Origin: Protoeuglena noctilucae
Lineage: Eukaryota
Length of the DNA: 64,000 nucleotides
Direction of reading: 5' to 3'
Assembly (NCBI GenBank): GCA_958009085.1
Contig: OY253676.1
Coordinates: 1-64,000 of the forward strand
The position numbers and the translations under genes are program-made. Below are positions 1 through 64,000 of this stretch, in pieces. Below the pieces are notes generated by a model. It did no database searches and was not told where the DNA came from. It saw nothing but the letters and a program-made list of their open reading frames with translations. Positions within the stretch are counted from its first letter, which is position 1. Every line of letters starts with the position of its first letter.

Positions 1-268
1 ACCCTACCCTAACCCTAACCCTAACCCTAACCCTAACCCTAACCCTAACCCTAACCCTAACCCTAACCCTAACCCTAACCCTAACCCTAACCCTAACCCT
101 AACCCTAACCCTAACCCTAACCCTAACCCTAACCCTAACCCTAACCCTAACCCTAACCCTAACCCTAACCCAAACCCTAACCCTAACCCTAACCCTACCC
201 TAACCCTGCCCTAACCCTGACCTAAACCCAAAAAAATACCCTAACCTAACCCTAACCTTACCTAACCC
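1..268. repeat. Telomeric repeat array (CCCTAA)n / (TTAGGG)n, degenerate in its proximal ~100 bp
   Basis: Near-perfect CCCTAA tandem from position 1 to ~170, then variants (CCCAAA, CCCTA, CCCTG, CCTAA) up to the junction with unique sequence at ~268. Confidence 0.98.
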
Positions 269-1633
269 AGACCGGGACCCGCTCCTCCGTGCCCGCCTCG
301 AGGTGCCTGCGGGAGAGGGCGAGGCGCGGGGTGGTCGCACGCGCACTGTGATGCGGGGGCGACGCTGGCTGGCCCTCTCCTGCCCACCGAACAGTCAGCG
401 CTTCGAGGGCGTCTGTGCCGTGCGCCTCCACGACCTCAACGCCCCTGTGGATGGCGATCTTAGGGTGCCGAGAGGCCTTGACTTGCATGGGCTTCGAGGC
501 CAGCAGCTCCCTCTCCCGCGCAAACACGTGGACCTTGCTCCCATACTGCGGGGGCGGGACGAGGTCGCTGGGGTCAGCCTCGCCGGCAGTCCACCCGGCG
601 CAGGGGCGGCGCTGCGCTTCGCAGTGCGCCCTGCCTTGGCCAGATACGTCGCGTACTCCATGGCCGTGTCGCCGCCCCCGATGACGGCCAGCGGGCAGTC
701 GCGGAAGCACGGGCTGGGCCCGTCGCACACGGCGCACGCGGACACGCCAAGGTTCCACAGGCGGTCCGCGCCGGGGAAGTGCAGGCGGCGGGCGTAGGCA
801 CCCGTGGCCACCACCAGCGCATCCGCCGTCACCTCCTGCAGGCGCGGCGGAGTCGCTGTGTCCGCCCCCACACAACTCGCGGCCCCGGGGCGGTTGCCAA
901 CCATCTGCACCTGCAGGGCGACGCGCACCTTGGTGCTCGTCCAGACGCGGAACGGCACGGTCGTGAGGTCCACGCGCTCGACCGTCTCGGTGAAGATGGT
1001 CGTGCCACACCGGACCGCCCGCTCGCGGCACGCGGTCATCAAGTCCAGGCCCATCACTCCTTTGGGAAATCCCGGGTAATTCTCCACCAGAGTCGTCATC
1101 GTCAGCTGCCCCCCGGGAGCCACGTCACAGGCCATAAACCCCTCAAACATGACGGGCTTGAGCTCCGCGCGCGCCGTGTAAATGGCGGCCGTGTGACCTG
1201 CGCAAGGGCTGGATCTTCGATCGATCGGAGAGCATCTCGGGCTCGGTGCGTTAATGTATGAATGGAACGGATGCAGGTCCAAGGGTTGCCGGTGCGCAGG
1301 AGATCCGGAGCGCGCGGGTCCACCTGGGACACCTAACTCGCAATGTGCGCGGATGCGCTGAGCTTGCGGCGCCATCTCACCCCCTGGACCGCTCCCGATA
1401 ATACAACATGCAGTGGACAACTTCTCGAGGGGTTCCTTGGCTTTCCCGTTGCCAACGGCGCGGCAAGGTGCTGCTTGCCCTAACGCAAGGCCCGTTCGCG
1501 CGTATCGGATGGCTTGACCGTGCTGATCGCTGACGCCCACATGCAACAAAAGAGTGCGCCTCCCCCGGGCGCTCTGCGCGGCCCGCCTGGCCAGGGCTGA
1601 CGGCCAGCCACTGGCCGGGAGGCATGCCAACAT
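258..1633 (-). pseudogene. Low-MW NADPH-thioredoxin reductase (NTR) gene, 3'-truncated by the telomere; start uncertain
   Basis: Exons ~1381-(1633), 929-1197, 635-835, 388-545 and 258-306 give [35 protein letters not shown], active site SACAVCDG and [10 protein letters not shown]. The frame runs into telomeric sequence before the GLF..IGH and TS..GVFAAGD motifs. Confidence 0.85.
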
Positions 1634-1899
1634 TGAAGGGGCTTTCCGATCGACGTCGCGCTCTCTTAAAGTTTCCCCGTAGTCATGCGCTAAATTTCGG
1701 ACGCTGTCTGCTAAGCAACTGCTTATAGAACTCCGGGAAATGAAATGAAACGTGCTTCCCTACATGGGACGTTCCTGACGCTGAGGCTGCGCTTGGAGCA
1801 TCACGTACACCACGCTAGCTCGAGGGCGATCCCGCAACCCATACTCGCGATGGCATACGGGACGAGGGTGGGGGCGAAAGCCACGGGGCGGCGCTCTCT

Positions 1900-3727
1900 T
1901 CAGCCAGCAGCGGGCTGAGGCCTGCACGACAGCGGGGGTATGGGAGCATCAGGTGTTCTGGTATTGGCCCTGACGCAGGAGGGGTGGCAGCAGCGCGGAA
2001 ACAGGCACTCACCATTCGGCAAAGACCATGAGTGTGAATGCGCCTTGGAACGTGGGCGACTGGATTGACCACACAAGCCGCGCAGCGGCCCTGCGCGGGA
2101 GGGACGGGGCGCAAATGCGAAACCAATGCTGACAACAACATTCATGAACAGCACGTGCTCCTGGCTGTGTCCCTCCTCACCCAAAAGCCATCCAAAGACC
2201 CACGAACCGGCCCCTTCGCCGCACGGCCGCCAGCAGCATGCATACGCAGCAGCCTGCTCTCCATTCCCCTCGATGGCGACCTCCGGCTTAGACCCCCTGG
2301 ATTTCATCTGGCCCCCCGGCTGAGGCCCGCCGACTCCTTGCTCTCCCCCCGCGCTGGGCCGCTTGGCCCAGGCCCAGACAGCTGCGGCTGCCACCCGGCC
2401 CTGCCATGCGCCCCACGGGCTAGACGCAGCGCCTTCCTCGCGACTCCATACGGGACTCCACAGGCCTCGGTCGCGCGTCACGCGCGACCCTGGGCCGGCC
2501 GTGGCAGCGGCCGAGGGCACGACCCGGCACCGCCACAACCTGTGCCCGTCGTCAATCTCTGCTTCCTCGTTCCCGTCATTCCCCGGCAATTTGCCGTCGC
2601 GCTGGCAGATGCTGGGCGATCGTGGTGGAGACGGGACCATGCCCGGCGTGGATGCCCCTCCTCCGCGGAGCACGGAGGACCCAGGGCTGCACGGCGATGG
2701 GTCAGGCCCAGTCGCGTTCATCCTCCAGTCAGACATCGCGCCCCCGAGGTCCTCGATGGTCACGGCCAGGGCCATGCGGGACGAGGTGCCGCCCTGGGAT
2801 GCCCCGGGGGACGAGAAGAGACCCTGGTCGTCCTGCGCGGGGAGCATGGCGGGAGACGGGTCGCGCTGCGCCAGGAACAAGACGCGGACTATGTGCTTGC
2901 TGGCTGGGCCCTCACCTCCCTCTCTGTGAGGTCGCTGGCGGGGGTCCACGAGAGGGACCGCATGGCCGGGGTGGTGCGAAGGAGCGCTTCGTGTAGGAGC
3001 GAGCGCGGCACTGAACCAAGGAAGCTTGAGCGCGGGGATGCGGTGCCGGGACCGGCGTCGCCTGCGAGGGGAGCAACCCAGATGATGAGTGGGGAGGTCA
3101 CGGGAAAGTCATGGGACAGACCCTCACCGTCAGCCGTGCGCGATGCGGCACCTGGGAGCGCGCCATCCCGCTGCCCAAAGACGGGCTCCACGTTGCCGTG
3201 CTCGTGTTGCAGGGTGGAGGGATCGCACGACTGCCAGCGGCCCCGCGAGGTCCGCGAAGGGGTTGCCCCCTCCCCGCCCTGCGCGGGCATCTCCTGCGAC
3301 CGCCGCGGGATCGGGAAATCTTTGAAGTGGATAGAGTACACTGGGGGCCTTGAAGCGCAATATGCTCCTCGGACTCGCCTGCAATCAGGCCGTCTTCCCC
3401 CTTGTTGCGCCAAACAGCTCGTCCGCGTCGCCTGTGGCTCCTCACGAGCCCGCTGGAAGTCACAATTTCAATGTAGTTACCCGCACTTGCATTTGCTTCC
3501 ACGAAGATGGCGCTGGAGAGCGACCCCGTGGCAAGGTGACGGGTAAACAGCAATTCGACCCTGCCGTGGCGTGATCCCACCTGCGGGCGTTTCAATGGCC
3601 GCGTATCTACCCACCTCTGCGCTGCGGACGGAGTGATGGCGGCCCTTTTGGCCGCAGCGGACAAAAAGCGGCCTCGTCGGTCACGCCAGTCTGCCAGAGG
3701 TTCTGACCCGCCACGCTTCGTCATCAT
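1900..3727 (-). CDS. Possible hypothetical Ser/Pro/Gly-rich protein; model very uncertain
   Basis: ORFs 2889-3413 and 1900-2949 can be joined in frame by a GT-AG intron at ~2833-2915 (SDLTERE|DDQGLFSS). A possible first exon lies at 3581-3727. No family motif recognised. Confidence 0.3.
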
Positions 3728-4147
3728 CGGCAGACAGTGCGTTTTATTTTGAGCGTACCTACCTGACTTGGGCCCGCGCCACCCGCGTGTATCGCCAATT
3801 TCGCTGGCTGCACCTGCGACGGCCTCCACACAGCGCCATACGCCGCCCGGCTGGGTCTGTGATGCGGGCTGAGCTGATGCAAGCGGGGCCGCTGCATAGA
3901 GCGGCCCCATCGCCTCGGGCCTGGCAGGGCCACTTCGTGAGGTGAGCGGGTGGCCATCTGGCTGGAAACGTCACAAGTTCTCGCGCTCGGGACCCGAGTT
4001 ATATGTGAGCTGTGCGGTGGACAACTTGACGCATCTCGGAGAGGCGCGCGAGGGATCCGTCGGGGTGGCCTCGCCGGGCGACGAGAGACCTGATGGGTCC
4101 GTGCACAGAATCATCCCCGCGACTCCCTCGGGCCGCCAGGCTTCTCC

Positions 4148-6768
4148 TATGTCATTCGAGCGTTCGCTGTCATCCCCAGGACCGCGTTACCGCTTGCCGG
4201 GAGGAGGAGATGCTCGATGGCGCGGCGTGCAGCAGAAGGGACCGCCCAGGTGCGGTTTCGGCCGCATCTTACACGCGCTTAAGTTCAAGTTTCGTAGGTT
4301 GTTTCCGTCTTTGGCTGTGCGCCGCACGGCCGGAAGCGATCGAGGGTGCTCTCCTCGAAAAGACCACCATCGCCGCTGCCCATCACTGGCGACATGCACG
4401 CCCCCGATCTCCCGCCTCGCGACGCACACAGCGGTTTCCTTCTACCCATGTGACACAGGCCCCGGCAGCGTCGGTCAACGGGACCCCGCGGCAGACTGTA
4501 GGTGAGTTTTCTGCCTTGTGCCGAGTTCCGCATGTGGTGCTTGCGGCATCCACTCCGATCCTTGCATGTCTCTCCTCAGGCCCCGCGATAGCCATGACCC
4601 ATCTTCTCAGCTCCATGTGTGACCCGTGCTCGCGCAGGCCCCCAGGAGGACACACGGGCGGCCCAGCCACCGACCGGCAGCCGGTGCTGCATCGTCGTCC
4701 TGGGGGCGTCGGGGGACCTGGGTGGGTGCCGCTGCGGCCGCGTGCGCTAGACTCGGGAGCCTTCTTTATCCCGGCGCGCCGAGCCCCACTGCCTAGCCAT
4801 GCCGCCCCCCGGACTGGTCCCCGCAGCACGCAAGAAGATCTTCCCCTCGCTCTTTGCGTTGTACTACGGGAACAACATCCCCCGCGACTTCGCCGTGGTC
4901 GGCTACGCCCGCTCGCGCATGACGGACGCCGAGTTCCGCTCCCGCATCGAGTCATCGCTCGCCTGCCGCGTGGACGCGGGGGCCGACTGCGGGGCCAAGA
5001 TGCAGCAGTTCCTGCAGCGCGTGCACTACGTCAGCGGGCAGTACGACTCGATCGAGGATTTCGCGGAGCTGGACCGCAAGCTGGGGGAGCTGGAGGAGGG
5101 GAGCGAGGGGGCCAACCGGTGGGGCCACGACTCGTGTCACGCATGGCTGCGTGCTGGGTGGCTCTTGCGAGCGCGGGAGCCTCCGTCCCCCTCCGCTGCC
5201 GCAGACTCTTCTACCTCTCTCTGCCTCCCTCCGTCTTCCTGCCCAGCTGTCAGTGCCTGTCTCGCCAGGCCGCCGCCCCCACGGGGTGGACGCGGGTGAT
5301 CGTGGAAAAGCCCTTCGGCCGTGACCTCTCGAGCTACCAGGAGCTCGACAGGTGAGCGACGCTCCCTGCTCGCCCTGCCGCGTCGGCGGTGTCTGGGGCA
5401 GGGGTGGCGTAAGCACCGACCGTGGGTGCCGGTGCAGGGGGATGAAGGAGGTGCTGCGGGAGGACCAGATCTTCCGGATCGACCACTACCTGGGCAAGGA
5501 GCTGGTGGAGAACCTGACGGCGCTGCGCTTCAGCAACCTGGTCTTCGAGCCCCTGTGGAGCCGACAGTACATCCGCAACGTGCAGATCACCTTCACCGAG
5601 AACTTCGGCACCCAGGGGAGGGGGGGGTACTACGACCAGTACGGCGTCCTCCGGGACATCATCCAGAACCACCTCCTGCAGGCGAGATGGCTTGGTGGTT
5701 CGGGGGCACGCGGCCCATGCGGTGGGGTCCACTCCGCGTGTCGACACGGCCTCGTTCCCCTTTGCAGGTCCTGGCGCTGTTTGCGATGGAGCCGCCGGTC
5801 TCGCTGGGGGCAGAGGACGTGCGCAACGAGAAGGTCAAGGTCCTCCGCTCCATCAGCCCCATCCGCCTGGAGGACGTCGTCTTGGGGCAGTACAAGGGAG
5901 TGCCGCGCGAGGGCCTGCCAGGTTCGGGGTCCGCGCGGCGCGTGTAGAGTGGGAGGCGCGCTGGGGTCCGCGCAGCCTCCGATGGTGCGACAACCCACGC
6001 GGCACCCTCGTCATGCGTTCACCATCATCATGATGCGTCCACTCAGTGCGTCCACCCTCATCATGTGACCGTCACCCCCGCGCCGCAGGCTACCTGGACG
6101 ACGACACGGTGCCTCCCTCGAGCACGACGCCCACGTTCGCTGCCATGGTCATGTTCATCAACAACCCCCGCTGGGACGGCGTGCCCATCCTGGTGCGCGC
6201 GGGCAAGGCCCTGGTCCGGCGGGTGGGGGAGATCCGCATCCAGTTCCGCCACGTGCCCGGGAACCTCTTCAAGGCCAAGTACCCGGAGCTCAACCAGAAC
6301 ACAAACGAGCTGGTCATCCAGATCCAGCCGGACGAGCAGATCTACATGCGCATCAACAACAAGCTCCCGGGGCTGGGCATGCGGCTGGGCACCACGCGGC
6401 TCGACCTCATCTACCACGACAAGTACCGGCGCATGAGCCTGCCGGACGCCTACGAGAGGCTCATCCTGGACGCCATCAACGGAGACCGCCGCCTCTTCAT
6501 CCGCGACGACGAGCTCCAGGCCGCGTGGGAGCTCTTCACGCCCCTCCTCAACGAGGTCGAGGTGGGGGGAGAGGGGATGGCATGGGAGAAGCAAGCGACG
6601 CGAGGCACGGGGGAGTGCGCCTGCCATGCCATGCCCCGCGCCTCGCCCCCGCAGACGCGGAAGCTGCAGCCGGAGCAGTACCCCTACGGGTCGCGTGGCC
6701 CCGTCGGCGCCTACTACCTAGCCGCGAGGTACAACGTGCGGTGGGGCGAGGCGGAGGAGAGCGAGTGA
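4148..6768 (+). CDS. G6PD: Glucose-6-phosphate 1-dehydrogenase, plastid type, multi-exon; start approximate
   Basis: [41 protein letters not shown], catalytic [57 protein letters not shown] at 6766-6768. Confidence 0.97.
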
Positions 6769-6802
6769 CGGCGAGGGCCCCCCTTTGATGCGTAAACCCA
6801 CC

Positions 6803-7748
6803 CTACTTGCTGGCGCTCCCCAGCGCGTGCTCCATCATGTACATGCGCGCCAAAGAGTTGAAGCCCCGCTTGTCGCCTGCCCGGAGCAGGTTGCCCGCGT
6901 CGCAGTTCAAAGGGCTGTCGGGCTCGGGATCGGCCAGCAGGGCCATGATGGCCTGTGGGGTCGGCGTCGGAGGGAGGGGTCGCAGGGTCCCAATCCGCAC
7001 ATGGAAGCATGCGCAAGCGCCACGCCACGCCGCCCCACCTGCATCGCGGACTGCAGGCCCCATGCTGGGCTCCACGCGGTCTTCAGGATGTCGAGGCAAA
7101 TGTCCCCCGTCTGCGAGACGACAGCGTGGCGAGCCATTCACCGCCACCCCGCGCCGGTGGCCTGGCCCAGCCGAGGCGACGCCCGCACCTTGAAGTGGAC
7201 GTTTGGATGGAATATCTTGGTCCGGAAGCGCGCCGTCGGAGGCACCATGGGGTACTGTGGTGGGATGGTGATGTCAATCACGTACGTTCCCCCCTCGTAA
7301 GGCGTGTCCTTCGGCGCGCCTGCGCGGGACAATGACGTATGGGCATGGATCATGTCGTGCTCCGACAGACAGGGCAACTGAACCGTCGCACACGCGGCAC
7401 ACGCTCACGGTTGCGGTCCATTGATAGAGGCTGTTCGGGCTCGGTTCCAGCGATATCCCCGTCTCCGACTGGTCCTTCTGCAGCTCAACGGGATAATTTT
7501 GTGCGTCACTGGCAGGGAAAGCCGTCAAAGCCGGCCGCGGGATCAGCGGAGGAGTGCACCCTAACGGTGCGCCCTCAGCTCCATTGACGACTCGATAGGT
7601 CCCTGGGCCTCGACGTCGTCGCAGAAATCAGGATGCATTGCGTGTGTATGCGATAACGCGTACCCAGGGCGCCGTCCATTCGCTGCTGGCCCCTTGCGGT
7701 CACCTGCAGAGACTTGAGCTCGCGCTGCAGGCGCTGCACCGCCGTCAT
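6803..7748 (-). CDS. PEX4: Peroxisomal ubiquitin-conjugating enzyme E2 (PEX4/UBC21-like), 5 exons
   Basis: MTAVQRLQRELKSLQ|KDQSETGI...DTPYEGG...YPMVPP...FRTKIFHPNVHFK|TGDICLDILKTAWSPAW...PEPDSPLNCDAGNLLRAGD. The HFKTG.ICLDIL and PDSPLNCD.GNLLR signatures are those of plant PEX4. Confidence 0.92.
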
Positions 7749-8097
7749 TTCTCGGCAGCTGCACTATGTCGGGAATCAGATTGGCAAATCCGTGTCCAGG
7801 CGCGTTCTCACGCGGGTCCCCGAGCTATCCTTGACCGAGTTAGGCTCTGCAGTGAAAGTTGGCAAGCGCGAGAGGGTTTTAACGAGCGAGGTAGGCGACA
7901 ACTGCAAGCAAACGTTAGGAATGAGGTCATCTGCGACGGGCGCCGGTGCTAGACCAGTTCTAAGACCTTACGCGCCAGCCCGCAAGTGCCATCGTGCCAG
8001 CCACTACTCCGTTCGATGCGCCGGGTCGTTCCGCTGTTCGCGCGCTGCTTTGTCGAGGAAGCTGCTGGTGTCGCGGGCTTTGCATGGCTCGCGACGG

Positions 8098-11000
8098 ATG
8101 GTCGCCATGACCCAGGATGGCCAGGGGGCGATCGATCTCGACCCGGCGCCCTTCGCAGGGCCCCGCTTTGATGCATCTGAATGGCTACAGGTACGAACTG
8201 CGACCTCGTGGCTTCAGGGGTGGGGTGCACGCGCCGCAGGCGTAGGGATGAGGGCCAGCGCGCAAGTCGCTGCAGGGAGTCGTGGAGAGCTTTCCGCCTG
8301 GCGTGGACGTCGGGCGATGCCTCGCGGATGTCGAGACTCGACTGCAGTTGATCCTCGAGGACATGGACGCCGGGCTCGGTGAGGCAGGGTCGTGCATGGG
8401 GGTTGCCAACGCGCGTCTCGACCTCGACCGGCTCCCGATGCCGCGCCCTTGGTCGCAGAGCGTGCCTGCCAACAAATTGCCGCGATGGTGCCTCGTGCCC
8501 AGCACGAGGTGCAAAGCATGGCCGCTGATGCCGCGTCGCTGGCCACGTCCGTGCGACGTGCGGGTGAGGACAGCGCCAAGGTGGCCGCGGAGGCCGCGGG
8601 GGCCACCAGCGGCCTGGCCGAGGTGGTCTCGTTGTCGAGGAAACTCGAGGCAGCTTTGGAGGTGAGCGACGGAGCTGGATGCGGGGACACGGCGCTGTGT
8701 GCGCTGCTGGCACAGGTCCCAACGTTGCTTTTCTCGGCCCGCGCAGATCATCGAGCGCGCAGCGTCGTTGGACCAGCAGCTCGGAGCTGCTCAGAGTGCG
8801 TTTGCATCCGGGGACCCCTTCACTTCCGCGTCACTCCTCGGCCGCATCGCCACCACGCTCTCCGCGGTGGGCGTCGCGCCCGTGGGCCAGGTGGGCCGCG
8901 TGAGCTGCGCGACCCTCTGTGGATGCAGAGTCCTTGACTTGTCGCAAACGCAGAGGATCGAATCTCGATGCCTGCAGGACGAGCCCGGGCCCAGTGGCGT
9001 GGACGCGCATCAACGCGCGGCAGAGTTGGAGGCGGACGTGGCGGCGCAGCTGCGGGTGCGGCTGACGCAGGCGGCAGCCAAGGGCGACGTAGAGTTGGGG
9101 CGGCGCGCGGTGGCTGCGCTGAGGTCGCTGCGGGGCGATGAGACGGGTGAGGGCGTGTGGGAGAGGGACGCACGCAACGCGCAGCTCACCGAGGCGGGGT
9201 TCGACTCCCAGCCCCTGCCTCGTGCGCAGGCGCGTCCGGTGCGTCTCTGGCACGCGGGGCGTTGGAGGCGGCCTTGGAGGCTGTGATGGGGCAGGCAGCT
9301 TCGGTGCTGTCGGGGGACGAGGCAGGGGCCCCGGCGGCGCGCGTGGGGTCCTACTTCGCCGCCCTCTCCCGCGCAACTACCCGAGCTGCCGCATTCGCTC
9401 GCGCCGCCGCTCCCGCCTCCTCCGCCCCTCCTGCCACTGCCTCGACACATCTGGGTGGTTCTGACAGCAGCAGCGCCCCAGGGGTGCCGCCAGCCCCCAA
9501 TCTGCACCCCTCGGCCACGGTCTCCGCTCTGGCAGGAGCCGGGCGGGGGGCGCAGGGGGCTCTGTCGGACGCACTGAAGCTGGCGATGGAGGGCGCGGGT
9601 GGCCGTAACCCTGCGCTGGCGGGCGTGGAGGCGCTGGCGGGGGCCGTGGAGGAGGCGGGGGCGTGGCTGCGGACCCTGCCGGAGGCGCTGGGCGTGGGCG
9701 ACGTCGCGGGCGAGGGGGCGCAGGCGTTCCTGCTCGCGGCGCTGGATGTGGCGCTGCCGGTGCTGCGGGGGGTCAAGGGGTACGGGGCACTGGAGCGGGC
9801 GGCGCTGCAGGCGGAGGTGGGGGCGTGCCTGGGGAGGGCCGCCCACGCCGACCCCGAGACGTTCGCGGCGGCGGTGCCCGGGGCGGTGCGGGAGGCGGGG
9901 GCAGCGCTGCGCGCGGCGACGTCCCGGTGCCACGCGGCGACGGGCATGACGGAGGGGGCCGGGATGCTGACCGCCGTGGACGCGGCGTTCGTGGAGATGT
10001 GCCTCAGGCGAGTCGCGACGTGGGGCAAGACTGCAATTGCCAGAGGACCGCGCAGGTCGCACCCCTTAATCACAGAGGGTGCTGTGTTTCCATCTGAGCA
10101 TTCAATTCCAGCGCTCCCTGCAGCCTCAGCCAGTCCCTGGCCCGCATCTCCGACACGCTCGTGGCCGCCCCCGCTGCCTACGCCCCCACCGCGCTGCGTC
10201 TGCTGGGGGAGGCCCTGCGCCTGCGGGAGGAGGTGGGGCGGCTGGAGGGGGACCTGCGAGAGGCGCTGACGGGTGAGGGGGAATGAGTGGTGGCACTTGG
10301 ACCTTCCTTGCACAGCCCTGCCTCACAGCGCCACCTCACAGCGCCACCTCACCCCACGCAGACGCCCTGCCGGTGCTGATGGAGCGGGGGCGCCCCTCGT
10401 GCCCCCTGGCGGACATGGGCCTCTTTGGGCTGGCCATCCGCGTCAATCCAAAGTTCCAGGCCAAGGTTGAGGCGCTCGTCGCGTCCGCTCAGGCAAGTAC
10501 CGCCGCTGAGGGCTGGACAGCCACGGTGAGGTGGGTTACCAGGGTCAGTTCGGTGTGCTGACGTCCACTCTTCTTCTCTCCTGCAGGACGGCACGCAGCC
10601 GCTGCTTCCCAAGGCGCGGCGGGCAGTGGCGGGCCTCGTTGGCAAGGCAGAGGAGATGGGTGAGGGGACCGGGTGGACATGCCCACCTGCCGCAGCTCGT
10701 CATGGCATCCCGCGCCCTCATCTCCACGCCACGTGCTGCTCCAGGCAGGGCTAGCGGCGCACACCCCCCATCCTGTCCGAGCAATCCCAAGACCCCCACC
10801 CTGCTTGGCCCCCCAGTGTCGCGTGTGCTGCTGGAGGAGGTGTCGATGCACACGGCGCAGGTGCCGGGGCTGGCCGTGTGGGCTGCGGAGGACGACGCCG
10901 CATCGATAGCTTCCTCCGCCGCCTTCGGTGCCTACCCCCAGGCGTGGGCCACGGCGGTGGGCGAGCACCTCATGGCGCTGCCCCAGGCGCTCGAGGGGCT

Positions 11001-11434
11001 GGACGCGGGGGAGGGCGAGGGGGGGTCGCCCGGGCCGTGGCTGGGGCGCCTGGCGCGGACGGCGGCCGAGGCGGCGGCGTCTGCCTGCGCGGGGGTGCGC
11101 ACGCTGGGGAGGCGCGGTGGGCGCCAGATGGCCGCCGACCTCGAGTACCTGGCCAGCGTGGTGAGGGGCGAGGGGAGCATCGTGACGTGTGTGCACCTGC
11201 GGCCAGATACCGCACTGCGCCTGTCGATGGCAGCCCTGCCGAACCCATGACGGTGGCGTGGTGTGGTGCCTGCAGCTGCGGGCGTTGGAGCTGGAACCCC
11301 CATCGAGCATGCGGGCGCTGGCTGCACTGTGTGCATGCCCCCCCGACGCATTCGCCGCCGAGGTCGCACGCTGGAGGGACCTGGCGCCGGGCTCCGTGCA
11401 GGCCGTGGCGGCTGCGCGAGGGCTGTCGTCCTGA
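8098..11434 (+). CDS. COG7: Conserved oligomeric Golgi complex subunit 7, multi-exon
   Basis: N-terminus LDPAPFAGPRFDASEWL...LADVETRLQL...VPRAQHEV and C-terminus FGAYPQAWATAVGEHLMALPQALE...QMAADLEYLASV|LRAL match plant COG7 motifs. Confidence 0.88.
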
Positions 11435-11708
11435 GGACCCGCTGCATGGCGCTTCGGTACCGGACTTGAAGCGCTTCTTTGGGCGCGGCCAGGCCGCGTG
11501 ATATTGAAGTGTGAGAGCACGCTTGCCCGCACGCGTCATGGCCGCCTTGGGCTCTGGGGCGGACGGATGACGGGGACATGGGAGTTTGGGGTCGGACGAT
11601 GGGGGTCGTGTATGCGCTGGACGTTGGGGGGGGCGTGGCAGTCTTCTCTGCGCTGCGATTGGCGCGTCAGGGATTGCGTCGTGCCGCTGCAAAACGCATC
11701 GACGCGAC

Positions 11709-14700
11709 ATGCGGCACCCGGCTCGCCGCCTCGGGCTCGGGGGGTGGCGCTCTGCGCTCGTCCTGGGCCTCCTGGGCACCGTTGTGGCCTTGATAGGTGC
11801 GTCTCCGCAGTTTCGATCGTATGGAGTTGCCGCGAGGGATCGCGGTGCGGGGAGGAGGGGGGGGCTCGGCCTGGAAATTGCCTGGAAAGTCGGGCACCTC
11901 CCGGACGCTCTCGTCCACGGGAATGCTCGCAGCTGCGTCATTCCGTTGGTTGTTTGATATTCCCATAGAAACACTCGGCCCGTTTCGCGCACGAGCCCAG
12001 TTATTCCCGCATCCATGGGCGAATGTGGCTGCACTCGACCCTCACTGTCCGGCCGCTCTTGGCTGCAGGGCTGGCGGCTGGGCAATGTGACTGCGAGGAC
12101 GTCGTCCCCATCGGCAGCCCATACACTTGCGCGCAGCAGAAGTGCGTGGCGCTGGGCCTTGCAGCTGTAATCGCGCTGTGTTGTTGTACTTGCACCTCCC
12201 TTGACTACCGCGTTGCGACTGTGATTGCAGGAGCTACGGTGCGTGCAACGACTCGTTCATCCAAGGGGGGGGCTTCTGCCAGAAGACGTGCGGCGCCTGC
12301 CAGTGCACCGCTTCCGGGGAGGCGGTAGAGGAACCCAACGGCTCCGCTGAGACAGAGGCGGCAAGCCCCGACGACACCGGCAGCTCCGCGGGAGGCGTGG
12401 CGAGCCCGGTCAGTGCGACGAGCCCCGACACCGGCAGCTCTGTGGGAGGCGTGGGGAGCCCAGTCAGCGCGACGAGCCCCGACACCGTCACCTCTGCGGG
12501 AGGCGTGGGGAGCCCAGTCAGCGCGACGAGCCCCGACACCGTCACCTCTGCCGGCCCAGCCACCACGCCAGCAGCGGTGGGGAGCCCGGACGCGGGCATC
12601 TCTGCCGAGCAAGCCACCACGAGCATGGCCAGGCGCCTGCGCGAGGCCATCGAGACCCTGCGTGCCATCGGGGACGTCGGCCGGCGTGAGTGACGCGCAG
12701 CACATTGTTCTCCGATGACTGAGGGCGATCGAAGCTTGCCTGAGCTCCTTATGGACGCCCCGTGTGCCCCTGGCATCCGCAGAGCTCGCTGACGACTCTT
12801 GCACATGCACTGACGTCCCGCCCGCTGACAGCAACTACACCTGCGCGGAGCAGAGGTGAGGTCGGCGTGGCTCGGCGCCTGGCAAGACGGGTGGTGTTGC
12901 ATTTGAGCCAGCGCATCGCCGTTGGCACCCAAGCCTGTCGGGTCACCGCCTGCAGGGCGTTTGGCGCGTGCACCCAGTCGTGGATGGCCGCCAATGGATA
13001 CTGCCAGCGGACCTGCGGGACGTGTAAGTGCCCGGGAGCGACGTCCGCCGCTCCGGCGGCACCCGATGCAGGCACGTTGCGGTACCTCCGCGCCGTGTAC
13101 TCGGACTTTGGATCCCTGCCTGCCCCCTCTGCCCCCCCATGTGAGGCTCGCCGCATCACGCAGTGTCGCGCGACATGCCACCACCCCCTGCCTTGTTGCC
13201 CAGGCAGCCCTTCCGCGCCGCCACCCACGCTTTCTTCTGCGCCGGGCCCTGCAGCGCCGTCGGACTCGGGTGCACCCGCGCCTGCCCCCGCCCCCATGGA
13301 CACCAGCTCAAGCCAGGCATCTGACTCAGGTGAAAGATGCCGGCGGCCATTCCAGCATAGACAAGGTCCACATGCCCTGTTTTGGCACCTGCAGCTCCCT
13401 GGCTCCGTCCCATCTGCCGCAGGGACCCCTTGCGACCCCAGCAGCCTCATGGATGTGCTCCAGAGCAACGCCAACCTGTCGACGCTGGTTAAGGCTCTCC
13501 AGGCAGCCGATATCGCGTCCAGCCTCCCCACGGTGCGGCACCGGCTGGCACGGATGCCGCTGTGGGGTAGACCAAGACCCACATTTATTGGAACTTCTGC
13601 CCCACGCCCATGCTCACAGGGCCCTAAGGTCGTGCTGGCCCCCACCGACTCGGCGTTCAACTTCCTCCTCCAGCAGCTCCCCACGACGCTCGACGCCCTC
13701 ACCACCGACAAGAAGGCACTGACCAACTTGCTTGAGGTGAGGGGCTGCCGATGCTGGCGGGGAGCACGGGACTTGCAAGAGACCCGCCGACGCGGCTGGC
13801 ATGGCGGCAGCTGCCCGTTGCTGATGATGCAAGCCCAGCGCCGTGCGTGCATGGACCCCGTCAGACTCCCCGCAGTTCCACGTCATCCCCAACACCACGC
13901 TGGACCAGGCGCTGTCCAAGCCGCAAGTGCCGACGCTGCTCCCCGGGATGACCCTGTCGCTGGCCAAGTCCAACTCGACGCTGCTGGTCGTCGGCCCGTA
14001 CAACACGTCCATTGTCCGTGCGTCCAAGACCCTCTGCGACGGCACCACCGTCCTGCTGCTGGACGACGTCATGCTCCCTGGCCAGTCGCTGGGGGAGTTT
14101 GAGACGGCGGGCATGCCCGGCGCCGCGCCCCAGGCGCCCTGCAACAGCACCCTCACTGCCAAGTGACCTGCGCGCAGGATGCGCCAACGCCGGCGACCAG
14201 CGCCCTAGAGCACGCCTGACTCCCCAGTATTTCTATTCGTCACCCGCAGGCAGGCAGTCGCCGCCCTGGGCCCTGACTACTCGATCTTCAACCAGGCCCT
14301 GAACCGCACCAAGGTGCTCGACCGCATCGACCGCCCCGGCATCTCGGTCACCATCCTGGCGCCCAACAACGAGGCCTTCCAGAGGTGAGCTGTGAAACTG
14401 GAAACGCGCAGCGGCATGGCGTGCAGCTCATGATCCAACCATGCCGCAACCATGCGCGACTGATCCTGCCACCAGGTACCTCAGCAGCCACGGATACCAG
14501 GACGTGGACAGCGTGCCATTCTCCGAGCTCCTCGACGTCGTGCGCTACCTCATCATCCCCGGCGCCGTCATGCATGCCAACCAGTTCCAGGCAAGAGGGG
14601 GGCGGCATGCAGTTCATGGCTGTGGCAGCAACCAGCCAGGGAAACGCCTCATCTCCGACCCCATGCCCTGCTCGCAGTCGGGCAGCAGCCTGGTGACGCT

Positions 14701-16431
14701 CGCGGGCAGCTCCATCATGCCCAGCGCCTTCTCCAAGGGCGTCTCCTTCGACGGCATCGGGTCGTCGGCCATCCTCAACGCCCCCGACCTCGCCCAGGGG
14801 TGCAGCGTCGAGATCCAGGGCATCGACAACGTGCTCCTGCCCAACAAGCCCACCGTGTCCGGCTCCATCGTCACCGTCGGCGCGCCACCACCCCCGCCCC
14901 CGGCTCCGGTCTCGGCCCCAGCGCCCGCCGCGGCTGCACCCTCCGGCTCTGGGCAGGGGGCACCGAGTGGGCCGTCAAGTGACATTGACGCCACGACGGT
15001 GCTGCCGGCCCAGGCGACCGAGGCACCTATCCCCTCGGGCTGCCGAACTCTTGAGGTGCGTGCCTGCGAGGGGGCGCCTTGCCGTCGCAGCAGGTGTCTG
15101 GGCATTGGCGGTGACAACCCAGCTGCCGCCTGCCCCGCAGAGCCTCCTCAACTTCGCGCCGGACCTGTCGATGTTCAGCACGGCCCTGCGCTACGCGGGG
15201 ACTGACGTCAACGGCCCTTTCTTCAACCCCAAGAGCCCCGTCACCATCTTCGCTCCCACCAACGACGCTTACAACACGCTCTTCTTCATCTTCAACCAGA
15301 CCACTCCCGAACTGGGCACGCCATTCCAGTTCTACACCAACACCACTGCTCTGAACCTCTTCATGAGGTACCTGGTGGTGCCGGGCACGTACAAGGTGAC
15401 CAATGCACACGGCGCAGGCAACCAGCCGCACGACCACATGGGTCTGGCCATGCCCATCCCCGCCCATCTGCTTCTGCAGGCCGCGGACCTCGAGAACAAC
15501 CAGCAGCTGCCGACAATGGCGGTGGGTGCGGACGGCAAGCCCCTCAACCTGACGGCCATCCGCACGCCACTCACGCCCCAGCTCACACGCCTCACGGTGA
15601 GCGGGCGGGCGGGGCTGGCGTCTGTGCCGTCGGGCTTGCGAGTGGGCCCCCACGCACCGTTCCCCCCGCCTCGCAGATCGACTCCATCGGGGGCGTGCCT
15701 GCCCAGCTCGTCCAGGGAGAGACGGACATCTCGACCTGCAATGCGACGGTGCAGGTGGTGGACCAGGTCCCCTCGCCCATCCCCCTCGACACGTCCGTGC
15801 TGGAGAAGAACGCCCTGGAGCAGGCGAGGGGGGGCGCGGGCGAGGGGAGGCGGGGGGCGGCTGACTGCGCCCATGCCTTGGCCGCAGCAAGCGGTGTCGG
15901 TGATTGAGCAGCCACTCGCACGGCCCCTGGTCGCAGGCAGTCCAGGCGGGGCGCCTGCCGCCCTCGGCGCTCGGCCGCGTCGGCAGCACGGTCCCGGGGC
16001 TGTCCGGGCTCCCCGGGCCAGGCGCGCTGACCCCGGGAGGCGCGGCATCCAGCCCCGCCGGCCTCGGCGTCAAGCCAGCCGCCGCCCTCCCAGAGGCGAC
16101 CCCGGTTGCGCCCCCCGCTCAGGCACCCGAGCCTGCCGAGGGGGCCGTGGCGGGCACGACCCCAACCACTCCGCCAGCGGAGCCAGTCCCTGCCGCGACA
16201 CCCGTCACGACGCCCGCCGTCACGCCAGCGACGCCGGCAGCGAGCCCTGCAGAGACGCCCGTTGGGACACCGGGAACGATGCCCGTCACGACGCCTGTCG
16301 GCACTGCTGTGACGCCGGCAGCCACACCTGTGGTGACACCCGCTGCTGCCACGCCTGCTGCCACGCCTGCAGTGACGCCTGCGGTGACGCCTGCCGCCAC
16401 CCCGGCCCCGGCTGCCCCGCCGTCGCCGTAA
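11709..16431 (+). CDS. Secreted fasciclin (3x FAS1) glycoprotein with two N-terminal six-Cys modules and a Thr/Pro/Ala-rich tail
   Basis: Signal-like MRHPARRLGLGGWRSALVLGLLGTVVALI. FAS1 H1 motifs VVLAPTDSAF, TILAPNNEAF and TIFAPTNDAY, with H2-like LLDDVMLP, IDNVLLP and VVDQVPSP. Terminal (TPAV/TPAA)n, TAA at 16429-16431. Confidence 0.85.
12364..12555 (+). repeat. Coding minisatellite, ~3.5 copies of a 54-bp unit (SPDTVTSAGGVGSPVSAT)
   Basis: Units begin agcccc(g)ac at 12364, 12421, 12475 and 12529 and are near-identical. Confidence 0.9.
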
Positions 16432-16899
16432 ATAGCGATGGCGCCGCTGCATTGTCGGACCCTTGACGCTGAGTTTTTGTAGAGCTTTGCAAGCTGGCCT
16501 CGCGCGGCGCTCTGTTTAATCCAAGTGGCGCATCGTTCAGCAAATATGACATGCGCAAGCCGGTCGTGGATAGATGGCATATGTTAGGCAGCCCATGCAT
16601 TGTCTTGCACGAACACGCGGGCTGGGGATGGGGCAGGGTGGAGGGGCAGTGACCGAGGCGTGTATTGACACGCCGCTCGTTAGGCGCGCGTTTGCATGTG
16701 CCTGAATGCGCCAGGCGGCGTGCCCCTCACCAGGATCGTCCTGGGGGTCGCCGTGGCGCTCCTCTTGGCCGCCCAGCAATCTTCGTTAAAGGAGCAACAG
16801 TACACAGGCTACAAACAGACAAGGTGGCGTGACGAAACCATTGCTGGCAGTCCAGATTAGGTCATCGGACACCAACCTTGCACATGCAACCCCTTCCCG

Positions 16900-19800
16900 C
16901 TAGTCTATCGTCATAACCAGTACGCCCTTTGGGGCCACAGCAGCAGCGTTCGCGAAGTGCATATTATTGGCCAGTTCCTGTGCCAGGGAAGTGGTCTTGC
17001 TACCCTGGCTTTCCACCCCAAGCTCATGCAATGCACGACTGGGGACGTGCACAACCAAGACAGCATTTGGGTTGGCAGCCAGCCGGAGGGCCATGCACAG
17101 GGTGTCAGGCGTAGACGCCATCGACCAAGCGTCCACAGACTTTTGGAAAAACACGAGGGTGGGGGTGCATGTGCGAATATCCCAGGCGAAAAGGCGGCCA
17201 GACCCGTGGCAAACCAGGACGCTGCCGTCGGCATTAAAACCCAGCCAGCAATCAAACTTCAGATCAGTTTGCATATACTTGAGATTTGTGCCCCCGACCT
17301 CCATGGCGCAGATGCGGAATTTGCGGGATTCGGAATCTTTGGCTGCAACAGCCACCCATTTACCATCCCAAGACTGTGCCACGCACTGTCTTCTCATCTC
17401 TTCCCCTGGTGGGTTGGGGTGAGGCAGCGTGCGTGTCGTCTGCCAGGTGGCTGTGTCCATCTGGACCAGACGGCTGCCCTGCCACACCCACGCGTGCCCC
17501 CCATCCGAACTCAGAGCCTCGGCCACGCCACCGTCCTTCTTGCCCCACACAACCTTTGCCTGGTTCCCCGAGGACGGGACACATTGGAAGATGCTGCCAT
17601 ATTCCAGCATGCAGACCCTGTTCTCCCCAGCAAAGACGACACCGGGTGCCGTCGACATGTCCAGATAGGTCGTCGGCACCCCAACACTGGCCACCACCTC
17701 CCCTGTCCTCATGTCCCACATATGCGCATTTGTGTCCCGTGAATCCGACCCAGGGCGTTCCACTCTTGCGATCAGCGCGCCCCTCGCATTGTCAGGGGAC
17801 ACAGCCACGGCTGCCACATCCCCATCCACACGCACCTCGCAGATGCGCGCGCCTGTCGCGGGGTCCACAACGCGTGCTGTGCTTGTGCCGCTGTAACACA
17901 GCACAAGCACGCGCCCATCGGATGACAGAATCGCCCTGTCTAGTTTGGCCCCACTCTCTGCACCCCCAACCACGACTGGCAATGTCCCCTGTCGCCCGTA
18001 CGCAGCTGATGCGTCCCACAGCCGTGCCACATGTTCCTCGTGGCCAGCGACAGTTCCACCGTCAAAGGCCATACAGACATCCCGAATGGGAGACTCTCCT
18101 CGGATCTTGGCGCGGACCCTGCCCGTGGCAGCGTCATATAGGCGCACCTCGCAACGGTCTGGGCCGCCCGCCACGAGCACCAAGGAGCCGTCGGGACTCA
18201 AGCCCTTTACAGCCTCTCGCTCTCCCAACGGAATCCTCGCACGCTCTCGCAGCGTCCTCGCGTCCCATATGAATGCGCCCTGGGAGCTCACGGTGACCAC
18301 CGTCGAACTGTCCGCGCTGACCCACGACAACGAGCCCTCCAGCATTCCACGCTTCTTGCCCGCCCTCACGTCCCACACCAGCGACCCCTTCGCGAGCGCA
18401 GCCGTCACTACGCTGCCGTCGTCGCTTGCCGCGATGCCCTCGTTCGAAACCGACGTGCTATACACCTGCCAGTGATCCGCGTATTCCAGCAAAACCATCC
18501 GTTTAGTCCCCTTCACCGTTGCCCGCAGCCGGCCCGACGGCAAGTCAAACACCGTCAAGTTGTCCCCCTTCTGCCTCATGGCAACCCAGGTGCCATCTCC
18601 ACCCACCACCCCCTGCTGGATCTCTCTCCTTGTCCCCATCTTGGCAAGCGCACCCGCTAATGGCGCTATCCTCTCCCCCCCGGGCACGCTCCACTGCTGG
18701 TACCCACGAGCAGTGAATGTCCCCACCGCCCTCCCCCCATTCACAAACCCAACACCGAACACCTCATCCTCGTCCGTGAGGGTCTGCAACGTACCCGCCG
18801 CGCTGTCGACCAAGAAAAGCCCTTTCTCACCCCACATCGACAGCGTGGCTCCGTCGGGGCTGAACCGCATTTCTGTGCAACTCTCTTTTGGCATTTCTAC
18901 AGTGTGGGTCCTCGCGCCCGTCACGGTGTCCCACAGACTAACGCTTTTGTGGCGCGCTGTGGCAAACACGTCGCCCTTTGGGGAAAGAGCCATGACGTAG
19001 GAAAACCCAGTAGCCAGTACCTGCACCTCTGAGAACCCTTCCACGGTCCCCACCACCCGCACCCGGCCGTCCCTCAGCCCCTCGCAAACACACACGTCCC
19101 CGGCAGCATGCAGCCACGTCCCCTCCGGCGCCACCAGCGCCGCATCCACGGCCAGGCTGGGGCTACCCACAAGCACAGCGGAGAAACACCTGCGAGCGAG
19201 TCGAGACATTTAGAGGATGCCATCGCTGCGATGCAGACATCACCGCACCCCGACCAACATGCCACCCCCGCTCCCCTCACCTCAGCCACGCCCTCGTCTC
19301 CTGCACCAGCGCGGCCTTGGGGTGCGACGCCGCCCTCAGCGCCTGCTCCGCCCTCGCCACGTCCCTCACCAGCCGCCCCACCGCCCCCGCCTCCGCGCAT
19401 GCCCGCACGTACCCCAGGCTCGTGCACAGCCCCGCCGCCACGTCCAGCTCCCCCGCCTCCACAGCGTGGTGCAGCGCGTACACGCTCGCGTATGCTCCCA
19501 CCGCCTCCACCACCCCCCCGCTCCTCCCGCCCAGCCCCGCCGCCTTCACCCTGCGCCCCCACACCACCGCATGCAGCGCGTGGCCCACCCGCACGCCCAC
19601 GTGCCACCCCGACGCCTTGTCCTCCGCCAGCCAGTCCATCACCGACCTGCATGGCGTGTGAGAGCGCACGTCAGGCACGCTAGTCTGCTCCCACCAGCCA
19701 CCAGCCCATCGCCAGCCCCAGTGCAAGCCCCGCCGCGCGTCTGCCTACGCTCACTTGTGGAAGGGCCGCACGCGCCCGTCCGCGCCCACCGGGAACAGGC

Positions 19801-22800
19801 TGCCCATGGCCCCCAGCACGCGCGCGGCTGCCCCCGCGTCCTCGTCGCCGTGCTGGACCAGCTCCTGCAGCTCCGACAGGCCCAGCGGCTCCACGGCCGC
19901 CACCAGCGCCGGCAGCACCCGCGTCCGCACCACCTCCACGTCCCGCTCCCCCAGCGCCCTGAACTGCCTGTCGAAGTACTCCTTGTACAGCGCCCGGTGG
20001 CCCTCCGGCAGATCCCCCACCGCCATGTGCGCCACCCCGCCCTCCACCCTCGCCCCCACCTCCCCCTGCGCCATGCCCACCAGCGCCGCCACGTACGCGA
20101 ACACCCCCGCGCTCTTCCCCTCCAGCGCCTCCACCACCGCGCCCCTCTCCTCCTCGCTCAGCCCCTCGCTCTTGAGACTACCCCGGATGTACGCCCGGAT
20201 GTCCTCGCGGTTGCGACCCTCGCTCGGCTCCAGCGTGAAGGGCTGGAACCGTGCCACCTGCTGCACGATGTACTCCTCCGGCCGCGACGTCACCAGCACC
20301 CGCACCCACCCCGGCAGCTCCCCCACGCACCCCGATAGCACCTGCAGCACCCCGTTGCTGCGTGCGTCCGTCCCCGCCTCGTCCACCGCGTCGATCATCG
20401 GCACCACCGGCGCCTTGGCCCACGCCACGCCCTTCAGCGGGCCCACCACCAGGCTGCGGAGGTCACGAGGCTGTCGAGGTCATGCACTGCGCTTGCTCTC
20501 ACCGGCCTCGCTCATACGTGCCACCCAGCCGTCACCGTACCTAAGCAACCAGTCCGTCGCCGTGCCGTTGAGGTCCAGCCCCCGCAGCCCCTCCTCCACC
20601 GCCACTGCCGCCTCGGGCACCGCCTCCGCCAGCTGGTACGCCAGCGACTGCGCCATCACCCTCGCGTCCGTCCTCGACTCGTCCCCCGCCCGGCAGAAGT
20701 GCCCCCCCAGCAGCCGCCCGGCCCTGTGCAGCTCCAGCGCCACGTGCGCAGTGAACGCCGTCTTGCCCATCCCTGAGGTCGACCGGGGATGGGTGCGTGA
20801 CGCTTAAACTGGCTCTCATCTCATCCCTGCATTTAAGTCCAGCCCTCTCTCCGACCCCACTCGCCTGGCAGGGACAGGAGGAGGAACACGTTGCTGGATT
20901 GCCCCGCCTCGCTCCCCGCCGTCGCCTTGCCGTCCACCCACGTCATGACCTCCTCGGCCAGCCACTGACGGGTCCCCACCTGCGAGAGACAACGGCATGT
21001 GTTTTTTGGCCATGCTCACAACCCCCGCCATCCCTGCCCACACGTTCGCATCCACGCCATCTCGCTCACCATGAACCCCGCCTCCCGCATGTCAGCATCG
21101 TGCAGGAAGTCGTGGTGCTTCAGCGCACCCAGCCCCTCCAGCGACCCTTGTGCCGCCTCGCCCTTCTCCTCCCCCCTCTGCCTGGCCAGCGTCACGGCCG
21201 CCGCCAGGTTCCTGGCGCTCGCGCGCTTGCCCGCCCCGCCCTGCGCCTCGCTCCTGCTCTTCCCCGCGCCGTTCACGTGCACGTACCACAGCACGTCCCG
21301 GAACCGCACGCTGCCCCACTCCAGCTTGCCCCTGCACTTGGCCCCCTGCGCCAGCTGGTACAGGTTGTGCGCCTGCACCCTGTCCGCCAGCGCCAGCAGC
21401 CGGTGCAGGTCCGTCCGCACGAACTCCGCCAGCTCCGGCGGCGCCAGCCTCTCCTCGTACCACCGCGCGGCCTCCTCCAGGATCGGAAGCTCCTCGTTCA
21501 GCAGCGCGATCTCAAACACGCCCCACTCCATCTCCGCCGCCACGTGCGCGAACCCCTCGTCCTCGTCCACCCACAGCCGCCGCAGCTCCCCCGGCAGCTT
21601 CTTCACCTCCTGCGGCTCCGCGTCCAGCACCTGCCCGATCTTGCGCTCCAGCGCCTCCAAGCCCCTGTCCACGCGCTCCCCCAGCGCCGCCACCTGCTCC
21701 CCCACGTTCTGCACCAGCCCCGCCAGCACCTGCTCCCCCGGCGCCAGCAGCCCAAACACCGCATCCACCCTGCCCCGGTCGGCCAGCACCGCCCGCAGCT
21801 GCGCCGGCGACGCGTCCTCCAGCCGCGGTGCACCGACCTCCCAGGCCAGCCTATCCGCCAATCCGCCGGGTCCTGCTCGAGAGCAGGCTGCCGCCCTCCA
21901 CCGCCGCCCGGATCTCCTCCATCCCGCGCAAGGTCTGCACCTGCATGGCCGCCGTCAGCACCCCCACCTGCCCCAGCACCTTGCCCGCCAGCTCCTGCAG
22001 CCCATCCGTGTCGCCCCGCGCCTGCAGAAACCGCCCCAGCCACGTCCGCCCCTCCACCTGCTGCACCAGCCCCGCCGCCTCCTCCAGCAGCCCTGCACGC
22101 AACAGCGAGAGGGTCTGCTTCGTGGGTGCTGCCCTCACCACATTGCATGCGTGCCCGCCAGCCGTCCTACAGCGCGCTGCTCTCCCCGCACCCCTGAGCT
22201 CCTCAAGCGCCCGCGTGTGCTCGCGCAGCACCTCGTGCGCCCCCACCACCACCTCCATCACCCCCGCCACCACGCGCTTGAAGTCCTCCACCGCGGCCCT
22301 CACCGACACGGCCTGGGTGGCGACGGCAGGCGCGCTCATTCACACCGTTCGCAGCCGGCTCGCGGCACGCGCTCTGCGCGACCACCACCCTTCCTGGCCC
22401 TCACCTCGGCGATGCCGGCCATGACCCTGGACGCCACCTCCGCCAAGGGCCCCACCATGGGCGCCCTCGCCAGCACCTCCATCGCCTGCATGCCGCCCCT
22501 GGCCAGGATCCGCAGTACCTCCCCGGTCACGCTGTTCCTCTGCGGGGATGGCGCACAAGACGCATGAGAGCTCACGGAACGCTCGCAAGGCAAGGCGGAG
22601 CCGGCGCGCACAGCCGAAACACTCGCCTGCAGCAGGGTGACGATCTCCGGGGACACCGGCGCCACCGTGTCCCACAGCTTCTGCAAAGACAAGGCGGACG
22701 GATACGCAATGCATGCACGTGGTCTCCGCAAGGTCTCCACAGCGCAGCGTCGCCCGCAGCGCTGCGCCGATTGGCGGACTCGGCCCCGGCCATGCCCGCA

Positions 22801-23226
22801 CCTGCAGCTCAGCCACGCGGCCCTGCCAGCCCTCGTGCACTGCCGCAGCGCGCTCCCCGCCGGCCGCAGGACTGGAGGGGTAATGCAGGCACAACGAAAG
22901 CATGCAGCTGGCTCGGCGCAGCGCGTGCGACGAGGAAAGACTTTTGACCCGTTGAAGCATGACATCTTAGGCAGCGACTGCGCATCTCCGATACGAGCTA
23001 CGCGCGGGATCTCCGGAGCGGCAGCAAACAAGGGCGGCATGCACTGCGGAGAGCACGCGCGGCGTGCCAAGTCTGTCCCGCAAGCTGCGACGCCACTGAC
23101 CTGCTTCTCGTTTGTATCTTTATCCGTCGCAGCTGCCCCGGGTGCGGGCACGTCCCGCGCTTGCTCTCCGGGCGTGCTGACCTCCGTCGCATCTCCCTCC
23201 CCCGGCTTGCTCGCCCCGCAGCCCAT
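16900..23226 (-). CDS. NLR-like STAND ATPase: MGCGAS N-terminus, MLKL/HeLo-like helical domain, NACHT, WD40 repeats
   Basis: Spliced FM|VGTRQWL...FLLLSLP|GMGKTA (Walker A), HFCRAGDESRTD...SLAYQL, IDAVDE (Walker B), VLVTSRPE, NREDIRAYI, KSAGVFAY, RPFHK|SVMDWL. A 2.3-kb last exon has WD40 motifs (ALSPKG...VSLWD, FSPDGATL, LSPDGSLV...RLYD, VARLWD). The joining of the first exon is inferred. Confidence 0.85.
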
Positions 23227-23606
23227 AGGGCCTATCGATGTGACCCACCAGCAAAAGCTCGCACTGATTGCTTAGCTCAAACTTGCTGCAGCCAAACTGG
23301 GCTGCGGACATGAGGCGTGCTCGCGCTTCTATGTGGCAAAAGACCACAGGTCCGCTCTCCGAGGCTGCTGGAGTTACATGCACAGCGATACGAACCATGT
23401 CATCTCCTCACTCCTCGTCTCGCCCGCAGTGGCCCAGCAGAGGGCACTGGCGCAGGAACCTCGGTCAGCGCAGAGAGATGGCGCCGGGCGGACTCGCGTG
23501 GACAGACTGCAAGAGTCGATGTCGAGGTTGCGGAGTTGTTGCCGTCCTGCACCGACCACTGCTCTGGGCTCGGCCGAACACTCGCGGTTCGTGTGGGCTA
23601 TTCGCG

Positions 23607-25113
23607 ATGGGAAAGGGCGGCACAGCCTTCTATGGGACGGCGAAGGAATCGAGGGTGAAAAACAGGGCCTTCCCGTCCCGGGTGCGTGCGCTGGCAGCCA
23701 CGCGAGCCGCTGTGGGGGCCCCCGGACTGCGAGGACTCGTTCCGGTGCTGACGGGACGAATTCCATGGGCTGGCACCGGTTCCGCTAGGCTCAACATCGT
23801 CACCTATCATCAATGCACTATCTGATGAAGCATCGCGTCCTTTCTCGCCGCAGGATGAGCTAAAGAAGAACATGGACCAGTACCTCCGGACGGGGAGGCA
23901 TCCAGAGATCAAGCAGCTTGAGCAGAAGAACCTGGAAGACACGACATGGAGCGTTGCTCCACTGCCGGAGGTAACAGACACTCGCGCGTCCCCAAAGACC
24001 TGCTTTGCGTGGCATTGCTTGCGAGCTCGCGTGACCGCCCCCCGCTTCCCCTCTCAGCGGGACCGGTCGCGGCCGCACTTTTTCATCGAGTTCAGCGTGG
24101 GAGGGGAGCCTGCGGGCCAATTGGTTTTCGAGATGTTCGGGGACGTGGTGCCCCAAATTGTCGCGTGGGCCAAGGCCCGGCTGGCCGAGGTGTCGCCCGC
24201 GCCTCTCCTGGGCGCCGTGTGCCACAAGCTCGTCCCCGGCTACGGCCTCTTCTTCGCCGCCACCAAGAAGCAGGCGCCGGGCCTCGAGCGCACCAACCGG
24301 TGGGGTGCAGCGACGGCGGGGGCAGCGACGCTGGGGGCAGCAGCAGCGGCCCTGTGCGGCCCTGGAGCCCTTCATCCAACCCCTCTTGACTCCGCCGCCT
24401 TCGCCTGCTCGCAGACTCCGCACGACGCAGGAGGGCGTGCTGAGCGTGTCCCCCACCGGGGACGAGCTCCTGCTCTCGTTCGCGCGGCAGCCTGTCATAG
24501 ACCAGGGGCACCAGCCATTCGCGCGGTACGTGGAGGAGCTGGGAGGAGGGAGGGCGCTGATCTCCAGACTCGAGGCGAGCACGGGGCGCAGACGGCCGGG
24601 AGTGGGTGGTGTTGGACGGGCGTGGCTTCTTGTGACTTCGCGACCTGGGGTTTGTTCGGCGCGCAGGGGTGCAAAACGGACGCCTTGGACGAGCCCGTGC
24701 CGCCCATCGTGGTGTCCCGGTGCGGACCTTGCGCTTTCGATGGGGAGGTGGCGGGGGGAGAGCCGACCACGGCGGCTGACGCAGGCGAGCACGGAGGGGC
24801 GGGGCTGCGGCAGTGGCGCTGTGCGGTGGTCGAGCCTCTCTTTCCGCAATACACGAGCTTGCTCTGTCTTCCAGGCAAGCGCGTGGAGGAGGTGGCGGCG
24901 GCCAAGAGGGAGGAGGTGCGTGCGGCCGTGGAGGCGGGGCTGAAGCGGCGGGGGGGCGCGGAGGGGAACGAGGGGGCGGGGCCGGCCACCAAGCGGGCGA
25001 AGGCGTTTGGGGGCATGATGGCGCACGTGTTGGGGGACGGGGACAGCGGTAGTAGTAGCAGCAGTAGCAGTAGCGAGGACGAGGAGGGAGGCGTTGGCGG
25101 TGACGCCGCATGA
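23607..25113 (+). CDS. Divergent cyclophilin-like domain protein with basic N-terminus and acidic/Ser-rich tail
   Basis: RPHFFIEFSVGGEPAGQLVFEMFGDVVP, CHKLVPGY, GVLSV, HQPFARYVE, KTDALDEPVPPIVVSRCG follow the cyclophilin outline. The tail has an NLS-like KRRGG...KRAK. Confidence 0.75.
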
Positions 25114-25154
25114 GTGTAGCGCATTCAAACATTCAAATCCATCGTGAGCTATTG

Positions 25155-26650
25155 TCACGGCAAGAACCCCGGGAGGAAGCGCAGGGCCCCGCGCGCCCCG
25201 GCCCATCGCCCACGCTCTCCGCCCCACGCCGCCTCCCCCGGGAGCCCCGCGGCCTCCTCGTCCGTGACCACCTCCCAGGACCCATCCGACCCATCCGACC
25301 TTGACCCGGGGGAGGGCGCCTCTGCATGCCCCTCGGGCCAACCGGGGCCGCCCCCTGTCCCCACACATGCCTCCTGGAAGCACCCGCCCTGCGTCACGAC
25401 CGCCTCGTGCCCCTCCATCTGCACATCCACGGCAGGCGCCTCGCCTCGCACGCCGTCGCCAGGCGCAGGGGCGCTCCCTCCTGGGCCGCCACGTCCTCCG
25501 CCGGCCGCAGCACCGCCTGCCCCTCCTGCAGCGCGGCCACCAGCGCCGCCACCGTCGCGCCCGCCGGGCCCGGAGCCTCCCTGCCGCCCCTCACGGCGAG
25601 CGCCCGGCCCCGCCCCTCGCCGTCGGTCGTGTCGTCCACGGCCGCGAGCCTCAGTCCGTGGAATGCGGCCACCCCGTGCGCCAGGAGGCGGTGGTAGGCA
25701 TCCGGAGCCGCCCACACGCGGCCGGCCGGGTGCGGGGCGCGCCATGCCGCCAGCACGGTGGACTCGATCTCCGCCACGAGGCCTGGGGCCGCGAGGGGTC
25801 CAGGGGTGCGGCATGCGAGCGAGCCATCGCAGCCGCGACGGAGAGTGGCATGCAGGGCCCTCACCGGGCGCGGCCTTGCGCAGTGCGGCACGCTGCGTGC
25901 GCGGCACGCGGGCCCACCGCTCCGCGGGGCCCCAGCAGCCGCGGGTCTCTGCCTTGGCGTGCTTGTCGCGTGGCCCGCGCTGTCCCCAGGCGTCGAGCAC
26001 CCTCCGCTGTCGGTCGGGGTCGATGCTGCGGAACATGTCCCACACGTCCCGGTGCTGGGGGTCCGCGGCGGCGGCGAAGGCGGTGCGGCGGGGCTCGCCG
26101 AAGGGCACGGGGCTGTAGAGGCCGCGCATCTCAGCAGCCGTGAGGGGCCCGGCCAGGTCGCGGAGGAGGCGGTCGTTGTGCCAGCGGTTGCGCTTGCGGG
26201 CGCCGAGGGCCACGGCGATCGAGTCCTCCAGAGCCTGGGAAGAGCGAAGGCAGGGAGGCATGAGATTGGCTGCAGACCCAGTTAACAGACAAGCGCAAAG
26301 GTACACCTCGGCCCTCGCCTGGATCTCCGCACTCGGCACAGCCCCGGCGGTGAACGCCGCCCGCACCGTCGTGCTGGTGCCCGTGGCGCGCGCCCACTTG
26401 CGCTCGAGCGCGTGCCGCTGCCTCTGTCGGTGGGCCCGCGGGTGCGTCTCCTCTTGCACGAAGCTCCGCGCCATCAGATACTCGCCCTGCAGGGTCAGCG
26501 ATGGTGCCGGCAATTGGGCGTCGCAGAAAGGAGCCCTAAGCGGCGAGGTCGAGGAAGCCCATGCTTGTTTCAGCTCACAGGCCCCTCGCACACTCCTATG
26601 CCCCTCACCAGCGAGCGCCCGTCGGGCATTTTCCACGTCTGCTGCGCCAT
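25155..26650 (-). CDS. R3H-associated N-terminal plus R3H domain protein (R3HDM4-like)
   Basis: GARKRNRWHNDRLL, AERWARVPRTQRAAL and the R3H motif DAYHRLLAHGVAAFHGL. Probable first exon MAQQTWKMPDGRSL. Confidence 0.8.
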
Positions 26651-27220
26651 CGCAACCTCCGAGATGCCAAGACCTTTCGAACCCAGGTTGTTTGGCGTGC
26701 GACAGCGCGACTGCGTGGGCGAGTGATGGGCGCGCTTCAGATAGCCAATCGCGCTGGACGCGACAGCGACAGCCGGCGAGTGACCAGCGACCGGACGGAC
26801 TGCCCTCTGTTGCACTGAACGGGCAGCGCTGTCTCGCGAGCCGGGCCCGGTGCGCGAGGTAGCATGGGATGCTCGCACGCATCAGCACCTTCGAATTGGC
26901 CTGCCTTGCGGCCCTGCAGGCCTCCCGCCTGCCGTCTATGGGCAGTGCGAAGGTAATCGTCCGTCGCGATGCCAGGTTAAGCCCTCGACGTGGGCTTGAG
27001 GCGCGTCAGGGCAAATGGACTGGCAGCGCCTCATCAAATCAGGAAGCGCTTCCCTGCGTTGCCGCCAGGGAATCCCTGGCTGTCATTCCGGCGCGTTGGT
27101 GGCACGAGTATCAGGGCGGAGGGTCGGCCCTCCGCCAGGGATGGTGCACGCGAGCGAGACGCGATAGTGACTCACACAGGACACCCTGACGGCGATTTGC
27201 GGGTTTGTGAGATCGTCAAA

Positions 27221-28602
27221 ATGGCTGTGCAGATTGTCCTGGATTCGGCGGTGCGCAACTGGGCCTTCCTGCCCATCATCCTTGCCACTCTGCTCGTCGG
27301 GCTCATTCGGGTGTACGGTTCGCAGGGGGGGGCGCAGATGAACCCGTTCGCGCAGCCGACGAACAAGGACAGCCTCAAGCAGGCTCAGGTGGGCCCGGCG
27401 CAGGGTCCGCGGGCAGGAGGGGCGACCTTTCATGGTTTGGACACGTGCCTGTGCACCCTAGATCTGCTGTTCTGTTGAGCGAAAGCGCGCAGCATATTGA
27501 TGACTCAGATGTGCAATCTCAGCCACCTTTGCTGCCCCCTCAGGCCGTTCAGCGCTCCAAGCTGCTGTTGAGCCCGGGGGCGGCCTTCATTCCGCCGTGG
27601 GCGTGGAAGCAGCGCGTGCAACACATGATTTCGGAGAATGGGCTGCTGGACAAGCTGATCAAGGAGGCGCAACAGGTCGGCGGGGCCGGGACTCGCTGGG
27701 AATCGCCAAGGACACGCCCATCTCTCAGAGCAGCAGGGTCATCATGTGCGACTCCCCACTCTCCCCGCAGGCGGCGCAGACTTCGGAGACTCCCATGGGG
27801 ATGCCGATGCAGGACCCCACGAAGATGATGGGCATGATGACCAAGATGCTCTTCGCCTACATCCCCAACATCGCCCTCTTCATGTGGGTCAACCACTTCT
27901 TCCAGTGAGTGGCAATAAGGCATATGCAATGACTAACACGCCTCCCCTCATCGTCTATCGCAACCCAGCGTCCCTGTCTCCCTCCCAGGGGCTCCGTGGT
28001 GGCACGTGTGCCCTTGGCGCTGAATGAGCGCTTCCGAGCCATGCTGCAGCAGGGGCTGTCCTTGGCTAACCTGGACGTCTCGTATGTCTCCTCGTTCAGC
28101 TTCTACATCCTGTGCTTCTCCGGGCTGGGGGGTGTCATGCAGCTGCTCCTCAGTGCCGAGGGGCCGCAGGAGGCAGACATGGCCGGTGAGGGTTGCTGAG
28201 GTGGCAGGAAGGGTGCAGGTGTGCATAGGGGTGTTGGTGAGGTTTGCTGAGGTGGCAGGAAGGGTGCAGGTGTGCACAGAGGTGCTAGCGAGGGGAGGTA
28301 GCGTGTGTGCATGTCAGCAGGTGTTTGCCAGTGCAAGGGTGGCAGAGGCAGCCCCTCCCCCCCCTCTACCCGCAGCCATCGAGCAGCAGATGTCCGGGAT
28401 GGGCATGCCCATGGCCAACCCCCTGAGCATGCTCATGGGGGGCGGTGGCGCGGCGGCACCGTTGAAAGAGGAGAAGGCAGCGCTGGCGGGGGCCAGGCAC
28501 GTGCACGCGCTGGGGGCGGGGGACGCGGCGGCGGAGGAGGTGGCGAGCGCGGCGCTGCGGGAGGCGCTGAGGACGGGGGCCATCGCGCCCGTGCAGGCCT
28601 GA
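27221..28602 (+). CDS. EMC3: ER membrane protein complex subunit 3
   Basis: VLDSAVRNWAFLPI, IPNIALFMWVNHFF|GSVVARVPLALNERFRAMLQQG, LDVSYVSSFSFYIL. Confidence 0.93.
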
Positions 28603-28854
28603 CCCCATGCACGCTGCTTGGATGCTTGGATGTCGAGACCCATCCTAGGATGCCTTGCCGGTGCCATGCAGCCTGTTCAAGGGGTCCCTACGTAGCGCAT
28701 TGCACATGTCACGAAACGACCAGACGAATCTAGTGCTCTTTACTAACACAACCGCCTCCCCCACCGCTGCAAGCATGCCTGAGTAGTAGCTAAGTGGCCG
28801 ATGGCCCCGTATGTCACAAATCGCAAATCACATCTACGCATTCCACCTGTCCCC

Positions 28855-31800
28855 TCATGACATGGGGTACACGCGGTTCCCCGGCCCAGCCGAGGGATAC
28901 ACGCGGCTGGGGCGGTCGCCCTCAGCGCCCGCGCCACCCCCCGCGCCCGAACCCTGGCCCTTGCCCGCCCCTTGCCCCCGCGCCCCCCTGTCCCGGGCCC
29001 TCCCCCGCTTCTGCGTGGGGTCCGTGAGCGGCGGCAGAGCCACTTCCTCCTCGTTCATTCCCAAAGCGGCCCTGGCACGGGCGTCCTCCACCCGGGCCTT
29101 GAGGTAGGCCAGCACGGCGACGCGGAGGGGGTCCTGGGGGTGAGGGGGTGGGGAGGGGTGAGGGGGGTGCTGAGTGTGACGAGCGAGGGTAGCAGTGCGG
29201 GGTGGGTGACACGGTGTGCATGCTGATGATGCTGGGAGGGTGTGTCCCAGGGTGCGCATGTTGATGCTGGGACAGTAACCATGCTACTCTCGCGTGCGTG
29301 CTTGCCTGGACGAAGAGTTCGAGGAAGATGGAGAAGAAGGAGGACAGCAGCCACGCGCGCGCGATGGCGGGGGGGAAGTAGAGGCCGTAGAGGATGATGA
29401 GCCAGGTGGCGAGGGCGATGAAGAGGGCGCAGAGGAGGTAGGTGGGCCAGATGAACCAGCGGGGGAGGCCGCGGCGGAGGCGGCGGTCCCTGCGAGGGAA
29501 AGCGAGGGTGGCAATAAGGAAGGGGACAGGAGCGGTCTCAAGGACAGGTCATGCTCCCCTCTGCCCGCCTCTGCTCGTTGCTCGCCTGAGCTGCTTGCGC
29601 CTCTGGAGCCGCCTCTGCTCCCGCATCTTGGCGTTGCGCGCCTGCATCTCCAGCGTCCGACGCTGCACCTCCTCGCCCTCGCGCGCCGCCACCGTGGGCG
29701 CGTCGGGCACCCACGTCCGCACCGGCTTGGACACCAAAGCATCGCTGGGGGAGGCGGCGAGGCGGGAGGGGCGGGCCGGCGCTTGTGCACCTGCCGCGGG
29801 GGCCCCTGACCCCTGGGCGGTGCGTCGGACGCGGTGGGCGTGGACAAACCACACGCCCGCGTCGACGGTGCGCCCCGTGGCCCTCTCTTCGAGCATTTCT
29901 CGCACGCGGTCGCGGGCGAGCTTGGCGCGCCACGCCGCTTGGATGCGCGCGGCGGCCAGGCTCTGCTGCCGGCGCTTGACGGCCATGCGCCTGCGCCACG
30001 CGCGCTGGATGCGCTTGGCGGCGCGGACGAGCGTCGCGTCCACGCCCTCCTCGCCCCCGCGGCCCGCCCCGCCCACCAGCTGCCGGATGCGGTGGTGGCG
30101 GTCGGCGGGCGCCATGGCGTGCAGCGTCTCGGCCATCTCACCCAGCACGCGGCCACCCTGCAGGCGACAAAGATGCGATGCGCTCACATGCCGCAAGCCA
30201 TGCTGAGCGAGAGCTGCTCTATGTGCGCATGACCGCATCCTCGCCCCCCATCTCACCGCGCCCTCCTTGCCCCTGCCAGCCGGGCGCGTGCCCCCGCCCT
30301 CCCCCCGCAGCGTGGCTCGCAGGAACCCCAGGGCCTGGAGCGCCGCGGCACGGGCCTTGAAGCGCTTGGGCCGCATGGGGCTGCCCGCCGCGGGGGGCGG
30401 TGGGGAGGAGGTCGATGCGGTGGGGACGACGCTGCCGGCCGAGGGGGGCGGGCGACGGCGGAGGGACTGCGGGCAGAGAGGGAGGAGAGGGGTAGTGAGA
30501 TGTGGGGAACACGAGAGGGGCACACGAGAGTGGTAGAGGTGATGAGACATGGGGAGAGAGGGGCACATGAGAGCCATGCAACAGAGGCGAGACATGGAGA
30601 GACGTTGAGAGAGGGCACACATCGGCTTTCGTCTCACCGGCGGGCGCTTGGGCCTGGGCACCCCCATGGGCGGGGGCGGTGCGCGCGCGACCGATGCGTC
30701 CGACTGGGCCGACCCGCGGTCTGGGACCGATGCGTCGGCGGACGGGGTGGCGAAGGAGCCGGCACGCACAGCCTCTGCGTAGTCGCCCGACGCGGCCCCT
30801 CTCAGTCCGAGTGCCTGGGCCTGGGCGCCGGGGTGGCGCGTGGGGGGCTTGGCGGAGAGGGATGCCTCGTTGGGGGGGGTGGGGGCCTGCGTTGGGGGCA
30901 TTAGGGTAAACGCGAGGTCAGATGCGAAGAAGGTGGTCAATACCTGGGTCAGCGCAAAGGGCAGTACTCTGCATGTCTGCCCCTCGCCTCGTCCCCCTTG
31001 TCGTCCGCCTCCCCCATCGCCGCCATCCTCGCCGCCTCCTCCATGGCCCTTGCCTCGGCCTCCCTCGCCTGCCGCACGCCCTCGTCGACGTACCTCTCGG
31101 GGAGCTCCAGCGACCGCACGAGCAGCCCGCCGTCGTGCTTGGGGTTGGTGTCGAGCCACTTGCCGCACCGGAACAGCCATGCCTCCGCTGTCTCCAAATT
31201 GACCAGCTCCACGCGGTCAAGGTGCCATGCAGCGTAGAGCCCCGTGCCGTCGTGGCCGATGGAGATCTTGGAGATGTCGCCCGGGGAGGGGAAGTGCATC
31301 TCGAACTCGTCCATCTGGCCGCGCTCGAAGCCGCTTCGGTTGGCGGGGAGCACGATCGGGCCGTAGTCGCTCTTGAGGCCGTACACCTGGGGAGGGGCGG
31401 GGAGTGTGGGTCGGGTGAGAGGGTGAGCGAGTGTCAGAGAGAAGAGGGAGAGGGAGAGGGAGAGGGAGAGGGAGAGGGAGTGAGTGCAACAATCACGCAC
31501 GCACTCACGTGGATGGAGACGGTGGCGTCCGTGCCTGCCCCCCTTCGGTCGCTGGTCCACACGCGGATGCGCCACCGGACGGGCCGGGACTTGGGCCGCC
31601 TGCCCTGCCGCGCCTTCTTGACGGGCTTGGCGGCGCGCGGGATGTACGACGCCTTCTGGAAGAGGAATCGAAAGGCGAACTTGGAGGGGGAGAGGGCGAC
31701 GGCGGTGATAAGGCCGATGATGGCCTTGGCGGCGAGGTTCGAGGGGTTGGTGCCGAAGAACACGGCCACCACGGCGATCTGGGCCAGGATGAGCGACAGT

Positions 31801-34800
31801 AAAATGACCAGGCGCTGGGGGCGCGTGAAGTGGTCGCTGGGGCGGGCGTACATGATGGCCATGACCTCCTGCTGCGCGACGATGGCCGCGCCGACCTTGG
31901 CCAGCACGCCCTCGTCCGCGCGGGAGGCGGACTGGGCGTCGGCGCCCCCCTCAGCACGTCCGAGTCTCGCGATGCGGCCGATGAGGGAGGTCTTGCGCGC
32001 CTGGGACGCAGCCGCGCGCTTGTCCGGGTGAACGAGGCGCCTCTCCAGCTGCGACACCTGCCCCTCCAGCCGCGCCTTGGCCCGGTCGAGCCGATCCTGG
32101 CGCCAGGCCACCACGATGGCCACGCCGAACCCTGCGAAGGTGATGCCGAGGACGTAGAACACCAGCGCGTTCTGGAGGTTGATGCGCGTGAGGAGGTCCG
32201 CGTCCCCGATGGGGTTGACCACGTTGAACTGGGGCAGCGCGTCGTCGGCCGAGATGGCGAAGGACGTGAGGTGCTTGGTCTCGCACACGATGTACGTGCT
32301 GGTGCGCTCGACCTCGAACAGCCCGTCCGTCTGCCACTGCCCCGTGGTGTCGTTGTAGTAGCGGCATCCGCCCACCGTGCGCCGGCACGCCGACCCCGAC
32401 ACCGTCACCGGGATGCGCACGCGGATGCTGGGCTGGTCGGGCGTCAGCCGCACGCTCTCGGGGCCGGACGCGGACTGCGGGTTGGTGAACTCCAGGGAGG
32501 CCACGGAGGAGGCCACGGTGACCCCCGCGGCCGTGGAGGTAAACTGGTACGGGTTGATGGCGTTGTTCTTGGCCACCACGTTGAGAGCCACGCCGGGGGA
32601 GGCGGTGCCCGCGGGGACGTTGAACGACGGGACCGTCGAGTTGGACTGCAGGAGGTCGCGGGAGAGCAGCGAGCGGCGCGCGGTGGCCGCCGTGGTCTGG
32701 CCGGGGGGGGGAGGCAGGATGTCACCGCTCGGGTCCTGCTTCACTTGCACGGCCACCTGGGGGGAAGAGGAGAGGAGCAGGGTGTGTGTGTGTTAGTAGC
32801 GGGCGGCATGAGTGGTAGAGAGAGGGGGGGACGCGGGGTGTGAGTTGCGATGGTGTGGGTGATGGACAGAGTGGGGTGGCGCAGGGATGAGAAGAGCCGG
32901 CCAGGCGGTGCGAGCATTGGGCACCGCTGCACCCCGGCACTCGCCTGGATGTTGGAGGTGGCGAGTGCGTACCCCGGTTCCCCATCCGAGAGGTTGCACG
33001 CGAGGGCGTTGAAGAGCTGCGCCTGGCTCTGGAAGTTGCTCGTCAGCTGCGTCGCCATGGACTGCGACGCCTGGGCCGACTCCTGCAGCCAGCGGCGTGA
33101 GTGCTCCCGGGCAGACTCGCCGCCCTCCAGCAGGGCGCGGCGGGCGGCCAGGCGACGGCGCGTGGCGGACGCCGTGACCTGCGGGGGAGACCGGGTTTCG
33201 ATGGGTTGACGCTGGGCAGTGCGTTGGGTGTGGGGTGCGCGCTGTGGTGTGCGCAGCATCGCAGGGTGGCTCCATGACATGCGCCGCATGATGTGCACCC
33301 TAACCCGCACCTGGCTCGTGGCCTGGGTGTGGACGGCGCCGTCAAGGGAGCTCATGGCGTCGAGGACCCCCTGGGCCCCCGTGAGCTGGATGCAGACGCT
33401 GCCGGTGCGCGCGACGGCCAGGGCGACGACGTTGGCGCCCGTGGCGGTGTCGAGGGTGGCAGGGTCGCCGAAGAGGTCGCGCATGGCGTCGCCCAGCAGG
33501 TCCAGGTCCTGCTGCGACAGCCGCACCGTCTGCCCCGCCACGTACACGGCCGTGATGAGCCGCTTGCCCACCACGCCCGACAGCAGCTGCGCGCTGCGGT
33601 AGTCGTCCACGAGTGCCTGGTCCGAGGGGGACAGTGTGGCTCCCGCGCTCTGCTGCGCCAGGGCCGTGACGGCCGCGGCCTGCTTGCCCTGCACCCAGCG
33701 GTGCAGGATCATGGCGCAGGACTTGGCCAGCGTCAGCAGCGTGGGCACCGTGTTGGTGGCCTGCCGCAGCGCCAGCTCCTGGTCCATCAGCTGAAGCACG
33801 AACGCGGGGTCGCCCGTGTACTGCACCGTGCAGGACGCCGCCCCCGCGGCCAGGGTGCAGGGGCAGCCGGGGCTGGCGCTCTCGGCGGCCGTGCACACGA
33901 GGGGGTACGTGACGCCGGCCGTGACGGGGGGCTGCACAATGGCCGCGATGGGCACGACGGTCGAGGCGCCCGTGGCCCCGGAGACAATGGCCTGGAGGGT
34001 AAGGTTGCGTGCGGCGTCCGTGGTGACGGGGGGCACGAAGATCTCGTCGGCCACGTTGGCCCTGGCCATGGGCACGAGCGGCACGGCGTCGTTTGTGGTG
34101 GGGTCCACGTATCGGAACTCGTAGGTGAGGGCCGTCTCAAGGGCGTCCTCCCACCCGGTGCACGACAGGCTGAAGGGGGTGGAGGCCGCCACGCCCGTGG
34201 TGGGCGACACGGCACACGTGCCGGAGGTGGGGGCGCCGTTGACCTGGAAGCTGACCGTGTCGGCGCCCGCCAGCCCCGTCGCCGTGTCGTTGGCGGAGAG
34301 GCGGAAGGTGTAGGTCTCGCCGGGGGCCAGCTGGTTGGGCGCCACCACGAGCGTGGGGCTCTGGTAGCTGGTGAGCACGGCCTTGCCCAGGGCGGTCACG
34401 TCAAAGACCCCCGCCGTCACCGACCAGGTGAAGTTGGTGGCCTGGTAGATGGAGGCGAAGTAGGCAGCGCGCTGGGCGTCCGTGAGGGCCACGTTAGGGT
34501 ACGTGACGGTGATGTTGCCGGTCAGCACAAGCTTGTCGTTGCCGTTCACCACGTTGGTGGCCAACGGGCTTATCGTCACGATGGGCTGCGCGGCGGGGAG
34601 GCCGTCCACCGTCTGCAGAACCTCGCGGGAGGAGTCCCCGACGCCGTAGAAGGACTTGAGCAGGCGGCCGCGGGGGGTGTCGGCCAGGCGTCGCGCGGGG
34701 GCCGTCACCAGACCCGGCGGGGGCGCCTCGACGGTGACGGTGCGCGACACCGAGACGGTGCGGTTGAGGGCGGCCCCGTCCGCGCCCACCAGGGGCTCCT

Positions 34801-37800
34801 TGGTGGCCGTGGCGGTGAAGAGGTAGGACCCGGGAGAAAGGGTGCCGGGGGGCAGCGTGACGGCGGTGGACTCCGGGGGCGGCGCCAGGAGGCCGTTCGT
34901 GTCGTCGAAGCATGGTCGCGAGGTGGATGGGACGCCGTTGATGACCGGGTTGCACTGCCAGGTGTAGAGGAAGGGGCCGAAGGGGGCCTGGGGGGTGGCG
35001 CCCGCGGGGGAGGGGTCGTTGGGGTCGACAGAGCGGGCGGTGGAGAGGGTCAGGGCGTCGAGCGTGGTGACGAGGCTGGGGGTGTCGAGCACCACGATCA
35101 GAGGCTCGAAGTCCACCATCACGACGGCCTGCGTGGTGCTAGTGAGCTCGGGGCGGCCCTGGACGGACCCCGTGACCTTGAGGTAGTAGACGCTGCCGGC
35201 GGTGAGGGTGCCGGGGGCGATGTAGAGGACACGCGATGTGGAGGTGGCGGGGTCGAGGGGGAAGGTGGCCGAGACGCCCTGGGTCTCGTCGAAGGCCCAC
35301 TGGAAGGTCATGGTGGCGCCCTGGAGGTCGAGGATGCAGGAGGCGGCGCCGGTGCTGGGGATGGTGACGGTGACGGGGAGGTAGAGCGCCTGGCTGCGGT
35401 AGGTGTGGACGATCGCGTTGCCGTCGAAGATGAGGCGCGGGATGGGCTGGCTGCGGCGCGTGACCTGCACAGACTTCTGCGTGAAGGTGTTGAGGAAGTT
35501 GCGGACCTCCACGTAGAAGGTGTAGGTGATGTCGGGGGCCAGGAGCGCGTTGGGGACGGTCACGGACGTGGTGGTGCCGCCGGCCGTGGCGGAGACCAGA
35601 AGGTCCGAGATGGCCTTCTCGTTGGGGACGTTGGGGAGCATGCCCCAGACGAAGCGCAGGCTGCGGCCGGAGCCGCCGTAGGACCCTGAGGCGTCGATGA
35701 GGAGGTCGTCGCAGACCGACACGTACGAGGGGGTGCGGAGGATGACGGTGGGGGAGGGGGAGTTGTCCGGCTGCACGACGCGGAGGGTGCCCTGGGTGCG
35801 GCTGGAGGTGAGGGCGGCATTGATGATGCCGGGCGCCGTGGGCGTGAAGGTGGACTGCAGCTCGGCGTAGTCGCCCGGTTTGACCGTGGCGCGGAAGCCC
35901 AGCAGCACCACGAGCTCCGACGCGTTGCGGAAGGAGCACTGCGCGCCGAGGCCGAAGGTGCCGACGGTGGCGGGGGTGAAGATCTTGGAGCAATCATCGA
36001 GGCCGATGAGCCCCGCGCGGTTGGTGGCCACCTCGGTCGAGCGGTCGCCGGCCAGGAAGTTGACGAGGAGGCTGGTGGCCGTGTCGGAGAAGGTGACGAA
36101 GGTGGGGAGGGGCGCGAGGGCTTTGGAGACCGTGACGGGGAAGGGCGAGCCCTGGATCTCCACCCCGTTCAGCTGGACCGAGAGGCTGAAGCTGCCGAAC
36201 GCGGGCACCGAGTACGACACCGTGTAGGTGCCGGGCTGCGTGAGGTTGTTGACGACGGGGAGCGTGTAGGACTGGAGCGAGATGCCGTACTCGTTGGTGG
36301 GCGAGGAAGGCGTCAGCGTGACTTTAAAAGCGCACTTGTCGGCCGAGGGGCAGTCGTCGTCCGTGGTCTTCGCCTTGCCATTCACGTCCCGCGCCACGAT
36401 CGTGAAGCTCGCAACGACCCCCACGCGCGCCCCCGACACCCCCGTCCCCGTGGCGTTGGTCTGGGCCGCGCTGGTGGCCACCGTGGTCACCGTGCCCGAC
36501 GCCGTGTAAGCGTTGGCCGAGTTGGGCTGCGAGAGAACGTCGGAGATGAACAGCTTGACCAGGTAGGTGCCGATCGTGGGGGGGGTGAAGGACCCCGTGT
36601 AGGTGCCATCGCCCGCGTCCGTCAGCGCCACCGTGGCCTTGAAGCCGCCCGTGTCGGTCTCGGCCGTCACGAGGATGTCGCTTACGTAGCCGCCCACCGA
36701 GAGGGGGTTGCTGTACTGGTCGTACGTGCGCACGAGCAGCTGGACGGGGTTGCCGGCCTCCGTGGCGGCAATGGCCGATGAGAGGTCGCCCCCGGTGCTA
36801 GAGAGCAGGGCCGACGTGGCGGCGCTGGGGGCCGCGGCTGTCACGGCGATGGTCTTGGGGGAGTCGGAGAAGGCCTTCTGCGGGGGAGGAGGGGGTGGGT
36901 GGGGTTGCTTAATGCTGGAGGAGGGTGGGAGCGAGGGTGAACAGCGAACATGGGGTTGGGTACAGGAGAGGGACGGAGCGTGATATTGGTAAACGAAAAG
37001 CAGCGCCAAGCATGGGGTGCAAGCGAGTGCCGGAGCGAGGGCAGGGAGTGAACATGATGTCGGTAAACAACAAGCATAGGGCGCCTTCGCCTTGTCATCA
37101 TGGGTAACCCTACCCTAACCCAGTGCTACTCACCGGCAGCGTCTGCCCCGTGGCGGGGTCGACGGTGGAGGGCCCGAGGAGGTACACGGCCACCGAGTAG
37201 GTGCCGGCCACGCGCGTGTTGAAGAGGATCGAGTAGGTGCTGTCCCGGTTGTCCACGGTGATGATGCTGGCGTTGAGCACCGACTGCAGGTCGGTCGTCA
37301 GCGTCGTGGGCCCCAGCGCCGACTCGGGCTTCACGAACGTCACGGCCGCCTGCACGGCGTTGGACTGGAGCTGGAAGGCCTGGCCGATGACCGCGTTGCC
37401 ATACGAGTCCTTCAGCGACACAACCAGGTACGCCTGGGACCCGGCCGTGAACGACGTCGCCCCCACCGCCACCGAGCTGGCGGACAGGCTGGCCGCGGCC
37501 GCCAGCACCGTGATGGTTCCCTGGTTGGGGCTGGCGCCCAGGAAGACGGGCAGCCGCGCCCCGCTTGCGTCCGACACCACCATGACGTACTGCGCCACCA
37601 CCTGGGTCGTGTAGGTGACCGAGAAGGTCGCGTCGGTGTTCTGCGCCACGGTGGGGGCCGAGGGGGCTGCGACCGACGCGTCCACCGACGACATGGTCGC
37701 CGTGAGTGTCTGCGTCTTGGGAAGCGGCACCTGCACCCACGTGCCCGAAGCGGTCGTGCACGCCGCAGACGTCGTGATGGCTGCATTCAGGGCCCCTGCC

Positions 37801-40800
37801 GTCGTGCGGCAGATGTCCGCGACCGCGTAGATGGTGAAGGCGCCCTGCGACCCCGCCAACGCGCCAGCTAAGCCGTCCCCGCGCGCACTCGACGACGACC
37901 CGATGCCCGTGGTGATGGTCGTGTAGTCCCCCGACAGCACCGTGTAGGTCTTGCCCCAGCCGTTGGTGATGGCCAGCCCCTCGTCCGCCGTCACCAGCTT
38001 GGCGTCGTCGGGGGTGTGCAGCGAGAAGTACACCGTGACGTTGGGCGTCCCGTCCCCCGTGGCTTCGACCATCGGCACCTCTGCCACGAGCGTGCCGTCG
38101 CTGGCGGACCACCGAACGCTGGGGCGCTCGGCCGCGGGGGCGTTGGCGTCCTCGTACCATGTCCCCGCAGCGCCGTATGACGAGCGCTGCAGCGTCGATG
38201 CGCCCGTGAAGGTCACGCGCACGCGCACGGGGCAGGCGGTGTTCTGGGTGCCGTCGCACTTGGCCAGCGTGGCTCCCAGCGTCGTGCAGGCGATGTTGCT
38301 GCCCAGCAGGCGGTTGCTGTACACGTCCGCGGGGCGGATCTCGTACCGCGCCGTCGTCCCCACCATCTGGTTGGCCAGGTCTCCTAACGAGCACGTGCCG
38401 CCGGTCGCGCACGTGGCGGCGGCGTAGGCCATCAGCTGGCTGCAGTTGCCGGACTGGCAGGCATAGGCGTGCGCGCCCACGCCGGACTGCAGCGGGTTGC
38501 CTGAGGCGCCCGTGGCGATGGTCCCACCAATGTCGGCGGGGCTGACGGTCAGGTTGAAGGGCGACCCAGTCAGGTGGGCGTTCTGGTACAGCACCGACAC
38601 GGTCAGCCTTCCCGACACGCGGGGGGTGTAGGTGACCTTGACCCGCTGGTACCCCAGCAGGGCGTAGGGCGTGGCCGCCACGAAGGCCGCCTGGTCCGCA
38701 GCGGATGGGAACGTCTCGATGGCGCACGTGTCGCCGTTGGCGTCCGAGGACCCCGCGGCTGTGGCGCCGGCGGAGAAGAGCGTGGTGAGGAACCCCGCCT
38801 CGGACTGGGTGCTGTCGGCCGCGCTGGCCACCAGGCCCGCCAGGGGCGTGGCGGCCGTGTCGGCCTCGATCGCCGTCGTGACCAGGTTGTCCTCGAGCGT
38901 GACCACGTAATTGCCGTACCGGTCCTCCGGCGTCATCGTGAACGTCAGCGCCTGGTTCACGGGGCGGCAGGCCCCTTGGGACGTGAGCCCGGTCCCAGTC
39001 ACGCTCGACTTGGTCAGGTCCAAGAGAGACGGGAGCACTTGCGGGGACTGGGATGCGCTCGGGCAGGGGTTGTTGGCGTTCGTGGGCGTGGGGCACACGG
39101 AGGGGGAGGCGCTGGTGCCCTGCGTGGAGTCGAACCGCTTGCCGATGAGCGACCCGTACGTGCCGAAGAAGTCGGCATCAAAGGTGCCCGCCACCGTGAT
39201 GGCGTAGGTGACGCGGAAGGAGCCGTCGGTCAGGCGCTGCCCGGTGACGGCGGGGACGGCGTCCGCCAGCGTCGTCTTGCCGGGGTTGTTCGGGTCCGCC
39301 ACCGTGCGCAGCAGACGCGCCTGCACCGACACCGCCGGGAACTGCACCGAGCCGCCCGGGTCCGCGGCGCAGGCGGTGGAGTTGCCCAGGAGGGACGCGG
39401 AGCACGCGAAGGGCCCGATGGCGGGCGTGATGAGGTTCTGGTAGTCGTCATAGATCTGCACGTCGACGTTGGTGGCCACGCCGGCCGTGAGGCTGTAGGT
39501 GCCGGCGATGGTCTGGAACACCTCGGGGTCGGGGGAGGAGGGGTTGACGTGGAGCTCGAAGGAGGTGGAGGTGGGGTCGTAGAGGGCGGACGACACCGTG
39601 ACACCGTCCACGTTCACGCTGGTGCCGGGGATGCGGCAGGCCTCGCACAGGCCCACGGGGAGCTGGTTGATGAGCACGCGGAGCTGGTAGACGTTGGCGG
39701 CGAAGACCGTGTAGGTGACGACGTAGGTGCCGTCCCCGTTGTCGGCCACCTTGCCGCTGAACAGCAGCCCCACGTCCACGATCGGCTGCTCCCCGCCCTT
39801 GGTCAGGCGGTTGCTGTAGGCGTCGTAGCCGTTGATGGTGAACTCCTGCTGCACGCCCGCGGTCGCGTAGAGCGCCAGGTGGGGCTTGCCCCCGTGCGCC
39901 TTGTTGACCACGTACTGCACCGGGTGCGTGATGGTGGAGGTGGAGGGGTCGAGGGGGCCGGGGATGACCACGAAGCCGTTGCTCGTGGGGCCGGGCGCGA
40001 TGGGCAGCAGGCTGAAGGTGCCGTCCGAGTTGAGCGTCCGCAGGGACGCCCCCGAGCGCTTCACGTCGAGCGTGTAGTGGCCCACCAGCGTGGGGGTGTA
40101 GGTGATGGTGTAGTGCTTGTCGGGGACGCCGGCCGTGCACTCGCCGTTCACCGGCGACGCGCACGTCACGTAGCTGAGCGTGCCCAGCAGCCGCCGCTGC
40201 TGGCTGCCGTTGAGCGTGAGCGTGCTGGTGAACTGGTAGCCCGAGTCCGTGACCGGGTTCTTGTACTGGTCGTACGCCTGGATGACCATGACGGCGTTGG
40301 ACCCGGCCGCCACCTGCTGGTTGAGCCCGAACTTGGAGTAAATGTACGAGTGCATGTTGTTGGGGTCGGCCGTGGGGCCGAGCGGGGTGAAGGTGAGCTG
40401 GAAGGCGCCGCCGCGGATCGTGGCGAACTGCCCGCACCACGCGGCCGCCGCCGTGCTGCTGCACACGCTGCTGGTGAGCGACGTGCCGTCCGCGTTGACC
40501 GTCTGCGCCGTGAGCGTGAGCGTGGCCGGCCCGGCCGCCTCGCTCATGTAGCTGACCAGGTACTTGCCATTCAGCAAGTCCTGGATGTGCAGGTTCATGT
40601 GCACCGTGACGGACGGGTCGTTGAGGCCCGTGCCCGTGTATGTGTACGTGCTGTTCTTGCTGTACTGGCTGGCAGAGATGGTGCCGGTGCCATTCGGGTC
40701 GGGGATGTTGGTGGCGTCGGGCTGGGCGGCGCTCTGAGCGAGCATGGGGTTGTCGCCGATGCCGGGGTCCGTGAAGGGGTTGGTGAGGGACAGCGTGCCC

Positions 40801-43800
40801 AAAAAGTCCGTGCCGCCGTTCGGGAGGTTGTTGCTGAACGAGTCGCGCGCGATGAGGACGAAGCTATAGGGCTGCCCGACGGCAAGGGTGCCGATGGTGC
40901 GGTCCACGATGCAGTTGGACACGTCCAAGGGCCCCGGTGCCACGGTGGCGACGGCGCCCGAGTTGCGGAGGACAACTCCGTCCAAGGCCACCACGACGCG
41001 CACGTGCTGGGCGGTGTAGGCCTGGAAGGAGAAGACGTAGAGGCCGTCGAAGGTGGTGGTGACCATGTACTGGCCGTCCTGGAGGACCGAGGGGTCCTGG
41101 TCGTCGACGCGCTGCCACACGGTTGAAGTTGACAGCCCCGTGATGGTCGCCGTGAGCTGCAGGCCGATGTCCTGGGAGGTGAGGGGGTCGTAGGTGCTGT
41201 TGTTGTCGAAGCGGTCGCGCGGCTGCACCGTGAAGGTGGACACGATGCCCGCCTGCCACCCGTGGCCGTCGTTGATGTACAGCGACGGGTCCGCCAGCTC
41301 CACCACGAACGACCGGTCGGCCACCATGGGCCCGGCCGTGACGAGGTAGATGAAGGGGGAGCCCTGGATGTTCGTTAAAGCCGTCCCGGCCGCGCACGCC
41401 CGCTGACCGATGGGCACGGAGGGGTCGGCGGCCTTGCACGCCTGGATGGTGAGCGTGTACTCCTGCGCCACCGTCACGAGGGTGCCGGGCACCACGACCG
41501 AGTACCGCCCGCTCGTCTCGCTGGGTGGCAGGGGGTTGTCAGCACGGTCAATCACGGTGAGGGGCGTGGGGGTGCCCGCGCTGCCGGGTGCGCCGACCGT
41601 GAGGGAGGCCACGACCTTGTCCCCGCCGTTCTTCTTGGGCAGCGCGGCGTTGCTGGTGGTGATGGTGTAGGCCTGCACGAGCACCTCCTGGTCGGCCCCC
41701 GCCGCCGTGGTGGAGAGGGCGCTGAGGGTGTTGCCGGCCGTGTCGACCACGGCCGACGCCAGCGCGTTGATGTCCCCGTCCACCAATCGGAACTGGGGGA
41801 CGAACGGCACCCCGCGGATGAACCCGAAGCTGGTAAGCGGCGACGTGGTGTCCGTGGCCTTGCGCAGCAGCTGCACCAGCACCGTGTAGCTGCCCGGGTC
41901 CGTGGGGGTCAGGCTGGCCTCGTAAAGGCCGTTGCCCAGATCCGACAACGTGGAGCCGTCCGTGTTGATCACCCCCACCGACAGCTGCAGCTGCGAACGT
42001 GGGGAGTAGACGATCGCCTCAAATCGGTCGCCCCCCGTGAGGCGCCGGTTGGAGTATCGGTCGCGCGCCTCGACCACGAACGTCGCGGGGGCGTTGACCA
42101 CGCCGCCGTCGAGCAGATCGGGGCCGTAGGCGATGCACTCGGCGGCGTAGGTGTCCGAGGGCTGCACCGTCACAACCAGCGCGGGGTAGGAGCCCGACGC
42201 CAGGGCGCCTAAGGGGTTGTAGAAGTTCTGCAGCGAGCTGCACTTGCGGGGGTCGGGGCAGTAGCGCAGGGCGAGGGAGAAGTCCTGGTAAACACCCTGG
42301 GCGTCGAGACCGGAGGACACGAGGGTGTTGAAGGTGACGGCGTATCGTCCCAACTGGGCGGGGTCTGCGTTGTAGGGCCCCACCACGATGCTGAAGCACG
42401 CCTGGGCGCTGATGTCGTTCGACGTGCACCCGCGCACCACCTGCTGCGTGCCGCGCGAGTCGGCGCGCGTGAGCGTCATCTCGGCCAAGAAGTTGGTCGA
42501 CTCGGCGTTGGTCTGCTGGTTGTTGCCGTACTGGTCGCGTGCCTGGAAGACGAACTGGTTGGCGTTGCCGGCCACGAAGTTGGTGCCCAGGACCGCCGAG
42601 GAGGTGCGGGGGGGCGTGGCGGCGGGCGTGCCGGAGGAGGGGGTGGCCAGGGCGGTGCTGGCGGGGGTGGAGGAGGAGGCGGGTGTGGCGAGGGCCGCGG
42701 TGGTGGCGGCGGGGGTGGCGGAGGCGGCGGCGGCGGCCGCTGCCAGGTTCCAGACCGTGACCTCGCAGCTGGGGCCGTAGACGGTGCCCGGGACGATGGT
42801 GAGGCTGAAGGGGGATCCCGTGAGGGGCGTGCCGTTGAGGGTAATACCCAAAAGGTACGACTTCTGGTACACTGCCGGGAGGGTCTGGTTGGCAGTGAAG
42901 GTGACGGTGAGAACGCCTGACGAGACGTTGTTAGTCTGCGTCAGGTTGAGCCCCGTCGTGGAGTAGTCCGGGGGGCAGGGCGTGGTGCGGCAGAGGTCGG
43001 GGGAGGCGAAGTTGAACCCGGTGTACACAAGGCGGCAGTTGGGCATCGACTTGGCCGTGTCGAGTTGCTGGGGGAGGCCCGGGCGGGAAGGGGCCTTCCA
43101 GTAGCAGGGCGTCTCGTTGGGCAGGAGCACGTCGGCCACGTCCACCGTGACAACGTCCAAGGGGCGCAGGGGGCTGAAGGACTGCGCGTTGCCAATGTTG
43201 TCCTGCAGCGCCACGGTGATCTGCGACACGTTGCCGGCCGCCACGCTGAAGGTGACGGCGGACGCGGACCCGCTCCCCGTCTGCATCAAACGCCGCCCGC
43301 CGAGGCTGCGGCTGCCCGTGATGAGCGGGGTGGGAGGGGCGGCGCCACCACCCCTTGCCGCGCGGTCCATCGCCGCCTGGCGCAGCACGCGGTCCAAGTG
43401 GGGATCCACGGAGTCGATCAGCACCACGCCGTCGCCCACCGCCAGCAGGCCGTAGTCCGGGGGCTCCGGGCGCGTGGGCACCAGCTGCCCGTGGCGCGGG
43501 TGCGAGGGGTCGCCCTGGGTCGCTTCCCATGAGGCCATGAGGCTGCGGCGGAAGGAGGCGCCCGTGGCGGCGCTGGCGGCGGCGAGGGCGGCGGCCGTGG
43601 AGGTGAAGGTCTTGGACTTGGGGGGCGAGCTGGGGTCCGAGTTGCCGGGCGCGATGGAGATGTTGTAAGGAGAGGCGCGGATGGTCCCCTGCGCCAGCTC
43701 CAGCTCCGTGTAGTCGCTCGCCCCGGCCACGCCGGACGCGAAGACGACGTGCAATGCGTAGATGCCGGCGCGGTCCATCTTGAGGCCGTTGCCCGGCTCG

Positions 43801-46800
43801 TACAGCGGCGCGGCCTTGTCGATGCTCATGACGCCGTCGCTGTCCGGATAGGCCAGCGCCACGCTGCGCATGTACACCTTCTGCGTGGCGTCCGCGGGGG
43901 ATGCTACGAGGCTCCAGACGGGCTGGTTGGTGGCGTCGACGGGGGCGGTGGAGTTGGCGAGCCACGGCTGGATGTTCACTGATGATCCGAACTGGTCCTT
44001 GAGCATGTAAAGCCTCGCCAGCACCTGCGTGCCCGTGTCCAGGTCCGTCTTGGGCTGCCGGAACTTGTCCCGGAGCACCACCTCGAAGTTCAGGTGATGC
44101 CCGGCCGTCATGTTGCCCCAGTTGTACCCGCCCCTGATGCGCGTCTGGCAGTTGGGCGTCGACTTGGTCTCCAAATTGCACGTGGGGTCCCGCGCGTACG
44201 AGTCCGCCGGGCTCGCCTTGCCCGACCGCAGGTACACCACCACGCCGTCCACGACCGGGTAGGTGCGCCCGAGCGTGTCGGGGTACGAAAAGAGCATGCG
44301 GTTGCTGGCCACAGAGCCGGCCACCACAGTGGGCGTGGGCGTGGAGAACTGGTTGTACCACTGGAAGTTGGAGGAGGGGAGCGTGCCCTGCCCCGAGGCC
44401 GTGATCTTGACCACCATGTACGTATAGCACGTCACCGTGCAGGGGGTGGCCAGGCAGGGGCAGTAGGTGACCGTGCATTTGTACAGGCCCGTGTAGATGT
44501 TGTTGGTGAGCTGCTCCACGCACGACACCTCCTGGGAGATGCCCGAGATGGCGCCGGTCGTGGCGGAGGGCTCGTAGATGTCCGCGCGGATGTCCACGAC
44601 TCCGCTCGGGCGCCGGGTGAGCTCGTTGCCGTAGCTGTCGCGCAGCTGCACGAAGAAGTAGGTCGAGTCGCCCTTGCGCACCGTGCCGGCCGGGGGGTCC
44701 GTGGCGTTGGGCAGCGACGTGGCCAGGGCAGAGACGGTCAGCCCCGGCCCGTAAGCATACGACTGGGTGATGTCGAAGGCGGCCTGATCGCTGCGCGTCT
44801 GGTACTGGATGAAGAAGGGCGAGCCGGACAGGCTCTGGTTGCCCTGCGTCACGAACATCTCGAAGCCCCCCGCCTTGAGGATGTCAGTCTTGGAGGGGAC
44901 GGTGGCCCCGTGACCCACCACCTGGTAGAAGACGTGGGCGGGGGAGGTGGCCGTGAGGACGTAGCCCAGCGTGTAGTCCTGCACCTGCCCGGGGAGCGTG
45001 CCCTTGGGCAGCGGCACCGACACCCCGGGCGCGATCGCGTAGTTGTAACTGGTGTCGGCGGAGAGGACCCCGCCCGGCGCGTACTTGAACTGGATGGTCA
45101 GGTAGACGGGGGAGCCGTTCGACACGGTGACCGTGGGGCGCTGGTTGCCGTACTGGTCGAACTCCATGATCGTCACATCCTGCACGTCGCCCACGCTTAG
45201 CTTGTCCTGCGGGAAGGGGGAGGGAGGGGATGGTTGGTGAGTTGTAAGTTTCAACATAACAGAGAAGGTGAAGAGGAACAGGGAGAGGCGTGGGAGGGAG
45301 CGGGGTGGGCATGGGAGGTGGAGAGGAGGTTGACTAGTGAGGGTAGTGAGGGCAGTCGCATGCGAGGGGCTGTCCACAGTACTAATCATCACCTGGTTCC
45401 ACGAGGCGGTGAAGTTGGGGACGTAGCCGGGCCCGGGGACGATGCGGAGGTTGAGGTAGTAGTCCGGGGCAGACGGACCCGGGCTGGGCTGCCCCAGGAG
45501 GCCCCGCACGATCGTTCCCGCGTTGTCGGCCGCTCCCTGGATGCGCGTGTTGCTCGAGTAGTTGCGGGGGTCCGACGTGGTGTAGAAGCGGATCTTGTAC
45601 GTCCCCGCGCCCGTCTGGCCGATCGTGAGGAGGTAGGTCCCGTCGTTGTTGGCCGTGCGCTTGACGGTCGAGGCGGGCGACGACGCAGGCGCGTCCGCCA
45701 CCGCCGCCCACAGGTCGTCCGGCCCCCGCAGCCCCGTGTAGACCTGCTGGTTGTTGAAGTTGTCGCGGGGCTTGAGGAGGAACTCGATCAGGCTCCCCGC
45801 GGCCACCTGGTACCCCTGCACGAGCGAGCTCGAGCCGTTGGCTGTCACGTTGAAGTTGGTGTACAGGCTCGTCTTGGCGAGGGTGGAGAAGTTGGAGGGG
45901 TCGACGTAGGGCGTGGAGGGGTCCACGGAGGGGGAGTGGAGCACCTGGGTGAAGAGCTCGCCCGTCGCAGCCGGGTTGAACCGCAGACCCCCGAACGGCA
46001 TGTTGCTGATGGTCTGGAGGGGGTTGTTGACGTTGTACGCGCGCATCTGGACGCGGACCGCGTAGAAGCCCTCGACGGCGACGCCGGGGGACGGGTCGTC
46101 CAGGCTGGCCTTGGCGGGAATCGCCACCTGCACGTGACCCGAGCTGTCGTACGTGATGTAGGTGGGGGTGGCGTTGGGGAAGCCGGAGAGGCCGTCGAAG
46201 GTGCGGGAGTAGGTCAGGTCCGGGGTCTTGCCGGAGATGATGGTGTTGATGGCAGACGCAGACAGCAGCGCCCCTGATCCGTCGACATAAGGGTTGGTGG
46301 CCGTGACGGACGCCCCACGGTAGAGCTCGACCACAATGGTGCCGACAGACGAGGTGTTGGAGATGGGGTAGGCGTCCACGGACACGGGCGTGACCACGAG
46401 CGTCTGCGCCTGGCCGCACGTGGACCCCGCGTAGCTCGTGAAGAGGTTGGCGCCATTCCACGACGTCACAAACGACCGCGTGGGGGACAGGGGGCTGTTG
46501 CCGTCGTTGGCCAGCGCAAACACCTGCGGGAGAGGGACGAGAGAGGGAGATGTGTGTCAAAAGGGGGTGTTTAGTGAGGGCGCATGCGTGCGTTAAGGGC
46601 TGGCATGCGCATCGCAACCCCCCGCCCTTAAAGTGAGCGCCACTCGCCTGCTTGGGGAAGGTGGTGAGTCCGGCGTTCGCGTTGAAGCCCAGGACGACGC
46701 CAGCGTCCGTGTAAACGTCGGTGGGGTTGGCGTTGCCGGTGCCGATGATCGACGACGTGTTCACGTCGCTTGTCCCGTACTTGATGACGATCAGCACGTA

Positions 46801-49800
46801 GTAGGAGTTGTTGCTGTTGACGTTGTTGGGGGTGTAGACGGTGGTGAACTGCCCGGGGGAGCCCGCGACGGGCGACCACACATCGATGGTGAAGGTGGCC
46901 GTGCTGACCACGGCCGTGGGGGAGCTGTTGGTGGTCGTCGTGGCGTCGCACGTGGTGGGGTCGTTGCTGGAGCACCGCGTCAGCACCAGGTGCAGCTTGG
47001 ACGCGATGTCCTGCGACGCAGCCAGCCCCGCGTTGATGCGGTTGCCGTACTGGTCCCGGGCCACCACGTAGATCTGCCCCTTCGTGGGGTTGGTGACGAG
47101 CGGGTCGTTGGCGAGGGACGCGCCGCGCAGGCCCGGCCCGCTGGCGGAGAACTGGGCCGCGTCGGGCGACCCCGCGTTGATCGTGAGCGTGAAGCGGTTG
47201 CTGGTGCCCACGAGGCCGCCCGTGGCGATGTTGTAGGCCAGCCGCGTGAGCTCCTGCTGTGACGTGGCGCCGTTGGTGATGGTGATGGCGTAGGTGAGCG
47301 CCCGTGTGGAGCAGTAGGACACCGACCACACGCCCTGCGCCTGGTTCGATGACCCCAGCACCGCCGTGAGGCTGACGGGGACCGTGCTGGTGCACGAGGC
47401 GCTCATAGCAACGTCGCTCAGCGTCGTGGGGTCGAAGGCCTTGATCGACACCTGGGAGAAGGCGTCCGTGGTTGTGTAGTCCGTCTTGGCGTTCGCATAG
47501 ATGTCGCGGATGAGCACGTAGAAGGTGCCCTGGGTCCCCGCGGTGCCCACCACGCCCGCGGCCGTCATGGGCAGCACGGGGGTGCCGGTGGAGGTGGTGA
47601 ACTGGTGGGAGAGCCCCATGTGCGACGAGTACATGACCGAGTTGGACGACGTGCGGCAGGGGAGGGTGCCACAGCCGGACATCGTGGGAGGATCGAAGTA
47701 AAAGACCTCCGAGAAGGCACCGGAGAAGGCCGCTGGGGTCACGACCAGGGGGTAGGGCGCGGGGTAGAGGGGCGGGGTCTGCGACAGGTCGCCGGCGAGG
47801 GGCGTGAAGATGTCGCGGCCTGGCTTGCCGTCCGCGCCCATGATGGGGTACCGCGTGGTCTGCAGGGTGCCCCCCCGGATGCCCTTGGGCAGCGTGATGC
47901 TGATGTCGAAGCGGCCGGCGAGCGTGGTGGTGAGCGTGGTCTGGAACACGCCCGCCTTGGTGGCGTCGGTGGCGCCCAGATAGATGGTGGACGAGTTGAT
48001 CGTCACCAGCCCCGTGTTCTGGAAGTACACCGTGTTGCCTGCCAGCCGCAGCGGCACCTCGCTCACCAACAGCCCCTCCACGTAGCGCTGGTAGATGCCC
48101 TGGCACTGCTTCGTGGGGTGGTTCTGCACCAGCGTCGTGCACGATAGCTCGTACTTGATCGTCATCTGCGGCATGTTGGCCGACTGCAGCAGCCCCGCCT
48201 CGGGGTTGGTCTTCACGTTGCCGTAGTCATCACGCACCGTCACCAAGAACGTCTGACCCACGCCGGAGGGGCCCAGGGACCCGGCCTGGAACGTATCGAC
48301 GGCCGTGCCGGTGGCGAAGGACTCCGCGGGGCTGGTGGGGCCGGGGGCCACGGTCACCTGGTAGGGCCAGGAGGCGACACCGGGTGCCCCCGCAGGCACG
48401 GGGCCTAAAGAGGTGCCGAAGACGTTGGGCTGGCTGGAGGAGGCGGGCTTGCCGGGCGCGGCCTGGGTGCCGCAGCGCTGGGTGCTGGCCAGGAGGGTGG
48501 CGTCGCACAGATAGATGGTCATGGTGGCCTGACCCGCCTTGCGGACCGTGTAGCTGACGGGGTAGAACCCGTCGATGAAGGTGGTGGTGGCGCTGAACTG
48601 CACGTCCACGCGCGGGGGCTGCGGCTGCGTGGTGCTGGTCCACACCAGCGCGTCCCACTGCTGGGGGCTGTAGCAGCCCTGGTCGCCCCGGCTGTTGCGC
48701 ACGCCCCAGGGGTCGCCCGACTGCGTCCACGTCTGCCCCACCACCCCGACGCCGCAGTTGCCGTTGGCGTCCTCCACGACCACCATGAAGGGGTCGGTCA
48801 CCCAGCCGCCCGCCAGCGCGTCGGCATACGACGTCTTGTCTGGGGATGGGTGGGGAGGGGAGGGGGTGAGGGTGATGGAATGGATGGGAGGAAGGTGAGT
48901 GTGGAGGGAAGAGCAGGGAGGGGGACTAGCAAGCGCGGGGAGTGGCAATAGCAGGGATCGGGCATGGCCGGCAGCAGGAGTGGCGGAGTGGCGAAGCGAA
49001 GTGCTTGGTTACACAAAGAAACTCACATTTAAAGCCATACCCCCGCGTCGCTCACCCGGGAACCCCTGCCCGTTGCCGAATCGATCTCTGGCGAGGATGG
49101 AGAAGGTGGCCTGGAACCCCGCGACCACGCCGCTCGAGATGCCGAGCCCATTGTCGGTGGCCTTGCTCTCCACGGCGAAGGACTGGGCGCCCGCGGTGGG
49201 GGCGGGGCGCAGGGTGAGCACATAAGGCGGCGCGGCGGACTGGGCCAGCGTCTGGTTGGGCCCGCCTGGCCCGGCGATGGGGTTGTTGTTGACGGTGATG
49301 TAGATCTTGTAGGTGGGGTCCACGCGGCTGCGTGCCGTGAGGAAGTAGCTGATCTGCTTGAGCCCCGAGTTGGTCAGCGAGGATATCTGGGCGTAGGAGG
49401 CCGTGGGGTTGCCGTTGGCGTCCTTGGCGACGGTGGCGGCGGTGGGGAGCGACGTGTTGACGGTGGAGGCGAGCACGTACTGGGCGCCTCGGAAGGCCGC
49501 CTCGACGACGAACGACTGCTGCACGGTGATGTCGTTGCCGAAGCGGTCGCGCGGCTGCAGGTTGAACGTGCCCACCACCCCGACCGTGCCCACGGAAAGC
49601 GCGTGCGTGTTGGCGTCCACGTCCACCGCCTCCGAAATGCGATTGTCCACCGCGCCGGCGACTACCGTGACCGTGAAGGGCGATCCCATGATGCCCGTTC
49701 CCATGTTGACGTTCCCGGCGCTGTCGTAAGGGTCCGCCGTGCCACGGTAGCCCACCGTGAGTGTGTAGCTGCCCCCGCGGTCGGCGCCGAACTGCAGCAC

Positions 49801-52800
49801 GTAGACGCCGCCCGCGTCGCCCTGGATGCGGGGCCGCACGGCGAAGCGGTAGCACCGCCCCTCGGGGATGAGCGTGGTGGCGGCGCAGTTTGGATCGATG
49901 ACCTCGTTCGGCTTCAGCCACACGTGGGGGGGCGTGCCGGGGGGCTTGACGTACAGGTTGTGGTAGTTGGGGTAGTCCCACCGCGCGACCTGGGCGTCGG
50001 GGGCCAGCTGACCCACCGCGATGATGTCCGAGCTGACCTGCGTTGCGGGTGAGGGGGGATGTTTGTTACAACACAAGTTCTCGTCAGACAAGCTGGGGTG
50101 TCGAGACAAGTGAAAGCAAAGGGCTGTCACATGCATCGGATTGTACGCAAAAGGGGTAGGAGCGAGAGCGCACGTAACTCTCCCATTACCGCCCTAGGCA
50201 TAGCCCTCGCATGTCATATACCACTCCCCCCTACGCCTCACCAGCTTGTCCCCCGTGGGGTTCCCTCACCTCCCTCACACCACCTCTACCGCTTTCCAAT
50301 GCATCTAACCCCCACCACACATCTAGTCTACCATTTCTCACCAGCTTGTCCCCCGTGGGGTTCCCCTGGGCGTCGACCTGGTACGCGAGGCGGAAGACGG
50401 GCCCCAGCAGGTACTGAGCCGTGGGCAGGCTAGCCTTGTTCGCCATGCCGCTGAAGTCCGGGGACTGCAGCGAGGCGGTGAAGTTGTCGGAGCGGGAGAT
50501 GGAGACCGTGCCGAAGATGGTCACCGCCGTGATGGTCACGCTCGTGCTCTGCCCGGCCGTGACGTAGAACTTGCAGGGTTTGTTGAAGAGCGCCAGGCAC
50601 TGGTCGCACGTGTAGGCGTCGCAGGTCTCGGGGCACTTGAAGGACCACGTCTGGGGCAGGGCGTTACCCGCGCGGTCGTACTGCTGGGGGTTGAGGACCC
50701 ACAGCACGGTCGTGTAGGCGCCCGAGCTGTAGAGCTTCTGCCACACGGAGAGGTAGTCCGCGTCGCTCGTGATGGGGCGGCCGATGACCGACTCCAGCTG
50801 CGTCTGGTACTTTTGCTTGCACGCCGCGCACGTCTGGGGAAACACGGTGCACACCAGCTGCGAGGCGAGGATGCCGTTGAGCTTGCTGGAGAGGTACGTC
50901 CGCTGGGGGCTCGTGGCCACCACGTACATGGTCGCCACCTCCTGCTGGATGATGCGGGAGTACTGGTCCTCGCTGAACATGAAGAGAGGCGGGTGGTTGA
51001 GGCCCAGGCGGGACGTCATCTGCAAGCGAGGGGGGGGAGTTGGTTGTGTAGGGTGGGTGTCAAATGGTGGGTGCTTAACAAGAAGTGCTGAGCAGGAAGC
51101 GGGCGGCAGCAAAGCAGCAAGCAGTGGCAGTGGCTGCGTGGTGGGTGTGGGTAGAACGCAACACCCAGCCCCCATCACGCCCCCATCAAGACTTAACCCT
51201 CGCCTGGTCGATCTTGTTGATGTCGGTGCCGATGGTGTACTCCCAGATGCCGTACGGGGTGCGCGTGTCGACGGTCGAGGTCGTCCCGGGCACCAGGGGC
51301 TGCGCTGCGCTCGACGGGCGCGGGGGTGGCAGCGGGGGGACGGCGGCCGAGTTGCCGGTCATGTCGTAGTTGGCGAAGTACATGCGCGCGGGGGTCTCAT
51401 CCGCGGTGCTGCCCGTGGAGCTGGGCTGCATGGCCTGGAACGACCGCAGGAAGGGCGCCGTCGACACGGTCGGCTCTTGCGCCAGCTGCGCCGCCGTCAG
51501 GCCCGCGTAGGAGTTGAAGGTGTCAGAGGCCGCGTAGTTGGCGTCCAGCCACTTGAGGATCTTGTACGGCTGCCCGGAGCTGTCGAGCGCGGCGTTGCCG
51601 AGCGTCATGAGCGCGCTGGGCGTGGCCACCGCGTTCTGGTAGTTGATGTTGAGCTGCACGAGCGCCGACGGGCACACGCAGTAGACGGGTGCGGTGGCGC
51701 TGTAGGTGAGCGTGCCGCGGAACGTCTGCGCCGCCACCGCGTTGTGGCTGTTCACGTCCGCCTGCGTCAGCTGCCGCCCGCACTTGTAGTCCATGCCGCC
51801 CGGCAGGCCCGAGGGCGCGCAGGGCCCGGCCTTCTCGGTGATCGACACGACCGCGTAGAGCGCCTTCACGTTGGCCGCGGAGACGTACTTCTGGTACTTG
51901 GACAGGCCCGTGCTCGAGTCGGTCACCTGCTGCGTCATGACAGGGCTGAACTCCAGAATCGACTGCAGGCGTGGGGGAGAGGGGGGGAGATGAGGGATTT
52001 GAAACAACTGAAGAGGCGAAGGATGTCAGCAAGCATAGGATAGCATAGCACGGCAAGCGAGGGAGGCGTTGGTACAATCAAAAAAGGCTCTGAGACGTGG
52101 GCTGGCGAGGGGCCCTGGCGGTGAGCACGCGGTCACGCTCCCATGCCGCTGCTCTCTCACCAGGCTCCTCAGCTCGAGTGGCCACGCGTAGTACTGGATC
52201 TTGCTGTAGTCGACGCTCAGGTTCCACTTGCCGTTGAGCGGGTCGGTGCTGAGGGAGTTGAAGTTGGTGACGCGGCGGATGCCGAACAGCGTCTTGGAGT
52301 TGGCGTAGTTGGGGTTCCACAGCACGGTCCAGAACACCTGGTCGACTTGATCGAACGTCGACGACGACGAGTAGACGTCCGTGTAGTCGTACAGGAACGA
52401 GAACTGAGACGCCAGGTTCGGGTCAGGCTTGTAGGGGCACGACTTGCAGAAGGTGACCGTGAAGTAGGGACCGCCCGTGATGCTCGGGCCGCCGTCGCCG
52501 GGCGTCACGGGCGCGCCCGTCGTCTCGTTGATGGCGATCTGAGAGAGCAAGCGGGGGCAGGCGTGTGGGGAGGCGTGTCGAGACCGAGCAGGGCAGGATA
52601 TACGGACAGCGCGAGGGGCGCACGGGTGATGCTCGCATGGCACAAAGCGATTCTCGGGCCTGCACCGCCGCGCCGCCGCTCACCAGCGAGAGGATGGGCT
52701 TGAGGTCGGGCGCCGGCGTGAGGGGCGGCGACGAGGCCGGGTAGCCCGTGACGATCATGAGGATGCTCTTGCTGAGCAGGTCGTACTCCATCTGCAGCGG

Positions 52801-53478
52801 CGCGTACTGGAGCACGGGCGGGGGCAGGTGCTTGCCCGACGACATGTCGATCTTGCGCATGCCGAGCGGGTTGACGTCGCCCGGCCCATACGCGCACCCC
52901 ACGGGCAGCCCCGCCGCGGTGCACTGCGCAGGAGTCTTCTTCCCTCGCGGCGGCGTGTACATGTAGAAGTTCTGGCTCACGAAGTTGATCGTGTACAGCC
53001 CGTACGGCGCCTCCGTGAGCCGCCCCTGCCCGTACAGCGAGTCCGCCTCAATGCCCGACTGGAAGAGGTCCCCCGTGGCGGGCGCGTTGAGCATCGTGCG
53101 GGCGTAGTAGCACGGCGTCGTGCAGGCCTTGTAGCCCTGGGCGATGAGGTCGGAGGACAGGCTCGGGGGCGCGATGCCGCCCCCGGGCAGCAGCGAGCCC
53201 CCGCAGACGTCCTCGCACGCCGGCATCGTGTACTGCGTCGTGCCCTGGGTGTACGTGTACGGCCCCGTCGACGTCGTGACCGTCTCGAGGTTCTGCGGCA
53301 CCCCGCCCGTGGCCGTCACGGTGCGAATGTAGTCGCGGACCTCGCCAATGATGAGCTTGGAGGTGCCCAGCTGCGTGTTGAGGGCGGGGCTCGCCGGGCT
53401 CGTCAGCATGACCAGTACGGACATGAGCAGCAGCAGCGCCGCGGCCCGCCCCGCCCCCGCGCGCGCGAGGGGCCCCAT
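28855..53478 (-). CDS. Giant polycystin-1/REJ-like membrane protein (~17 exons, ~7,300 aa): signal peptide, >20 filamin/Ig-like repeats, REJ, GAIN/GPS, TM1-3, PLAT, 2x IQ, TM4-5
   Basis: Signal MGPLARAGAGRAAALLLLMSVLVML. Recurring D-x-[YF]-[GS]-N...DGTY...GSPF repeats. REJ: LIDASGSY, SVDPND, YTWQC, NGAPTSGTCAVSP...GWED...LTYEF. GPS: CRYYNDTTGQWQTDG...CETKHLTSF. Then FTRPQRL, PLAT WRIRVWTSDRRGAGTDA...FERGQMDEF...IGHDG...WHLDRV...CGKWL, and LPRWFIW...LYGL...WLLS...QDPLRV. Consecutive ORFs are joined by short introns with splice consensus. Confidence 0.85.
31437..31480. repeat. (GGAGAG)n microsatellite in the intron splitting the PLAT domain
   Basis: About six tandem ggagag units. Confidence 0.85.
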
Positions 53479-54369
53479 CTTGGCGCCGCAGGCCCCTGCC
53501 TCCGGGCAGGGACCCAGCCAGACGCGCGTCGCGCGGCGCTCCACGCCGGCGTTATCCTGCGAGGAAGAGGGAACGGCTTGGCGAATGAGCGGCCCGACCG
53601 GGCGGCCTTCTCGCGGGGCTCGCGGCGTTCGTCCATGCGGGACAGCCCAGACAGCGCCCCAAGGGCCGGCCGCAGCGACGACGGGTGCCGCAAGCCTATC
53701 TGGAATCTATACGGTCTCCCTGTGCGCTGCGCGGAGGCGCACCGGCCCCCAAGATGCACAGACAGCAAGCCGATGCCTCCAGCGCCCGTACGACGCCGGT
53801 CAACGCGTCCTCTGCGCCTGCGCGTGACCTTTTTTGTAACACAGCAAATCCCGCCTCATACCCCGCCTAAGAACATCCTCGCTGGGCAGAGGCGGGGCAA
53901 AACTTTTCACCCCGTCGGGACAGCGGCCCCCCCAACGCCCAGGATGGCGTCAAGCAACATGATTTCGGAGAGAGCCCTCACACGTCCGCAGCCATCGCGG
54001 ATTGACTCACCACGCGGGAAAACCTTCTCTCCCTCGCGTCCTTTGCAGCTGCTAGCAAACTTTCCTCTTCCGCAGCTCTAAGATAACGTCGTCGATCTAC
54101 GGCGGCACTCTACTACACGTTTTAGCTCGATCCTAAATTTCTTGCTAATTAGCTCACTAGCGACTACTCGCCGATCCAGCCGACGATGCGGACCAAGCAA
54201 TAGCTGGGCCACGGTTCCAGAGAGCCTCTTTCGCGTCCCTGAGGCTTGTGCTGCAGCCGCTAGATCAACAGTGTCAAAGGGCTTGCGACATTTGGGCCAG
54301 TCCCGGGCCTGCATGGCGTTCACACGTTCAAGAAGGTGACGGGATAGCGAGCCATTGGCTTTGCGACCC

Positions 54370-55807
54370 ATGGACCGGTTCGGTCGGTCCCCGCTGTCGC
54401 TCTGCGTCCCGGACTCCGACGCCTATCAGGTGCGTATGCGTATGCGCCCTGCGTATGCGCCTGGCCTACTGATGCGACCCAGACAGCGTGTCGCCCGGCG
54501 ACTCGCGTGACCCTCTTGACGACCGTCCTAGGCAGGACCGGACGCAGACGAGGTGTCCAGGGCTGGGCGCGCCGTGTCTCTGCGCGCGACGACGTCATCC
54601 TCCACCTCCCATGCCTTCCATCGCAGGAGATTCGAGCGCACGACGGCAGGGAGGCAGGGGGGCTCTTCAAGGGCCTGCGGGCCCTGGCGTCCGAGGTGGG
54701 AGCATTGCGGGCTCCCGGGCGCGGCAGGGGACACATCGGCCGCGCCGCGGTATCCCGTCGCTAAAATCGTGCTTCTCTCGACCGCAGCACGCCGAGCCGC
54801 AGCACGCCCGAGTCACCGGCGCGCGCGGCGGCCCCGCCGAGACGTCAGCAGGGGAACGCAACTCGTCCGCGCCGGCCGCCTGGTCCTTGGCAAGGACCGC
54901 ACGCAGATGCGTCGGTAATGTCTTCGCCTACCTGTCTGAGCGGGGGACATCGGCCGCCAAGTTCCTGGGGCTGGAGGGAGGCCCAGCTGACACCCGCAAG
55001 CCGTACCAGGGGCCCCGCCTGTGGGCGGTGACGGTGGAGGATCTCGAGAGCGCACCAAGGCCCTGGTGAGTCGTGGGATGACATGGGGATACGATGGACG
55101 CGATGGCACACCCGCAACTCCCCACGAAAGGCAAGCCGTGTGGTGCAGGTCGGAGTTTGTCGGCAAGGCGAGCGAGATTGGCGCGTGCTACCGGCTTCCG
55201 CGGACCTTCGCGGAGGTGCCCGACCGCCTCGAGGAGAACGTCGTGTACTTCCTGCCCAACTACTTGCGGCTGGTCGGGTGCGTGCCTGCATGCCTCGCCG
55301 GCAAGGGGGGCTGGCAAAGAGGGGCTGGCAAGAACAGCGTCCCCGGTTGCATCCGACCGCAGCATCACGGCGTGCATCGTCATGGCCCAGCGTCCCGGGG
55401 GGATCCTCGGGCTTGGCCTCATCTTTGCGGCGCGGCAGATGCTCCACCGCGTCATTGCGGCGCACGCGGAGGCGGCCAGGCGCCGGGCCGCGTCGGGGGT
55501 ATACCAGGGGTGGGACCAGTGGGTGGGCGCGGTGCTGGTGGTTCTGATGTGGCTCGTCCCATGGCTCATCGGAGCCAAGACACAGGGGATGGCCGGGGTC
55601 CTGCGCGGCGTGCAGTCAGGCGCCACGGCGGGCCTCGTGCACGCCCTGTTCCGTGTGCCGGCGTCCCAGATGCGCGAAGTGCGGACGGAGCTGCGGAGGG
55701 GTCCCAAGAGGGTGCTTGGCTTCGAGGCCAGCCAGGACGAGGTCCTGCGGTCCCTGGGCATCCCCACCGAGCAGGCCGGGCCCGTGGGGAAGGCCAAGAG
55801 GGCCTGA
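54370..55807 (+). CDS. PRA1-family (prenylated Rab acceptor) membrane protein; 5' exons approximate
   Basis: RPW|SEF...YRLP...DRLEENVVYFLPNYL, followed by hydrophobic segments and LVHALFR; TGA at 55805-55807. Confidence 0.82.
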
Positions 55808-56237
55808 GTCGCATGCCGATTGCTGCTGGGCGTCGCGCTGCACCGCATGTACCTAGGCCAGCCCGTTGTTGACGGTCGCAGTGCCTGACGCTGCCATGAA
55901 ACGACAGCTCTGACATCAAGAGACTTGTGGCCCCGACCGCCCGCCCCGCGGCAGGCCAAATCCGGCCTCCGGCGCGCATAGTGGCGTGCTCTTTGCACGT
56001 GGTGGCGGGGTCGACGTCGATGCTCGCGCAAGCCTGCCATCGCCGGCCAGCTGTGCGCTCGCAGCGCACCAGTGCCCCGGCCTTGCGAGTGGCGAGGGCC
56101 GGGAGGACAGCGGTCGTGTCGCGGGCGCACCAAGGCGAGCGGGCAGGGGGGCGAGCAGGGGGCGAGGGAGCAAGGTCGCTCTTTTTCTCCGTTCCCCGCC
56201 CGTCGCGGGAGGATCGGGCCCGCAGCAAGTCCTAGCC

Positions 56238-59200
56238 ATGTCCCATTCGTGCTATTTCCGATGTCGTATCGCGCATCGCCCGAGCCGGGTCGACGCTGGG
56301 CTGCGGTCCCCACGCCGCTCGGCTCCCGACGCTATACTTCGCCGCGGGTGTCCTCCGTGGCGACGTTATGTGCACCGGGACGAGGTCGCGAGGGGGAACG
56401 CTGAGATCTCGGCGTCGGTGGATCGCCCGTTGACCTCCGGTCGTTATTTCCGCGCACCATCGGCGAGCCGGTCCCCCTCCTTCCGCCCCGGCCATCCCCC
56501 CGGTTTCGTTTCGACCCATCCGCTCGACGGGGCTAGGCGGTGCGGCGCGGCCCGCCCTGGCGGGGGCGGGGGCCGTCCCCTTGTGGTGCGGTGTTGGGCC
56601 AGCGCATTTCGCGGCCCGTCTTCCAGATGCGGCGTTTCTGGGCGTAGAGGTCGACTCTCCACATGGAATGCTGGCTCCGTTTGCCGTCAGGGGCGCTTGT
56701 GGAGCTCCCGGGCTCGCGCCTTGCAGCGACAGCTTTCTGCTCCCCTCCCGCGCCTCTGCCGCCGCGGTTCCCGCGTGCGCAGTCTGCCCGCGACCTCCGA
56801 TGGTGTTCTGCCTTCTAGCTCCCCTGTGCTCGGGCGCTGGGGGACGGCGCGTCCCGTGGCCACGTGCAGCGCTTGCGAACGGATCTTGCCGCCCCGTCCC
56901 GGCCCGCAGGCCCGACCGTGAACGCCGCGTCGGCCACGGCCAACCGCAACATCACCCCGGAGAACATCAGGCACGTGAACAGCGCCCCTCGCCGCCTCCA
57001 TCGCGAATTTGGGCCCCGTACGTGCCCGTCACACCGTCACCCCCTCCCCCCGTCGCGGCCTGCAGGAGCGCGTCCGTGAGCATGCCGGCGTCATCGGACG
57101 AGGTCGCCTCCAATATCGGGTACCATGCCAAGTACACGGTCGGCACGGGGAGCTCCGAGTTCTCCCTGGCCCAGGTAACATTGGAGAGCTGGCGCAGGTA
57201 CTGTGCCTTAGGGGTGTCGTAGTGGTCCACAACGGTCAGGTCGCTGGACGGGGATGCCCAAGTTTCACCGCGACGGTTCGTCTCCGGGCTTTGCTGTTCC
57301 CAGGTGTACCGCGCGGCCGCCGCGTCGGTCCAGGAGCGCCTGGTGGAGCGCTGGGACGCGACCTTCCAGCACTTCGAGACCAAGGACCCCAAGATGGCCT
57401 ACTACCTGTCCATGGAGTTCCTCCAGGGGCGCGCCCTGGCCAACGCAGGCGAGGGCTGGGGCTGTGGGCGCTGCAGCCTCTCTTTTCGGCAGACAACACA
57501 GTCGTCGGAATGGCGGGGAGCCAAAAGAGCCGCATCTGCACGAGTGATATATTCGATGTTTAGAGTAGACAAAGCGCACCGACGAGTGGTCGGGAGCGAT
57601 GGCGCGTGCTGGGTCGACGCATCGTCACGTGTCACCACCCCCGCCCGCAGTGCGCAACATGGGGATGAAGGACCACTACGCCGCGGCGCTGGAGCAGTTC
57701 GGGAAGCGGCTGGAGGAGGTGGAGGACTTCGAGCGTGACCCCGGCCTGGGCAACGGTGGCCTGGGCCGCCTGGCGTCGTGCTTCCTTGACTCGATCGCCT
57801 CGTGCGACCTGCCCGGGTGGGGGTACGGCCTGAGGTACAAGTACGGCCTGTTCAAGCAGCTGGTGAACCGGGACGGGCAGATCGAGGTGCCCGAGGACTG
57901 GCTGGACCTGGGCAACCCCTGGGAGGTCAAGCGCCACGACATCCGGTACCGCGTCGGCTTCTTCGGCCACATGGACGGGGACAAGTGGGTCCCGGGGGAG
58001 CACGTGGACGCCGTCGCGTATGGTGAGAGTGGATGAGAAGAGCGGGGGGCGAGAGGCACGGCCACACGGGCCCCCTTGGTGCCAGCCGGTGCGTTGCGTG
58101 GGTGTGACCGTCGGTGACCGTCGCCGCTTCGTGCAGACACGCCCATCCCCGGCTACCGCACGACCAACACTATCTCCCTGCGCCTGTGGAACGCCGAGCC
58201 GTCGTCGTCGGACTTCGACCTCCGCGCCTTTAACGCCGGCAGCCACCTCGACGCCGTGCGTCGCCAAGTGCGCGCGGCCGAGATCTGCGCGGTGCTGTAC
58301 CCCGCGGACGGCACGCGCGAGGGGAAGGAGCTGCGCCTGCGCCAGCAGTACATGCTGTGCTCGGCCAGTGTCCAGGACATCATGGCCACCTTCAAGCGCC
58401 GGCAGATGGCGCACCACGGCAAGGTCGACTGGAACCAGGCGAGAAGCGGGGGGTGGGGGGTGTGATATGTGATATGTAACAGGGGTTGACACTGCGGCTG
58501 GGGTGTCGCACGCGTGACGCGACCCTGGCTTAACCTCCCGCAGTTCCCGAGCAAGGTGGCAATTCAGATGAACGACACGCACCCGACGCTGGCGGCGCCC
58601 GAGCTGATGCGCCTTTTGATGGACGAGGAGAAGCTTGGGTGGGACCAGGCGTGGTCGATCGTGACCAAGACGGTCAACTACACCAACCACACGGTCCTCC
58701 CCGAGGCGTTAGAAAAGTGGCCCCTGGAGATGATGGACTGCCTGCTGCCGCGGCACATGCAGATCGTGCGGCGCGTCAACCACGACTTCCTCAACTCGGG
58801 TGAGGGACCGCGTGCTAGTTGTGCTATCCTCCCTGGTTGGGCCACTCTTCCTTATTGCGCCGCTCGGTTTGTGCCACACTGACCGCGCACTCTCCCCTCA
58901 CCGCCCCCCTTTGCAGTGCGGGATGCGTCGGACGAGGCCAAGCTCAAGATGACCATCCTCAGCAACATCAACCTGGAGGACTACACCACCCCGGAGGCCA
59001 AGGTAGGGGGCGCAGGGGACCTGGGGCAGGCTGAGTGACTGAATGTGCCAAGGCAATCGCTGCAGGGATGCGGCACGCGATCGCGGTGACGGTGGCCTTT
59101 GCAAGTTACTTGTTATCTCACCGTATCATCATCCTGTGCCTGTTCCCGTCCCCAGGCTGCCAAGGCGAAGGCCGCGGAGGCGGCGGGGACCGCGAGGGCG

Positions 59201-59888
59201 GCGGCGTCGGCGGCGGGCGGTGCGCCCCACCCCCCCGCTCCCCACGGCCACGGCAACGGGGCTGAGAAGAAGCACGAGCCCCGCATGGAGAATCCCGTGG
59301 TGGCCATGGCCAACCTGTGCGTGGTGTCGGCCAAGTCCGTCAACGGCGTGGCGGCCCTCCACACGCAGATCGTCAAGGACGAGGTGAGGGGCGCAGGCAT
59401 GGGAAGGTGCAGTGGCTGGTAGAAATGGTGAAGATGATGGATACAGGCGTGGCGTGGTCAGTTGCGGTGGCAGATGGGACGAGGACGAGGGCGTGCATTG
59501 TGGCTGAGGGGAGAGAGAGAGGAGGCAGCCGTTTCTGTTTGCTTCATGGCCGCCATCTCCGCAATCCCTCATGTCATATCGCGTCTCCCCCCCAGGTGTT
59601 CAACGACTTCTTCCACCTCTGGCCGGGCAAGTTCCAGAACAAGACCAACGGCGTGACCCCCCGCCGGTGGCTGGCGTGGTGCAACCCGCGCCTGTCCGCC
59701 GTCATCACCAAGTGGCTGGGCACGGACGCCTGGGTGCAGAACCTGGACCTGCTGGAGGGCCTGCTGCCCCACGCGGACAACGCCGACCTGCAGCGGGAGT
59801 GGACGGAGGCCAAGCGGGCCAACAAAGAGTCGCTGCGGCAGTGGCTCAAGGCCACGACGGGGTTCGACGTGCCTAAGGACGCCATGTA

Positions 59889-59928
<40 letters not shown>

Positions 59929-61199
59929 TTACTCAACGCCCTCGCCATCGCCTACCGGTACAAGAAGATCAAGGAGACGCCCGCGGGGGAGAGGAAGGCC
60001 AAGTTCGTGCCCAAGGTGGGTTTGAATGCTGGGGGGGTGGGTGTGATGGGTGAGCGGTGTGTGTGCTGATGGTGGGTGGGGAGCGAGGGGTGAGAGATGC
60101 GTGTGCCCGCGCGTCACTCTCGTAAGCTTGCCACTTTCTAATGCGACGTGCATGTACATGCCGACATGGCTCTCTTTTCGACTCACCGGCACAGTCACCT
60201 CGCCCCCCCACCCCCCCAGGTGTGCATGATCGGCGGCAAGGCGTTTGCGACGTACGAGCAGGCCAAGCGCATCGTGAGCCTGATCGTCAAGATGTCCCAG
60301 ACCATCAACGCCGACCCGGAGGTGGCCGACCTCCTCAAGGTCGTCTTCGTGCCCAACTACAACGTCACGGTGGCCGAGCACCTCATCCCGGGCACCGAGC
60401 TGTGCCACCAGATCTCGACCGCCGGCATGGAAGCCAGCGGCACCTCCAACATGAAGTTCATGATGAACGGGGCGCTGACCGTCGGCACGCTCGACGGCGC
60501 TAACGTGGAGATCCGCGAGAAGGCGGGGGCGGAGAACTTCTTCCTGTTCGGGGCCACCGCGGACATGATCCCCAAGTGAGTCATGGCGCTCGCTGACCAG
60601 TGCCCCGCTCTGCCACCCCCACTCCCACTCTCCCACCCCCACCCCATCCCTCCCCTCTCATCTCCTTCTCCCCCCAGGATCCGCGAGGAGCGCCGCCAGG
60701 GCCACTTCCAGCCCGACCCGCGCTTCGAGGAGGTGAAGGCGTACGTGCGGTCGGGGGTGTTTGGCAAGGACGAGCACACCATGCGCGAGATGGACATGCT
60801 CATGGGGAGCCTCGAGGGTGAGAGCGAGAAGATGCGGGCACGAGTGGGGTTGATGATGGGCATGCGTTGCACCGCACACGCACCCTCGCATGCACAGCCC
60901 TCCTCACACACCACGCACGGTCACCCGCACCCAGCACCCTCACCCACCCCCCTCACCCCCCCACCCACCCCCCAGGCAACGAGGGCTTTGGCCGCGCGGA
61001 CTACTTCTGCGTCGGCTACGACTTCCCCTCCTTCCTGGAGGCCCTGGACGCTGCTGATGCCCGGTACCGCGACCCCAAGGCCTGGGCGCGTGCTTCGATC
61101 ATCAACGCCGCCACGTCCGGCAAGTTCTCCAGCGACCGCACCATCCGGCAGTACGCCACGGAGATCTGGGGTATCGAGCCCTGCCGCGTGGGCAACTGA
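56238..61199 (+). CDS. Alpha-glucan (starch) phosphorylase, GT35, multi-exon; start uncertain, first clear exon ~56910
   Basis: [88 protein letters not shown] site [23 protein letters not shown]. Confidence 0.97.
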
Positions 61200-61256
61200 G
61201 AAGCTCTCAGCTAACGGCGACTAGGCACGGCGGTGCGGGATGGTGGGCGGTTGTGG

Positions 61257-61261
61257 TGTAA
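61257..61261 (+). promoter_or_regulatory. Candidate chlorophyte-type polyadenylation signal TGTAA
   Basis: TGTAA about 60 nt downstream of the phosphorylase stop codon. Confidence 0.5.
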
Positions 61262-61741
61262 CTGCAGCTCTCGCCCCTCGTCATTGCTGTGTTCAATGTG
61301 CATGTGTTTTTGCGCTGCAACGCATCCAGGGATCTCGCTCTGGGCTTTTTGAGCCGGGTGGCTGTGGTGGGAGTGCGCCCGTCTGTGGTGTGTGGGGTGG
61401 GATGGAGTGACGCCCGCGTGTTGTCGCGTCTTCTAGCTTTCCGAGTGAGATCACTCGTTGAAGAGCCAAGGCACGAGCGGGGTGGAGTCAATGGCTGTTA
61501 TCAGTCATCAGCAAGCCACCTGCCGCATGCGACAACGCACCCAACAGCATCTATCGAAACCCAATGCATCTACCATTACCCGTCCATTCCTTAGGATCAC
61601 GCTATTCGCATCTGCATGCATGCCCGTCCGACACAAGACGACGAGCCCCACCCCACCTGCACCCTTACCGCCGCCACCCGACCAAACACACCCACGCAGC
61701 CGCTCCGCCGCACTCGTCACCCCCTCACTCCCCAAACCCCC

Positions 61742-64000
61742 CTAAGTCACGGCCACGCTTTCCCCCACCGCCATGGGCGGCCCCCCGTTCCGGTAGTCTC
61801 TGCTTATATCAAACCAAGCGAGGGTCTGCCCCGGGTGCTCCTCGATCCACTGCCTCATCCTGTCATCGAGAGACTGGCGCCTCGCGGGGCCGGCGGGGAG
61901 CATCAGGTCGTCCAGCGTGGCGATGGCCTCGTTGACGGTGCCCACCAACACCGACTGGGAGGGAGGGAGCGAGGGAGCAAAGGGGTTTAGGAGATGGGTG
62001 GGCGACGTGCTTCTTGGGTGCGGCAGTGTGCCGCTCCGCGAGCATCGTGCAAAGACCCAGCAAGGGTGCAAATGTGATCCATGCACCACCTCTTTAGTGC
62101 ATCACGGCCCCTTGTGCGCCACTGCACCCCTGTGCACGGGTGCTGACCAGCACCCCTTTTGAACATGCATGCCAACATGCACCCCATCGCACAACCATCG
62201 ACTCGCCTCGATGTCGAACAGGTCCTGGTCGACGGGGAATCCGTCCTGCAGCGTCCACTTCTTCGCGGGACTCCACTCCTTGGGGGGCATGGGCTGGAAC
62301 CCGATGCGGCGGGCGTGGTCGGGAGCCCAGAAGTCGCGCTTCTCGAAACGCCACACCTGGGGAGAGAGCAGGGAGGGGACTGGATGTCAGGACACAAAAC
62401 CTTGCAAGCTTGCCTGCTGTTTGACTGTTATACAAAGGGACAGCCAGTGGTGGTAGCCAAGGACCGCTTAACATCTCCAGCACCCAGGCCCCCAAACCCT
62501 CGCCGCTTGACCCGCACTCCACCAGCACCCCTTACCTCCGGCCCGTATTTGAACTTGATCTGCTCCAGGACGTCCTTAGACCCCTCGTACTTGGCCGTCT
62601 CCTGCCTCCGCTCGTTGTCGAACCACAGCGCGCCCCACGTGTAGTGCAGCATGGACGCCACCCCCATCACGCGGTCGTTGGGGGGTTGGGAGATGAGGCG
62701 GTTGTCGGGGGTGCGCTTCAGGTCCAGCTTGACGCCCTGGGGGTGGCAGCGTGGGCGGCGGTGTGGGTGGCAGCGTGGTGATAGCGTGGGTGGCAGCGTG
62801 GGTGTGGAAACACAAGGTAATCAGCCAACTGCTCGCTGCTCGCTGCTCTGCCCCTGTGCCCCGTCTATGTCATCGCCTGGCCCTCGCCTGCAGCGCCAGT
62901 GCGATGCTGAAGGCGTACATCTCCCGCACCCACCCCAGCTGCTCTCGACAAGCCTCGTCGTTCTCAATGTGCAGGGTCAGGCGCTCCCAGTCGGGGGTCA
63001 CCCGCGCCCACTCGCCCGCACGCGCCAGCACGGGGGCTGGGCCACTGCGATACATGCGACATGACGAGCATTTTAGCTGTGCTTGTCAACTGGCGATAGA
63101 CTGGCATGGGCCTGGCTGGTCATCTCAGCCACCCTTGCACGCGTGTGATGCCCGCCTCTGTTACTATGGTCATTCATCTCAACCTCCCTCCCTCACATGC
63201 AATGCTCAGCTCTGGTTAGTCATTTCACCTGGGTGGTATGACGGAGAGCGCGCCCTTGGATTCGGGGAACATGGGCCTCATGAGAGTGGGGAAGGCGCCG
63301 GGGTTGATGTAGAAGAAGGGGAAGCCCTCGCTGATGGCAGTCGACTCCGCGGCGGGGGCGGACACGGGTTTCAAAAACACGTAGTCGCCCTCGATCATCA
63401 ACAGCCACGGGGCCTGGATGAGAGACGGGTCCTTCTCTGCAAGGGCGTGGGGTTGTGGGTGAGGGATGTTGAAGAGGGGCGGATGAGCACAGAGGTGCTG
63501 TGGGCTGACCCTCATGCTCCACACCCAGGGCGATGCGTTTGCATGGCATATAACGAAGCATATCACGAAACAAACATGTGGGCATGTGCCACGAGGTCCT
63601 CACCGGCTGCTTGGAGGAACTGGCGCACGGAGTTGGGCCTGTCCGCCACGGGGAAGGGGCACCACTTGTCGCAGGCGGGGGTGACGGGGTCGGCGCGGAA
63701 GGTGGGCACCTCGTGGGAGATGTCGTCGTGCTCTGACGTGGCAGAAAACAGAACAGAAATGTCGGATAGGAAATATCTAGGAAATATCGAAGACTGTGCA
63801 TGTGCTGCCCGCATGTGCCATGTATGCAACCCCAGCTCGCTCACCGGCACGGCTGAGGATACGCGTGAATGCGACCATCTTGTCCCCTCCCGGCATGGCC
63901 CTGGCGCGGAGGTAGGTGCGGTAGAGGATGCGCGTCTGGAAGTTCAAATAGGGCGTGCCGTTGCTGGTCACGAGCACGTGCACCGCATCGCCCCGGCTGG
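61742..64000 (-). CDS. HPAT: Hydroxyproline O-arabinosyltransferase (HPAT family), 5' end outside the window
   Basis: HVLVTSNGTPYLNFQTRI, FTRIL, FPVADRP, LLMIEGDYVFLKP, FPFFYINP, LGWVREMYAFSIA, MLHYTWG, WRFEKR. Confidence 0.9.

Follow-up and report, generated by a model that had tools for sequence, protein, structure and literature searches.

The question raised by this locus, which lies close to a chromosome end, is whether it encodes a membrane-tethered receptor of the NLR type and whether the copy seen here still encodes the whole of it. MLKL/HeLo/RPW8-type helical death domains fused to STAND NTPases are known in fungi and plants, and MLKL itself in animals. The original prediction, made from the letters alone, was of a lipid anchor, an MLKL/HeLo-like domain, a NACHT NTPase and WD40 repeats read as one continuous receptor. 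As set out below, it seems probable that the locus is instead a frameshifted copy from a family of NLR-like STAND proteins with an MLKL-homologous domain, a family that is rare, multi-copy and restricted to a lineage, and by analogy with known systems we infer an immune or cell-death role for it.

A ten-exon gene near a chromosome end

The window, by which we mean the whole 64-kb stretch of DNA analysed, carries on its minus strand a ten-exon gene that runs from an ATG at 23226 to a stop at 16900 (Table 1). A telomere repeat fills window bases 1-268, which places the gene 16.9-23.2 kb from the chromosome end and bears out the predicted distance of 17-23 kb. All of the features that had been listed (MGCGASK, helical segments, linker, P-loop NTPase and WD40) were found on this strand, and the exon model, Pfam and a tblastn search with P0130 give the domain order as lipid-anchor motif, helical domain, linker, NACHT-clade NTPase and WD40. 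The phases of the ten exons are consistent, the introns are 87-108 nt long with the exception of intron 1 (420 nt), and once the exons are joined and 7 nt (discussed below) are ignored, 1717 codons are open in one frame.

RNA run X1 shows the splicing of three introns, one by a joint (22539->22627) and two by loose ends (at 19753 and 19191), and homologous proteins match the junctions exon 3|4, 4|5, 5|6, 6|7 and 7|8. Contigs from X1 span 16800-18565 and 18762-19191 with 0 differences; the run has no cover at 21883-22324. Two DNA 'joints' of read contigs, which rest on sides of just 20-21 letters, were left out of the evidence. The G+C content is 67%, and the sequence is present in marine metatranscriptome runs.

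Table 1. Positions of the gene's parts and of neighbouring features in the window, in order from the chromosome end's repeat and then along the gene.
Feature	Position	Strand	Basis or remark
Telomere repeat (CCCTAA)n	1..268	.	Period 6, 45.7 copies of ACCCTA, 89% matches (Tandem Repeats Finder); context only
Exon 1, 42 codons: MGCGASKPGEGD...TNEKQ	23101..23226	-	Donor GTCAGT
Intron 1 (420 nt, GT-AG, sole long intron)	22681..23100	-	Exon model
Exon 2 (KLWDTVAPVSPEIVTLLQ)	22627..22680	-	Joined to exon 3 in RNA contig
Intron 2 (87 nt, GC-AG, donor GCGAGT)	22540..22626	-	X1 joint 22539->22627 skips 87 nt, ends CT..GC on + strand
Exon 3: RNSVTGEVLRILARGGMQAMEVLARAPMVGPLAEVASRVMAGIAE; first helices of helical domain	22405..22539	-	Exon 3|exon 4 junction as in P0133, P0144
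Exon 4: AVSVRAAVEDFKRVVAGVMEVVVGAHEVLREHTRALEELR(G)	22192..22312	-	Exon 4|exon 5 junction as in P0137, P0128, P0130
Exon 5 (1023 nt): end of helical domain and ~290-aa linker	21070..22092	-	Exon model
MLKL_N-matching part of exon 5 (LEEAAGLVQQVEGRTWLGRFLQARGD...), profile positions 65-123	21911..22087	-	Pfam 15.1-15.7 bits, E 0.011-0.017, cut-off 27
7-nt duplication GGCGGAT	21861..21867	-	Second copy 21853-21859, one T between
Premature stop TAG from frameshift	21851..21853	-	Product from MGC = 225 aa
Exon 6 (VGTRQWLAEEV...VFLLLSLPG)	20865..20979	-	Continuity as in P0130, P0137, P0139
GC-AG intron after exon 6	20773-20864	-	Exon model
Exon 7: Walker A (G)MGKTAF and first half of NTPase	20541..20772	-	NPHP3_N 35.6 and 32.4 bits; NACHT 12.7 bits
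Exon 8: Walker B VVPMIDAVDEAG, LVTSRPEE, helical and winged-helix part	19755..20453	-	Exon model, Pfam
Intron 8 (108 nt)	19647..19754	-	X1 loose end at 19753 (CCAGTCCATCACCG) = reverse complement of exon 9 start
Exon 9 (SVMDWLAEDK...RAWLR), helical region joining NTPase to WD40	19281..19646	-	Conserved in P0130, P0134
Intron 9 (91 nt)	19190..19280	-	X1 loose end at 19191 (CAGCCACGCCCTCG) = reverse complement of exon 9 end
Exon 10 (2.29 kb): WD40 / beta-propeller, 762 codons and stop	16900..19189	-	Pfam, RNA contigs

Exon 1 and a predicted lipid anchor

For N-terminal acylation the consensus is a Met-Gly start, a small residue at position 6 and no Pro at 7, with Cys at 3 for palmitate. The MGCGASK that begins at ATG 23226 conforms to it as a predicted motif, Gly2, Cys3 and Ser6 forming the sequence match for N-myristoylation/palmitoylation, and so does the MGCGASS start of P0130, a distant homologue of 1119 aa that is 33% identical. 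Because P0130 also begins MGCGAS, the shared start supports both the assignment of exon 1 to the gene and the lipid-anchor motif as a trait of the family. The linkage of exon 1 that had been predicted therefore draws on recurrence in a homologue, but no RNA contig was found that joins exon 1 to exon 2. The acceptor of intron 1 appears to be in use, because an X1 RNA contig stops there, ending with ~10 non-genomic letters upstream of exon 2; in the RNA-library run X2, an unspliced contig (22631-23006) lies across the border of intron 1 and exon 2.

Relationship of the helical domain to MLKL

The helical domain is spread over exons 3 to 5, with the segment APMVGPLAEVASRV in 22405-22539, VEDFKRVV in 22192-22312 and LEEAAGLVQQVEGRTWLGRFLQARGDTDGLQEL in exon 5. 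The joins between these exons find counterparts in homologues: P0133 and P0144 read ...TGIAE|AVAVRAALEDFKRVV over the exon 3|exon 4 junction, and P0137, P0128 and P0130 are without intron-coded residues at the exon 4|exon 5 junction.

At the level of the family, profile comparisons in both directions point to MLKL. The Pfam family MLKL_N (PF22215) is matched at E <= 1 by 8 of the 16 rows of alignment A1 and is the only Pfam family to recur in more than one of them; all eight matches share one register, with R-[ST]-[WF] at profile position 78 in seven and at 80 in one. When homologues were scanned singly, five of seven matched, the best being P0137 (26.7 bits, E 4.3e-6), followed by P0132 (22.1 bits), P0130 (15.2), P0122 (14.5) and P0129 (11.8), with no match for P0139 and P0143; P0128 reaches 18.4 bits over positions 29-120 of the profile. 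In the reciprocal search, of 177,635 PDB sequences the family profile found six MLKL N-terminal sequences, five at E 4.8e-4 to 5.8e-4 (22.6-22.8 bits) and one at 4.2e-3 (19.8 bits), the next PDB match having an E of 0.5. One cluster of ESM Atlas neighbours, ranked 2 with a score of 0.94, carries MLKL_N in 36% of its members. Neither exon 5 of the window nor any family member reaches the Pfam gathering score for MLKL_N (27 bits; P0137 is the closest, at 26.7), and a phmmer search of PDB with exon 5 alone gave no MLKL, just chance antibody matches. Homology of the helical domain to the N-terminal domain of MLKL is nevertheless statistically supported and consistent across the family.

The four-helix-bundle fold implied by the original MLKL-like call is a putative one. 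AF2 models have low confidence (P0128, 13 rows, mean pLDDT 61.7 with 44-69 in the helical domain; P0130 residues 147-313, 16 rows, mean pLDDT 66.2) and consist of helices throughout, a short one lying at the RSFLRRLL motif; the first two helices are covered by just two homologues, P0128 and P0130. A Foldseek search of PDB with the low-confidence model of the helical domain gave 0 matches at E <= 0.001, and its best VIA-align matches are unrelated helical bundles; these results weigh neither for an MLKL fold nor against it. As for other death domains, neither the window pieces nor the 16 family rows gave a Pfam match to HeLo, SesA/HELL, Goodbye, RPW8 or Rx_N at E <= 1 to 5, in searches whose HMMER filters may lose weak matches. 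Might the N-terminal region then be a generic bundle or coiled coil unrelated to MLKL, carried on a non-immune STAND scaffold like those of the NPHP3, NWD1 or TANC type? We think this unlikely, as eight matches in one register together with a reciprocal PDB match to MLKL only would be hard to obtain from composition alone, and a rare, multi-copy family with a unique sensor-like exon follows the pattern of NLRs as opposed to that of housekeeping scaffolds.

Linker, NTPase and WD40 regions

Between the helical domain and the NTPase lies a linker of ~290 aa (LWVDEDEGF...MEWGVFEIAL, in 21070-21861; LWVDEDEGF...HHDFLHDADMREAGFM in the exon text). It is conserved in 11 homologues, in which P83, L89, W97, W113, W134 and A171 are invariant. 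No Pfam family matched it, and an ESM Atlas search with it returned no usable match.

NTPases of the NACHT clade of STAND proteins carry a Walker A motif GxxxxGK[ST] and a Walker B motif hhhhD[GA]hDE. Both patterns occur here, Walker A in exons 6-7 and Walker B in exon 8: GMGKT, DAVDE and TSRP can be read in the sequence, the P-loop SLPG|MGKTAF being split over exons 6 and 7, with VVPMIDAVDEAG and LVTSRP in exon 8. The Walker A exon passes the cut-off of Pfam NPHP3_N (PF24883; 24.8 bits) at 35.6 and 32.4 bits, and P0130 scores 63.1 bits over positions 1-164, the full profile. The cut-off of the Pfam NACHT profile itself (PF05729, 26.7 bits) is not reached, either by the window exon (12.7 bits) or by P0130 (22.2). 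In a tblastn search, residues 625-1044 of P0130 align at 42% identity over 20782-19337. The last exon matches Beta-prop_THOC3 (1.1e-21), WDR3 (7e-12) and WD40 (9.4e-5) in Pfam, and it is related, at <= 34% identity, to WD40 regions in nSTAND1 proteins of bacteria and NACHT-WD40 proteins of fungi. Within 16900-19189, Tandem Repeats Finder found no array of WD repeats that are tandem at the level of DNA.

A 7-nt duplication breaks the frame

The reading of this gene as a single continuous receptor frame overlooked a 7-nt duplication and does not hold for this copy: the frame is shifted by 7 nt within conserved coding sequence, and the one that opens at MGC is 225 codons long, with a stop after residue 225. 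The paralogue P0001 passes the break site unshifted (...SSRT-LADRL...), and five more distant homologues (P0123, P0125, P0127, P0129 and P0130) read through it with conserved residues. A separate database protein, P0126, ends identically to the window copy (...SSRTRRIGG) and differs from it at 2/86 residues. DNA contig X5 (21733-21967) covers the 7-nt site with 0 differences and no gaps, in a run that may be the sample behind the window assembly and hence non-independent; an RNA-library contig from X2 (21733-22038) also covers it without gaps, and none of the four runs reported an indel. A metagenome scan with the 32-nt stretch adjoining the break gave 0 matches.

Could the gene none the less be intact and encode a receptor of ~1717 aa, the 7 nt being an artefact of assembly or strain, or else being cut out of the mRNA with an unusual intron or overcome by ribosomal frameshifting? 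All 1490-odd codons past the break are open after exon joining, X1 shows transcription and correct splicing of the 3' exons, and in-frame GT/GC..AG pairs that skip the site exist on paper, all of which would fit. However, a DNA-run contig, whose depth is that of a single locus, and the RNA-library contig both contain the insertion without gaps, P0126 ends at the same shifted stop, and no spliced contig was seen across the site. Bypass introns (e.g. 21901->21799, 103 nt) were rejected because the residues that they would remove are conserved in the five distant homologues. We therefore regard an intact gene as very improbable. Since the downstream codons are still open, the break is taken to be recent. 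Most probably this copy represents a young pseudogene or a truncated allele whose transcription and splicing continue.

Another way to see the same product is as a functional truncation, a free MLKL-like protein, lipid-anchored and 225 aa long, that would act as executioner, decoy or regulator for intact paralogues, in the manner of stand-alone RPW8/HR or HeLo-domain proteins. The stop falls directly past the match to MLKL_N positions 65-123, so that the whole helical domain would be retained; the slightly different P0126 has the same end, as if the allele or copy had persisted; and RNA with exons 2-3 spliced exists. Yet the open frame downstream favours a very recent event over a settled new gene, P0126 may be the same locus in another strain, and in X1, the spliced run, no RNA covers the break site. 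When free, the four-helix-bundle domains of MLKL and NLRs are, moreover, usually toxic to the cell, which also counts against it, and we consider a settled function for the short product quite unlikely.

A rare, multi-copy family

A gene of this kind is not a conserved single-copy housekeeping orthologue, as the two sides of its distribution indicate. Relatives at E <= 1e-3 number 12 among 1,835,955,588 representative proteins, and the organism's own DNA run contains further, near-identical copies of the gene's central part. There, many short contigs that are 95-99% identical cover 19231-22545, where the summed depth is raised, at 75-279 as against 35-40, a sum of contig depths that is not a copy number. 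Within the 64-kb window, neither blastn nor tblastn found a second copy of the gene. No annotated orthologue was found, all members of the family being without names. A search with the linker exon returned only the unspliced paralogue P0001, one with P0144 only the window's own ORF, P0147, and a metagenome scan with P0130 gave 40 pattern matches and 0 relatives.

How might an intact member of the family work? On the model of fungal HeLo/HELL-NACHT-WD40 proteins, of plant CC/RPW8-NLRs and of MLKL, it would be held on the membrane by its lipid anchor, its WD40 part would sense a ligand and its NTPase would drive oligomerisation, upon which the helical domain would become exposed and disturb the membrane. 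In the present copy the tandem duplication, shifting the frame past the MLKL-like domain, would leave only the lipid-anchor motif and helical part to be encoded. It is tempting to go further, and to imagine that marine unicellular eukaryotes have their own expanding set of lipid-anchored MLKL-like NACHT-WD40 receptors that bring about death by membrane rupture on infection, for example by giant viruses, with truncated alleles as sensor-less executioners or decoys that tune the response. We give this little credence; if true, NLRs would control a death domain of the MLKL type in a lineage that is neither animal, fungal nor land-plant, and the finding would offer a genetic handle on virus-induced death in plankton blooms.

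Comparison with known systems

The closest parallel in layout is with the fungal NWD / HET-E NLRs, which (PMC10197012) have the same order of membrane-targeting helical effector, NACHT-clade NTPase and WD40 and likewise form a multi-copy, variable family. Fungal NACHT-WD40 and het-e proteins are also among the relatives of the WD40 exon. The differences are several: MLKL_N is matched here whereas Pfam HeLo, SesA/HELL and Goodbye are not, a conserved domain of ~290 aa is inserted between effector and NTPase, an N-terminal acylation motif is present, DNA-level tandem WD repeats of the het-e kind were not found, and the frame that in fungal NLRs runs uninterrupted through the three parts is broken after codon 225. 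The source, too, is a marine and non-fungal-looking eukaryote, with 67% G+C and GC-AG introns. The fungal NLRs compared here have HeLo, HELL or Goodbye-like N-terminal domains.

In vertebrate MLKL (PDB 2msv, 6d74, 6zvo, 6zle, 6ux8, 6lk5) a four-helix bundle is followed by a brace and a pseudokinase, and alignment of the family profile falls on residues ~60-124 of the human protein (E 5e-4). In both cases the helical domain lies N-terminal to the regulatory part, but the regulator here combines an NTPase with WD40, where MLKL has a pseudokinase, and ~100 extra residues and the lipid motif precede the putative bundle, whose similarity is marginal. MLKLs are also reported from plants (10.1101/681015). 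Plant CC-NLRs and RPW8-type (CC_R) NLRs resemble the present family in carrying an N-terminal helical-bundle death domain on a STAND receptor, and some plant CNLs, such as RPS5, are membrane-tethered by N-terminal acylation; in contrast, they combine NB-ARC with LRR where this family has a NACHT-clade NTPase with WD40, and there is no Pfam RPW8 or Rx_N match here. Bacterial nSTAND1 and NACHT-WD40 proteins are the best-scoring relatives of the WD40 exon (e.g. Catellatospora and Streptomyces nSTAND1, 26-29% identity), but the likeness is confined to generic WD40 propellers and their effectors differ (trypsin-like peptidase and others).

NACHT, TIR and LRR genes are reported to be raised in virus-resistant Gephyrocapsa huxleyi (PMC12489294); nothing ties that study to the present family. 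The regulated death of plankton in the sea matters ecologically, and the members of this family would be candidate genes for it. The frameshifted copy exemplifies how such genes, close to a chromosome end, undergo birth-and-death turnover. Set beside these systems, what the family adds is the conserved N-terminal acylation motif and the 290-aa domain, and a GC-rich marine eukaryote with a family built on this logic would extend the known range over which sensing is coupled to attack on the membrane.

Gene model and frameshift

The NLR-like domain layout originally predicted for this minus-strand locus is confirmed, and every peptide quoted for it is present in stop-to-stop ORFs of that strand from 23271 to 16900. 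In our ten-exon model (see table), the nine introns measure 87-108 nt, except for intron 1 at 420 nt. At two of them (22540-22626 and 20773-20864) the borders are GC-AG, both with the donor GCGAGT, an unusually high share that may be typical of the organism.

Features of the window (exons from the sequence and a script-built model)
Feature	Position	Strand	Remarks
Exon 1	23226-23101	minus	
Exon 2	22680-22627	minus	
Exon 3	22539-22405	minus	
Exon 4	22312-22192	minus	
Exon 5	22092-21070	minus	
Exon 6	20979-20865	minus	
Exon 7	20772-20541	minus	
Exon 8	20453-19755	minus	
Exon 9	19646-19281	minus	
Exon 10	19189-16900	minus	
Pyridine nucleotide-disulphide oxidoreductase	398-1759	minus	within 398-6765
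Glucose-6-phosphate dehydrogenase (G6PD)	4030-6765	plus	
R3H-associated protein			neighbour gene
Glucan phosphorylase			neighbour gene
Polycystin-like giant gene(s)	30952-46556	minus	REJ, GPS, PLAT, many filamin/Ig-like repeats

Four public sequencing runs, RNA and DNA, were compared with the window. In the RNA run X1 the GC-AG intron 22626-22540 appears as a joint, 16800-18565 and 18762-19191 are covered with 0 differences, and the loose contig ends at 19753 and 19191 match adjoining exon ends in reverse complement, which shows splicing of introns 8 and 9. No RNA contig was found to join exon 1 to exon 2; one X1 contig extends about 10 letters upstream of exon 2 and differs there from the intron sequence, which suggests that this acceptor is used. 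Contigs of the RNA-library run X2 are unspliced (19034-19303, 20946-21199 and 22631-23006), and X2 is therefore uninformative on splicing. Among homologous database proteins, P0133 and P0144 reproduce the junction of exons 3 and 4 (...TGIAE/AVAVRAALEDFKRVV), P0137, P0128 and P0130 have no residues corresponding to intron 4, and exons 5, 6 and 7 are spanned by ...AGFMxGTRAWL...SLPGMGKTA... in P0130, P0137 and P0139. In the ORFs of P0133 and P0144, which lie on genomic contigs of up to 829,798 nt, exon 3 runs directly into exon 4; some paralogues or relatives thus seem to be without intron 3, the presence of which would differ within the family.

As the ten exons stand, the frame ends at a TAG (21853-21851) after 225 codons, and the window reads ACCC[GGCGGAT]TGGCGGATAGG, where the heptamer GGCGGAT is present a second time, at 21861-21867. 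Counting codons with these 7 nt omitted gives a single open frame of 1717. The close paralogue P0001, an unspliced ORF on a 2.2-kb metagenome contig that is 92% identical over the linker, reads uninterrupted across the break site (...EGGNLLSSRTLADRLAQEVGATRLEDASP...). An intron at this site was rejected, because the alignments of P0123, P0125, P0127, P0129 and P0130 continue through it and show conserved residues there. A private assembly error was likewise rejected: a DNA contig from X5 (21733-21967, 0 differences) and an X2 contig (21733-22038) run gap-free over the duplication, none of the four runs had a reported indel, and P0126, a separate 86-aa database protein with two residues unlike the window, has the same shifted end (...SSRTRRIGG). 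P0126 is the better witness, since X5 may be the source sample and is weak as independent support. About 1490 codons 3' of the break remain open although the DNA has a G+C content of 67%, which argues that the frameshift is probably young. The frameshifted copy can make at most a 225-aa N-terminal piece.

Predicted protein domains

The helical domain had been called MLKL-like from pattern alone. Exon 5 scores 15.1-15.7 bits (E 0.011-0.017) on the Pfam family MLKL_N, below the cut-off of 27, which on its own is no evidence, and a PDB search with this exon by itself gave no MLKL match. A HMMER search with P0001 found 12 relatives at E <= 1e-3 among 1,835,955,588 representative proteins. With the rows of a 16-row family alignment scanned singly, MLKL_N was matched by eight and any other family by at most one, although the rows include close paralogues and window fragments and the eight are not independent witnesses. 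Five of seven homologues scanned singly also matched: P0137 (26.7 bits, E 4.3e-6), P0132 (22.1, 1.2e-4), P0130 (15.2, 0.015), P0122 (14.5, 0.026) and P0129 (11.8, 0.17), with no match in P0139 or P0143. P0128 reaches 18.4 bits over profile positions 29-120, and the conserved R-[ST]-[WF] motif falls at profile position 78 in seven of eight matches and at 80 in the eighth. In the other direction, a family profile searched against 177,635 PDB sequences found six MLKL N-terminal domain sequences, five at E 4.8e-4 to 5.8e-4 (22.6-22.8 bits) and one at 4.2e-3 (19.8 bits), the next match being at E 0.5. In the ESM Atlas, P0128 residues 30-200 have fungal clusters as neighbours, and one of these (score 0.94) has MLKL_N on 36% of its members; fold tests did not discriminate. 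The MLKL-like call thus gains family-wide and reciprocal profile matches, but no member scanned reaches the Pfam cut-off; we consider it probable from these comparisons that the domain is homologous to the N-terminal domain of MLKL. Similarity to HeLo, Goodbye or RPW8, also considered at first, was not borne out: neither these nor SesA and Rx_N had a Pfam match in window pieces, alignment rows or single homologues.

For the predicted NACHT domain, the Walker A exon exceeds the NPHP3_N cut-off (35.6 and 32.4 bits versus 24.8), and GMGKT, DAVDE and TSRP, which we take to be NACHT hallmarks, are visible, but Pfam NACHT itself scores only 12.7 bits (22.2 in P0130; cut-off 26.7). P0130 covers the whole NPHP3_N profile at 63.1 bits. 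The WD40 region holds: exon 10 matches the beta-propeller families Beta-prop_THOC3 (1.1e-21), WDR3 (7e-12) and WD40 (9.4e-5), and its database relatives, at <= 34% identity, are the WD40 regions of nSTAND1 proteins from bacteria and of NACHT-WD40/het-e proteins from fungi. Tandem Repeats Finder found no DNA-level repeat array in exon 10.

MGCGASK agrees with the consensus for N-myristoylation, in which Gly2 is combined with a small residue at position 6 and Pro is excluded from position 7; Cys3 is available as a putative palmitate site. The distant homologue P0130 (33% identical, 1119 aa, found on contigs of 3.6-4.1 kb in ENA and JGI data) starts MGCGASS, followed by the helical domain, linker and NTPase. 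This shared start and layout are the strongest indication that exon 1 belongs to the gene and that the acylation motif is a family trait. Its residues about 25-95 form an extra N-terminal segment (LVAMLETAGLADNAELRAALKRHG...) absent from the window gene.

Copies and chromosomal setting

None of the relatives has a name; they are proteins from metagenomes, transcriptomes or unannotated genomes. Over 19231-22545 (exons 3-9), the DNA run of the organism has many short contigs with 95-99% identity and loose ends, and summed depth, which is not copy number, is raised there; for exons 1-2 and the WD40 exon the contigs are long and single. This pattern, together with the presence in that run of P0001-typical variants at positions 22050 and 22051, points to several close copies with a common core and different ends. 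No second copy lies inside the window.

The subtelomeric position stands, as 45.7 copies of ACCCTA at bases 1-268 mark the telomere; its unit is the 6-mer CCCTAA, with degenerate inner copies (CCCTGA, CCCAAA, an A-run). G+C is 0.62-0.73 throughout, and the genes around the locus are ordinary. Housekeeping-type genes lie less than 7 kb from the telomere (398-6765); this end of the chromosome is thus no zone of repeats that is poor in genes. The polycystin-like region includes one ORF of 3148 aa and resembles a polycystin-1-like receptor in layout. At 12372-12605, within GC-rich sequence, a 54-nt unit (alternatively scored at 108 nt) is repeated in tandem 3.3 times with 93% matches.

Comparison with known NLRs

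The proposed interpretation is partly supported: in architecture the gene matches an NLR-like receptor, its effector domain is of MLKL type, its acylation motif is conserved, and its family is rare and lineage-restricted. This copy is frameshifted, and the putative cell-death function is drawn by analogy only. Word searches of the open-access literature, which are not proof of absence, turned up no MLKL-like-NACHT-WD40 family described from marine protists. HeLo and HeLo-like domains are homologues of the MLKL four-helix bundle, N-terminal in some fungal NLRs; of the fungal NLR N-termini that have been annotated, over half fall into the Goodbye-like and HeLo-like clades; and brown algae show exon shuffling in NB-ARC-TPR genes (PMC10197012). 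The accessible part of a survey of NB-ARC NLRs from streptophyte algae to angiosperms mentions neither NACHT nor WD40 (PMC11218826). A NACHT gene is listed among the transcripts raised in virus-resistant Gephyrocapsa huxleyi (PMC12489294).
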